Source: Patescibacteria group bacterium (lineage in GTDB: Bacteria > Patescibacteriota > Minisyncoccia > Phycocordibacterales > PALSA-1337). From it: 49,154 bases of DNA. This document shows, piece by piece, positions 1 to 49,154 of this stretch. Under the pieces are notes generated by a model, which had not been told where the DNA came from, ran no database searches, and saw only the letters and a program-made list of their open reading frames with translations. The translations under genes were made by a program, and so were the position numbers. Position 1 is the stretch's first letter; every line of letters starts with the position of its first letter. The stretch lies in the NCBI GenBank assembly GCA_040387635.1, contig JAZKDJ010000001.1, positions 517,193-566,346 on the forward strand. Reading direction: 5' to 3'.

Positions 1-1
1 G

Positions 2-190
2 GACAAACCTCTTTTCTTTTTGATAAACGGATACTCAGCAGGCTATTCTGCGATTGCATACGAAAATACACTCAAAGCTTTGGTAAAAAAATACGGCGGT
101 TCAATTGAGATTGGTGAGTTGGCTATTAGGGAAGCGGACAAAGAAGGCCGGCTTCTTCCTACAGGTATTTTTGCTAGGTGGCAGGTGTAA
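2..190 (+). CDS. 3' end of a probable class I SAM-dependent (rRNA) methyltransferase, truncated by window start
   Basis: Frame 2 is open to TAA at 188-190: DKPLFFLINGYSAGYSAIAYENTL...IGELAIRE...RLLPTGIFARW. Resembles the C-terminus of RlmI-like methyltransferases that often precede RluA genes. Not in the ORF track. Confidence 0.6.
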   Translation, partial: DKPLFFLINGYSAGYSAIAYENTLKALVKKYGGSIEIGELAIREADKEGRLLPTGIFARWQV

Positions 191-193
191 TAT

Positions 194-868
194 ATGAATA
201 TTAAAGTTCTCTACGAAGACAACCATCTCATCGCTGTCTACAAGCCAGCGGGTGTTCTTGTGCAGGATGATATTACTGGGGATGAGTCGCTCATGGATCA
301 AGTGAAGAAATATTTGAAGGAGAAATACCAGAAGCCAGGCAATGTATTCCTAGGACTTGTTCATCGTCTTGATAGGCCAGTATCTGGCGTTGTGCTTTTT
401 GCTAAAACTTCTAAAGGCGCAGCTAGAGTATCTGAACAATTTCGTGAGCGAGCAGTAGCAAAAACATATCATGCATGGGTTGAAGGAGTTCCAGCTGAGA
501 AAAAAGCGACACTCAATAACTATATTGTGAAGGACGAGAACATGGGTAAGGCGTTTGTGTATGACGAAGAAGAAAAGGGAAGCCTGTCAGCAGTATTGAG
601 CTATGAGGTAGTTGGTAAAGAAGAGTACAACAGCAAAACTTTTTCATGCCTCAAGATTAGTCTTGGAACCGGACGCTTCCATCAGATCAGAGCACAGCTT
701 GCGCACATGGGTCATCCTATCGCAGGTGATTTTAAATATGGCGCTCTACGAAGTCTTACCGATCAATCAATCAAACTTTGTGCTACATCTCTTGAATTCG
801 TAACTGCTACTACAGATGAAAGAAAAATAGTATCAGTAGATGTGCCGCCACTCCTTCCTCTTAATTGA
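194..868 (+). CDS. RluA-family RNA pseudouridine synthase
   Basis: Motifs YEDNHLIAVYKPAG, HRLDRPVSG (catalytic Asp), TGRFHQIRAQL and GHPIAGDFKYG. Confidence 0.95.
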   Translation: MNIKVLYEDNHLIAVYKPAGVLVQDDITGDESLMDQVKKYLKEKYQKPGNVFLGLVHRLDRPVSGVVLFAKTSKGAARVSEQFRERAVAKTYHAWVEGVPAEKKATLNNYIVKDENMGKAFVYDEEEKGSLSAVLSYEVVGKEEYNSKTFSCLKISLGTGRFHQIRAQLAHMGHPIAGDFKYGALRSLTDQSIKLCATSLEFVTATTDERKIVSVDVPPLLPLN

Positions 869-892
869 CAATTCACTTTTTGCGTGTATAAA
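865..892 (+). promoter_or_regulatory. sigma70-like promoter for the ClpN-domain gene
   Basis: TTGACA (865-870), 16-nt spacer, TATAAA (887-892). Confidence 0.55.
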
Positions 893-946
893 TTCATGCA
901 GACGCATTGAACCTTTTGCCTGTAATACAGGCAAAACACTTGAAAT

Positions 947-1828
947 ATGAAACTCGATATATCTGACCTGACGGCTCATGCCGATAAGGCTCTCGTTCTT
1001 GCGCGGAAGGAAGCGCAAAGGCTGGGTAGTCCAGCAGTGTCCTCCGCACACCTCGCTCTCGGACTGATTATTCTGTCGGAGAGTGCAGTGGGTGTGGTTC
1101 TCAAGCAAGCACCAGGCTTTGACTTGGATGTATTTCGGAGCCGTTTGGAAGCGGCAGTCTTGGAAAAAGGAACGGGACATAAGGATCCCGAACCGACGTA
1201 CGCCCCGCGAATTGGTAAGATTATTTATGCGGCTCGCGAACAAGCTGGATTTGCCAGCTCTCCACAAATTGACACTGGACATCTTTTTCTTGGAATTATT
1301 TTGCAGGCAGACAGCGCTGCAGCCAAGATCATTGCCGAACTCATTCCAAACAGGTCGCTCAATGAATGGCGCCAGCTTTTCAGGGTTCCGCCTCAATCGG
1401 GCGCCGAAGCCACGGTGTCTGTGAAGCCTGAGGACGAATATGTCCGGGAATGGAAAGGTATTCTCGATCTCCGCCCTGACGTCGGACCCAAGGCTTTGTA
1501 TAAAATTACGATCGAAGTCCAGGTGCAGGCGGTGAAGATGTTGGGCAGCGGGGACTACAATATCAGGGACAACTCTATCCTCTTGCAGGCTCTGGACAAC
1601 ATGGTGCAAAATTCCAGGAATGTAGACTTGCTGGAAGGGTGCGCTGAAGTGTACAGGCAACTGCTTGGTAAAGACGCTTTCTCACATTTGCGGGTGATTT
1701 GGCTCCAGCAGCCAAAGGAAGGCGAGACTGCCGAGCGTGGATTGGCAATGGTCATCCACACTCTGACGGGCGAGTTTCCTAAACGTGAACCAGTGGCGAA
1801 GGAGGTTTTGCCTCCGGATTCCGACTGA
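947..1828 (+). CDS. Clp protease N-terminal (double ClpN repeat) domain protein with unknown C-terminal domain; no AAA+ module
   Basis: Two ClpN repeats (ALVLARKEAQRLGSPAVSSAHLALGLI and IIYAAREQAGFASSPQIDTGHLFLGII). No Walker A/B motifs. Confidence 0.8.
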   Translation: MKLDISDLTAHADKALVLARKEAQRLGSPAVSSAHLALGLIILSESAVGVVLKQAPGFDLDVFRSRLEAAVLEKGTGHKDPEPTYAPRIGKIIYAAREQAGFASSPQIDTGHLFLGIILQADSAAAKIIAELIPNRSLNEWRQLFRVPPQSGAEATVSVKPEDEYVREWKGILDLRPDVGPKALYKITIEVQVQAVKMLGSGDYNIRDNSILLQALDNMVQNSRNVDLLEGCAEVYRQLLGKDAFSHLRVIWLQQPKEGETAERGLAMVIHTLTGEFPKREPVAKEVLPPDSD

Positions 1829-1852
1829 TTCAACTACGAGTACTTTTTACGG

Positions 1853-1884
1853 GGGTCGCAACAGCATGTTGCGACCCTTTTTTC
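1853..1884 (+). terminator. intrinsic terminator
   Basis: GGGTCGCAAC-AGCAT-GTTGCGACCC followed by a T-run. Confidence 0.85.
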
Positions 1885-1915
1885 ATTTTTATCTTTTTGT
1901 GCTAATCTGACCCTT

Positions 1916-2806
1916 ATGTCCACTACTCCTAAAGCCGCAGCAACTATAATCGATTGCCGTCCCATCCGAGCAGAACGCAAGGAGGCTCTCGTTACTTATA
2001 TCGCTTCATGTGCAGAGCTTGGCCGTGCGGTACCGACACTCGCCATTGTTCAGGTAGGCGACAGACCGGACTCAACTGCTTTCATCAAAGCTAAGCAAAA
2101 GTTTGCCGATGAGATTGGAGCTCAGGCAGTTTTCAAACATCTTCCAGAGACGGCATCACAACGTGAACTTGTCGAACTCGTATCTGCTATTTCTGCGGAC
2201 AAAAGTATTCACGGCGTCATTGTTCAGCTTCCTTTGCCGCTTCATCTAAACAAGGATGAGATCATTGATGCTATTCATCCTTCAAAAGATGTAGATGGCC
2301 TTACGTCTCATAACACCAAAGCACTCTGGGAGGGTAAGGAGAATTGCATAACGCCGGCAACAGCACGAGGAGTTTTGGAAATTTTTGATTATCAGAATAT
2401 TTCACTCGAAGGCAAACATGTCGTGATGATGGGAAGATCTTCGCTTGTAGGGAAGCCTGTGGCGCTTTCATGTCTTCATAGAGGAGCGGCTGTTACTATT
2501 GTTCACACCAAGACTGAGAATCCTCAGGCTATTACCAAATCAGCCGATGTTCTCATTGTTGCCATTGGTAAGCCACATTTTGTTACTAAGGATTACGTAA
2601 GTGAAGGACAGATTGTTATCGATATTGGTATCACTCCTATTGATCAGGGTGGCAAAATTAAAACTGCAGGTGACGTTGACTCAGAGGGTATTAAGAATAT
2701 AGTTAGTGCCTACACTCCGGTGCCGTATGGCGTTGGACAGATGACTGTCTTGGCGCTTTTCGAAAATCTGATTGACGCGCACCAGAGGCAGTATGGTAAA
2801 ATGTAG
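1916..2806 (+). CDS. folD: bifunctional methylenetetrahydrofolate dehydrogenase/cyclohydrolase
   Basis: HGVIVQLPLP, KDVDG, TPATARG, GRSSLVGKP, GDVD and TPVPYGVGQMT motifs. Confidence 0.95.
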   Translation: MSTTPKAAATIIDCRPIRAERKEALVTYIASCAELGRAVPTLAIVQVGDRPDSTAFIKAKQKFADEIGAQAVFKHLPETASQRELVELVSAISADKSIHGVIVQLPLPLHLNKDEIIDAIHPSKDVDGLTSHNTKALWEGKENCITPATARGVLEIFDYQNISLEGKHVVMMGRSSLVGKPVALSCLHRGAAVTIVHTKTENPQAITKSADVLIVAIGKPHFVTKDYVSEGQIVIDIGITPIDQGGKIKTAGDVDSEGIKNIVSAYTPVPYGVGQMTVLALFENLIDAHQRQYGKM

Positions 2807-2853
2807 GTCAATTATCAATAAAGCCGGCAAGCAATAGGTTTGCCATTAAAAAT

Positions 2854-3699
2854 ATGAATCCAGAAACAACAACGCAGACATGGAAGAGTTATGTGTGGAG
2901 AATAGCGGCCGTCGTTGGCGTGCTCCTTGCTATATACCTCATCGCACTCGCTATAAGCGAATTCGCATCGATTAAGTATGTAGGACGAACACACATAGGT
3001 CCTTCTACGATTTCAGTGCAGGGTAAGGGCGAGAAGTCAGTACAGCCTGACATCGCAGTATTTACATACTCAGTATCTGAGCAGGCAAAGACAGTAGCTG
3101 AAGCACAGACAAAGGCTACAGCAAAAACTAACAAGGTTCTTGAGGCCCTTAAGGCAAACGGAGTAGAGGATAAGGATATTACGACTGTGTCATACACAAT
3201 CAATCCTGAATACACAACTACTCAGACTCCATGTTTTGACGCTCCAGTATCAGCAGGATCAGTTCGATCAATCGCAGGATGTACAAACTCAAACACTTCG
3301 CTCAAGGGCTACGTTGTAGCACAGTCAGTGGAAGTGAAGGTGCGACAGCTTGAGAACGCAGGAAAGCTCTTCGAGACAGTAGGTTCACTCGGAGTACAGA
3401 ATGTTTACGGACTTTCATTCTCAGTTGATAACCCAGAAGAGGTTAGAGCTGAAGTTCGAAGCCTAGCTATCGAAGATGCTAAGAAGAAGGCAGAGAAGCT
3501 TGCTCGAGATCTAGGAGTTGACCTTGAGAAAATCCAGTACTTCTACGAAGACCAGGGATATCCTCAGCCAATGTACGAGTCATACGCACGTGACGCAATG
3601 TCAGCAAAGGGAGGTGTCATGATGAACCAGGCTCCTCAGATCCCATCTGGTGAGCAGAAAGTTGTATCAAACGTTACAATTACTTACGAAATAGAATAA
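2854..3699 (+). CDS. SIMPL/DUF541 (BP26/YggE-like) domain protein with N-terminal membrane anchor
   Basis: N-terminal TM helix, then ISVQGKGEKSVQPDIA, AIEDAKKKAEKLA and IPSGEQKVVSNVTITYEI. Confidence 0.9.
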   Translation: MNPETTTQTWKSYVWRIAAVVGVLLAIYLIALAISEFASIKYVGRTHIGPSTISVQGKGEKSVQPDIAVFTYSVSEQAKTVAEAQTKATAKTNKVLEALKANGVEDKDITTVSYTINPEYTTTQTPCFDAPVSAGSVRSIAGCTNSNTSLKGYVVAQSVEVKVRQLENAGKLFETVGSLGVQNVYGLSFSVDNPEEVRAEVRSLAIEDAKKKAEKLARDLGVDLEKIQYFYEDQGYPQPMYESYARDAMSAKGGVMMNQAPQIPSGEQKVVSNVTITYEIE

Positions 3700-3719
3700 G
3701 TAGGGTAAGGAAAGAAGGT

Positions 3720-3749
3720 TTGACTTTATAGTCTCAAATGAGGTACTAT
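3720..3749 (+). promoter_or_regulatory. sigma70-like promoter of secE-nusG-rplK
   Basis: TTGACT, 18-nt spacer, TACTAT. Confidence 0.55.
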
Positions 3750-3816
3750 AGCCATTAAGCCCCGGGGTAGGGGTTTTTTGGTACAAAAAAATAAGTGCTA
3801 AAAAAACAAAATCTCC

Positions 3817-3993
3817 ATGAATTTCATCAATTATATTAAAGAAAGCCGAGCAGAAATGATTCACGTTAAGTGGCCTACAAAGTCACAGGCGTTTGGATAC
3901 TCAGTGCTCGTAGTCATCGTTTCTGTAGGAGTCGCCGCATTCCTCGGACTATTTGATTATGTGTTCTCAACGCTCCTTAAGCTTATCGTTTAA
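3817..3993 (+). CDS. secE: preprotein translocase subunit SecE (58 aa, missed by the ORF track)
   Basis: Translated by hand: MNFINYIKESRAEMIHVKWPTKSQAFGYSVLVVIVSVGVAAFLGLFDYVFSTLLKLIV. Has the EMxxVxWP motif, one TM helix, and lies directly upstream of nusG. Confidence 0.95.
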   Translation: MNFINYIKESRAEMIHVKWPTKSQAFGYSVLVVIVSVGVAAFLGLFDYVFSTLLKLIV

Positions 3994-4049
3994 GTTGCTC
4001 TTTAAGTCACTTAGGGTTGAATTAATCAGCCAATTTATCTCACACTATT

Positions 4050-4595
4050 ATGTCAAAACAGCAAGCAGGAGGTGCAAGAAACTGGTACGCCATCCATACC
4101 TATGCAGGGTATGAGAATGCTGTTGCCCGAAACCTCAAACAGCGAATTGAATCCCTCGGTATGGAAGACAAAATCTTCAATGTCATTGTTCCTACTGAAA
4201 AGAAGATCAAAATCAAGGGAGGCAAGCGTGTAGAAGAGGAAGAGAAGATCTACCCTGGATATATTCTCGTGGAAATGGTTGTGACCGACGACTCATGGTA
4301 CGTGGTGCGAAATACTCCTCGCGTTACAGGATTCGTAGGAGCAGGAGTTCATCCAGTACCTCTTGATAAGACTGAAGTTGACTCTTTGTTTGCTCGAATG
4401 AATGCTGCTGACGTTAAGCACACGATCGACCTCGTTGCTGACGATATGGTGAAGATTGTCGATGGTCCATTCAAGGATCTCGAAGGTAAGGTTGCAGAAG
4501 TTGACGACAGCCGAGGTAAAATCAAGGTACTTGTGGCCATGTTCGGCCGCGAAACGCCAGTGGAGCTTGATTTCTTGCAAGTAAAGAAATTATAA
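4050..4595 (+). CDS. nusG: transcription termination/antitermination factor NusG
   Basis: WYAIHTYAGYE, YPGYILVEM, VRNTPRVTGFVG, KOW domain and FGRETPVEL. Confidence 0.98.
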   Translation: MSKQQAGGARNWYAIHTYAGYENAVARNLKQRIESLGMEDKIFNVIVPTEKKIKIKGGKRVEEEEKIYPGYILVEMVVTDDSWYVVRNTPRVTGFVGAGVHPVPLDKTEVDSLFARMNAADVKHTIDLVADDMVKIVDGPFKDLEGKVAEVDDSRGKIKVLVAMFGRETPVELDFLQVKKL

Positions 4596-4684
4596 GGTAT
4601 TCTCTACGTTACCTCAGCTTCTAGAGGGCGTGACAGAAAAGTGACACAAAAAAGCGACTCAGATTTCCAAAAACTATAACAAAT

Positions 4685-5110
4685 ATGGCTAAAAAAATTA
4701 TCAAACAACTAAAGCTCCAGATTCCTGCAGGAAAGGCCAACCCGGCTCCTCCAGTAGGTCCTGCGCTTGGTCAGGCCGGCATCAACATCGGTGACTTCGT
4801 AAAGAAGTTTAACGACGCGTCCAAAGACAAGATGGGCGACATCGTACCGGTTGTGATTACGGTATACGACGACCGAAGCTATGATTTCGTTTTGAAGACA
4901 CCTCCAGCTTCCAGCCTCATTCTCAAAGCCATTGGCGTAGAGAAGGGAGCGGGCAAGCATGCTCAGAAAAAGGCAGGATCAATTACTCGAGCTAAGATTC
5001 GAGAAATTGCAGAAAAGAAAATGCCTGACCTCAACGCAAACGACATCGAAGCAGCGATGAAGATCATCGAAGGCTCATGCCGATCAGCGGGGGTTGATAT
5101 CAAGGGATAG
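4685..5110 (+). CDS. rplK: 50S ribosomal protein L11
   Basis: [27 protein letters not shown] and KMPDLNA. Confidence 0.98.
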
Positions 5111-5131
5111 TTAAATCCTTCATACGAACCT

Positions 5132-5174
5132 ATAACAAAAACCACTCTAATGAATTTAGAGTGGTTTTTGTTAT
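5132..5174 (+). terminator. intrinsic terminator after rplK (19-bp perfect inverted repeat)
   Basis: ATAACAAAAACCACTCTAA-TGAAT-TTAGAGTGGTTTTTGTTAT. Confidence 0.8.
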
Positions 5175-5220
5175 TGTTTGATGTATAGTTTACCCAGAGA
5201 AACATCATGAGAGGGGGTCT

Positions 5221-5526
5221 ATGATTACTATCAAAAATCCAGCGAAACTGGCGGATGAAATTCGAAGGATTGCTCGTCAGGGTGCGGAGCATCCCTACAA
5301 CGCCTTTGCTGCCGAAGTAGAGAAGCTCGAGGAGCGAGATTATGAGCATCCCGAATTCATCGAAAAGTTTTGCGAGATGCTCCTCGTGGCGGTGGGAAGC
5401 GCTCCTTCAGACCAGACTGTTCAGCTACGACTCAATCTTTCCGACCTTGTTGATGTTTTGGTTGATCTCGAGAATGGCGATGTTGTGGAAGGAAACGTTC
5501 GATCTCGAATGGGGTGGGTTACGTGA
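5221..5526 (+). CDS. hypothetical protein (101 aa)
   Basis: ORF with ATG start, GAGGGG upstream, protein-like composition, bounded by terminators on both sides. Confidence 0.65.
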   Translation: MITIKNPAKLADEIRRIARQGAEHPYNAFAAEVEKLEERDYEHPEFIEKFCEMLLVAVGSAPSDQTVQLRLNLSDLVDVLVDLENGDVVEGNVRSRMGWVT

Positions 5527-5536
5527 TCTACTTATC

Positions 5537-5569
5537 AAAAAAGCGCGCGTTCGCAGACGCGCGCTTTTT
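5537..5569. terminator. bidirectional intrinsic terminator
   Basis: AAAAAAGCGCGCGT-TCGCAG-ACGCGCGCTTTTT between convergent genes. Confidence 0.85.
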
Positions 5570-5584
5570 CTTTGTTTGAGAGTT

Positions 5585-6121
5585 CTAAAGATCCCCGTGA
5601 TACTCAACCTTGTATTCCAAGAGGAGAGTTCCGGTTGCTTCGTTCACTTTGGCGCCCACTGGCTTCAGATGATGATTCAAAGGTTCATTGAAGAGGGTGA
5701 TGCCCTGTCCAAAGAAAAGAGGTTCGATGGTGAGGAACACTCTATCGACAACTCGCGCTTTCATAAAGCTGGTGTAAATCTGGGAGCCTCCACAGATCGC
5801 TACTTCCTTGATGCCTCGTGCTTCGAGGTCAGCGAGCAAATCTTTTGGATCTGCTTGGGTGTATTCAACCTTCTCAAAATCAGGCCGTACGGATACTCCT
5901 GCTTCAGGAGGTTTTCTCGTGTATACGATATTGAGGCGATCCTGAAGCGGACGGGAGAGAGTCTTGAAGGTGGTTGACCCCATGATGACAACTCCTGCGC
6001 GTTTAGTAAGTTCAACGAACCGAGCTTTGTCTTCTTTGCTGGTCCAGATGGCAGAATGTGCGGCGTCCTTGGCGATGAAGCCGTCTGCTGTAACTGCGGC
6101 GATGATGAATGCTTTAATCAT
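5585..6121 (-). CDS. folA: dihydrofolate reductase (DHFR/RibD-C fold)
   Basis: IAAVTADGFIA, W-x-S-x-E-D-x-x-x-F, VIMGSTTF, RPLQDRLNIV, ICGGSQIY and FGQG. Start taken at ATG 6121 (MIKAF). Clustered with thyA. Confidence 0.85.
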   Translation of the reverse strand: MIKAFIIAAVTADGFIAKDAAHSAIWTSKEDKARFVELTKRAGVVIMGSTTFKTLSRPLQDRLNIVYTRKPPEAGVSVRPDFEKVEYTQADPKDLLADLEARGIKEVAICGGSQIYTSFMKARVVDRVFLTIEPLFFGQGITLFNEPLNHHLKPVGAKVNEATGTLLLEYKVEYHGDL

Positions 6122-6171
6122 ATGGATATAGTCTAGCATGAGTCTATCACGAGATTAATATGCAAAATATA

Positions 6172-6217
6172 TAAAAGAAAAAGGCCGGCTCGCTGTTGGT
6201 TATTGGCGAGCCGGCCT
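6172..6217 (-). terminator. intrinsic terminator of the 6239-6790 HIT gene
   Basis: AGGCCGGCTCGC...GCGAGCCGGCCT stem with an A-run on its left (U-run on the minus strand). Confidence 0.8.
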
Positions 6218-6238
6218 CTGCATGTCTGGAGCAAATGT

Positions 6239-6790
6239 TTACGCAGCCGTTTTAACGGGTGGCACCCAATCGGGGTGATAAATGGATTGGCCACTCATCA
6301 AGCGGCTTCGAAGTTCATCGGGCAAATAGACTGTAGCGACCACAGGCCCGGTCTTGTCCGCCACATGAATGTGGGCGTGTGCGTGCACCATGGTGCCGCC
6401 GCTTCCGGAGAGTGGTCCGAATCGATGAGCAACCATACCAGCTTCAACTTGATATTTATTCTGGACCCATTCGACAATTCGGAACAGCTCGTCCATCATT
6501 CCAGGGACAGCATTCAGTTCCCGCATGTTCGTCAGGTGCTTTTTGGCAGCCATGACGAAGTGATGCTGCTGGTGCGGATACGGTGTATCGTTCAGCTTGA
6601 GCCACCAGTGCTCCCAAAGATGCGGCTCGATAGGCTTGTTCTTGAGTGTGTGGATGTGCGGCTCACAGAAGGCACATCGACCCGTTTTCTCATCGCTCGC
6701 TAACTGCCTTCGATATCCTGCATCGACGGCATGGCCTGCTCTGCCGATCACTTCAGGCTCTTCAGACTTTTGGTCTTCTGCCATAATCAA
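6239..6790 (-). CDS. HIT-family nucleotide hydrolase/transferase (diverged paralogue of 8341-8799)
   Basis: CAFC zinc motif, NDTPY, KKH, and RFG...GGTMVHAHAHIH histidine triad. Confidence 0.8.
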   Translation of the reverse strand: MIMAEDQKSEEPEVIGRAGHAVDAGYRRQLASDEKTGRCAFCEPHIHTLKNKPIEPHLWEHWWLKLNDTPYPHQQHHFVMAAKKHLTNMRELNAVPGMMDELFRIVEWVQNKYQVEAGMVAHRFGPLSGSGGTMVHAHAHIHVADKTGPVVATVYLPDELRSRLMSGQSIYHPDWVPPVKTAA

Positions 6791-6807
6791 TATTCTTTCT
6801 GGCGTTT

Positions 6808-6877
6808 ATACTACCCACTAAAGACACAAAGTCAACGAATGGCTAGATTGACCATGGTCTTTTTGATTATGTATACT
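6808..6877. promoter_or_regulatory. back-to-back sigma70-like promoters
   Basis: Plus strand: TTGACC(6848)-N18-TATACT(6872-6877). Minus strand: TTGACT(6835-6830)-N16-TAGTAT(6813-6808). Confidence 0.55.
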
Positions 6878-6915
6878 TAGCGTACAATCCGCATAACAGA
6901 AACACTTTTTACACC

Positions 6916-7512
6916 ATGTCAAAGACAACCATCAAAAATCTCTTTAGCTTCAACTCGGACGTCAAAACTCGATATGTCCAAAATCATGAGGAGCTCAAAA
7001 AGACTATCGATCTTTGTAAGAAGATGGGATACAGGATCGTGCTCACACAAGGAGTCTTTGATCTTATTCATGAGGGTCACGCAAACTATTTAGAGAAGGC
7101 GAGAGCGTATGGCGATATGCTTATTGTTGGCATTGATTCCGATGAGCTGACTCGAAAACGAAAAGGACCCAACCGCCCGATTGTTCCTCAGAGTGAACGA
7201 ATCCGCATGCTTTCGCATCTTCGACACGTGGATATTATTGCTTTGCGAGACCTTGATCATGATATAGGTCATCTCATCCGGGTTATTGAACCTGATGTAT
7301 TGGTTGTTTCTGAGACTACTAAGGACTTTGGAAAAAAGCTTCAGATGGAATATAAGCCATTCTGCAAAAAAATTGTTATCTTGCCTGCTCAAGGAACAGC
7401 ACATACGTCAGCTCGAATTCGAAATCTTACTATAGAAGGTGCAGAACAGCTTGCGACTGAGATCAGCAAAATCACTCAGGATTTTATTAAGAAAATTAGG
7501 AATGCAAAATAA
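6916..7512 (+). CDS. cytidylyltransferase-like nucleotidyltransferase (TagD/RfaE-II/RibL, HIGH superfamily)
   Basis: TQGVFDLIHEGH, GIDSD, KGPNRPIVPQSER, PDVLV and TSARI. Confidence 0.9.
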   Translation: MSKTTIKNLFSFNSDVKTRYVQNHEELKKTIDLCKKMGYRIVLTQGVFDLIHEGHANYLEKARAYGDMLIVGIDSDELTRKRKGPNRPIVPQSERIRMLSHLRHVDIIALRDLDHDIGHLIRVIEPDVLVVSETTKDFGKKLQMEYKPFCKKIVILPAQGTAHTSARIRNLTIEGAEQLATEISKITQDFIKKIRNAK

Positions 7513-8338
7513 AACGGCGCTTGTTTGCTATGTTCCAGTTCTGCATGAGGGGTATATAAAGTTCTTCAGCAAATACCCAGGTGCAACTCTTTATATTTTA
7601 GGACGTGACGTGATCATTGATTATTTGTCGCTTGTTCGAGATCCTCGAGGAATGGATCCTGAGGTTTTGAAGACGCCAATTGAATCGTTGGGAATTTTTA
7701 GTGAAGTGAAGGTACTTACGAAAAAGGACCTTGAGAATTTTTCAATTGAAAATATTGTCATGCCTGACGAAAATGTCACTCGAGATTTGGCGGCTAAATA
7801 CTTTGTTGGGAAAAAAGTGGTATTTGAATCAGTTTTCCTTCGTTGGGATCAGATCAAGTCTACAACTGAGTTCGTAGTTCCTGCTGATCGTGTAATATCA
7901 ACCGATGAGGCTGACAAAGAGATTATGGCTAAAGCTATGAAGGTAGCAGACCGTAGCCCTGATTGGTGGCGCCAGATTGCGGCTATTATCATTAAAGATG
8001 GGAAAGTTGTTTCAGAAACTTACAACACACATTTGCCATCTGATTTTCATCTTCAAAAAAATGGTGATCCACGAAGTAATTTTAACGCTGGCGAAATGCA
8101 GCAGATTTTCACCTCCATTCACGCAGAAGCTCGTGGTATAGCTGAGGCCGCAAACAAGGGAATAAGTCTGGATGGGGCAGTAGCTTATGTAACGACGTTT
8201 CCATGTCCTAACTGTGCACGACTAATGATGTTTGCTGGTATCAAAAAAGTCTATTACTCCAAAGGCTACTCACTCCTTGATGCTGAGAACATTTTGAAGA
8301 TTGCTGGAATTGAGATCGTGATGGTGAAGATGGATTAG
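7502..8338 (+). CDS. dCMP deaminase-family protein with an N-terminal degenerate nucleotidyltransferase-like domain
   Basis: C-terminal HAE and PCPNC zinc motifs with IKKVYY. The N-terminal ~130 aa start YVPVLHEGY, similar to FDLIHEGH of the upstream gene. ATG at 7502 overlaps the upstream stop. Confidence 0.88.
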   Translation: MQNKTALVCYVPVLHEGYIKFFSKYPGATLYILGRDVIIDYLSLVRDPRGMDPEVLKTPIESLGIFSEVKVLTKKDLENFSIENIVMPDENVTRDLAAKYFVGKKVVFESVFLRWDQIKSTTEFVVPADRVISTDEADKEIMAKAMKVADRSPDWWRQIAAIIIKDGKVVSETYNTHLPSDFHLQKNGDPRSNFNAGEMQQIFTSIHAEARGIAEAANKGISLDGAVAYVTTFPCPNCARLMMFAGIKKVYYSKGYSLLDAENILKIAGIEIVMVKMD

Positions 8339-8340
8339 AT

Positions 8341-8799
8341 TTATCCAACTCTCGCAACTAAACCGCTCCACTCTTTTTTCTTGGTGTAATCTGGATCGCT
8401 TGGATCTGATTGAATGATATGTGCGTGCAGGTGGCTTACTGAAGCTCCTGTATATTGTGTGTCGCCAAAGCGCATCATGAGAGCGCCTCCTGTTATATTG
8501 CGTTCTTTGCACACCTCGTCCATGAGGTCTTTGAGTTCAAGCCATGCTTCTTTCGAGAGTTCGCTTTCGTGCTTGATGTGATCCTTATGTATTAGAAGGA
8601 TATGGTGCTTGGTGGGCTTGTAGGGATACATGTTATCCGTGACTTTCCAGAATTTGGTTTCTTTAAGAATCGGATTTTTATGGTAATTTTCGAGTTGTTC
8701 TGGACAGAACGGGCAAACGCCGTCTTGTTTAATTTTATTGATAGTCTCTTCATATTTAGTTCCCGGGCGGGCGTTGTTGAGGTTTACGAAGTCACTCAT
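8341..8799 (-). CDS. HIT-family nucleotide hydrolase
   Basis: CPFC, NMYPY, HILLIHKDH and RFG...GASVSHLHAHII. Confidence 0.9.
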   Translation of the reverse strand: MSDFVNLNNARPGTKYEETINKIKQDGVCPFCPEQLENYHKNPILKETKFWKVTDNMYPYKPTKHHILLIHKDHIKHESELSKEAWLELKDLMDEVCKERNITGGALMMRFGDTQYTGASVSHLHAHIIQSDPSDPDYTKKKEWSGLVARVG

Positions 8800-8808
8800 G
8801 GTTTTGGA

Positions 8809-9696
8809 TCAAACTGGTGTAGGGATAAGCATTTTAGGATGTGGTTCGTAGTCGGTGACGGTGAAGTGTTCAGGTCGGAAGTCGAAGATGTCCTTGATGT
8901 TTGGATCAAGGGTAACTGTAGGGAAGCGGCGAGGTTCTCTCTGGAGGAGTTCTTTGACCTTCTCATACTGATTCTCATACATATGTGCGTCTGAGAATGT
9001 GTGAACATATTCCTTTGGCTTGTAGCCTGTAACCTGGGCAAGCATCATAAGGAATGCTGCGTACTGCATCATGTTGAAGGGAACTCCTACAGGAATGTCG
9101 CCTGATCGCTGGAAATGGTGGAGAGACATTTCGTTGGTCTCAGGGAAAATGAGGACGTGCATCCAACCGTGGCAGGGTGCTACGACAACCTTTCGTTTGA
9201 GCTCTTTGTGCTGAAGGGTGTACTGAGGAATCCAAGGAGTGACGAGATGCGTTCGGAGGAAGGGCATATCCTTGATCTGTTTGATGAGATGCTTGATCTG
9301 ATTGAATGGTTCACCTTCAGCTGTAGGGAAGGTTGCCCATGCTGCACCGTATGATCCAGGTCCGAGGTCTCCAGCTTCAAGTCCGAATATCGCACACTTC
9401 TCAGGAGTTACCCATCGATCCCACCAAGGGCAGCCGAATTTTGAAAGCTCTTCGTGAGTATGAGCTCCGTGGAGAAAGGCAATGTGCTCACCGAGTGCGC
9501 CAGCAATAAATTTTCCTGAAAGATCACGTTCAGTAATCATTGGAAAACCGTTCTTCATATCAAACCTGAATTGATGTCCAAGGATCATTTTCGATTTGAT
9601 ACCGTGGATTGGATTTACCTCTGTACCCTCATTCAAAATCTTGGTTAATAGGTCGCGATACTGTGTATCGATTGTTCGCTCGCTGTATGGTTTCAT
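8809..9696 (-). CDS. thyA: thymidylate synthase (divergent)
   Basis: GFPMIT, WWDRW, DLGPGSYG, APCH (catalytic Cys), QRSGD, GVPFN (dUMP-specifying Asn) and DAHMY. Confidence 0.93.
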   Translation of the reverse strand: MKPYSERTIDTQYRDLLTKILNEGTEVNPIHGIKSKMILGHQFRFDMKNGFPMITERDLSGKFIAGALGEHIAFLHGAHTHEELSKFGCPWWDRWVTPEKCAIFGLEAGDLGPGSYGAAWATFPTAEGEPFNQIKHLIKQIKDMPFLRTHLVTPWIPQYTLQHKELKRKVVVAPCHGWMHVLIFPETNEMSLHHFQRSGDIPVGVPFNMMQYAAFLMMLAQVTGYKPKEYVHTFSDAHMYENQYEKVKELLQREPRRFPTVTLDPNIKDIFDFRPEHFTVTDYEPHPKMLIPTPV

Positions 9697-9765
9697 ACCT
9701 CGTATTGTACTACAATGGAAACATTGTAAAACCGGAATTTATAGCAAACACACATTAAGAAACAC

Positions 9766-10191
9766 ATGGAAATCAAAGTCAAAAAAGTTCGTGAAGGATC
9801 AAAGTTGCCGACATATGCCCACCTCGGGGATGTCGGAATGGATGTGTATGCAACAGAGGATTATGAGCTCAAGCCGGGTGAGCGAAGGGTGTTTTTCGTT
9901 GGATTTGCTTTAGAGTTTCCTGTTGGATATGCCGCTATCGTCAAAGACAAATCCAGCCTACCTAACAAAGCGGGGCTTCATACTATGGGAGGAGTTTATG
10001 ACGCTGGCTATAGAGGGGAATATAACATTCAGCTCATTAATCTTGGGCAGGAGGCTTACAAGATAAGTAATGGTGACAAGATCGCACAGATTGTGGTTTT
10101 TCCAGTGGCTATATGTACGCTCAAAGAAACCGAAGAGCTTTCAGAAAGCAGCCGAGGCGAGGGAAGATTTGGAAGTACGGGAAAGCAGTAA
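9766..10191 (+). CDS. dut: trimeric dUTPase
   Basis: GDVGMD, KSS, GVYDAGYRGE, DKIAQ and RGEGRFGSTG (motifs I-V). Confidence 0.96.
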   Translation: MEIKVKKVREGSKLPTYAHLGDVGMDVYATEDYELKPGERRVFFVGFALEFPVGYAAIVKDKSSLPNKAGLHTMGGVYDAGYRGEYNIQLINLGQEAYKISNGDKIAQIVVFPVAICTLKETEELSESSRGEGRFGSTGKQ

Positions 10192-10275
10192 TACTTCGTG
10201 GTCGGAGGCTGTTGAGAGTGTATTGCGAAAATCTCCATTTGGGGCTAAATTTAAATACAGATACTTTGACTTCGC

Positions 10276-10761
10276 ATGAGACTTATCATCAGCGAGCTGG
10301 AAGATTGTGCCTACGACGTGAGAGGGCAATTGAGTAAGCAGCCAGGTGATCTCACGCCAATACATACCTTTCCTGGATTCACCGAAGCTTTCGAATCCAT
10401 GAAGTGCTTTCGTGCGCTCGTGACGGTAGGAGACTTTCGCGAGAAATTCCGCATCCTGCATCTCCTGGGTATCACCAGGTGTTTCGATTACATCAAGATA
10501 TGCACAACTGAACAGCAGAAGTGCGTTGAGATCGGCCGCTTGTCGTTCATGCTCGGGATCAACGAACCCTCAGAGGGTCTGGTCATCGGAAGCTGTCTCC
10601 ATTCGGAGATCGTGTATGGTAATGCAGCAACGTGCACCACAGCACACTTGCAGGTAGGAAAGTATGGAAGCAGGATTCCTACTGATTGCCTTGAAGTACC
10701 CACCTTTACATTGAAGTCGTGGGATGAATTCCCACTGCTCCAAAGAGACCTTCATTTTTGA
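10276..10761 (+). CDS. degenerate HAD-like hydrolase domain protein
   Basis: MRLIISELED (motif I position), FPG, LVTVG (motif II) and LVIGSCLHSEIVYGNAATCTT (motif IV-like, catalytic Asp replaced). Confidence 0.55.
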   Translation: MRLIISELEDCAYDVRGQLSKQPGDLTPIHTFPGFTEAFESMKCFRALVTVGDFREKFRILHLLGITRCFDYIKICTTEQQKCVEIGRLSFMLGINEPSEGLVIGSCLHSEIVYGNAATCTTAHLQVGKYGSRIPTDCLEVPTFTLKSWDEFPLLQRDLHF

Positions 10762-10791
10762 CCCGCTTATACGGCAGGTCGGAAACAACGG

Positions 10792-10819
10792 GCGCCGCCA
10801 TCGGGACGGCGCTTTTTTT
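10792..10819 (+). terminator. intrinsic terminator
   Basis: GCGCCG-CCATCGGGA-CGGCGC followed by TTTTTTT. Confidence 0.7.
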
Positions 10820-10957
10820 CTTTTCTTAACATCCAGGTGCAGCTATGATATCGTACGGGTATGATCTAATACCCTGATTTGAGTCACATATTCGGAATTT
10901 ATCAGATATTTACTGAAAATTTACTTTTATTTTATTCCTTACACCTATACTAATCCA

Positions 10958-12169
10958 ATGAAAGACACTCAAATCAAAAAACTAATCGAGGCTGAGAAGA
11001 AGCGACAGAAAAGCGTTATTAACCTCATCGCGTCAGAGAACATTGTTTCGAAGGATGTACTCGAAGCTCTTGGCTCAGAACTTACCAACAAATATGCGGA
11101 AGGATATCCTCACAAGAGATATTACGGGGGACAGACTTTCATAGACAAAATTGAAGACGTTTGCAAAGAGCGTGCATTGAAGCTCTTCGGATTAAGCGAT
11201 GGTATGTGGCATGTGAACGTGCAGGCACTCTCAGGATCACCGGCGAACCTCGCAGTCTTTCTCGCAGCTGCTCCTCTGGGATCAAAGATTATGGGTATGA
11301 CACTGTCTCATGGTGGTCACCTAACGCATGGTCAGAAAGTTTCTATGACAGGAAAAGCTTGGGTTCAGGTTCCATTCGGAGTTGATGAGAAGACAGAGAT
11401 GATTGATTATGATGCACTCAAAAAGCTTGCAGTAGAGGAGAAGCCAGCAGTTATCGTAGCGGGATTCACTGCGTACCCTAGAACTGTTGATTTCAAGAAG
11501 TTCCGTGATATTGCTGATGCATGCGGCGCAGTCCTTATGGTAGACATGTCACACTTTGCTGGACTTGTAGCGGGTAAGGCATACTCATCACCGTTTGAAC
11601 ATGCGGATGTTGTTACTACGACTGTACATAAAACATTACGAGGTCCGCGCTCAGCTTTGATTTTCTCAAAGAAAAACGTAAACGTACTGAAGACTATTGC
11701 TGATGGAACTACGAAAGAGCAGTCACTCTCAGAGCTTATTGATAAGGCGATTTTCCCGGGACTCCAGGGAGGTCCTCACATGAATCAGATTGCAGCGGTG
11801 GCGGTGGCGCTCAAGGAAGCGGCAGCTCCAGCTTTCAAAAAATACGCACAGCAGGTAAAGAAAAACGCTACAGCTCTCGCAAGCGAACTGCAGAAATTGG
11901 GCTGGAGAATCATATCCGGTGGAACTGACAGCCATCTTGTACTCGTTGATACGTGGATGGGAGGGAAGGGTGTGAGTGGAACAGAAGCTAGTGACAGGCT
12001 TGAGAAGGCAGGTATTATCGTTAACAAAAATACTATTCCAGGTGAAACTCGTTCTGCATTTGATCCGTCAGGAATTAGACTAGGAAGCGCGGCTGAAACT
12101 ACTCGAGGTAAAAAAGAAAAGGATTTCGTGGTTATCGCAAGGAAAATTGATAAGGTATTGAGGAAGTAG
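10958..12169 (+). CDS. glyA: serine hydroxymethyltransferase
   Basis: NLIASEN, NKYAEGYP, HGGHLTHG, TTTVHKTLRGPR (PLP Lys) and FPGLQGGP. Confidence 0.98.
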   Translation: MKDTQIKKLIEAEKKRQKSVINLIASENIVSKDVLEALGSELTNKYAEGYPHKRYYGGQTFIDKIEDVCKERALKLFGLSDGMWHVNVQALSGSPANLAVFLAAAPLGSKIMGMTLSHGGHLTHGQKVSMTGKAWVQVPFGVDEKTEMIDYDALKKLAVEEKPAVIVAGFTAYPRTVDFKKFRDIADACGAVLMVDMSHFAGLVAGKAYSSPFEHADVVTTTVHKTLRGPRSALIFSKKNVNVLKTIADGTTKEQSLSELIDKAIFPGLQGGPHMNQIAAVAVALKEAAAPAFKKYAQQVKKNATALASELQKLGWRIISGGTDSHLVLVDTWMGGKGVSGTEASDRLEKAGIIVNKNTIPGETRSAFDPSGIRLGSAAETTRGKKEKDFVVIARKIDKVLRK

Positions 12170-12180
12170 GTTGTATAAAA

Positions 12181-12223
12181 TAAAAAATTAAAACGAAGAA
12201 CCCGCGTTCCTGATGAACGCGGG
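12181..12223 (-). terminator. intrinsic terminator on the minus strand (possibly bidirectional)
   Basis: CCCGCGTTC-CTGAT-GAACGCGGG with an A-rich left flank. Confidence 0.7.
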
Positions 12224-12570
12224 GCTTGAAGCGATATGGTCTTGGAGATTAACCTTGTTATCCTACGGCCACCACGGGGCGTCGGGCAAGTCTGGGTTCT
12301 CCTTTGACAGGCACCAGGGTCGTTTCGCTCGTCGAGCGGGGAACAGACCGAAGTGTCGGCGACTTCTCTTTTAATGCACGGAGAGGAACCGATGGCTCGG
12401 GGCCAAAACGATCATGATCCGCACATTTCCATGGTCCAGGGCTTGCTTCGTGCCCTGGTCGTTGCTTCCCCAGAAATCGTAAAGTGTGTTCTCAAATCTA
12501 GATAGATTGAGGTAGACCGGGTTGGGAACCAAGAGTCACATGGACTAGGTTTTTTGCTATAAACGTGGTC
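12195..12570 (-). ncRNA. candidate structured ncRNA or small-ORF transcript between glyA and argS
   Basis: Minus-strand promoter TTGACT(12605-12600)-N16-TATAAA with extended TG, terminator at ~12200, several GC hairpins, and no convincing ATG ORF. Confidence 0.3.
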
Positions 12571-12641
12571 TAATCTATTTATAACATAGATGGCTTCAAA
12601 GTCAATAAGGCGCCAAAAAAGGGCCATGGTAGAATGCTTCC

Positions 12642-14405
12642 ATGACAATTTCAGGGATCTCAGAACAAATAATTCGCGCTGTCAACACCATTCTTAAAGA
12701 CATGGGAGTAGCAGAACCTCGAGCTACTCTTGAGCATCCTGAGAACATTCTCCATGGTGACCTCTCAACAAACGCGGCTCTCGCGTATGCCAAAGAATTG
12801 AAGATGAATCCACGCGAACTTGCAGGAAAGATTCTGACTGCTCTTGGCGACTATAAGTTAGAGCACGTAGACAAGAATGAGAGCGCTGGTCCAGGTTTCA
12901 TTAATTTTCAGATCAATCCAGAGTTCATCGGCACAGAGATCGTAAGAATATCTGACGATGAGAAATTCGGCAGGACGCCTGTGCTCAAGAGCAAAAAGAT
13001 TGTTGTTGAGTATACTGATCCAAACGCATTCAAAGTTTTTCATATCGGTCACCTCATGTCGAACTCCATTGGAGAATCCATCTCAAGGATTATTGATTAC
13101 TCCGGTGCGACAGTGGTGCGACTATGCTATCCAAGTGACATTGGCCTTCATATTGCTAAGGCTGTGTGGGCTATCAAAAATAATTTAAAAGAACTTCCTT
13201 CTGAGGACACGGCTATTACCCTGAGGACTGATTTCTTAGGTAAGATGTATGTATATGGAACGGCACAGTATGAAGAATCTCCTGAAGTAAAAGCCGAGAT
13301 CGATAGCATCAACAAGAAGTTATTTGAGAAAAGCGACAAGGAGCTCAATGATATTTATGAGAAGGGCAGGCGATGGAGCTTCGAGCATTTCGAGGCGCTC
13401 TACAAAAAGCTTGGCACAAAGTTTGATGGATATATCTACGAAAGCGAGGTTGCAGAACCAGGCAAAAAAATTGTTCTTGCTCACGTGGGTAAGGTTTTCC
13501 AAGAAAGCGACGGTGCGATAGTTTTTAAAGGAGAGGACTACGGACTTCACACACGCGTCTTCCTCAACTCACAAGGTTTGCCAACATACGAAGCAAAAGA
13601 AATCGGACTTAACACCAAGAAGTTCGCAGACATCCCGGATATTGATACTTCTATTGTTCTTACTGGTAATGAACAGAATGAATATTTCAAAGTAGTCAGA
13701 AAAGCCCTTGAACTCATTGATCCAAAGATTGGTACTCGTACTCATCATATTGGTCACGGTATGCTTCGATCAACCGCAGGCAAGATGTCATCACGAAAGG
13801 GAAATGTGATAACTGGCGAATCGCTCATTGAGGAGATGGAGGAAATGACTCTTGAGAAAATGGCTGACAGGGAAATGACTGATGCTGAAAAAAAGATTGT
13901 GGCTACAGATGTTGCTATTGGTGCTATCAGATATTCCATCTTGCGTCAGGCGCCGGGAGGAAACATCATCTATGATCCTGAGAAATCAGTTTCATTCGAA
14001 GGCGATTCTGGACCATATCTCCAGTATGCGGCCGTGCGTGCTCTGACCGTCATTCAGAAAGCAAATGAAGCCGGACTCAAAAAGTTTTCAATTAAAGATA
14101 TTCTTCCAGAGAGCGGATTCATTAATCAGGATTCTTTTGCTGTTACCGCAGGAACTCTCGAGCGCATGATGGTGCGATTCCCAGAAATGGTGGAGCGAGC
14201 ATGTAAAGAATATGCACCGCATCACATTACGGGATATCTCACAGAGCTTGCAGGACTTTTCAATAGTTTCTATGCTGGAAACAAAATTATCGATCCGACA
14301 AAGCCTGCAGAATCTTCGTACAGACTTTCAGTAACGAAGGCCTTTGCAACAGTCATGACCAACGGACTCTATCTACTCGGAATCAACGTGCCACCAAAGA
14401 TGTAA
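12642..14405 (+). CDS. argS: arginine--tRNA ligase
   Basis: HGDLSTN, AGPGFINF, VEYTDPNAFKVFHIGH, KMSSRKG and GDSGPYLQYA. Confidence 0.97.
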   Translation: MTISGISEQIIRAVNTILKDMGVAEPRATLEHPENILHGDLSTNAALAYAKELKMNPRELAGKILTALGDYKLEHVDKNESAGPGFINFQINPEFIGTEIVRISDDEKFGRTPVLKSKKIVVEYTDPNAFKVFHIGHLMSNSIGESISRIIDYSGATVVRLCYPSDIGLHIAKAVWAIKNNLKELPSEDTAITLRTDFLGKMYVYGTAQYEESPEVKAEIDSINKKLFEKSDKELNDIYEKGRRWSFEHFEALYKKLGTKFDGYIYESEVAEPGKKIVLAHVGKVFQESDGAIVFKGEDYGLHTRVFLNSQGLPTYEAKEIGLNTKKFADIPDIDTSIVLTGNEQNEYFKVVRKALELIDPKIGTRTHHIGHGMLRSTAGKMSSRKGNVITGESLIEEMEEMTLEKMADREMTDAEKKIVATDVAIGAIRYSILRQAPGGNIIYDPEKSVSFEGDSGPYLQYAAVRALTVIQKANEAGLKKFSIKDILPESGFINQDSFAVTAGTLERMMVRFPEMVERACKEYAPHHITGYLTELAGLFNSFYAGNKIIDPTKPAESSYRLSVTKAFATVMTNGLYLLGINVPPKM

Positions 14406-14424
14406 ATGCTGATTCATCTATGTT

Positions 14425-17400
14425 ATGCTTTCCATATTGAAAATGGCTGAGGATAAAAAAACACAACACCACAAGGATTCTACGGTTCCAAAAAGCCCTC
14501 TAGCCGAACGAGAGGAGCGCGTTTTGCAGTTCTGGAATGCTGAGAAGATTTTCGAGAAAACTCTCACTAAGGAAGCTCCATCAGGCGAGTTTATTTTCTA
14601 TGACGGTCCGCCGTTTGCGACAGGTACGCCTCATTACGGTCATATTTTGGCAAGTACAATTAAGGATGTTATCCCTCGCTATAAAACCATGCGTGGATTC
14701 CATGTACCACGACGATGGGGATGGGACTGTCACGGACTACCTATTGAGAACATGGTTGAGAAGGAACTCGGTCTCAAATCGAAGAAAGATATTGAGGAAT
14801 ACGGACTAGAGCAATTCACAGGAGTGGCTCGAGAGTTCGTGCTTCGCTATGCTGATATCTGGAGATCACAGATCCCAAGATTCGGACGATGGGTGGATAT
14901 GGACGATGACTATCGAACTATGGATTCATCGTACACAGAATCTGTATGGTGGGTTTTTAAAACTCTCTATAAGAAGGGTCTTATCTACGAAGGTTTCAAG
15001 TCTATGCAGCTTTGTCCTCGATGCGGAACGACGCTCTCAAACTTCGAGGTGAATCAGGGATACAAGGATATCACTGACATTTCTGTATACGCGAAGTTTG
15101 AACTGACAGATAATCCAGGAACTTTTCTTTTAGCTTGGACTACTACTCCTTGGACATTGCCTGGCAACGTTGCTCTCGCAGTTAATCCAGATATTGATTA
15201 TGTAAAAATCGAGATTGCTAAAGAGGGTGTTGCAGACGCTGAGAAAATGCCGAATGTATTTTATATCCTCGCAAAGGAGCGGCTTTCTGCTATCAAGGAA
15301 ACATTTACAATCTTGGACGAGATGAAGGGATCCAAGCTAGTAGGTCATTCCTATAAGCCTGTGTTTGATTACTACGCCAATCTTCCTGAAGCAAAAGGTA
15401 AGGCTTGGAAAATCTACGGTGCTGAATTCGTAACGACAACCGACGGTACTGGAATCGTGCACGTAGCCCCAGCATTTGGTTCAGATGACTACGAGCTTGC
15501 TCAGAAGCACAAGCTGCCTCTCATTCAGCATGTGAGTATTGATGGTAAATTCAAGCCGGAAGTTACTGACTTCGCGGGAATGGATGTGAAGCCGAAGGCA
15601 GGGAAAATAAAAGGGGAGGATGGAAAAGAAAAGGAAGAGAAGGATGCGCATCAGAAGGCAGATATAGAAGTGGTCAAATACCTCGCGCACAAAGGACTGC
15701 TTTTTGCTAAAGAAAAAATCATCCACTCATATCCTCACTGCTGGAGATGTGAGACGCCGCTTCTCAATTACGCTTCGTCATCATGGTTTGTGAGCGTTAC
15801 AGAATTCAAGGATGCTCTCGTTGAGGAAAACAAAAAGATAAACTGGGTACCTAAAGAAGTAGGACAGTATCGGTTTGGTAACTGGCTCGAGGGCGCTCGT
15901 GACTGGGCAATCTCACGTGCTCGATATTGGGGTGCACCTCTTCCTGTATGGAAATCAGAAGACGGCAAGGAAGTTGTTGTTGTCGGAACAAAGGATTATT
16001 TGAAGGAACTTTTGAAGCCACGCAACGAGTACTTACTGATGCGTCATGGAGAAGCTGAGAGCAATGTCTTGGGCATTATTAGCTCTGATATAAATAGCGT
16101 TAACAATCTGACAGAGAAAGGACGATCCCAAGTTGAAGAGTCAGCTCGTCATCTCAAGAAAGAAAAAATAGACCTGATTATTGCGTCGCCATTTTTGCGA
16201 ACCCGACAGACTGCAGAGATCGTAGCGAAAGCTATCGGATATGAACCTGCAAATATAGTGTACGAGGAGAGATTTAGAGAAATTTCAGTAGGTGTATTCA
16301 ATGGTAAAAAAATCGAAGAATATACAGGATCATACTCAGATCCACTCCACCGATTCTATCAAGCACCTGAAGGAGGAGAGACGCTTACTCAAGTTCGTAA
16401 GCGAATGATGGAAGCGCTCTATGAGATCGACAAGAAGTATGAAGGCAAAAAAATACTCATCGTTACTCACGAGACTCCGGGTTGGATAATGTTCTCAGGA
16501 GCAGAGGGTCTTACTAAGCGTGAGACGCTTGATTTGCGAAGCAACGGCACTGGTCTTTTTCTCCATAACGCAGATGTAAGAATGCTTAGGTTTGTCCATC
16601 TTCCTCATAACCATGATTACGAACTCGATTACCATCGACCATTCATAGACGAGGTAGTTCTCACAGACAAACACGGTAAGCCAATGAAGCGAGTTAAGGA
16701 TGTGTTTGATTGCTGGTTTGAATCAGGTTCAATGCCATACGGTGAAGCACAGTACAAGGGCGAGACCGTGCCGCACTTTGATCCTATGAGCAACAAGGGA
16801 GTGGGATATCCTGCAGACTTCATAGCTGAAGGTCTCGATCAGACACGAGGCTGGTTCTATTCTATGCTCGTACTCGGAGTTGCTCTCTTTGGAAAAGCTC
16901 CATTCAAGAACGTGATCGTAAACGGTCTCGTACTTGCTGAAGACGGCAAAAAAATGTCCAAGAGCCTCAAGAACTATCCTGATCCTATGGACGTAGTTAA
17001 TCGATATGGAATCGACGCCGTCAGATATTTCATGCTGCAGTCGCCTGTGGTTGCTTCTGAGGATTTGCGGTTCACTGAGAAGGGAGTGGATGAAGTTGTG
17101 AAGAAAATCGTCAACAGATTGGATAACGTGGTTACGTTCTACGAGACGTACAAAAACATGCACGCTTCTGCGCTGGGAGAAATCTTTGAAGAATCAGCTG
17201 CTAACCCTGAGAGTCTCCATGTGCTCGATCAATGGATTGTTGCTCGATTCGATCAGATGCTAGAGCACGTTACTAAAGGATTGGAGAAATATGAGCTTCA
17301 TAATGGTTGCCGACCAATAAATGATTTCATTGAAGATCTTTCTGTTTGGTATCTACGCCGATCACGAGATCGCTTCAAGTCAGACAATATAGAAGATGTG

Positions 17401-18084
17401 AAGAACGCTTTGCAGACAACACGGTATGTACTCGAGAGACTCTCACGAGTACTTGCGCCATTCATGCCATTCTTTGCTGAAGATATATACAGCAGGACAA
17501 TGGGCAGCAACGATCCTCAGAGTGTTCACTTGGCGTCATGGCCCCATATTGATGAGAACGAAAATAATCCAGCTATAGTTACGTACATGGCTGAAGTGAG
17601 ATCTTTTGTTACAGCAGGACTCGAAGCTAGAGCTAAGGCGGGTATCAAGGTAAGACAACCTTTGGCTGCGCTTACTATTCAGAGCAAAGACCTTGCTGAC
17701 AAGCCTGAACTTCTCGAACTTATTCAGGACGAGGTCAACGTTAAGAAGGTTTTGGCAAACAAAGATCTTGCGACTCCAGTAGAACTCGATACTAATCTCA
17801 CGAATGAACTTAAGGACGAGGGAATACTTCGTGAACTCATGCGATCCATCCAAGACCTTCGAAAGGAGAACGGTCTCAATGTAGGAGAGCAGGCTACTCT
17901 CGTTGTTGCTGCGGATGAAAAAGCCAAAGCTTTCATGCAGAGATTCGAGAAGGAGCTCAAGCAAGTTACTCAGCTCGTGTCTATTGAATTCCAAGAGCAG
18001 CAGACTCAACCAGGCGCTCAGCCTGAAAAAGCGACAGCTATAACTGCTGAACCTTTCGTCTATCACGTTACGATCGTTAAGTAA
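14425..18084 (+). CDS. ileS: isoleucine--tRNA ligase (type 2) with inserted histidine-phosphatase domain
   Basis: YDGPPFATGTPHYGH, GWDCHGLP, WTTTPWTLPGN, GTGIVH, DWAISR, EGLDQTRGWF and KMSKS. RHG domain insert at ~16021-16600. The start may be 14443. Confidence 0.96.
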   Translation: MLSILKMAEDKKTQHHKDSTVPKSPLAEREERVLQFWNAEKIFEKTLTKEAPSGEFIFYDGPPFATGTPHYGHILASTIKDVIPRYKTMRGFHVPRRWGWDCHGLPIENMVEKELGLKSKKDIEEYGLEQFTGVAREFVLRYADIWRSQIPRFGRWVDMDDDYRTMDSSYTESVWWVFKTLYKKGLIYEGFKSMQLCPRCGTTLSNFEVNQGYKDITDISVYAKFELTDNPGTFLLAWTTTPWTLPGNVALAVNPDIDYVKIEIAKEGVADAEKMPNVFYILAKERLSAIKETFTILDEMKGSKLVGHSYKPVFDYYANLPEAKGKAWKIYGAEFVTTTDGTGIVHVAPAFGSDDYELAQKHKLPLIQHVSIDGKFKPEVTDFAGMDVKPKAGKIKGEDGKEKEEKDAHQKADIEVVKYLAHKGLLFAKEKIIHSYPHCWRCETPLLNYASSSWFVSVTEFKDALVEENKKINWVPKEVGQYRFGNWLEGARDWAISRARYWGAPLPVWKSEDGKEVVVVGTKDYLKELLKPRNEYLLMRHGEAESNVLGIISSDINSVNNLTEKGRSQVEESARHLKKEKIDLIIASPFLRTRQTAEIVAKAIGYEPANIVYEERFREISVGVFNGKKIEEYTGSYSDPLHRFYQAPEGGETLTQVRKRMMEALYEIDKKYEGKKILIVTHETPGWIMFSGAEGLTKRETLDLRSNGTGLFLHNADVRMLRFVHLPHNHDYELDYHRPFIDEVVLTDKHGKPMKRVKDVFDCWFESGSMPYGEAQYKGETVPHFDPMSNKGVGYPADFIAEGLDQTRGWFYSMLVLGVALFGKAPFKNVIVNGLVLAEDGKKMSKSLKNYPDPMDVVNRYGIDAVRYFMLQSPVVASEDLRFTEKGVDEVVKKIVNRLDNVVTFYETYKNMHASALGEIFEESAANPESLHVLDQWIVARFDQMLEHVTKGLEKYELHNGCRPINDFIEDLSVWYLRRSRDRFKSDNIEDVKNALQTTRYVLERLSRVLAPFMPFFAEDIYSRTMGSNDPQSVHLASWPHIDENENNPAIVTYMAEVRSFVTAGLEARAKAGIKVRQPLAALTIQSKDLADKPELLELIQDEVNVKKVLANKDLATPVELDTNLTNELKDEGILRELMRSIQDLRKENGLNVGEQATLVVAADEKAKAFMQRFEKELKQVTQLVSIEFQEQQTQPGAQPEKATAITAEPFVYHVTIVK

Positions 18085-18095
18085 GTCCATATCTC

Positions 18096-18692
18096 ATGGC
18101 TCACCATATTTATCAAACCGAAGCATTCGTGGTGGGAACCTTGCCGCGTTCGGAAGCCGACAAGTCCATCCTATTTTTTACTCGTGAACTCGGCATGATA
18201 CGAGCCGTTGCCAAAGGGGTGAGGCTTGGAAAGTCAAAACTTTCCGGCCATTTGCAGGATTATACCTATGGCACATTCGCCTTCGTAAAGGGAAGGGATG
18301 TCTGGCGCATTACTGATGCGTCAGCACTTCCTGTGCTCATCAGGAATACCAAAGCCGACAAGGTCCGCTATGAGACCTATGTAAAAATCCTCATGCTCCT
18401 CAAGCGAATGTTGCGCGGTGAAGAATCTCACCCCGTGCTTTTTGATCTTGTTAAGAGCGGGCTTACATATTTGAATGACGTACCAACACTTACGCAGGAT
18501 GAAGCGCTAGCACTCGAATGCCTCGTTATTATCCGTGTCCTCCACGCTCTCGGCTATGTGGGGGAGAGCGCATCGACCAAAGGCTTTACGGATACTCATG
18601 AATTCTCACATATGCTTCTTCAAGAACTTCTAAAAAATAGATCAAGTATTATTAAAACCATCAATCTTGGGTTGAGGGAGAGCCATCTATAA
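18096..18692 (+). CDS. recO: DNA repair protein RecO (short form, no Zn finger)
   Basis: TEAFVV...EADK...FTRELGMIRAVAKGVRLGKSKL OB-fold and LHALGY. Confidence 0.85.
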   Translation: MAHHIYQTEAFVVGTLPRSEADKSILFFTRELGMIRAVAKGVRLGKSKLSGHLQDYTYGTFAFVKGRDVWRITDASALPVLIRNTKADKVRYETYVKILMLLKRMLRGEESHPVLFDLVKSGLTYLNDVPTLTQDEALALECLVIIRVLHALGYVGESASTKGFTDTHEFSHMLLQELLKNRSSIIKTINLGLRESHL

Positions 18693-18706
18693 AACAGATA
18701 GCACAG

Positions 18707-18734
18707 TTGACAAATCTACAATATGTGCTAGTAT
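18707..18734 (+). promoter_or_regulatory. sigma70-like promoter
   Basis: TTGACA-N16-TAGTAT with TG just upstream of the -10. Confidence 0.6.
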
Positions 18735-18915
18735 GGTGTTATGACAGGGTTGGTTTAGTGCGCTTCGCCAGGTGTTTCAATCCTTCTGTGCTGTCCTGGT
18801 GGAATCGGCTAAATTGATCAGTCTGACGGTTAGGTGGACCTGTTGTCCATTGATACCCTCTACTTGGGGTCCCCGGCCGTGTGTTCTTGTAACACGCGGC
18901 TGGGGATTTTCTTTT
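18735..18915 (+). ncRNA. candidate small structured RNA (~170 nt)
   Basis: Lies between a promoter and a strong terminator. Nested pairings: TGACAGG/CCTGTTG, GTTGGTTTAGT/GCTAAATTGAT and TTCGCCAGG/CCTGGTGGA. Confidence 0.45.
18870..18915 (+). terminator. intrinsic terminator
   Basis: TCCCCGGCCGTGTGTT-CTTGT-AACACGCGGCTGGGGA-TTTTCTTTT. Confidence 0.85.
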
Positions 18916-18939
18916 GTATATACATGCTATGCTTTATTT

Positions 18940-19209
18940 ATGGAAGACCGGATGAAACAAATCGAACGGGATATACAGGATATAAAGGACCGCAATAACA
19001 GGGTGGAGGCGGATAAGACATGGGAGGTAAGCGTTTTTAGGAAAACCTCACTAGCCGTCATTACCTATGTTGTTGCGTCGTTTGTTTTGTATTTCATTGG
19101 CGTATCTGATTACCTCATAAGTGCCCTTATCCCAACTATTGGCTACATACTCTCAGTGCAATCACTACCTGCACTTAAGCGCTCATGGCAGAACAGGAGA
19201 AAAAACTAA
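18940..19209 (+). CDS. small membrane protein (89 aa, two TM helices)
   Basis: MEDRMKQIERDIQDIKDRNNRVEADKTWEVS followed by hydrophobic segments. Start moved to ATG 18940 because the track's upstream extension runs through a terminator. Confidence 0.75.
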   Translation: MEDRMKQIERDIQDIKDRNNRVEADKTWEVSVFRKTSLAVITYVVASFVLYFIGVSDYLISALIPTIGYILSVQSLPALKRSWQNRRKN

Positions 19210-19260
19210 CAATTTTTTCCTTTTTCTACTCAATTCCGCGTGGTATTATATACAGCGTAT

Positions 19261-21204
19261 ATGAACAACACTCCTCCGGATAAAAGTAAGTTGGATGCTC
19301 TTAACACCTCATTGTACTCTCGAACGCACGAGCCAAAGCCGCTCAGAAGGGTGGTTCTCCATGATGTAAATTCAACGATCAAAGACGATTGGGAACATCC
19401 ACCAGAACACCAAGAAGAAAGTCCAGAATTAAATGAGAGATATGAAGCCCCTGGTTCATCGTTTTTTAACAAGATTCTCATTGCTTCTGCGGTGTTCTTC
19501 GTGCTGGCTGTAGCAATCGGAGCTTTCATGTTGTTTAGAGGATCAAATGTGGTTTCTGCTAACAACGTCGATATTACCGTAAGTGGTCCAGTGTCAGTCT
19601 CAGGAGGAGAGCCTTTTCAATTCGATATTCAAGTTCATAACAAGAACAACATCAAGCTTGAGATAGTGGATCTTTCACTAGAATACCCATCAGGAACTGT
19701 TGATCCTTCAAATACTACGAGGGAAATGAAGACGTTCAGAGAACTACTTCCTGATATTGAACCAGGACAGTCTCAACACAAGACGCTTACAGCAATTCTC
19801 TATGGCGAAGAGAACGTTAAGAAAGACATCAAGATCAAAGCTGAATATAGAGTTCAGGGATCCAATGCGATTTTCTTTAAGGAAACTTCATACTCGGTAT
19901 TCATAAGCTCATCGCCTTTGACGCTTTCAGTGTCGTCATTTGATGAGATACAAAACAATCAGGAGATTGATCTCACAGTAACGCTTACATCAAACTCTAA
20001 ATATCCTTTGAAAAACCTTTTGCTCAAGGGGGCATATCCATTTGGATTTACATTTATATCTTCTGACGTAAAGCCTACATTTGAGACGTCTCTTTGGGAG
20101 ATTAATGACTTGGCACCAGGAGCGAAGAGAGTGATCAAAATTCGCGGTAAACTACAGGGCCAGGACGAAGAGGATAGAGTATTTAAATTCTCAGTTGGAG
20201 TACAGAATCCTAAACAGGACAGAATCATGGGAGCGGAATTCGCAGTCAAAGAACAGGTGGTGCGCATCAAGAAGCCGTTCGTAAGTGTTAATCTTGTACT
20301 CAATGGCAACTCTTCAAGCAATGAATTAGTAAGCAACTTCAATGAACCGATCCGCGGAGAGGTCATTTGGTTCAACAATCTTCCGATTGCAATCAACGAT
20401 GCTGAGATCCATCTCAAGTTCTCAGGAGGCGCTTTTGACAAGTCGACTGTAAATCCTGAAGAAGGTTTCTATAGATCGTCAGATAATGAAATTGTTTGGG
20501 ACAAGAAGACGGTGAAAAATTTGGCAGCAGTTGGAGCAGGTGAGTCGGGCCGGGTGACGTTTACCTTCATTCCAAAGGACATGGGATCATTAATCGGCAA
20601 GCCTCTCGTTAATCCGCAGATGAATTTGAATGTCAGCGTCAAAGCAAGCCGACTTTCTGAGACAAACGTACCAGAGACGATTGATTCATCAGCTGTAAGG
20701 GTTGTAAAAATCGCTCCAACGGTATCACTTGTAACCAACCTCACACGTTCAGATACTCCATTTGAGCAGAGTGGACCAATTCCTCCTGAAGTTGAGAAGA
20801 CGACAACATATACGGTGGTTTGGACTGTTTATAACACTTCAAGCATTATCTCGAACGCCAAGGTGGAATCTTTCTTGCCTCCATACGTAAAATTCCTCGG
20901 TAAGATTTCTCCAACAGGATCAGATCTCAAATATAATCCAACTGACGGCAAGCTGGTTTGGAATGTCGGAACAGTTCCTGCATATTCAGCGGCTAATACA
21001 AACAAGAAAGAGGTAGTGTTCCAGATCGGATTCGAGCCAAGCGCTAACCAAGAAGGATCAAGTCCTATGATTGTAGATGATGTTACGTTGACCGCGGTTG
21101 ATAACTTCACTAATATTCCAATCAACGTGGAGCGCCCTAAGCAAACGCCTAAGTTCCAAAACGACTCGAATTTTAGTTCGGGAGATGATAAGGTAGTGCA
21201 ATAA
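19261..21204 (+). CDS. membrane-anchored protein with tandem Ig-like/DUF11-like beta-sandwich domains
   Basis: Single TM (ILIASAVFFVLAVAIGAFMLF) followed by repeated beta-rich units ending W-x-I/V-x-x-L/V. Confidence 0.75.
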   Translation: MNNTPPDKSKLDALNTSLYSRTHEPKPLRRVVLHDVNSTIKDDWEHPPEHQEESPELNERYEAPGSSFFNKILIASAVFFVLAVAIGAFMLFRGSNVVSANNVDITVSGPVSVSGGEPFQFDIQVHNKNNIKLEIVDLSLEYPSGTVDPSNTTREMKTFRELLPDIEPGQSQHKTLTAILYGEENVKKDIKIKAEYRVQGSNAIFFKETSYSVFISSSPLTLSVSSFDEIQNNQEIDLTVTLTSNSKYPLKNLLLKGAYPFGFTFISSDVKPTFETSLWEINDLAPGAKRVIKIRGKLQGQDEEDRVFKFSVGVQNPKQDRIMGAEFAVKEQVVRIKKPFVSVNLVLNGNSSSNELVSNFNEPIRGEVIWFNNLPIAINDAEIHLKFSGGAFDKSTVNPEEGFYRSSDNEIVWDKKTVKNLAAVGAGESGRVTFTFIPKDMGSLIGKPLVNPQMNLNVSVKASRLSETNVPETIDSSAVRVVKIAPTVSLVTNLTRSDTPFEQSGPIPPEVEKTTTYTVVWTVYNTSSIISNAKVESFLPPYVKFLGKISPTGSDLKYNPTDGKLVWNVGTVPAYSAANTNKKEVVFQIGFEPSANQEGSSPMIVDDVTLTAVDNFTNIPINVERPKQTPKFQNDSNFSSGDDKVVQ

Positions 21205-21237
21205 CCGCAGAAATCAATTAATAGTAATAAACGACGT

Positions 21238-22653
21238 ATGGCAAATCAGAATGAAATGATGGAAAAATTAGTCTCTCTTTGTAAGAGGCGAGGTTTCGTA
21301 TACCAGGGTTCCGAGATCTATGGAGGTCTTGCAGGTACATGGGATTACGGACCATACGGTGTAGCTCTCCGAAACGCCATCAAGAATCTCTGGTGGAAGA
21401 AGTTTGTTACTGATCGCGAAGATATGTACGGCGTTGATGCTGCTATTTTGATGAACCCAAAAGTCTGGAAGGCGAGCGGACACGTGGACGGTTTCTCTGA
21501 TCCGCTTGTTGAAGATATGAAGACTAAGAGGCGATTTCGTGCTGATCATTTGCTTGAGACAGTTGGCGTAGATGTGAAGGGTCTCACGATTGCTCAGATG
21601 GATGCGCTCATTAAAGAAAAGAAAATCAAAAGCCCAGACGGCAATGTTTTGGGTGATGTTCGACAGTTCAACATGATGTTCAAGACGCACATCGGTGCTC
21701 ATCAGGATGAGGACTCTGTTTCATATTTGAGACCTGAGACTGCTGGAGGTATGTTTGTAAACTTCAAGAACGTTCGAGATTCATTCAATCCAAAACTTCC
21801 ATTCGGTCTTGCTCAGATCGGTAAGGCATTTAGGAATGAGATTGCTCCTCGTGACTTTATTTTCCGACAGCGAGAACTTGAGCAAATGGAGATTGAATAT
21901 TTCGTTGACCCTAGAGATCCTGCTAAGGTGGATGCGATGTTTAATGCTTGGCACGACGAGCAGGTTGCGTTCCTTAAGGAGCTTGGCCTATCCGCTGCAA
22001 AGATTCACAAGATCGAGATTCCTGACGCCGACCGCGCGCACTACTCCAAGCGAAGCGTTGATACTGAGTTTGATTTTCCATTTGGACAGAAGGAACTTCT
22101 TGGTCTCGCATACCGAACTGATTTTGACCTAAGCGCTCACACAAATGCTTCAGGCGTTGATCTCTCGTACTTCGATGAAGAGACTAAGCAGAGATTTATT
22201 CCTCATTGTATTGAGCCTACGTTCGGTGTTGATCGACTACTCCTCGCGGTTTTGTCAGATGCGTATACTGAAGATGATCTCGGAGCAGAAGGAGAGGCAG
22301 GTGCAGAAGGCAAAGCTGATAAGCGAGTGTATATGAAATTCGCTCCAAAGATCGCGCCTATTAAGGTTGCGGTATTTCCACTTTTGAAAAACAAGCCTCA
22401 GCTCATCGAGAAGGCTCGTGAGGTTTACAAGATGCTCAAAACTGAATTTGGTAATGTAATGTTCGATGATAATGGAAACATCGGCAAGCGCTATCGACGA
22501 CAAGACGAAATCGGTACGCCATTCTGCGTCACAATTGATTTCGATACTGTAGAAAAAGGAACAGGCGTTACTGTGAGATTTAGGGATGATGGTAAGCAGG
22601 AGAGAATCGAGGAAAAAGATTTGATTCAGCATCTCAAGACTAAGTTGGTTTAA
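21238..22653 (+). CDS. glyQS: glycine--tRNA ligase, homodimeric (alpha2) type
   Basis: LCKRRGF, WDYGP, YLRPETA, AQIGKAFRNEI, IEPTFGVDR and IGKRYRRQDEIGTP. Confidence 0.97.
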   Translation: MANQNEMMEKLVSLCKRRGFVYQGSEIYGGLAGTWDYGPYGVALRNAIKNLWWKKFVTDREDMYGVDAAILMNPKVWKASGHVDGFSDPLVEDMKTKRRFRADHLLETVGVDVKGLTIAQMDALIKEKKIKSPDGNVLGDVRQFNMMFKTHIGAHQDEDSVSYLRPETAGGMFVNFKNVRDSFNPKLPFGLAQIGKAFRNEIAPRDFIFRQRELEQMEIEYFVDPRDPAKVDAMFNAWHDEQVAFLKELGLSAAKIHKIEIPDADRAHYSKRSVDTEFDFPFGQKELLGLAYRTDFDLSAHTNASGVDLSYFDEETKQRFIPHCIEPTFGVDRLLLAVLSDAYTEDDLGAEGEAGAEGKADKRVYMKFAPKIAPIKVAVFPLLKNKPQLIEKAREVYKMLKTEFGNVMFDDNGNIGKRYRRQDEIGTPFCVTIDFDTVEKGTGVTVRFRDDGKQERIEEKDLIQHLKTKLV

Positions 22654-22714
22654 TGAGATAATTGACATAGGATATTTTTAGTGTTTATATCATACATAGA
22701 TATTCTACGTTGAT

Positions 22715-23437
22715 ATGGATCTGAAAGATCTCTTGAAGGCCGTAAATGAGTCAGAAGCGCAGGCGATTAAGGCTGTGCAGGCTTCATTCGCAATGGTTCG
22801 TGCGAAGGTTGAAGAACAGATTGAGCAGCAGAAATGGCAGAAAAACCAAAAGGTGTTCGGTGCGTTTAAGCCGCCAACTTCCGTCGCTCCGCAGCAGGAG
22901 ACTCTCGTCACTTTGATTCCCGACTTTTTCCCTTCACTCGATGAAGTGAAAGGGCCAGCGCGCGGACACTTGAAACGTGCCCTGCAGCTCTGCGAGGTTG
23001 CGTCTATTCGTACGGTTGTCCAGCTCGTGATGAAGACCGAGCAGGAACTTCTCAAGTACAGAAATACAGGGAAGAAAACTATCCAATTCATTCAGTTCTA
23101 CCTCGGCCAGCGCGGTCTCAGTCTGGCCATGAATTTGGATACCAGCGAGTTGGATAAAAAGTACTGGCCGCCGCTTGAGGAACTTTTCTCGGGTATTCCA
23201 GACCAACGCAAGAAGACGTTGGTTGATGCTCTGCAACGTGGGACAAGACTCAAACTCCCAAGTTCTCGTTGGGGGATCGACGTGGATGTGCGTTGTACGG
23301 GTGACTTGTTGGTGCGTACTCGAACTCACATACTTCAGATTCCAGGCCTGGCAAAGTGCGATGTCAATCTCATCGAGCGTCGGCTGGCAAAGCACGGACT
23401 TCGGCTCTACCCCGAACCTGCGAAGAAGAAAAAGTAA
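22715..23437 (+). CDS. stand-alone protein with two RNA polymerase alpha-CTD-like domains
   Basis: IRTVVQLVMKTEQELLKYRNTGKKTIQFIQFYLGQRGLSLAM aligns with E. coli RpoA [42 protein letters not shown]. Second copy: VRCTGDLLVRTRTHILQIPGLAKCDVNLIERRLAKHGLRL. Confidence 0.8.
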   Translation: MDLKDLLKAVNESEAQAIKAVQASFAMVRAKVEEQIEQQKWQKNQKVFGAFKPPTSVAPQQETLVTLIPDFFPSLDEVKGPARGHLKRALQLCEVASIRTVVQLVMKTEQELLKYRNTGKKTIQFIQFYLGQRGLSLAMNLDTSELDKKYWPPLEELFSGIPDQRKKTLVDALQRGTRLKLPSSRWGIDVDVRCTGDLLVRTRTHILQIPGLAKCDVNLIERRLAKHGLRLYPEPAKKKK

Positions 23438-23452
23438 TTCGAACAAATTCAC

Positions 23453-23535
23453 AAACGCCGCCTTGGCAACGAGGCGGTGTTTTTCTTTTATCAAAAGTAT
23501 GAAAACTAAAAGGCAACCATTGCAGGTCGCCTTCG
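23453..23535. terminator. pair of convergent intrinsic terminators
   Basis: Plus: AAACGCCGCCTT-GGCAAC-GAGGCGGTGTTTTT. Minus: GAAGGCGACC-TGCAAT-GGTTGCCTTTTT. Confidence 0.75.
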
Positions 23536-23556
23536 TGAAAGAGCGTTGGATTATGA

Positions 23557-24039
23557 TTATGATTGTGGTTGGAGCAGTTTGAGGAGTACCTCATTTCCGC
23601 TCAGATTAGCAATGCTTTCGCATTCGTGTTGGGAAATCAACCGGAGCAAACGCGCAGCCATCACAACCACAGCTTCGTCAGCTTGCCGGGTGTATCCTGC
23701 AAATGAAAGAATGGCGGTATTGGTGCGAATTGCGCTGCCGCAACCTTTTTCGTCAGGGTTTTTCTCCGTACAACTACTTATGAGCCGCGGGTTGTCTTTC
23801 AAAAGCTCGCCATTTTGGATGGAGGTTGTGTAATATGCTTGCCGGTATTCCGGGGCGCAATTACCAAAGAAACGAACCAGAAAAAGTTCACCGCTTTGTG
23901 CGGGCCTGAGGCTGAAATAGCCGGCAGCTGGTGTCTTGACGATGTGGTAATGTGGAAGCGTGAAGACCAGGGCTTGCCAAACGCACTCAAGGATCTGGCT
24001 ATCCAGAACGTTGCTATTGAATAGGTTGTCCGGCATCAT
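23557..24039 (-). CDS. hypothetical protein, possibly a remote GlcG/HbpS-like fold
   Basis: 160-aa ORF with its own terminator. GSAIR...ILSFAG...ADEAVV resembles the GG-x-P-I...G-x-SG...D-x-x-x-A pattern of GlcG-like proteins. Confidence 0.55.
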   Translation of the reverse strand: MMPDNLFNSNVLDSQILECVWQALVFTLPHYHIVKTPAAGYFSLRPAQSGELFLVRFFGNCAPEYRQAYYTTSIQNGELLKDNPRLISSCTEKNPDEKGCGSAIRTNTAILSFAGYTRQADEAVVVMAARLLRLISQHECESIANLSGNEVLLKLLQPQS

Positions 24040-24138
24040 AATTTCAATTTTTCGGGTTTCTGCTATAGACCCTACAACTTAGACAGGGAACAGTCAATAT
24101 TCGCTTGTATTCCCCAAAAAGAGAGTTATAGTTACTTT

Positions 24139-24837
24139 ATGGACAAAAGTTTCATACAAGCTTTTCTTAAAACCTCCTCAGGCCTCAATGATTTGGGCAA
24201 AAAGTTAACGTGGGAAATTCCAGCTTCTGCTGATAAACACAAAGGTGATCTAGGTCTACTACCAGAAGATATTAATATTGGTGCATGGCAGGTGCCGACA
24301 TCTACTGCTCAGTTGCTTCGTTTCCTTATTCTCATAACAAAATCGAAAACCATTCTTGAACTTGGAACTAGTATTGGGTTTTCTACAATTTGGCTCGCGC
24401 TTGGCGCAAAAGAAAATGGGGGACATGTATATGGGACAGAAATTTTTCCTGAGAAAGCGAAATTAGCAAAGAAGCATTTCGAGGAAGCGGGTGTGAGTGA
24501 TCAAGTAACTCTTCTTGAAGAAGACATATTGGATGTTCTGAAGAATTGGAAGAACGAACAAAAAATTGATTTTGTTTTCATGGATGCTGACAAGCAGAGA
24601 TATGATCAGTATCTTGAGAAGCTTTTGCCCATCATGAACGACAATGCGTTAATTGCAGTTGATAACGTTGGTAATTACCCAGAGCATATGCAGCCTTTTC
24701 TTGAGAAATGTACATCGATGGAGGGGATTACGGTTCATTTTTTGAATATTGATTTCGGCGTACTGCTTATTTTGAAGAATCCAAACGCAAATATTTTTAA
24801 TAAGGATAACTTTATTTACAATGCTCAACGCATATAA
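24139..24837 (+). CDS. O-methyltransferase (Methyltransf_3 / YrrM-like)
   Basis: ILELGTSIGFSTIWLA, DFVFMDADK and DN motifs. Confidence 0.9.
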   Translation: MDKSFIQAFLKTSSGLNDLGKKLTWEIPASADKHKGDLGLLPEDINIGAWQVPTSTAQLLRFLILITKSKTILELGTSIGFSTIWLALGAKENGGHVYGTEIFPEKAKLAKKHFEEAGVSDQVTLLEEDILDVLKNWKNEQKIDFVFMDADKQRYDQYLEKLLPIMNDNALIAVDNVGNYPEHMQPFLEKCTSMEGITVHFLNIDFGVLLILKNPNANIFNKDNFIYNAQRI

Positions 24838-25519
24838 AAACAGCGATGTATGGAGAAAAAATCTTGATGGTGTGAACTTGAGAAGTGATATATTGGTTTC
24901 CGAAAGAGTGGTTGATATGTTGGGAGATGTGAAAGGAAAAAAGATACTGGACCTTGGCTGTGGTAATGGCAAGGTTGCGCGAATGCTCTATAGAAAGGGT
25001 GCACATGTAGTGGGAGTTGATGCTGTTGAAGATCAAATCAATATTGCCATTGAGAATTCACCGTCGCATATCGAATATCATTTGGGAGATGTTTTGAAAC
25101 TAAATGAGCTCAACCTGCCGAAGGACTTTGATATTTGTATTTCGCTTATGACATTTCTCCATTTCAATGAGAGTCAATTCTTAGTTGCGGCAAAAGAAAT
25201 ACAGGAACATTTGAAGCCGGGAGGGAGATTGATATATGGAGATATTAATCCGCAGAGATTTTTTGGAAAATATAAACAGGACGGTAAAACTACATACAAA
25301 GTCGAATTAAATACGGTTGATAAACAGAAATTTACGGTTGCATTCTATATTCACCCCATGAATTTCATACACGATGTGTTTACTGGAGTTGGATTCGAAA
25401 TGCCATCGGTTATGCATCCGATGGCTACTGAAGAAGAGATTGCCAAGTATCCTGATATTTTAACGCCTGAGAATGACATTCCTTTGTATGCGATCTTGGA
25501 TATGTCGATGAGACAATAA
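24821..25519 (+). CDS. class I SAM-dependent methyltransferase
   Basis: ILDLGCGNG, VVGVD, FD and LKPGGRL. Overlaps the upstream gene by 17 nt. Confidence 0.9.
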   Translation: MLNAYKNSDVWRKNLDGVNLRSDILVSERVVDMLGDVKGKKILDLGCGNGKVARMLYRKGAHVVGVDAVEDQINIAIENSPSHIEYHLGDVLKLNELNLPKDFDICISLMTFLHFNESQFLVAAKEIQEHLKPGGRLIYGDINPQRFFGKYKQDGKTTYKVELNTVDKQKFTVAFYIHPMNFIHDVFTGVGFEMPSVMHPMATEEEIAKYPDILTPENDIPLYAILDMSMRQ

Positions 25520-25581
25520 AAAAGCAACCCTAATCCTTATGGTTCCTGGACTCCATATCAATAGAGTGATTTAATTACCGT

Positions 25582-26712
25582 ATGAAAAAGACCCCATGGA
25601 TTGCTGTCGCCATTATAATAATTATTCTCGGAGCGGTTTTAGTTTCTCAAAAAAATAAGTCGACAGGTCCAATTAAGATCGGCGTCGCAACTCTTCTTAG
25701 TGGCGACTATGCAATTCTCGGAGATAACATTGTAAAAGCAGCAAAGCTTGCGGCAGGGGAGGTTAATGCAAAAGGAGGCATCAACGGAAGAATGATTGAG
25801 CTTACTATTGAGGATGCTGGGGTGGATAGCAAGACTGGGCTTTCGGCGGCACATAAACTCATTGATATCGATGGTATTAGGTACATAGTAGGAGGTATGT
25901 CGAGCAACGGTACTATTGCCGCAGCTCCAATCGCCAACCAGTCAAAAGCTATTATCATGACGCCTGTTACTGGGGGAAGTAACGTAGACAACGCAGGAGA
26001 ATATATCTTCAGGACAGCCAATGCTGACGTGTTGGCAGGAAGGGATCTTGCAAATTCCATGCTTAAACTCGGATACACAAAGGTGGCAGTTGTGTCTGAG
26101 GTAACTGAATACACAGCTGATATCGCTGATACTTTCAAGAAAACAATTGCTGCAGGTGGGGGAATAGTGGTAGCTTCAGAGGAATTTAAATCTAATACAA
26201 ACGATTACAGAACGCTCGTATCTAAGGTTCAAGCTGCTAAGCCTCAGGCCCTTCTTGTTCTTTCGCAGACTGGAACAAATGCCGGTAAGTTCATAAAGCA
26301 GTCTAGGGAACTTTCATTTAATCCTGTATTGTTTACTGATTTCAATTTTGCTACCAACGACAATGCCAAACAGATTGTAGGAACATTCGATGGAATATAT
26401 TTTACTGATCCTTCATACGATTCTGAGAGTGCTGCAACGAAAGCATTTTTCGATTCATACCAAAAAACATATGGAACAACGCCTGCAATTCCATTCCATG
26501 CTGCAGCAACTTATGATGGCATTATGATGTTTGCAGAGGCTTTAAAGGCTGTGGGTGATGATAGTGAGAAGGTTAAAAATTGGTTGCTCGCTAACATCAA
26601 AAACTACCAAGGTCTTATGGGTACCTACTCTCTAGATGAGAAAGGAAATTCTGATATCGGATTCACGTTGAAGGTGATCAAAGACGGAAAACCTACTCCA
26701 GTTCAGTTCTAG
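25582..26712 (+). CDS. branched-chain amino acid-type (LivJ/K) substrate-binding protein, N-terminally anchored
   Basis: TM anchor, IKIG...LSGDYAILG, NAKGGINGR, YIFRT, DYRT, AATYD and G-x-MG-x-Y-x-LDEKG. Confidence 0.9.
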   Translation: MKKTPWIAVAIIIIILGAVLVSQKNKSTGPIKIGVATLLSGDYAILGDNIVKAAKLAAGEVNAKGGINGRMIELTIEDAGVDSKTGLSAAHKLIDIDGIRYIVGGMSSNGTIAAAPIANQSKAIIMTPVTGGSNVDNAGEYIFRTANADVLAGRDLANSMLKLGYTKVAVVSEVTEYTADIADTFKKTIAAGGGIVVASEEFKSNTNDYRTLVSKVQAAKPQALLVLSQTGTNAGKFIKQSRELSFNPVLFTDFNFATNDNAKQIVGTFDGIYFTDPSYDSESAATKAFFDSYQKTYGTTPAIPFHAAATYDGIMMFAEALKAVGDDSEKVKNWLLANIKNYQGLMGTYSLDEKGNSDIGFTLKVIKDGKPTPVQF

Positions 26713-27516
26713 TTATTTCTTCAACGCCGCTGACTCCCACGATAGGTTAAATATCGTAGTCATCATTTGGTGAATTTTTTCGTCCTCAATGATTGTTCCA
26801 ATTGCATTTGTCTTAGAGAAATTCACAATCGAAACTTTGTTCTTGCCATAGATAGTGATCTCGCCCTGCATAGGGAAGGCATTCTGAGGAGCAAATCTCA
26901 TTACTGGCCAAATGGGCTTTGCAATATTGTCGTAGCGAATATTGTTGAACTTTTTGCCTTCATTAGTATCAGATACGATGCCGCGGGTAGTGATGCCAAT
27001 TTTTTCCTTGGACTTAACGTAGCTGTCAAAAAATTCTTTTGGGAGTGATTCCCAAAGTTCTGATATGTTGGCCCAAGCTAACATCTCATATGGCTTTTTG
27101 CTTGAGATGTGATCAGAGTAGATTTCCATTATTCCTTCAGTGCCTTCGTAGTAAGTGATCTTGGGCTTGTCGCCGAGCATACCATGTAAAGCTTCAATTT
27201 CAGGAAGGAGAGTCTTGGCTGTCTCGAGGGAATCTTCGGCGCGTCGGACGAGGCTCTCGCTATATTTAATGAATCGGTCAGGCTTCTGAATTTGATAGAA
27301 GAGTTTGTTGCTCTTTTCGATTTCATTTATAAGTCCGCGTACAGAAAGATTAACGAGTACGTTGTATACCGTACTTCGCTTGATGCCAGTATGGAGAGCA
27401 ATCTTAGAAGGGAAGGCGCCGCCTAATTCAAGAAGGGCAAGATAGACCGCAGATTCTTTGTCGGTCAGTCCTGATTTCTCTAACTTTTTTAAAATTGATG
27501 TATTTTTTATGGCCAT
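26713..27516 (-). CDS. TrmB-family transcriptional regulator
   Basis: GLTDKESAVYLALLELG, wHTH IKRSTVYNVL...GLI, YEGTEGI, and C-terminal IIED...FNLSW. Start taken at ATG 27516. Confidence 0.9.
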   Translation of the reverse strand: MAIKNTSILKKLEKSGLTDKESAVYLALLELGGAFPSKIALHTGIKRSTVYNVLVNLSVRGLINEIEKSNKLFYQIQKPDRFIKYSESLVRRAEDSLETAKTLLPEIEALHGMLGDKPKITYYEGTEGIMEIYSDHISSKKPYEMLAWANISELWESLPKEFFDSYVKSKEKIGITTRGIVSDTNEGKKFNNIRYDNIAKPIWPVMRFAPQNAFPMQGEITIYGKNKVSIVNFSKTNAIGTIIEDEKIHQMMTTIFNLSWESAALKK

Positions 27517-27698
27517 AACTATAGACCTAGTATAGTCTTTTGATACTAAATTGTCAATCAAAACCGACAAAATATACCATATTCTGTAATGTGGCTATAA
27601 ATAAGAGTAGTAAAGCACTGTCTGTCGAGCAAAAAAACACAGAATTGATAAAACGTGGCATAGTTTGAGAGTTAGAAATTAGCCTTATTACTCTATAT

Positions 27699-28811
27699 AT
27701 GAATAAACCTATAAAAATCGTAGTCTCAGTAGTAATTGCACTCCTTATAGTAGGAGGAATCTACTCAGCACAGCACACAAATCAGCAAGCAGAAGCAAAG
27801 CCTACAATTAAGATCGGTATACAATTGCCGCTTACAGGCGGAGTGGCTATGCTTGGCGAAAGCAGCAAAAAAGCTTTGGAGCTTGCTAAAGAGAATATAA
27901 AGAACACTAAATATAATTATGAGCTTGTATTCGAAGATGATCAATTTAAGCCCACTGTTGGAGCTTCGGTTGCGAACAAGCTTACTAATGTCGACGGTGC
28001 ATCAGTACTTCTTTCATTCGGATCACCGGTTGGAAATGTGGTAAGCGGATTTGCTGAGAAAGCAAAGATTCCTCATATCAACTTCTTTGCCTCTGATTCG
28101 CGTGTAGCTGATGGAGATTATAACTTCGTGCACTACACGCCTCCTTATGAAGACTCAAAAGTTTTCATTGCGGAGATGAATAGAAGGGGAATTAAAACGT
28201 TGGCATTCTTTGGTCAGTATGATAACCCTGGAGTTGCTGCAATCATAAACGCCTTTGAGAAGGACATTGTGAGTACAGATATCAAGGTCCTTACGACGCA
28301 GAAGTTCACGACTGGAACAAGGGATTTCAGAACACTCATAAGTAATGCTCGAAAACTTAATCCTGAAATATACGTTATCGAGGGAAGTAGTCCTGAGATT
28401 GAAATTCTCACAAAGCAGCTTCGAGACGCTGGCGTGCAGACTCCAGTTACCTCAATTGAGGCATTCGAGTTCTCAGATGAACTCTCACTGTTTGAAGGTA
28501 TGTGGTATGTGAATGCTGCGGATCCTGAATCGTGGTTTCTCGATATGTACAAAGCAAAGTATAACGAGACACCAAAGTTCGGTGCAGCAAATGGATACGA
28601 CGCTGTAAACATAATCGTACAAGCAGTGGAAAGCATTGGTGATGGAAAAACAATTCCAACGAGAGATGAGATACGACAGGCGCTTTCAAACATTAAAAGC
28701 TTTGATGGAGCCCTCGGTAAAAATCTAAGCGTGGATAGTAATGGTCAGGTGATTTCCAAAGCAATTGTAAGAATGGTTAAGGATGGAAAGCCCGTAACTA
28801 TTAGTCAGTAA
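27699..28811 (+). CDS. second LivJ/K-type substrate-binding protein
   Basis: TM anchor, IKIGIQLPLTG, FEDD, DFRT, GYDAV and FDGALG. Confidence 0.9.
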   Translation: MNKPIKIVVSVVIALLIVGGIYSAQHTNQQAEAKPTIKIGIQLPLTGGVAMLGESSKKALELAKENIKNTKYNYELVFEDDQFKPTVGASVANKLTNVDGASVLLSFGSPVGNVVSGFAEKAKIPHINFFASDSRVADGDYNFVHYTPPYEDSKVFIAEMNRRGIKTLAFFGQYDNPGVAAIINAFEKDIVSTDIKVLTTQKFTTGTRDFRTLISNARKLNPEIYVIEGSSPEIEILTKQLRDAGVQTPVTSIEAFEFSDELSLFEGMWYVNAADPESWFLDMYKAKYNETPKFGAANGYDAVNIIVQAVESIGDGKTIPTRDEIRQALSNIKSFDGALGKNLSVDSNGQVISKAIVRMVKDGKPVTISQ

Positions 28812-28819
28812 AAGAAAAA

Positions 28820-28856
28820 CAAAACAGCGCAAGGCCGAAGGCCTTGCGCTGTTTTG
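28820..28856. terminator. bidirectional intrinsic terminator
   Basis: CAAAACAGCGCAAGGCC-GAA-GGCCTTGCGCTGTTTTG (17-bp perfect stem). Confidence 0.9.
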
Positions 28857-28886
28857 CTAATTTCGCATGAGTACATATGTACTCAT

Positions 28887-29732
28887 TTAATCCTCCAGTT
28901 CATCCAATTCCTCATTCAGCCGATCAATTCTTTGCTGTATTGCCCGAATATGGGATTCAAGAGATTCTATCTGTCGCAAGATAACCTGTCGCTTTCGGTT
29001 GTCTCGGTCTCCTCGAGGGGGAGTTGTTGTTCCATTTCCATTGTCGTCATCCTCTTCTACGAAGTTATAGACGTGTAGCATTACTTCTCCATTAGTGTCA
29101 TTTGCGAGGTTTAGTCTGACCCTGCCAAGGGATTCGTTTACTGAGACGAGGGCGTTTGCGTCAGTGTTTGCAGACACTGCATTTGGAGTGAATCTTACCG
29201 CTCCAAAACGACGACCTTCTCCGGCTTGAGTCTCAGTTATTTCGATGAGCTGGTTTCCATCTTGGATATCAATATCATCGATCACATAGTGTGACTGGTC
29301 GTAGCATGTGTCGGAACTTATGCCCCCAGTGCCGTCTATGTCAGTGTTGATGTCGTCCTCGCAAATTACATCCTGCATGAAGTCGGCGTCATCAAGATCA
29401 TAGTCCTGTCCTTGTGTGTTCTCAACATTGAAGTTGAACGTCGAGCGACTTGCAGATACTGAACCTGAAGTAGGTTCATCACCTGAGAGTCCTGTTACGG
29501 GACAGTTCGCTAAGACATTGGCGAATGCAGAGACTGCACTTCTGCCTTCTTCCAGATCTTCGAAATCACTTACGCTGTTAATATTTTCGTTACACTGATG
29601 TTTCGCAATGTGAATTGAAACACTGGATGTAGCGGTGGTTGTGGCTTGAGCATGGGCGCTTTGTGCTGAGGCGGCCAAGGCAAGACCAAAGATGAGCGCC
29701 GCGAAGGGCAGGGTGTAGAATGTTTTTTTCAT
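28887..29732 (-). CDS. secreted acidic protein with Cys pairs and C-terminal coiled coil
   Basis: Signal peptide MKKTF...AHA, D/N-rich body including DIDGTGGIS (EF-hand-like loop), and heptad C-terminus. Confidence 0.75.
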   Translation of the reverse strand: MKKTFYTLPFAALIFGLALAASAQSAHAQATTTATSSVSIHIAKHQCNENINSVSDFEDLEEGRSAVSAFANVLANCPVTGLSGDEPTSGSVSASRSTFNFNVENTQGQDYDLDDADFMQDVICEDDINTDIDGTGGISSDTCYDQSHYVIDDIDIQDGNQLIEITETQAGEGRRFGAVRFTPNAVSANTDANALVSVNESLGRVRLNLANDTNGEVMLHVYNFVEEDDDNGNGTTTPPRGDRDNRKRQVILRQIESLESHIRAIQQRIDRLNEELDELED

Positions 29733-29994
29733 AAGGTGATGTAGTAATAAAGTAATTTAATAATTACTCGACGGCGGCGAGGCGCCCGAGTGGCCGGGTT
29801 CGTCCGGCATTAGGACTGATAATTATTAATTAACTTGTAATGCTTCTAATGTGATTACTGTAATCGGTTTCTGTGAAGTTAAGGTTAAAATTTTAAGAAA
29901 ATTTACTTTATTAAAACTTCATCGAATCTTTATCTTCGTTTGATATCTTTATATCCGTTCGGGGTTTTAATAATCTAAAATCTAATCAAACTAT

Positions 29995-30141
29995 ATGGCA
30001 GAAGATGACATCAAAGAGGCTGAAGAAGAAGTTGAGGAAGCTAACCTAGACCTCGCTGAAGCCAAGGCTGAAGATGCAGAAGAAAAAGCCGAAGATGCCA
30101 AAGAGGAGGCTGAGGACGTCAGAGAAATGCTGGATAAATAA
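29995..30141 (+). CDS. 48-aa highly acidic helical microprotein (missed by the ORF track)
   Basis: MAEDDIKEAEEEVEEANLDLAEAKAEDAEEKAEDAKEEAEDVREMLDK. AT-rich leader typical of this genome; followed by a terminator. Confidence 0.75.
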   Translation: MAEDDIKEAEEEVEEANLDLAEAKAEDAEEKAEDAKEEAEDVREMLDK

Positions 30142-30167
30142 GCGCAAACAGATTTCTTTGTTTTTAA

Positions 30168-30195
30168 AAGAAACCGCTTTTGTGGCGGTTTCTTC
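30168..30195 (+). terminator. intrinsic terminator
   Basis: AAGAAACCGC-TTTTGTG-GCGGTTTCTT. Confidence 0.7.
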
Positions 30196-30226
30196 ATATC
30201 TGTTCAAAAAATGCTAAACTAACCTT

Positions 30227-31495
30227 ATGAATATTTCCCAAACGATATTACCTTCAGGTGCGAGAGTTATAACGGTACCTATGCAGGATAGCCCGGCTGT
30301 TACCGTGCTTGTGATGGTTGAGACTGGTTCTAAATATGAGACCAAAGAAACTAATGGTATTTCGCATTTCCTTGAGCATATGGTTTTTAAAGGAACAGAG
30401 AAGCGACCAACGTCTCTTGATATTTCCAAGGAGCTCGATAGTCTCGGTGCCCACGCTAATGCATTTACAGGACAAGAATATACGGGCTATTACGCCAAGG
30501 TAACCAAAGAGCATGCTTACACTGCTTTGGATATTGTCTCTGATGTTTTCCTCAATCCATTGTTTAATCCAAAAGAAATTGAGAAGGAGAAGGGAGTTAT
30601 TATCGAAGAGCTTCGTATGTACAAAGATATGCCACGCCAGCATGTACATGACGTTTTTGGTGAGCTTCTCTATGGCGATCAGCCTGCAGGATGGAATGTT
30701 ATTGGTACTGAAGATACGATAAAATCTTTCTCAAGAAAACATTTCATTGATTATCAAAAGGAGCATTATGTCGGTAAGGCTACAACTATTGTCGTTGCGG
30801 GTTCATTCGACGAGAACGATATGAAAACGAAGGTTGCTGAGATTTTCTCTAAGATTCCTGCGACAGAAAAAAGCCAGAAGCTCCCAGTCAAAGAAAGCCA
30901 GGACGAACCGAAGGTAAAGATTGAGTACAAGGAAACTGACCAGACACATCTCGTGCTTGGTGTTCGTGCTCCTTCGAGCAGAAGCAAGGACGCTCCCACA
31001 TTTCGAGTGCTCTCAGCTATTCTTGGTGGAGGTATGAGCTCAAGGCTCTTCCAAAAGCTCCGTGAAGAAATGGGTGTCTGCTATTACGTTGGCAGTGACT
31101 ACGATGGTTCTACAGATCATGGTTCGTTTATTGTCTCTGCTGGCGTTGATTCAAAGCGAGTTCAAGAAGTTATAAACGTACTGCTTGAGGAGATAAAGAA
31201 AATCTCAACTGAGCCTATCCCTGCGGCTGAGCTCGCTATGGCCAAGGATTATCTAATCGGCAATACGCTGTTGGCACTTGAGACATCGGATGCTGTTGCT
31301 CATTTCTGTGCAGTTCAGCAGATAGTTCGGGGAGAAATAAAAACACCTGACCAGTTGGCGAATGATTTGAAGAAAGTTACAGCTGAAGATATTTCCAGAG
31401 TGGCAAAGGAGATCTTTGTCACCAAGCATCTCAATCTCGCGATGATTGGAAAATTCAAGGACGAAGGGGAGTTTAAGGGTATTTTGAAATTCTAA
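30227..31495 (+). CDS. M16 family zinc peptidase (pitrilysin/processing protease)
   Basis: Inverted zinc motif HFLEH, NAFT, EKEKGVIIEE and LGGGMSSRLFQKLRE. Confidence 0.95.
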   Translation: MNISQTILPSGARVITVPMQDSPAVTVLVMVETGSKYETKETNGISHFLEHMVFKGTEKRPTSLDISKELDSLGAHANAFTGQEYTGYYAKVTKEHAYTALDIVSDVFLNPLFNPKEIEKEKGVIIEELRMYKDMPRQHVHDVFGELLYGDQPAGWNVIGTEDTIKSFSRKHFIDYQKEHYVGKATTIVVAGSFDENDMKTKVAEIFSKIPATEKSQKLPVKESQDEPKVKIEYKETDQTHLVLGVRAPSSRSKDAPTFRVLSAILGGGMSSRLFQKLREEMGVCYYVGSDYDGSTDHGSFIVSAGVDSKRVQEVINVLLEEIKKISTEPIPAAELAMAKDYLIGNTLLALETSDAVAHFCAVQQIVRGEIKTPDQLANDLKKVTAEDISRVAKEIFVTKHLNLAMIGKFKDEGEFKGILKF

Positions 31496-31565
31496 ATCTA
31501 GAAAAAGAAGTTTAGTAGTTTTTTATCCTTAATTTACTTCTCATCTCTTATGCTATGATTGTGAT

Positions 31566-32633
31566 ATGAAAGAGGGCAAAGATGTCACAATAAGCATAAC
31601 CACAGGAACGATAGTCAGAGGTGTGATGTTTATTGTGTGTCTTCTCCTCCTGTTTTATATCCGAGATATCGTGCTCGTGATCCTGGCAGCTATTGTGCTC
31701 GCGTCGTCAGTGGAGCCTGCGACAAAGTGGTTTGCAAGATGGAAGATACGGAGACTTCCTGCGGTAATTCTCATTTATATTATTTTAGGTCTGTTGTTTG
31801 CAGGCTTTCTTCTGTTCTTCCTGCCGTCTCTCCTCAATGAAATGATTGTGTATCTAAGTAGTTTGCCTCAGAACTTAAGTCTTAATGATCTTTGGAACCC
31901 TATTCAAGAAAGTGGTCTATGGGGATTCGGTAATGCGGTTAACTTGCCAGGAGGAGATCTTCCAATCAAAGAGATTGCTGACGGAGCAAAGTCGTTTATT
32001 GCAGACACTCAGGGTGGAGCAATTAGGACAGCGAGCATTATCTTCGGTGGAGCTCTCAGCTTCATCCTCATTATGGTTCTCTCATTCTATCTCGCAGTGC
32101 AGGAGGATGGTGTTGCTGACTTCTTGAGAATCGTTACGCCGGTCAAGAAGCATGAGTATGTTATCGGACTATGGAAGAGAACTCAGCTTAAGATCGGTTA
32201 TTGGATGCAGGGACAGCTTCTCTTGGGTCTTATTGTTGGTGTACTCGTGTATTTGGGTCTACTTATATTCGGAGTTGAACACGCCTTGCTTCTCGCGTCG
32301 CTAGCTGCGATGTTCGAAATCATTCCGCTCTTCGGACCTGTACTCGCTGCTATCCCAGCCGTAATTATTGCAACTGTGGATGGGGGAGTTACTATTGGTC
32401 TCCTTGTTGCAGGTTGGTACATCATCATTCAGCAGTTTGAGAACCATCTCCTATATCCGCTCGTGGTGAAGAAGATTGTTGGTATCTCTCCAATCCTTGT
32501 TATCCTTGCCCTTGTTATTGGAGCTAAGCTCGCTGGTTTCCTTGGAGCCCTCCTAGCCGTGCCTATTGCAGCAGCGCTTCGTGAATACATATCAGACGTA
32601 GAGAAAAACAAGCACGCTGTATCCATGCGGTAG
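31566..32633 (+). CDS. AI-2E family transporter (PerM-like)
   Basis: Multi-TM protein with GQL, EIIPLFGP, QQFENHLLYP and GFLGALLAVP. Confidence 0.92.
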   Translation: MKEGKDVTISITTGTIVRGVMFIVCLLLLFYIRDIVLVILAAIVLASSVEPATKWFARWKIRRLPAVILIYIILGLLFAGFLLFFLPSLLNEMIVYLSSLPQNLSLNDLWNPIQESGLWGFGNAVNLPGGDLPIKEIADGAKSFIADTQGGAIRTASIIFGGALSFILIMVLSFYLAVQEDGVADFLRIVTPVKKHEYVIGLWKRTQLKIGYWMQGQLLLGLIVGVLVYLGLLIFGVEHALLLASLAAMFEIIPLFGPVLAAIPAVIIATVDGGVTIGLLVAGWYIIIQQFENHLLYPLVVKKIVGISPILVILALVIGAKLAGFLGALLAVPIAAALREYISDVEKNKHAVSMR

Positions 32634-32705
32634 GTGCTTTTTTGTTGCTTGCCTGGTGTTTGCCTAATACTTGATAGAATCACAATTTAGGGTAGTCTTA
32701 ATGTA

Positions 32706-34190
32706 ATGAAATTTTATATAACCTCAACACTTCCGTATGTTAACGCAGAGCCTCATATTGGTTTTGCTATGGAACTCATACGCACGGATATTATCGCCCG
32801 ATACAAGAAAATGCTTGGGTATGAGGTTTTTCTCAACACAGGAACAGACGAGCACGGTCAGAAAATTTTCGATGCTGCCAAAGCTAAAGGCATTGAGCCA
32901 AAGGAATTGGTAGATGGATTGGCTGACAGGTATGAAGAATTGAAAAAAGCTCTCAATATTTGTGATGCTGTTCACTCTATTCGAACTTCTGATAAGCGAC
33001 ATGTGACAGCGGCGCAAGAATTCTGGAAGCGATGCGATAAGGCAGGATATATCTACAAGAAGCATTATGCTTCGAAGTACTGCGTCGGATGCGAGCTTAA
33101 CAAAACTGATTCAGAGCTTGAGAACGGCAAGTGTCCAATCCATCCCAATCTCGATATTCAGATAATTGAGGAAGAGAACTATTTTTTCAAGTTCAGCGAA
33201 TTCCAGAAGCCTTTGCTTGATTTGTACAAAGCTCGTCCTGATTTTGTTGTTCCTGATTTTAGATTTAATGAAATCAAAGCCTTTGTTGAACGAGGTCTCG
33301 ATGACTTTAGTATTTCAAGACTACGAAGTAAGATGCCATGGGGAGTTCCTGTTCCAAGCGATGACGACCATGTCATGTACGTTTGGTTTGATGCGCTCAC
33401 AAGCTATATATCAACGTTAGGTTGGCCATCAGATGAGAAATCTTTTGACGAATGGTGGGTGAAAACTGGCGGTGTCGTACAGTATTGCGGCAAGGATAAC
33501 CTTCGACAGCAGGCTGCTATCTGGCAGGCAATGCTCATTGCGGCAGGTCTTCCAAACTCCAAGCAGATTGTCATTAACGGCTTCATAACAGGTGAAGGAG
33601 GTCTTAAGATGTCCAAGAGCCTCGGCAACGTGGTTTCTCCTTTTGACGTGATCAAAGAATACAATACTGAGACGCTTCGATACTATGTGGCACGCGAGCT
33701 CCATCCTTTTGAGGATAGCCCGTTCAGCGCAGAGCTTCTCAAGAACGCATACAACTCTGCTCTCGCCAATGGTATCGGTAACCTCCTTAGTCGTGTAATG
33801 AAAATGGCAGAAACAAATGGAGTTACGATTGATCCTGCAATCGACGGCACTGTTGAGGATCTTATCCAAGCTACGAAGAAATGCATTATTGATCCTGAAT
33901 GTGATCACGAATATGTTAGAGCTATGGAAAAGTACGATATCAAATCAGCTTGCGATATCATTTGGCAGAAGATTGCTCTTGCCGACAAACGCATTCAATC
34001 TGAACAGCCGTTCAAACTAGTGAAGACCGATCCTGCACGAGGCAAGATGATTATTAGTGATCTTATGAAGGAGCTTCTTACTGTCTCAGTTTGGCTTGAA
34101 CCAATATTACCTGTGACATCAGCGGCTATTCAAGAATGCCTTAAGAGTGGAAGTGTACCTAAGGCGGTGTTGTTTGGTCGCAAAGACTAA
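32706..34190 (+). CDS. metG: methionine--tRNA ligase (short monomeric form)
   Basis: YVNAEPHIG, GTDEHGQKI, YVWFDAL and KMSKSLGN. Confidence 0.97.
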   Translation: MKFYITSTLPYVNAEPHIGFAMELIRTDIIARYKKMLGYEVFLNTGTDEHGQKIFDAAKAKGIEPKELVDGLADRYEELKKALNICDAVHSIRTSDKRHVTAAQEFWKRCDKAGYIYKKHYASKYCVGCELNKTDSELENGKCPIHPNLDIQIIEEENYFFKFSEFQKPLLDLYKARPDFVVPDFRFNEIKAFVERGLDDFSISRLRSKMPWGVPVPSDDDHVMYVWFDALTSYISTLGWPSDEKSFDEWWVKTGGVVQYCGKDNLRQQAAIWQAMLIAAGLPNSKQIVINGFITGEGGLKMSKSLGNVVSPFDVIKEYNTETLRYYVARELHPFEDSPFSAELLKNAYNSALANGIGNLLSRVMKMAETNGVTIDPAIDGTVEDLIQATKKCIIDPECDHEYVRAMEKYDIKSACDIIWQKIALADKRIQSEQPFKLVKTDPARGKMIISDLMKELLTVSVWLEPILPVTSAAIQECLKSGSVPKAVLFGRKD

Positions 34191-34522
34191 TGGAACAGAA
34201 GACTCTAAAATTTAGAAACAATCTTGCTGACTTAGTCACTAAGGGAGAGAAGACTACTACGTGGAGACTTTTTGATGATAAAGATTTGAAAGAAGGAGAC
34301 ACAGTGTCCCTTCTTCGATGGGACACTAAAGAAAAGTTCGGAGAGGCTAAAATTTTAAAAGTCTGGGAAAAAACAATGGGTACATTAGAAGACTCAGATT
34401 TTGACGGACATGAAAAATTTGAGACCCAAGAAGAGATGTATGCTACATACAAGAAATATTATGGCGAAAGAGTAAATGAAAATTCTCCAGTCAAAATTAT
34501 TCAATTTAAAGTCTTAAATTAA
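34190..34522 (+). CDS. ASCH domain protein
   Basis: L-x-F...GEKTTTWR (GxKxxTxR ASCH motif) and GD-x-V. Overlaps the metG stop (TAATG). Confidence 0.85.
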   Translation: MEQKTLKFRNNLADLVTKGEKTTTWRLFDDKDLKEGDTVSLLRWDTKEKFGEAKILKVWEKTMGTLEDSDFDGHEKFETQEEMYATYKKYYGERVNENSPVKIIQFKVLN

Positions 34523-34528
34523 TTTTAT

Positions 34529-35110
34529 ATGTCACCACACAAAGGCAAAAGACTTTTTATAACAGGCATTCCTACATCAGGAAAATCTTATCTAGCGAAG
34601 AAGCTTGCGGCAGAAGTTGGAGGCGATGCTATTTTGCTCGATGATTACAGGGAAGTGATATCATCCGATGAGAGATATGGGAAATGGGTCACATTATTTT
34701 GGGATCAGGATGAGAAGACATATCTAACAACCACAAGTCCAGAAAAGGATTGGGCTAATATTGTTGCTCAATCAGAAGGAATATGGCCTGCATTTTTGGA
34801 GAAAATTGATTCGTATAAGGATGAAACAAAGCCGATCATTTTTGAATGCGTAAACATTTTACCTCACTTAGCTAAGCGAGATTTGTATTTCCCTGGAATT
34901 GCTCTCATTGGCTCATCGTATGAGGATACATTGGCAAGGAACAAAAAAGAGCCTCGATGGGGTAAAACTGAAGAGCTGCAGGTGCTCGAAGCAAAACTTT
35001 TCTTTGAAATGGAGCGGCCTTACTACAAAGCTGAAGCTGAAAAGTATGGATATCCTGTGTTTGAAAAGGCGGATGATGCTTTCGAAGATGCGCTAAAGCT
35101 ACTACAATAA
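34529..35110 (+). CDS. P-loop kinase (nucleotide/nucleoside kinase-like)
   Basis: Walker A ITGIPTSGKS, then LDD, IIFE and RNKKEPRW lid. Confidence 0.75.
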   Translation: MSPHKGKRLFITGIPTSGKSYLAKKLAAEVGGDAILLDDYREVISSDERYGKWVTLFWDQDEKTYLTTTSPEKDWANIVAQSEGIWPAFLEKIDSYKDETKPIIFECVNILPHLAKRDLYFPGIALIGSSYEDTLARNKKEPRWGKTEELQVLEAKLFFEMERPYYKAEAEKYGYPVFEKADDAFEDALKLLQ

Positions 35111-35114
35111 GATT

Positions 35115-35933
35115 ATGACCCCTCTATATATAGACAACCACTGCCATTTAAACTTCGATGATTACGATGCTGATCGTGAGGCTGTTATCGCTCGAATGAA
35201 AGAGCAGGGTGTCGGAGCTATTGTTGTGGGTGTAGACAGGAAATCATCTGAAGAAGTTGTTGCCCTCGCGGAGAAACATGACAACTTGTATGCGATTGTT
35301 GGATTGCATCCTATCTACGCTGGAGGTTATGCAGGCAGGGAGGCATTTGATTATGACTTTTATAAAAATCTCATTCAAAGCAACAAGAAGGTTGTTGGAA
35401 TTGGCGAATGCGGATTTGATTATGCTTCTATGGATCCTGAGGATCACCGCTTGCAGGATGTGGCGTTCCGAGGTCAGGTAAAACTGGCGAATGAACTTGG
35501 TAAGCCTCTCATGCTCCATCTGCGCAATAATAGGGACGGAGATCTGAGTAAAAATGCGTACAATGACGCACTAGCTATTCTCAAGACAGAATCTAAGGTC
35601 CCAGGAGAAGCACATTTCTTTGCGGGAACCCTGCCTCAGGCTACAGATTTTCTTGGTCTCGGATACTATATTTCATTTACGGGAGTTGTGACATTTGTTG
35701 ATGCTTACAATGATCTCGTTAGATATATTCCTGAGGATAGGCTTCTCTCTGAGACGGACGCTCCATATGTTGCGCCTGTTCCACATCGAGGTAAACGCTG
35801 TGAGCCTCAGTTTGTCATTGAAACAGTGAAAGAAATGGCGGAAATAAGGGGGATTGCAGATAATGAGGCTGATAGGAGGGCTTTCTTTAATAAGCTCGTA
35901 GAAAATTCACGAAAACTGTACGGAATATTTTAA
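35115..35933 (+). CDS. tatD: TatD-family nuclease
   Basis: DNHCHL, GLHP, IGECGFD, LH-x-R, H-x-F and ETDAPY. Confidence 0.95.
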   Translation: MTPLYIDNHCHLNFDDYDADREAVIARMKEQGVGAIVVGVDRKSSEEVVALAEKHDNLYAIVGLHPIYAGGYAGREAFDYDFYKNLIQSNKKVVGIGECGFDYASMDPEDHRLQDVAFRGQVKLANELGKPLMLHLRNNRDGDLSKNAYNDALAILKTESKVPGEAHFFAGTLPQATDFLGLGYYISFTGVVTFVDAYNDLVRYIPEDRLLSETDAPYVAPVPHRGKRCEPQFVIETVKEMAEIRGIADNEADRRAFFNKLVENSRKLYGIF

Positions 35934-36114
35934 TGTTTCTTTAGTTTTTCTTCATATGTAAAGCCGTATCATAAGGGTACGGAACAGGGTTTGCAGAGTC
36001 TGTTTCAGTATGATAGTGTCTAAGCACGTGCACTTTATTAACTTGTAAGCATGAACAGTCTGGGCTTGCACGGCCCCGCTCCGCTTCGACGCGGATTACT
36101 GCTCATCAAAGAAT

Positions 36115-36591
36115 ATGTCATCAGACACTATCAAGAATGATGAACTACGAATATACGAGGTAGGCTACCTCTTCGTACCATCAGTTCCCCAGGAAAGAAT
36201 CGGGGAAGAAATTGCTGCTCTCACAGAGCAAATTACTAACAAAGGAGCTTCGATACTAGCCCACGAAGATCCAGAACTACGACCGCTCGCATATACAATT
36301 CTCAAGAAGGTTGGCGCGGTAAACGAGAGATTCAACCAGGCATACTTTGGTTGGGTGAAGTTCGAAATGGAACCTGCGCAGATCGACGCCATCAAGAAGT
36401 GGATGGACGAGAACTCAAACGTTCTCCGATATCTTCTTACGACAACTGTTCGTGAGAATACATATCTAGGCAAGAAGTCATCTCCAGTCATTGCTAAGGA
36501 AGAGGCTGTAGAGGCAGTTGCTGAAGCTCCAAAGGTTGAGGCTGCAGTAGAAGGGGATAAGGTCATTGAGGATACTGCAAAAAGCGCGTAG
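36115..36591 (+). CDS. rpsF: 30S ribosomal protein S6
   Basis: YEVGYL, LAYTI and VLRYL; rpsF-ssb-rpsR gene order. Confidence 0.9.
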   Translation: MSSDTIKNDELRIYEVGYLFVPSVPQERIGEEIAALTEQITNKGASILAHEDPELRPLAYTILKKVGAVNERFNQAYFGWVKFEMEPAQIDAIKKWMDENSNVLRYLLTTTVRENTYLGKKSSPVIAKEEAVEAVAEAPKVEAAVEGDKVIEDTAKSA

Positions 36592-36619
36592 TATTTAATT
36601 AAGCCTAATACTAATCAAC

Positions 36620-37120
36620 ATGTATCTCAACAAAGCATTCGTCATCGGAAACCTCACGAGAGACCCTGAATTGAAGGCGCTCCCGTCCGGAATCAAGGTT
36701 TGTACGCTTTCACTAGCGACTAATCGGGTTTGGAAGGATAAGAACGGAGCTCGCCAGGAATCAGCTGACTATCACAATGTGGTGGTCTTCGGAAAGCAGG
36801 CAGAGACAGCCGCTCAGTACCTCAAGAAAGGCTCAGGAGCGATGGTGGAAGGAAGGATGCAGACTCGGTCATGGGACGGAGCCGACGGTCAGAAGCGATA
36901 CAGGACAGAGATCGTAGCGGACAGAATACAGTTCGGCAATCGACCCCAAGGAAATCAGGGAGGAGCCGCCGGAGCAGCAAGCGGAGCAGGAGCTGCTTCA
37001 AAGGGAAGTAAGACATCAAAGGATGAATTTGCTGACGAACCTGCAGGAATGCCAGACGCAAAGGGTGACGCGATCGAATACCCTGAAGAAGAGATCAATC
37101 CTGAAGAGATACCATTCTAA
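36620..37120 (+). CDS. ssb: single-stranded DNA-binding protein
   Basis: NKAFVIGNLTRDPE, VEGRMQTRSW and acidic tail ending EEIPF. Confidence 0.98.
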   Translation: MYLNKAFVIGNLTRDPELKALPSGIKVCTLSLATNRVWKDKNGARQESADYHNVVVFGKQAETAAQYLKKGSGAMVEGRMQTRSWDGADGQKRYRTEIVADRIQFGNRPQGNQGGAAGAASGAGAASKGSKTSKDEFADEPAGMPDAKGDAIEYPEEEINPEEIPF

Positions 37121-37137
37121 CAACTATAAGCAAACGT

Positions 37138-37338
37138 ATGAAACAGTGTTTTTTCACTCAAAATAATATCAACTATATAGACTATAAGGATACGGAGATC
37201 CTGAAGAAATTCTTGAATCCCCACGGACGAATCGTTAGCCGAAAGCGAAGCGGTGTCTGTGCGCGAAGCCAGCGACAGCTTGCTCTAGCGGTAAAGCGAG
37301 CACGATTTATGGCACTATTGCCGTATATTGCTCGATAA
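37138..37338 (+). CDS. rpsR: 30S ribosomal protein S18
   Basis: IDYKD, GRIVSRKRSG and QRQLALAVKRARFMALLPY. Confidence 0.97.
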   Translation: MKQCFFTQNNINYIDYKDTEILKKFLNPHGRIVSRKRSGVCARSQRQLALAVKRARFMALLPYIAR

Positions 37339-37347
37339 ACAGTCAAC

Positions 37348-37377
37348 AAAAAACCAGCCTCATGAGGCTGGTTTTTT
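37348..37377. terminator. bidirectional terminator (30-bp perfect palindrome)
   Basis: AAAAAACCAGCCTCATGAGGCTGGTTTTTT between convergent rpsR and efp. Confidence 0.85.
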
Positions 37378-37394
37378 TGTTTTGCTACTTTTAT

Positions 37395-37967
37395 TTACTT
37401 TCCAACTCGCTCTCTATATTCTCCAGTTTCAGTATTGAGTCTTACTACATCGCCCTGGTTAACGAAAAGAGGAACGTTGATGGTTGCACCTGTCTCGAGG
37501 GTAACGAGCTTGGTACCACCGGTAATAGTGTCTCCTTTGACCGCTGGGAAGGCCTCAGTGACCTTGAGGTCAACTGTAATAGGAAGTTTGAAGCCGATGA
37601 TCACATCGTTGAATGTGAGAACGGTGACAACGCTGTTAGCCTTAACGAATTTACCCTGTGGACCGAATTGATCATCGGTTATCTTGAAGCGCTGGCCTGG
37701 GTCGTTAGCTTCGCAGAACCAGTATTCACCTTTGTTGAGGTAGAGGAATTTTACTTCTCGCTTCTCAATTTCTGCTTCTTCAACTTTCTCAGACTGATGA
37801 AATGAGTACTCAGTAACCTTTCCTGTGATGAGGTTCTTAAGCTTGGTTGCGTTAACGGGCTTTCGCTGCTGTTTTCTGAAAACATGCGATGTAAGCACTT
37901 CGTAAGGGGCTCCGTCGAGAACGATATACTTTCGCTCAACAACTTCGTTATATTCAAGCATTGCCAT
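37395..37967 (-). CDS. efp: elongation factor P
   Basis: KLKNLITG, PAVKGDT, KLVTLETG, VPLFVNQGD and TETGEYRER. Confidence 0.95.
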   Translation of the reverse strand: MAMLEYNEVVERKYIVLDGAPYEVLTSHVFRKQQRKPVNATKLKNLITGKVTEYSFHQSEKVEEAEIEKREVKFLYLNKGEYWFCEANDPGQRFKITDDQFGPQGKFVKANSVVTVLTFNDVIIGFKLPITVDLKVTEAFPAVKGDTITGGTKLVTLETGATINVPLFVNQGDVVRLNTETGEYRERVGK

Positions 37968-38036
37968 GGGGAATCTACGTTAAAGGGAATTAAATAATGT
38001 ATACGGATTGTAGCCGTTGTTGAGAAAAAGCGCAAC

Positions 38037-39215
38037 CTAAGCCTCTTCCTGGAGCTTTGTACGGATGATGGCAAGAATCTCGTCCTTGATAGGGCGGTTC
38101 TCTCGGAGGAACTGTCGTGTGGCATCATATCCTCGTCCAAGCTTGGTTTCGCCATATGAATAGCTGGTACCTGACTTGGCGATGATTTCCATCTTTTCGC
38201 CGAGGGCAATGATCTCACCTTCCTGAGAGATTCCTTCGTTGTACATGAGGTCAAATTCTGTCTGGCGGAAGGGAGCTGCAACTTTGTTTTTGACAACCTT
38301 TACGCGCACACGTCCTCCCATGATTTCTTCGCCTTTCTTGATCTGAGCAATTCTTCTGATATCAAGTCGTACAGATGTATAGAACTTAAGAGCTTTACCA
38401 CCTGGTGTTGTTTCTGGGTTACCGAACATAACTCCGATCTGCATTCGGATCTGGTTGATGAAGATGACGACAGTCTTCGACTTTGCAACGATAGCTGTAA
38501 GCTTTCGGAGGGCCTGTGACATGAGTCGTGCCTGCTTACCCATGTGATGAGCTCCCATGTCTCCCTCGATCTCGTCCTTTGGAGTAAGGGCTGCTACTGA
38601 GTCGATTACGACTACGTCCATCTTGCCTGATCGTACGAGGCTCTCAACGATCTCAAGAGCCTGCTCACCTGTGTCAGGCTGTGAGATAAGGAGTTCGTCT
38701 ACGCGCACTCCAATTCTTTTGGCATACTCTGGGTCCATCGCATGTTCGGCATCGATGTAAGCACAAATACCTCCTCGCTTCTGAGCTTCGGCAACAATGT
38801 GAAGGGAGAGGGTAGTTTTACCTGAAGATTCTGGACCGAAGATTTCGATGATTCGTCCTCGAGGAATTCCTCCTACGCCAAGTGCAGCATCAAGACCGAT
38901 TGATCCTGTAGGGATGGCGTTGATGTTTACCTTAGGCTTCTCACCAAGCTTCATGATGGAATCCTCACCGAACTTCGTTCGAATCGCCTCAAGAGTATCC
39001 TTGATGCTTAGTTCAGGATTTTGGCTGGCTGCTTCGTTGGGTCCTCGCTCTCTTTCTTTAGATTGCTTGCCTTTAGGAGCGGCATCTTCTGATGAGTCTG
39101 CAGCAGGATTTTCGTCGAGGGTTTCCTCGGATTCAATTCCAGATTCCTGGTCACTTCCTTTCGGGGCTCCTTTCTTCAGTTCTTTTCCGTTGTTTGATGA
39201 TTTCTTTTTTGCCAT
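38037..39215 (-). CDS. recA: recombinase RecA with long charged N-terminal extension
   Basis: [38 protein letters not shown] and GGKALKFY. Confidence 0.98.
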
Positions 39216-39311
39216 ATAAATTGTTTGTTATTAATAAAAATTGAATGCATTCCTGCTCGCAATCATATACCCCATAATATCAAATTTTCATCAAAAATTA
39301 TTAAAATCAAA

Positions 39312-39779
39312 TTAATTACGGGAACTGTCAATTTGACTGTCTGTTGATGAGCTGAAAGGGGTAGAGGAAGACATTGTGCTGGTAGCCTGAGGTGTAACAG
39401 GCTTGATGGGTGCGCTAGGCGTTTCAAATCCAGAGCCAATTATCGTAAGTGTTTGCAGTGTTTGATGCTTGAACTTATCTTGTGCACGGAAACTTATGAT
39501 GTTATGGCCTGGGTATATGAGGAGAATCTCCGTAAAATTACCTTGTTCATCCATAGTGATATCGCGGTCGTTCATACTAAGGCTCTTTACCCGTATTGCT
39601 TGGCCTCTAACGTGAACCGTAGAGCTACTGACCATAGAATTGTTTGTGGGCTCAGATATAACAATCATGGGTCCTCGTATGTAATCTCGCGCGGCAAAAA
39701 TGGCATAACATACGATAGCTATGCCAAGCGTGCCAAAGGCGACCATTTTTGCGAATTCAACCGTAGCTCTGCGGCTCAT
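39312..39779 (-). CDS. membrane-anchored Ig-like domain protein
   Basis: N-terminal TM, GP-x-I-x-I-x-x-P, G-x-F...L-x-x-G-x-N-x-I...A-x-D, and S/T-rich tail. Confidence 0.7.
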   Translation of the reverse strand: MSRRATVEFAKMVAFGTLGIAIVCYAIFAARDYIRGPMIVISEPTNNSMVSSSTVHVRGQAIRVKSLSMNDRDITMDEQGNFTEILLIYPGHNIISFRAQDKFKHQTLQTLTIIGSGFETPSAPIKPVTPQATSTMSSSTPFSSSTDSQIDSSRN

Positions 39780-39794
39780 AAGGTTATTATAACC

Positions 39795-42137
39795 TTATTC
39801 TAGCTTTGTTTCGTCTGAAGAAGTATCACTGTCTGATGGGGTGTCTGAAGACCCACCTCCACCAAGGACTTCACGAGGCTTGGATCCATTAGCTGGTCCG
39901 ATAACACCTCGCTCTTCAAGCATATCCATGAGTCGTGCTGCACGTGAGTATCCTACACCGAGCTTTCGCTGGATGTATGAGGTTGAAGCCTTGCCTGCAG
40001 CGACAACCACATCTCTTGCTTGCTCGTACATATCGTCTTCTTCACCCAAGTCATCATTATTATCAATTCCTGCTGCAAAGACTGCATCAGCACCTGGTTC
40101 CTGCGGTGTGAGGCTGATCTGAGATACGAGTTCATCCTTGTAGCTATCTGCGAGATATGAAACTACGCGCTTAAGTTCAGATTCTGAAATATATGCAGAC
40201 TGAAGTCGGTATGGCTTGGACATTTCGCCTCCAAGATAGAGCATGTCACCGGCTCCGAGGAGTTTCTCTGCACCTGGAGTGTCGAGAATAGTTCGAGAGT
40301 CGATCTGAGAGGAAACTTGTAGAGCAACACGGGTAGGAACGTTTGCTTTGATGAGACCTGTAATAACGTTAACGCTTGGTCGCTGGGTTGAGAGTACAAG
40401 GTGGATACCAACAGCTCGGCTCATCTGAGCAAGTCGGACGATGGCGCTTTCGAGCTCTCGAGGGTATGTCTGCATGATATCTGCGAGCTCATCCAAGACG
40501 ATCACTATATATGGCATGTTCTCAGGAATCTTCGCTGTGATCTCTTCTTCAGGACCGGCGTCTTTGATTTGCTTGAGAACTGGAGCCAGGATGGTCTTAT
40601 GATATGACTCGATATCTCGAACAGCATGTGATTCAAGGATGTCGTATCGTCGGCTCATTTCCTTAGCGGCCCATTTGAGAGCGAGGATGGCCTTCTTGGC
40701 ATCGGTGATTACTGGTGTAAGGAGGTGAGGAATCTTGTTATATAGAGTAAGCTCCACTCGCTTGGGGTCGATCATGATGAACTTGAGGTTCTCAGGAGAG
40801 TTTCGGAACAGAAGGGATGTAATGAGGGCATGGATGGTGACTGACTTACCAGAACCTGTAGCACCGGCAATAAGCATATGGGGAGCTTTGGCGAGGTTGG
40901 CACAATACGACTTACCTGCGATGTCCTTACCAAGTGTAACCAAGAGAGGCTTCTCTGAACGCTGGTACTCTTCTGATTCAAGAAGGGTTGCGAGACCGAC
41001 TGTGGTTTTGATGGTGTTTGGAATTTCGATACCTACAAGTGACTTACCTGGAATAGGTGCTTCGATTCGGATAGGGTGAGCTGCGAGAGCTAGAGCAAGG
41101 TCATTGTTAAGACCGACTATCTTCGAGAGCTTCACTCCTTCTGCAGGCTTGAGGGCGTATCGGGTGACGGAAGGTCCGATTGAGATCTCATCCATTTCGA
41201 CGCTAATGCCGAAGTTGAGGAGGGTTCGCTTGATGATGTTTGCGTTGGCTTTGATGTCTCCAACTTCTGGCTTGCCTCGATCCTTCTCAAGGAGAGTTAG
41301 GGGAGGTGGAACGAAAGGCTTGGCTGAGTGGGCAAGCTTGGTATAAGAAGAGAAGCTGTCTTCCTCTTCTTTGGTAAACGAAAGGGAATCTTTTTTGGAA
41401 GACTTTCGTGCTTGGTCGGCCTTTCGTTTCTCTTCTTCTCTCTTGGCCTGAGCAAGAGCAGCTGCTTCGAGTGCACCCATTCTTCGGTCCTCTTCAGTAG
41501 GCTCGCCGATAGCTGCCTTGAGGGCTTGGTCGATGTTCTTCTCTTCTGCTGCGTCGAGTTCTTCTTTTGAACCTTTGTTGCCATTTAGGAATGGAATCTT
41601 TCTCCAGAATGCCAACCATGTGAAATCGATCGATGTTTCAAATACTACTATTAGAGATACGATGATTGCAGCCAGTAGGATGATTGTCGTGGCGTAGAAT
41701 TCAAAAAGACCAAGGAGAGGAGTTGAAATGACATGACCTATGATTCCTCCATCATTAGATGGGAAGAGATCTACGATGCCGAGTGCTGATGCAAAGAAAA
41801 TGACTGAACCTACTACTCTCGAAGCTTTGAACTTTGTCTTGATTCCCCTAACAAATGAGATGCCGAGAAGTATGCAGAAAATAGGGAGGAGGAAGTAGCC
41901 GATTCCTAGGAGCTTTTTGAATATGATATAGAAGTAAATTCCAACGAACCCAGCCTTACCAAAGGAGGCCAATATTGCGAGCACGGCGACCACAAAAGCT
42001 GCTATCGCAAATATGGCTTGCGATACTTCATTACGCACTTCTTTTTTTAGGTTCTTGCGGCTCCGACTTGGCCGTTCTTCCTTCTCTTCCTCAGCATCTT
42101 CGACAGGTGCTTCCTCAGTTAAATTTTTCTTTGCCAT
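39795..42137 (-). CDS. ftsK: DNA translocase FtsK/SpoIIIE
   Basis: 4TM N-terminus, RIEAPIPGK, PHMLIAGATGSGKS, DELAD, TQRPSV and gamma domain GYSRAARLMD. Start taken at ATG 42137. Confidence 0.97.
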   Translation of the reverse strand: MAKKNLTEEAPVEDAEEEKEERPSRSRKNLKKEVRNEVSQAIFAIAAFVVAVLAILASFGKAGFVGIYFYIIFKKLLGIGYFLLPIFCILLGISFVRGIKTKFKASRVVGSVIFFASALGIVDLFPSNDGGIIGHVISTPLLGLFEFYATTIILLAAIIVSLIVVFETSIDFTWLAFWRKIPFLNGNKGSKEELDAAEEKNIDQALKAAIGEPTEEDRRMGALEAAALAQAKREEEKRKADQARKSSKKDSLSFTKEEEDSFSSYTKLAHSAKPFVPPPLTLLEKDRGKPEVGDIKANANIIKRTLLNFGISVEMDEISIGPSVTRYALKPAEGVKLSKIVGLNNDLALALAAHPIRIEAPIPGKSLVGIEIPNTIKTTVGLATLLESEEYQRSEKPLLVTLGKDIAGKSYCANLAKAPHMLIAGATGSGKSVTIHALITSLLFRNSPENLKFIMIDPKRVELTLYNKIPHLLTPVITDAKKAILALKWAAKEMSRRYDILESHAVRDIESYHKTILAPVLKQIKDAGPEEEITAKIPENMPYIVIVLDELADIMQTYPRELESAIVRLAQMSRAVGIHLVLSTQRPSVNVITGLIKANVPTRVALQVSSQIDSRTILDTPGAEKLLGAGDMLYLGGEMSKPYRLQSAYISESELKRVVSYLADSYKDELVSQISLTPQEPGADAVFAAGIDNNDDLGEEDDMYEQARDVVVAAGKASTSYIQRKLGVGYSRAARLMDMLEERGVIGPANGSKPREVLGGGGSSDTPSDSDTSSDETKLE

Positions 42138-42219
42138 TATGCGACTAATAATATCATATAACAAATCAAATCTCAGAAAGATGGCTTAAAGAAACGCTAA
42201 AGGCTTTACTTTTTGAAGA

Positions 42220-42320
42220 TGTCCGATATATAATGGACACATTGATTTTCCTAAAGGACGGTCATAAAGGACTCTAATTTGGTTGTAAAAGACACACATT
42301 TCTATGGACCATAAAAGACA
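42220..42320. repeat. cluster of TAWWRGAC(A)-like repeats in the ftsK/wHTH divergent promoter
   Basis: TGTCC-N10-GGACA (42220-42239), TAAAGGAC (42252), CATAAAGGAC (42263), TAAAAGACA (42286), TATGGAC (42303), CATAAAAGACA (42310). Confidence 0.7.
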
Positions 42321-43203
42321 TAATGAACCCGAAACAGGGGTATCTAATCATAGAGCTCAGATAGCTGAGGTTGATTCTAATTTTGGCCTCCCAGAAAGGT
42401 ATTTTTACCTTATCAAGAAGGCAGAGAAAATCGCCGCTGCCTTGTACATGATTGCCGACAAGATAAAGGACAACGAACTGATCAAGATGAAGCTCAAAGA
42501 AACTTCGTGTACCTTGCTCGAAAAGTCAGCAATGTTTGTTCCTCTGTATAAGACATCTAATGCAGTTCAAACAGGTAAAGCTGTCACTCAATTTGTATCG
42601 TTATTCACACTCTCACACTCATACCTCAAAACTGCTTACCTAACGCAGGTTGTCTCATCGATGAATTTCGGAGTGATTCAGGAGCAGCTTATAGAACTTA
42701 TTAAGTATGCAGAGGAGATAGAATCAGATGAGTCACGCGACCCAGAAGCAAGAATTGGATCTGGAAACTTTTTCATAACTCAGCAGTGGAAAGATACGTT
42801 TGCAAAGAATCCGTACACAGGCTTTCGAGGACCTCAAGTAACTCCTCCTCCACACCCTCATCCTGCGCACCCTTCAAACAGAGTTATTCATAAAGGACAT
42901 TCTATAGGACATACTAATGTCCCTTATAATAAGCTTGTACCTAGCCATGGGGGCCAATCTGCTCCTTTTACACCATCGAGAGATCAGAGTGCTGATTTAA
43001 AGGATAGGAAGGATAGTCGAAAGAAAGCGATAGTTGATCTCTTGTCTAAGAAGTCGAACCTGACTGTTAAAGACTTTCTTAGTGTAATTACTGACTGTAG
43101 CGAGAAGACAATTCAGAGAGAGCTTATTGATATGGTTGAATCTGGAGTTCTTAAGAAAGAAGGTGAGCGCCGATGGAGTCGTTATTCTCTTGCAAAAGCT
43201 TAG
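42304..43203 (+). CDS. protein with N-terminal helical bundle, low-complexity linker and C-terminal DeoR-like winged HTH
   Basis: C-terminus RKKAIVDLL...LTVKDF...CSEKTIQRELIDMVESGVLKKEGERRWSRY. Confidence 0.85.
   Translation: MDHKRHNEPETGVSNHRAQIAEVDSNFGLPERYFYLIKKAEKIAAALYMIADKIKDNELIKMKLKETSCTLLEKSAMFVPLYKTSNAVQTGKAVTQFVSLFTLSHSYLKTAYLTQVVSSMNFGVIQEQLIELIKYAEEIESDESRDPEARIGSGNFFITQQWKDTFAKNPYTGFRGPQVTPPPHPHPAHPSNRVIHKGHSIGHTNVPYNKLVPSHGGQSAPFTPSRDQSADLKDRKDSRKKAIVDLLSKKSNLTVKDFLSVITDCSEKTIQRELIDMVESGVLKKEGERRWSRYSLAKA
42889..42926. repeat. second cluster of the same repeat, inside the wHTH gene
   Basis: CATAAAGGACA (42889), TATAGGACA (42903) and inverted TGTCCCTTA (42918). Confidence 0.65.
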
Positions 43204-43319
43204 AAAAAATTAAGAAGGAACTAAGGTTGACTTTGGGTTAATTCTGAGTAATATGGCCTAATGGATAGGTATATTGTTACTTATCCACATTACCTTTTGG
43301 TGGTCTGATATGCCAGGGG

Positions 43320-43758
43320 TATAATACGTCTTGTATCGCGTGTTTTGACGTATGTACGATATTAGTTTCCTGTAATGTTTTTCTGTAAGATTTTCCGGGA
43401 CAGGGTGTCATACATACTACGGGCATGAAGATGCAGTGATAGTTACGATAGATATTCAGGCCGTAGAGACCTTTGAAAATTTAATAGGTACATACTACCG
43501 AACGTCAGAACTTATTCTTCCACGGATGAATGACAGAAATTCCAAATCCCACGCAACCTAGTCTCTTTGCTCGTGTCGATAAATATGAGCAGGGAGAATA
43601 GTGTAAGAGCATGTCGGTTCATTATGACGCGTAGTCTTAATGGGTTGGACATGAAGTTTGTTTGTTTATTTCAGTTTGTATATATACACCTCGAGGTGCG
43701 CCTTTCACACTATATTAGTAATAACTGAAAGGTTCATCCCGAACAATTAACAACAATT
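43320..43758 (+). promoter_or_regulatory. long structured 5' leader of the surface-protein gene
   Basis: 555-nt ORF-free gap with TATAAT at 43320, several stems (e.g. TCTCTTTGCTCGTGT/ATATGAGCAGGGAGA) and boxA-like CCTTTGAAAA. Confidence 0.45.
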
Positions 43759-45744
43759 ATGAAGAAATATTTAATCGCAATTGCATTCGCTCTTGCAGCA
43801 GCAGCAACAGCTTCTACTGTAAACGCAGCAACAACTGCGGAGATCATGGCTCAGATTGCAGCTCTTCAAGCACAGCTTGGAGGTACGCCAGCAGTAAGCG
43901 CATCACATAACTTCGCAACTGATCTTACAGTTGGAAGCACTGGAGCAAGCGTCACAGCTCTTCAGGACTTACTCATCTCAAAGGGTTTCCTTACTATTCC
44001 AGCTGGAACAGCAAAGGGATACTTTGGACAGCTTACTAAGTCAGCAGTTGCAGCATGGCAGGCATCAGTAGGCCTCCCAGCGACAGGATACTTTGGACCT
44101 CTTTCACGAGCTAAAGTAAACGGCGCAGGAATGGTTGTAATTCCAGGCTCAGGAACAGGAACAGTTACTTGCCCAACAGGCATGACTTGTACTCCAGCTT
44201 CAAACCCATCTTCAAACAATGGTGACGAAGGACAGCTTGTTGAAATCGACAACGCAAATGATACAGAATCAAGCGTTGAAGAAGGAGACGAGGAAGCTTA
44301 CGTTGTAGGAGCAGAAGTAGAGGCTGAAGATTCAGACATGATCATCTCACGAGTTGATGTCGACTTCACACTCACAGACGCAAGCACAGGCTCAAGCGAC
44401 AACCTTGATGACTACATCACAGAAGTTTCAATCTTCCTTGATGGAAAGAACATCGGAACTCTTGACGTAGACGAGGCTGACGTAAACGATGGCGACAACG
44501 GTGACGACCTCACTGATGACGACAACGATGTATACTCATTCCGATTCACAGGTCTCAACGGCAAGATTGCTGAAGGAGAGCAGGGTGAGATCTACGTAGC
44601 AGTTACAGCAGCAAACAACATTGACTCAGACGATGAGGACGGTGAGTGGGCAGTTGTAATTCCAGAGGACGGTATCCGAGCAGTTGACGAAGCAGGTATC
44701 ACAGATACTTACGTTGACTCAGGCGACATCGATGAGGAGACATTCTCAGTAGGTGAAGCTGACGCAGGAGACCTCTCAGTATCAGTTGACTCTTCAGACA
44801 ACGAATCACGAACAGTGAGCGTTGACGACGAGAACGAGACTGAGGATGTAGAGGTATTGTCATTCACAATCGAGTCAGACAGCTCAGAGAACATCATTGA
44901 TGGAATCGAGATTGATTTCGCGACAACATCAGCGACAACTACAGCTCTTTCTGAAGTGATCAAGTCAGTTCGCCTTCTCGCAGACGGTGAGGAAGTGGCT
45001 TCTGAGGATGTCACAGACGGAGCTATCGGAGGAGCTACAGTTGACTTCGACGACATGGACGAAGTTACAATCGAGGAGGACGAGGAAGTTGTATTCACAG
45101 TTGTAGTTGACCTCTTTGAAACAGATGGAAACTACTCTTCAGGATACGCATTCCGAGCAACTCTCGACCGATCTGAAATTGACGCTGAAGACGCAAATGG
45201 TGACGAGATCACTGTAAGCGGTTCAGATGACAACGGAGGAACAATCACACTTCGAACAACAGGTATCCAGGTTACTGTTTCTGAGGAGACTGATCCAGAA
45301 TCAGAGATTCTTGAGAACACAGACTCAACAAACACAGACGACCAGGGTAAGTACGAGATCGAATTCGTAGTAGCTGCATTTGAAGATGCTGCATACATCG
45401 AACTTGGTACAGTTGCTTCAGGTACAACAGAGGCAAACACAGGTGCAAACTTCCTTATCGAAACTACAGACAACACAGCAGTAGCTGCAGCAATTGCAAA
45501 CACAGCTGGATCTGTACTTGAACACATCGAGGGTGGTTCACGAACAGGAAACTTTGTTAAGATCAATGACGGAGACACAGCAACGTTCCGACTCACAGTC
45601 TACCTAGATCCAAACGTAGAGGATTCATACCGAGCTCAGCTTTACAGCGTAAACTTTGCTGCAACAGCAGTAGACGCAACTTCACAGGAGGTTGTAACGC
45701 CAGAAGAGGACTTCGAGTCTCCTTCAGAGTTGGTTCAGAACTAA
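43759..45744 (+). CDS. abundant acidic cell-surface (S-layer-like) protein with N-terminal peptidoglycan-binding domain
   Basis: Signal peptide ending VNA, IAALQAQL coil, PG_binding_1 pattern LTVGSTGASVTALQ...GYFGQLTKSAVAAWQ...GYFGPLSRA, D/E/T-rich beta domains, strongly biased codon usage. Confidence 0.8.
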   Translation: MKKYLIAIAFALAAAATASTVNAATTAEIMAQIAALQAQLGGTPAVSASHNFATDLTVGSTGASVTALQDLLISKGFLTIPAGTAKGYFGQLTKSAVAAWQASVGLPATGYFGPLSRAKVNGAGMVVIPGSGTGTVTCPTGMTCTPASNPSSNNGDEGQLVEIDNANDTESSVEEGDEEAYVVGAEVEAEDSDMIISRVDVDFTLTDASTGSSDNLDDYITEVSIFLDGKNIGTLDVDEADVNDGDNGDDLTDDDNDVYSFRFTGLNGKIAEGEQGEIYVAVTAANNIDSDDEDGEWAVVIPEDGIRAVDEAGITDTYVDSGDIDEETFSVGEADAGDLSVSVDSSDNESRTVSVDDENETEDVEVLSFTIESDSSENIIDGIEIDFATTSATTTALSEVIKSVRLLADGEEVASEDVTDGAIGGATVDFDDMDEVTIEEDEEVVFTVVVDLFETDGNYSSGYAFRATLDRSEIDAEDANGDEITVSGSDDNGGTITLRTTGIQVTVSEETDPESEILENTDSTNTDDQGKYEIEFVVAAFEDAAYIELGTVASGTTEANTGANFLIETTDNTAVAAAIANTAGSVLEHIEGGSRTGNFVKINDGDTATFRLTVYLDPNVEDSYRAQLYSVNFAATAVDATSQEVVTPEEDFESPSELVQN

Positions 45745-45798
45745 TGATTCTTTCTCAGACTCTTGGGTGAATAACCTAGGATAACGAGAAAAGCATTG

Positions 45799-45834
45799 CA
45801 AAAACCGCACGGGAAACCGTGCGGTTTTTGTTTT
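45799..45834 (+). terminator. intrinsic terminator
   Basis: CAAAAACCGCACGG-GAAA-CCGTGCGGTTTTTG-TTTT. Confidence 0.9.
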
Positions 45835-45919
45835 GTCTGAATTGTGTTTGGTAAAGGGTAGAGATATAGAAATGAAGCGGCTTTTGTATCAGCCAAAAAG
45901 CTGCGGTATAATATGTGAA

Positions 45920-46126
45920 ATGTTTGATTTAACCTTTTTTAAGTTTCTATTTGGATTCCTGTTTATTTTGTCACTTTCTTTTGCAGTACTTTTTTTCGTC
46001 GGAGTTCATCTTCAGAAAGAAAGGACATTGGCTGAATCTAGAAGGTCAAAGGCAACTGGTGCGGATATCTCAGTGGTGGGAACTACAAACCTCAAGACAA
46101 AGTGTCTTACGGGGAAGACTTGTTAG
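45920..46126 (+). CDS. small single-TM hypothetical protein
   Basis: MFDLTFFKFLFGFLFILSLSFAVLFFVG..., with TATAAT just upstream (45908). Confidence 0.5.
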   Translation: MFDLTFFKFLFGFLFILSLSFAVLFFVGVHLQKERTLAESRRSKATGADISVVGTTNLKTKCLTGKTC

Positions 46127-46178
46127 GTTTTAACTATTTTTTAAGAAAATTTTAGGTACGTCCAGATATCATTTAAAG

Positions 46179-48977
46179 ATGATATTTATTTTTTATAGAG
46201 GACTGCTGGCAGCTTTGATTTCACTATGTGCTTTGGCTTTGGGTTTCTCTTTTGCTCCTGAGGTGTGGGGAGCGGTAATAATTACCGAAGATATTAGTGG
46301 GAGTCATGAATGGACTCAAGAAAATAGTCCTTATGTGATCAAAGGAAACATTGTTATAAATCAGGGTTCGCATGTAGTAGTGCATCCTGGTGTTCATATT
46401 GAATTTGCTGAATCAGATCCAGTCGGATCAGAAATTATGATGCTGGAGGTGAGGGGTCGATTGGATCTCAGGGGAAGTTCAGGGTCTCCCATAGTCCTTA
46501 CTTCGCAGGAAGGAGGAAAAGTTACTCATTGGTCAGTGAAGTATTACGCGTCTTCCTTGGGTTCTGTTATTCAGAATGCGATATTTGAGAACAGTTCATC
46601 GGGTGTGTCTTTGGATAAGTCGGAAATTGTGACGAGTGGCGTCTCTATGATCAATGTACGTTCGCCGTTCAGGTTGAAGGATTCGAAGCTTGTTCTTGCT
46701 TCGTCAACGATAAAGAACTCGAGGCTGGGCATATACGCTGAGAGGAGCTCGCTTCGAGTCACGTCTTCTCTCTTTGAGAAGAATCAAAAGGTAATTGTGA
46801 ATACTCTGTCTCCTCAGCTGGTCATGAAAAATCAGAGTTGGTTGAACAACACTGGTGGCGAAGGTAATGCTTATAAGAACATTGCAGCTTCGAGTACGAT
46901 TTCCGCGTCGGCTTTCATAGACAATGAACATGGGATTATGAATTTGACCTCGGGCCTCATCGACGCACGAGGCAATTGGTGGGAAGGTGATGCTCAAAGC
47001 ATGGATGACAATACTGAGGGAAATGTTTTGGTTGAACCAAAGCTTTCTTTTAATCCATTCACTCATGCAGATAATGTAGCTACCAGTTCGTGCTGTTCGA
47101 ACATTGCCTTCATTCCTGGTCTGCAGGCAAGCAGACTCTTAGAAAGAAAAGGTGGACTCTCCGACGGTTCCTCAAATGAATTATGGATCCCAAATAGAAA
47201 TCTTGATGTCTTGAAACTCAAACTCGATGAGAGCGGGAAAGGTGTGGCAGATGTTTTTGTTGGAGACGTTATCAGAAAGGCAGGACTCAAAAATATTTAT
47301 CAGAAGCTATTCGATTTGTTTGATGATATGAAAGGTCGCCAGGTGATAGGGGATTGGAAGGCTTTGCCGTATGACTGGAGACTTGGGATTGATGACATTG
47401 TGACAAATGGAGTTAGACAAAAAGATTCAATCTATAAGATGGAATCAGAAATAGTAGCTTTGGCGAGCTCGTCTCCAACGGGTAAGGTATCACTTGTTGC
47501 TCATAGTAATGGCGGTCTCATCGTAAAATATTTGGTGAAGCAACTCATGGAACATGATCGTGGTGACCTAATTGATTCTGTAACAATGATAGCTTCGCCA
47601 GAATTCGGCACTCCTTATGCAATCGCCTCACTTCTTCATGGTTATGGTCAGGACATTCTTGGGGGTCTTGTTGTGAAGCAGGCAACTGCCATGGAACTTG
47701 CTCGCACAATTCCTGCGAGCTATGCGCTTCTTCCATCTGAAAGATATTTTGAAAAACACAATTTTAGAAATTGGTTGCCCATAGATATCTTCAAAGAAAA
47801 TGCGACATCGTCTATCAGTACTCATTCTAAATTTATTGATTTCTTGAGTAATGCAATGGGAGCAGGCATCAAGAATCAAAGACTCTTTGATCTGGCAAAG
47901 AATATTCATGACGTAATCGATTCTTTTGTTTTTCCAGAAGGTATTGTGGTTCGTAAGTTAATTGGAATAGGAATGCCTACTGTATCCAAGATGTTGTATA
48001 AAGGTATGGATGTATCAAAAACAGATGTGTATTTCTCCGGCCATGGAGACGGCACAGTGCTAGCACATGGAAGCGACACAGATGACACTCGTTCAGAAAT
48101 AAGTTTTCTTGATCTTACTCTGCCTTTCAAAAAAGGAGATTCTTTACGCAGGCATGCTGACATAACTGAGCACCCATCTGTTTTGAAGTACATTGAGCGA
48201 GTGGGGGAAGGTGTGAGTCCGTCATCAATACCACTCCTTCATTCTCAAGAAGACAACATCAAGATACCGACCTATGTGTCAGTGTCTGTTCACTCACCAG
48301 TGGCGCTAAAAGTTTGCGCATCAGACGGAATCTGTACTGGTAGGGATCAGGAGGACTATTCATATCAGGACGATGTACTAGGAAGCTATACCGAAAATAT
48401 CCCAGGCAGTTCCTATTTTGAAATTGGAGAAGACAAGTACATTACATTTCCTCAAGATGATGGAGAGTATAGTATTACCGCTTCGGGTATTGGTAGTGGG
48501 CCGGTTAAGTTAAGTATTAAACAAATCACAGAACAAAGAGAGGGCAGCATTGCTGAGTTTGAATTCAATGTTTCAACAAGCTCTATTATAGAAGGGTCTG
48601 TTAATGTTTTGGAATCAGATTCTTTAATTGAAGCGTCTCCACTATCTGTTGACTACGACGGAGATCGAATTATTGATGGGTATATTGAGAGCGGTATTAT
48701 TCAGCCTAAGCCAGACTCTCAGGAAACTGAAGTGGAGGTCAAGAAAAATACTTCACGAAAAGGTGGAGGCGCGTACACTTTTGTTGATGATGCAAACTCC
48801 ACTGAATCATTTGAATCATCTGAAGCATCGCCCCTGCTTCTTATTATTCTTGATGAACTAAAGCAGGCAGTAACTTACTTTTTGGCCGACAACAAGACTA
48901 TGCTTCTTTATAAGTTAGATAGCATCCAGAAGCTGCTTTTCCAATACTCAGCTAATGGGGCGCCAGGGAGCCCTTGA
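46179..48977 (+). CDS. secreted right-handed beta-helix plus alpha/beta-hydrolase (LCAT/PGAP1-like lipase/acyltransferase)
   Basis: Signal peptide, WTQENSPYVI and ARGNWW beta-helix hallmarks, FIPGLQASRL, YDWRL, nucleophile AHSNGG, P-x-x-GTP, GDGTV and a catalytic His candidate (RHADI). Confidence 0.85.
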   Translation: MIFIFYRGLLAALISLCALALGFSFAPEVWGAVIITEDISGSHEWTQENSPYVIKGNIVINQGSHVVVHPGVHIEFAESDPVGSEIMMLEVRGRLDLRGSSGSPIVLTSQEGGKVTHWSVKYYASSLGSVIQNAIFENSSSGVSLDKSEIVTSGVSMINVRSPFRLKDSKLVLASSTIKNSRLGIYAERSSLRVTSSLFEKNQKVIVNTLSPQLVMKNQSWLNNTGGEGNAYKNIAASSTISASAFIDNEHGIMNLTSGLIDARGNWWEGDAQSMDDNTEGNVLVEPKLSFNPFTHADNVATSSCCSNIAFIPGLQASRLLERKGGLSDGSSNELWIPNRNLDVLKLKLDESGKGVADVFVGDVIRKAGLKNIYQKLFDLFDDMKGRQVIGDWKALPYDWRLGIDDIVTNGVRQKDSIYKMESEIVALASSSPTGKVSLVAHSNGGLIVKYLVKQLMEHDRGDLIDSVTMIASPEFGTPYAIASLLHGYGQDILGGLVVKQATAMELARTIPASYALLPSERYFEKHNFRNWLPIDIFKENATSSISTHSKFIDFLSNAMGAGIKNQRLFDLAKNIHDVIDSFVFPEGIVVRKLIGIGMPTVSKMLYKGMDVSKTDVYFSGHGDGTVLAHGSDTDDTRSEISFLDLTLPFKKGDSLRRHADITEHPSVLKYIERVGEGVSPSSIPLLHSQEDNIKIPTYVSVSVHSPVALKVCASDGICTGRDQEDYSYQDDVLGSYTENIPGSSYFEIGEDKYITFPQDDGEYSITASGIGSGPVKLSIKQITEQREGSIAEFEFNVSTSSIIEGSVNVLESDSLIEASPLSVDYDGDRIIDGYIESGIIQPKPDSQETEVEVKKNTSRKGGGAYTFVDDANSTESFESSEASPLLLIILDELKQAVTYFLADNKTMLLYKLDSIQKLLFQYSANGAPGSP

Positions 48978-49154
48978 TTAACCCGCTCTTCTATAGTAGT
49001 CTGGTTGCAAAGGCCAGAGACAGAGGGCATTGGATCATATCCAAAGAAGACCTTCCGAGGTACCATGCACTAAGTATATCTTCCAAGATATCCGACAGCG
49101 CAACCTACTCAACGCCTTTATTAAAGGTCGTTTTCATTTAAAAAATCATAAGAT
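48956..49154 (-). ncRNA. candidate 6S-like RNA, 5' end cut by the window edge
   Basis: Minus strand gives nested pairings CTT(A)TGATT/AATCAAGG and GGTTGCG/TGCAACC and ends GAGCGGGTTAATCAAGGGCTCCCTGGCGCCCC, reminiscent of 6S RNA 3' halves. No ORF. Confidence 0.3.

What the first reader, a model, noticed from the sequence alone, without database searches (positions are those of the whole stretch)
5585..12169. Thymidylate cluster with a nucleotidyltransferase, two HIT hydrolases and an NTase-deaminase fusion: possible dTMP route through a nucleotidylated intermediate
Seen: folA, HIT, HIGH-motif nucleotidyltransferase, dCMP deaminase with a degenerate HIGH-like N-terminal domain, HIT, thyA, dut, HAD-like gene and glyA are contiguous, with folD 3 kb upstream. 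The NTase and deaminase overlap, and thyA and the HIT are 9 nt apart. Established: dCMP deaminase and dUTPase supply dUMP, and ThyA/DHFR/GlyA form the thymidylate cycle. That pathway needs no nucleotidyltransferase or HIT enzyme. TagD/RfaE-type enzymes transfer NMP onto a phosphomonoester, and HIT enzymes cleave NMP from such products. There is no teichoic acid or heptose gene here to explain the NTase. Inference: the NTase caps a pyrimidine deoxynucleotide (e.g. N-pp-dC/dU), deaminase and ThyA act on the capped form, and the HIT releases dTMP or dTDP. An alternative is salvage of host NDP-conjugates.
Basis: partly seen in the sequence, partly recalled or inferred. Interest (0 to 1): 0.85.

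Follow-up and report, generated by a model that had tools for sequence, protein, structure and literature searches.

The report
Thymidylate genes with nucleotidyltransferase and HIT
A small group of ultra-small bacteria makes the DNA letter T with a fixed four-gene set in which two extra enzymes and an altered thymidylate synthase suggest, but do not prove, that the nucleotide carries a removable chemical handle during the pathway.

Summary
The genes are real, except that the "HAD-like" ORF has no support. The window lies in a 566-kb Patescibacteria genome.

The core is NTase→[NTase-like domain + dCMP deaminase], convergent with ThyA→HIT. In 80 loci anchored on the fused deaminase, the NTase lies directly upstream in 80, the HIT downstream in 79 and ThyA in 77.

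The module is rare and close to all-or-none:
- The HIT family occurs in 16 of 401 sampled Patescibacteria.
- The fused deaminase sits beside it in 20 of 21 HIT-positive genomes.

Module ThyAs lack two of the four dUMP-phosphate arginines: R21 is kept in 2 of 77 and R127 in 0 of 77. Thirty canonical Patescibacteria ThyAs keep both, 30 of 30.

The deaminase lacks the canonical allosteric motif in 81 of 81 sequences. Its extra domain has a cytidylyltransferase fold.

Fusions link the parts: NTase–N-domain–deaminase, ATP-cone–NTase–NUDIX–deaminase, DHFR–HIT and DHFR–TS.

Best reading (about 0.35): a handle is put on the 5'-phosphate before deamination and methylation, and the HIT removes it. No chemistry is shown. 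A bypass of dTMP kinase is not robustly supported.

The parts
1916..2806 (+). folD (methylene-THF dehydrogenase/cyclohydrolase), context gene of the folate cycle
   Evidence: THF_DHG_CYH_C 3.6e-52 and THF_DHG_CYH 1.3e-30. Within 10 kb in 12 of 80 related loci.
5538..5569 (.). Bidirectional terminator-like hairpin that closes the folA side of the cluster
   Evidence: 14-bp stem with T runs on both strands. Only weak Rfam matches below the gathering score lie here.
5585..6139 (-). Dihydrofolate reductase-like gene (RibD_C/DHFR_1 type)
   Evidence: RibD_C 3.4e-20 and DHFR_1 1.1e-15. In 50 of 80 related loci. Fused to ThyA in L004, L010 and L030.
6239..6790 (-). HIT1, a divergent lineage-specific paralogue of HIT2
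   Evidence: H-A-H-A-H-I-H and C-A-F-C motifs. 25% identity to HIT2. No Pfam hit at threshold. In most related loci there is no separate gene at this place.
6808..6877 (.). Divergent promoter-like pair between HIT1 and the NTase
   Evidence: Plus strand: TTGACC-18-TATACT, 10 of 12. Minus strand: TTGACT-16-TAGTAT, 9 of 12. These are consensus matches only.
6916..7512 (+). Nucleotidyltransferase of the RfaE-domain-II / ECT / GCT group, with intact HxGH
   Evidence: PF01467 6.1e-20. rfaE_dom_II 100.7 bits, below its cut-off. Closest solved: human ECT 109 bits and HldC 93 bits. Directly upstream of the deaminase in 80 of 80 loci. Family invariants G46, D49, H52, G54, H55, R82, K83, R87, P88, R169.
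7502..7906 (+). N-terminal domain of the deaminase: a degenerate cytidylyltransferase-fold domain with an H-x-G-Y motif
   Evidence: Model pLDDT 91. Best PDB folds are Fom1 CyTase (TM 0.61/0.63, E 4.4e-3), 3glv, GCT, CCT, NMNAT and HldC. H15 81 of 81, G17 81 of 81, Y18 79 of 81, R49 78 of 81, R114 81 of 81. hhalign to the NTase family is not significant.
7907..8338 (+). dCMP-deaminase domain with HAE and PCxxC, but without the canonical allosteric motif
   Evidence: PF00383 1.1e-17. Foldseek to T4, S. mutans, S-TIM5 and human dCMP deaminases, E 4e-11 to 2e-9. The G(Y/W)N(A/G) motif is present in 0 of 81 (motif as defined in PMC12088426).
8341..8799 (-). HIT2, a HIT-family enzyme co-oriented with and 9 nt downstream of thyA
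   Evidence: HIT 29.6 bits and DcpS_C 32.9 bits. In 79 of 80 loci. Family motif H-L-H-A-[H/N/Q/G] with the first two His invariant. Closest solved are Hint-like HP0404 (E 3e-6) and Fhit. DHFR-HIT fusions exist.
8809..9696 (-). Thymidylate synthase ThyA of a divergent clade with a remodelled dUMP-phosphate pocket
   Evidence: PF00303 231 bits. Aligned to solved TS, R21 is I30 and R127 is T149. The clade keeps C175, R197, S198, N208, H238 and Y240. R at the R21 position in 2 of 77 and at the R127 position in 0 of 77, against 30 of 30 in canonical Patescibacteria ThyAs.
9766..10191 (+). dUTPase (dut)
   Evidence: dUTPase 1.9e-23. TIGR00576 126.8 bits, above its cut-off. Within 10 kb in 32 of 80 loci.
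10276..10761 (+). Unverified and possibly not a gene.
   Evidence: No family hit. 0 of 80 loci. 0 of 5 related genomes.
10958..12169 (+). Serine hydroxymethyltransferase (glyA)
   Evidence: SHMT 6.2e-159. Within 10 kb in 35 of 80 loci.

Best explanation
This is a conserved module that is rare and close to all-or-none in Patescibacteria. It replaces the ordinary dCMP deaminase / ThyA pair.

Proposed mechanism (inferred, not shown):
1. The RfaE-II/ECT-type nucleotidyltransferase esterifies the 5'-phosphate of the pyrimidine deoxynucleotide. It could adenylylate or cytidylylate dCMP to give N-pp-dC. Alternatively it could use dCTP plus a small phospho-alcohol to give dCDP-X.
2. The deaminase converts the capped dC to capped dU. 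It holds the handle with its catalytically degenerate NTase-fold N-domain.
3. The module ThyA methylates the capped dU. Its phosphate pocket has lost two of its four arginines.
4. The HIT enzyme, co-transcribed with thyA and sometimes fused to DHFR, removes the handle and releases dTMP. In many carriers an ordinary Tmk then takes over.

Shown here: the genes, the synteny, the co-occurrence, the fusions, the residue changes and the folds. Inferred: every chemical step.
For: Synteny:
- NTase lies directly upstream of the deaminase on the same strand in 80 of 80 loci.
- HIT is present in 79 of 80 and ThyA in 77 of 80.
- The loci span deaminase identities of 41-57% and many candidate phyla named in the record titles.

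Operon logic:
- NTase→deaminase overlap by 11 nt here.
- thyA→HIT are 9 nt apart.
- The order [DHFR-]ThyA→HIT recurs.

All-or-none co-occurrence:
- The HIT family is in 16 of 401 sampled Patescibacteria, and all 16 have a ThyA match.
- For 12 of those 16 the listed coordinates show ThyA adjacent to the HIT.
- The N-domain deaminase lies next to the HIT in 20 of 21 genomes. The single miss is at a contig edge.

ThyA pocket:
- The canonical R21 position is I, Q, F or P in 75 of 77 module ThyAs.
- The R127 position is never R (0 of 77). R-T-H occurs in 67 of 77.
- The 30 best-scoring Patescibacteria ThyAs keep R21 and R126-R127 in 30 of 30. No NTase or HIT was found in their roughly 3.8-kb loci.

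Deaminase:
- The extra domain has a cytidylyltransferase fold.
- Its H, G, Y and Arg residues are invariant or nearly so.
- The canonical allosteric motif is absent in 81 of 81.

Fusions:
- NTase + N-domain + deaminase in one 469-aa protein, P0272.
- ATP-cone + NTase (39% identical to this one) + NUDIX + deaminase, P0122. Here a NUDIX stands where the HIT would be. From general knowledge, both classes cleave NDP-X compounds.
- DHFR-HIT, P0133, and an Atlas cluster of 64 members.

Other points:
- No ThyX in this genome or in 5 other carriers. Of the 16 phylum-sample carriers, 15 have a single PF00303 match. The module ThyA therefore looks like the only thymidylate synthase.
- No heptosyl- or glycerophosphotransferase was found that would use a classical RfaE or TagD product.
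Against: - No assay exists. The NTase donor and acceptor are unknown.
[quoted passage not shown] R127A keeps intermediate activity (PMC11026382, passages). The pocket change therefore does not prove a changed substrate.
- dut lies in the cluster here and within 10 kb in 32 of 80 loci. It makes free dUMP, which ThyA would be expected to use.
- tmk is adjacent to thyA in L050 and L056 and within 10 kb in 7 of 80 loci. The output there is presumably plain dTMP. This is compatible with a hydrolytic HIT but equally with a wholly conventional pathway.
- Homology of the N-domain to the NTase is not significant by hhalign (probability 2.4%). The fold matches have modest E-values of 4e-3 and weaker.
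- The canonical ThyA comparison set was picked as the best Pfam scorers, so it is canonical by construction.
- P0122, P0121 and P0272 are single sequences. P0272 could be a frameshift artefact of two overlapping genes.
Confidence: 0.35

Rival explanations
1. Conventional chemistry with a feeder. The deaminase and ThyA use free dCMP and dUMP. The NTase and HIT (or NUDIX) together convert dCTP from the reductase into dCMP through a transient dCDP-X. The net reaction is dCTP → dCMP + PPi, which supplies the deaminase.
For: - The genome has an RNR and an NDK but no dCTP-deaminase-type route was looked for beyond dut.
- The NTase is linked to the deaminase by overlap and by fusion.
- P0122 joins NTase, NUDIX and deaminase.
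- tmk adjacency and dut fit free monophosphates.
- R127 is substitutable (PMC4304848, passages).
Against: - A single NUDIX or MazG-type enzyme would do this job, so the NTase is superfluous (established knowledge).
- It does not explain why the HIT is tied to thyA and DHFR rather than to the deaminase.
- It does not explain why ThyA loses R21 and R127 only in module carriers.
- It does not explain why the deaminase carries an NTase-fold domain.
Confidence: 0.22
2. Regulatory circuit. The NTase-fold N-domain is an allosteric nucleotide sensor that replaces the lost dCTP/dTTP site of the deaminase. The NTase makes a dinucleotide or NDP-X effector and the HIT degrades it. Substrates remain free monophosphates.
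For: - The canonical allosteric motif G(Y/W)N(A/G) is absent in 81 of 81 (motif from PMC12088426, passages).
- The N-domain keeps ligand-binding-type invariants but has Y in place of the second catalytic His.
- P0122 carries an ATP-cone, which is a known allosteric module.
- The HIT family's closest solved relatives are Hint and Fhit, which cleave dinucleoside polyphosphates (function from general knowledge).
Against: - It does not explain the ThyA pocket change.
- It does not explain the thyA-HIT and DHFR-HIT linkage.
- A dedicated effector synthase and hydrolase for one deaminase has no precedent that I know of (recalled).
Confidence: 0.15
3. Co-location without shared chemistry. The NTase is the cell's only HIGH-type adenylyltransferase and serves a cofactor (NAD, FAD or CoA-type) or a salvage reaction on host NDP-conjugates. 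The HIT is a housekeeping Hint. They merely share regulation with the thymidylate genes.
For: - There is only one PF01467 domain in this 566-kb genome, so no separate NadD or CoaD was found.
- There are weak NCBIfam hits to archaeal-type PPAT (51.7 bits) and NMNAT (16.6 bits).
- A second, ordinary HIT gene exists elsewhere in the genome at 66 bits.
Against: - The module is in only 16 of 401 Patescibacteria, which is too rare for a universal cofactor enzyme.
- Synteny is 80 of 80.
- The NTase is fused in frame to the deaminase, and the HIT to DHFR.
- The best family scores are to RfaE-II, ECT and HldC, not to NadD or CoaD.
Confidence: 0.08

Closest known systems
Classical dCMP deaminase → ThyA → DHFR/SHMT thymidylate cycle (Gram-positive bacteria, eukaryotes, phage T4)
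   Same: The same enzyme families and the same cycle partners are present: DHFR, SHMT, FolD and dUTPase. ThyA keeps the catalytic Cys, N177, R166/S167 and H207/Y209 equivalents. The deaminase keeps HAE and PCxxC.
   Different: Two obligatory extra genes are present, the NTase and the HIT. ThyA lacks the R21 and R127 equivalents. The deaminase has an added NTase-fold domain and lacks the allosteric motif.
Leloir-pathway logic: a sugar-1-P nucleotidyltransferase plus the HIT-superfamily transferase GalT acting on an NDP-linked intermediate
   Same: A HIGH-type or NDP-forming transferase is paired with a HIT enzyme that acts on a nucleoside-diphosphate conjugate. The third residue of the HIT motif is variable (H, N, Q or G) in this family. 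GalT has Q there (recalled).
   Different: The HIT2 profile matches GalT and Ap4A phosphorylase only at E 0.3-0.4, and Hint/Fhit better. The moiety carried would be a deoxynucleotide rather than a sugar. Nothing has been tested.
RfaE domain II / HldC (ADP-heptose), ECT, CCT and GCT cytidylyltransferases
   Same: HxGH, the central R-K-G-x-x-R-P block and a C-terminal T-S-T-S-A-R-I-R block. Best NCBIfam and PDB matches. The longer homologues are HldE bifunctional enzymes.
   Different: Scores are below every equivalog cut-off. There is no kinase domain, and no heptose or teichoic-acid consumer in the genome. The gene always sits next to a dCMP deaminase.
DCTD-family deaminases that accept phosphorylated forms other than dCMP (PBCV-1 bi-DCD on dCDP/dCTP; XP-12 DCTD on 5-methyl-dCTP; CDADC1 on dCTP)
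   Same: They show that the DCTD fold can evolve to take substrates with more than a bare 5'-monophosphate (PMC12088426, passages). PBCV-1 bi-DCD is among the fold matches.
   Different: Those enzymes use extra Lys/Arg contacts or a second deaminase domain. Here the addition is an NTase-fold domain.
Bifunctional DHFR-TS of protozoa and plants
   Same: DHFR-TS single ORFs of 466-553 aa occur in several module loci.
   Different: They are bacterial and use a RibD_C/DHFR_1-type reductase. Each is followed by the HIT gene. In other loci DHFR is fused to the HIT instead.

Membership tests
Thymidylate synthase ThyA (PF00303 / TIGR03284) | Profile score above the curated cut-off | tested here: met
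   PF00303 231.3 bits against 24.3. TIGR03284 191.7 against 108.35. The equivalog NF002497 scores 212.4, below its cut-off of 327.
Thymidylate synthase ThyA (PF00303 / TIGR03284) | Catalytic Cys (E. coli C146), the uracil-specifying Asn (N177), and R166/S167, D169, H207 and Y209 | tested here: met
   C175, N208, R197, S198 and D200 are invariant in 77 of 77. H238 in 75 of 77 and Y240 in 73 of 77. E. coli numbering is recalled and cross-checked against PMC4304848 passages.
Thymidylate synthase ThyA (PF00303 / TIGR03284) | Four arginines on the dUMP phosphate (R21, R126', R127', R166) | tested here: not met
   The R21 position is I30 here, with R in 2 of 77. The R127 position is T149, with R in 0 of 77. 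The R126 equivalent is kept in 71 of 77 and R166 in 77 of 77. Canonical Patescibacteria ThyAs keep all four, 30 of 30.
dCMP deaminase (DCTD / ComEB type) | Zinc site H-x-E and P-C-x-x-C, and the DCTD fold | tested here: met
   H207, E209, C235 and C238 are invariant. Foldseek E 3.8e-11 to T4 and 1.3e-10 to S. mutans. phmmer E 1.3e-14 to S-TIM5.
dCMP deaminase (DCTD / ComEB type) | Allosteric-site motif G(Y/W)N(A/G) for dCTP/dTTP | tested here: not met
   0 of 81. The first G is present in 17 of 81 and the last A/G in 0 of 81. The motif is taken from PMC12088426 passages.
dCMP deaminase (DCTD / ComEB type) | Equivalog score (TIGR02571 ComEB) | tested here: not met
   65.3 bits against a cut-off of 219.45.
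Cytidylyltransferase-like NTases (PF01467) – the stand-alone NTase | HxGH motif and a profile score above the cut-off | tested here: met
   PF01467 72.2 bits against 21. H52, G54 and H55 are invariant in 36 of 36.
RfaE domain II / HldC heptose-1-P adenylyltransferase | Equivalog score and a heptose pathway context | tested here: not met
   100.7 bits against 181.5. No PF01075 heptosyltransferase in the genome.
Glycerol-3-phosphate cytidylyltransferase (TagD/GCT) | Equivalog score and a teichoic-acid context | tested here: not met
   TIGR01518 45.3 bits against 165.4. No PF04464 in the genome.
Cytidylyltransferase-like fold – N-domain of the deaminase | Sequence membership (Pfam) and a catalytic HxGH | tested here: not met
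   No PF01467 hit on the fusion. hhalign to the NTase family gives probability 2.4%. The motif is H-x-G-Y in 79 of 81.
Cytidylyltransferase-like fold – N-domain of the deaminase | Rossmann-like HIGH-NTase fold | tested here: met
   The top PDB folds are all of this superfamily, at TM 0.49-0.63 and E 4e-3 to 5e-2. Atlas structural neighbours are PF01467 clusters at TM 0.60-0.65.
HIT superfamily | Histidine-triad motif H-φ-H-φ-H-φ-φ and a profile score | tested here: met
   PF01230 29.6 bits against 21.5. H123 and H125 are invariant. The third position is H in this genome but H, N, Q or G across the family.
GalT / Ap4A-phosphorylase branch of HIT (transferases or phosphorylases) | Specific similarity to branch members | tested here: inconclusive
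   GalT E 0.32-0.37 and Ap4A phosphorylase E 0.4, against Hint-like E 3e-6 and Fhit E 1e-3.

The most novel reading that the evidence does not exclude
Thymidylate is made on a recyclable handle, in a Leloir-like deoxynucleotide pathway. The NTase only primes the pool with N-pp-dC or dCDP-X. The deaminase and ThyA work on the conjugate. The HIT acts as a transferase or phosphorylase rather than a hydrolase. It would either pass the handle from the dT product to the next dCMP, or release dTDP directly. The second option would explain why 13 of 22 module-bearing genomes, this one included, show no dTMP kinase.
Probability: 0.12. Interest if true: 0.95.

Novelty: new variant of a known kind. Interest (0 to 1): 0.72.

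Why it matters
Thymidylate synthesis is among the best-studied pathways in biology and a major drug target, and every textbook version runs on free dUMP.

This lineage-restricted module is close to all-or-none. It adds a nucleotidyltransferase and a HIT enzyme, and its ThyA has lost two of the four phosphate-binding arginines.

If the nucleotide is conjugated during deamination and methylation, this would be a new principle in deoxynucleotide metabolism. It would also provide new enzyme specificities (ThyA, DCTD, HIT) for biotechnology.

Even if the chemistry turns out conventional, the module is a clean genomic marker. It also offers a natural experiment on how far the TS phosphate site can drift.

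The question is directly testable with four small soluble proteins.

Tried and rejected
**dTMP-kinase bypass.** This genome has no Tmk. The only PF02223 hit, at 20.6 bits, is adk, which lies between map and secY.
- Among 41 relatives, Tmk is above cut-off in 1 of 7 module carriers and in 24 of 34 others.
- In the phylum sample, 8 of 16 carriers have Tmk, against 277 of 385 others.
- tmk lies next to thyA in two module loci and within 10 kb in 7 of 80.
- I therefore do not claim a bypass. It survives only in the novel case. Related genomes are not independent and no statistical test was made.

**ThyA insertions as handle-binding elements.** Rejected. Spacer lengths vary among canonical ThyAs too.

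**Sequence homology of the N-domain to the NTase.** hhalign gave probability 2.4% and E 0.019. The aligned stretch is the HxG motif, but the result is not significant. A profile search of the PDB found nothing. Only fold comparison gave an answer.

**Foldseek with the full fusion model.** It saw only the deaminase domain.

**Complex prediction, NTase with the fused deaminase.** No verdict. Score 0.00 against a mark of 0.32, and the controls were not run. This is not used as evidence either way.

**Phage origin.** No module was found in viral contigs. P0122 gave 0 relatives. The NTase alignment gave 4 loci, none with a deaminase, HIT or ThyA.

**Rfam.** No riboswitch or known RNA in 1-14000. 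There were two matches below the gathering score.

**Literature.** Five searches found no paper describing this module. I saw only the search listings plus passages of PMC12088426, PMC4304848 and PMC11026382. Supplements are closed and were not seen. Subscription journals are not covered, so 'not in print' holds only for these searches.

**Rows dropped.**
- The ThyA alignment holds 76 of the 77 tblastn-positive loci plus the window. One ORF could not be delimited at a contig end.
- ThyA ORFs longer than 345 aa were cut to their last 300 residues for the alignment.
- The alignments A1-A4 hold subsets. A1 has 29 of the 120 listed proteins. A2 has 35 of the 76 NTase ORFs plus the window. A3 has 40 of 80 N-domains plus the window. 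A4 has 39 of the 77 HIT2 ORFs plus both window HITs. HIT1 is therefore inside A4, and its 132.8-bit score is inflated.

Full report
**What is in the window**

The window is the last 49 kb of a single 566-kb contig. Close relatives of the fused deaminase are annotated as Patescibacteria.

Gene calls and family scans give the following:
- folD, 1916-2806 (+)
- a DHFR-like reductase, 5585-6139 (-)
- a divergent HIT paralogue, HIT1, 6239-6790 (-)
- a HIGH-type nucleotidyltransferase, 6916-7512 (+)
- a 278-aa protein, 7502-8338 (+), made of an unassigned N-terminal domain of about 135 residues plus a dCMP-deaminase domain
- HIT2, 8341-8799 (-)
- thyA, 8809-9696 (-)
- dut, 9766-10191 (+)
- an orphan ORF, 10276-10761 (+)
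- glyA, 10958-12169 (+)

The NTase and deaminase genes overlap by 11 nt. thyA and HIT2 are 9 nt apart.

The genome holds a single PF01467 domain. No heptosyltransferase or TagF-type gene was found.

**Is the arrangement more than chance?**

I anchored on the fused deaminase and fetched 80 loci from species-representative genomes. At least 540 confirmed relatives exist. The window's proteins were then laid on these loci by tblastn.
- The NTase lies directly upstream on the same strand in 80 of 80.
- HIT2 lies downstream on the opposite strand in 79 of 80.
- ThyA lies beside HIT2 in 77 of 80.
- DHFR is present in 50, glyA in 35, dut in 32 and folD in 12.
- The orphan ORF is present in 0.

Two of the three ThyA misses are short contigs. 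L026 is a genuine exception, with 3.5 kb of downstream sequence and neither gene.

HIT1 mostly cross-hits the HIT2 gene, so it is a local duplication.

**How widespread is it?**

In an even sample of 401 Patescibacteria, the HIT2 family (E<=1e-20) is in 16 genomes from 15 genera. All 16 have a ThyA match. For 12 of them the listed coordinates show it adjacent to the HIT.

The N-domain deaminase lies next to the HIT in 20 of 21 HIT-positive genomes. The miss is at a contig end.

By contrast, 188 of 401 genomes have a ThyA. Most of these score 280-430 bits to Pfam, while module ThyAs score lower: the twelve with a listed bit score reach 173-279 bits.

The module is thus a rare, patchy replacement of the ordinary genes that is close to all-or-none. 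It was not found on viral contigs.

**The ThyA is unusual where it binds the phosphate**

I aligned the window ThyA to solved thymidylate synthases.
- The canonical D-R-T-G-T-G-T loop reads N-P-I-H-G-I-K.
- The canonical S-R-R reads L-R-T-H.

Across 77 module ThyAs:
- The R21 position is I in 60, Q in 8, F in 4, P in 3 and R in 2.
- The R127 position is T in 74 and never R.
- The next residue is H in 76.
- The catalytic Cys, the uracil-specifying Asn, and the R166/S167 and H207/Y209 equivalents are kept.

The 30 best-scoring Patescibacteria ThyAs keep R21 and R126-R127 in 30 of 30.

R127 is one of the four arginines on the dUMP phosphate (PMC11026382, passages).

Two caveats apply. The comparison set is canonical by the way it was chosen. 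And R127 tolerates many substitutions in E. coli (PMC4304848, passages).

**The deaminase**

The C-terminal domain is a bona fide DCTD fold with HAE and PCxxC. The allosteric G(Y/W)N(A/G) motif, as defined in PMC12088426, is absent in 81 of 81 sequences.

The N-domain was modelled alone at pLDDT 91. It matches only HIGH-nucleotidyltransferase folds: Fom1 CyTase at TM 0.61/0.63, then 3glv, GCT, CCT, NMNAT, PPAT and HldC. The Atlas's own model agrees.

Its motif is H-x-G-Y (H 81 of 81, G 81 of 81, Y 79 of 81). R49 and R114 are nearly or fully invariant. Sequence-profile homology to the neighbouring NTase is not significant.

The N-domain family has 596 representatives at 50% identity. Nearly all full-length ones are about 275-300 aa, which is the size of the fusion with the deaminase.

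**The NTase and the HIT**

The NTase keeps HxGH, the central RKGxxRP block and a C-terminal TSTSARIR block.
- Its best matches are RfaE domain II (100.7 bits, below cut-off), human ECT (109 bits) and HldC (93 bits).
- Its longer homologues are ordinary HldE enzymes.

HIT2 has two invariant histidines and a variable third position of H, N, Q or G.
- Its closest solved relatives are Hint-like and Fhit proteins.
- GalT and Ap4A phosphorylase match only at E 0.3-0.4.

**Fusions**
- P0272 is NTase + N-domain + deaminase in one 469-aa protein.
- P0122 is ATP-cone + an NTase 39% identical to this one + NUDIX + deaminase.
- P0121 is N-domain + deaminase + HAD.
- The L071 HIT gene is a DHFR-HIT fusion. 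The Atlas holds a 64-member DHFR+HIT cluster.
- L004, L010 and L030 carry DHFR-TS fusions upstream of the HIT.

These fusions tie the NTase to the deaminase, and the HIT to the ThyA/DHFR step.

**Genome context**

This genome has an RNR (PF02867) and NDK, and no NrdD. It has no ThyX, and none was found in five other carriers.

It has no recognisable dTMP kinase. Tmk status among carriers is mixed: 9 of 22 have it. tmk is adjacent to thyA in two loci. I therefore do not claim a Tmk bypass.

**Interpretation**

The most economical account of all these features together is that the pyrimidine deoxynucleotide is carried through deamination and methylation with something attached to its 5'-phosphate.
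- The NTase would install it.
- The degenerate NTase-fold domain of the deaminase would hold it.
- The less cationic ThyA pocket would tolerate it.
- The HIT would remove it.

I put this at about 0.35. Every chemical step is inference.

The rivals are:
- a dCTP→dCMP feeder (0.22)
- a regulatory circuit that replaces the lost allosteric site (0.15)
- mere co-location (0.08)

The remainder is unassigned.

**Novelty**

I found no description of the module in five literature searches, which gave listings plus passages of three papers. Source annotations call the parts 'dCMP deaminase' and 'HIT domain-containing protein'. An Atlas cluster of structural neighbours of the N-domain bears the automatic name 'adenylyltransferase/cytidyltransferase family protein'.

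I file it as a new variant of a known kind. It would be categorically new if the conjugated-intermediate chemistry is confirmed.

Noticed in passing
window 14425-18084 (+): A 1219-aa isoleucyl/valyl-type class I tRNA synthetase carries a histidine-phosphatase (His_Phos_1, 1.1e-36) domain at residues 537-705, inside the catalytic domain.
   Followed up: no
L004:11374-12774(-), L010:11266-12792(-), L030:11273-12934(-): Bacterial DHFR-TS single ORFs of 466-553 aa, with a RibD_C/DHFR_1-type reductase N-terminal to the module ThyA.
   Followed up: partly
L071:2527-3567(-): DHFR-HIT fusion protein of 346 aa, P0133. HIT frames of 316-393 aa occur in six phylum-sample genomes, and there is a 64-member DHFR+HIT Atlas cluster.
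   Followed up: partly
G000 whole genome; L082:1474-2079(-): No recognisable dTMP kinase. The only weak PF02223 hit is adk, between map and secY. There is also no ThyX and no NrdD.
   Followed up: partly
window 10192-10957: A 766-bp gap lies between dut and glyA. It holds only an orphan 161-aa ORF with no relatives, and no Rfam family.
   Followed up: partly
phylum sample, e.g. G078, G370, G060, G187, G253: Further low-scoring ThyA-like genes of 170-230 bits occur in genomes without the module. Some match only Pfam positions 2-235. Their phosphate-pocket residues were not examined.
   Followed up: no
P0122 (560 aa) and P0121 (531 aa), metagenome proteins: Unusual architectures: ATP-cone + RfaE-II-like NTase + NUDIX + dCMP deaminase, and N-domain + deaminase + HAD. 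Each is seen once.
   Followed up: partly
G027:C6:44779-45723: Two tandem HIT2-family genes lie in one related genome, matching the HIT duplication in this window.
   Followed up: no
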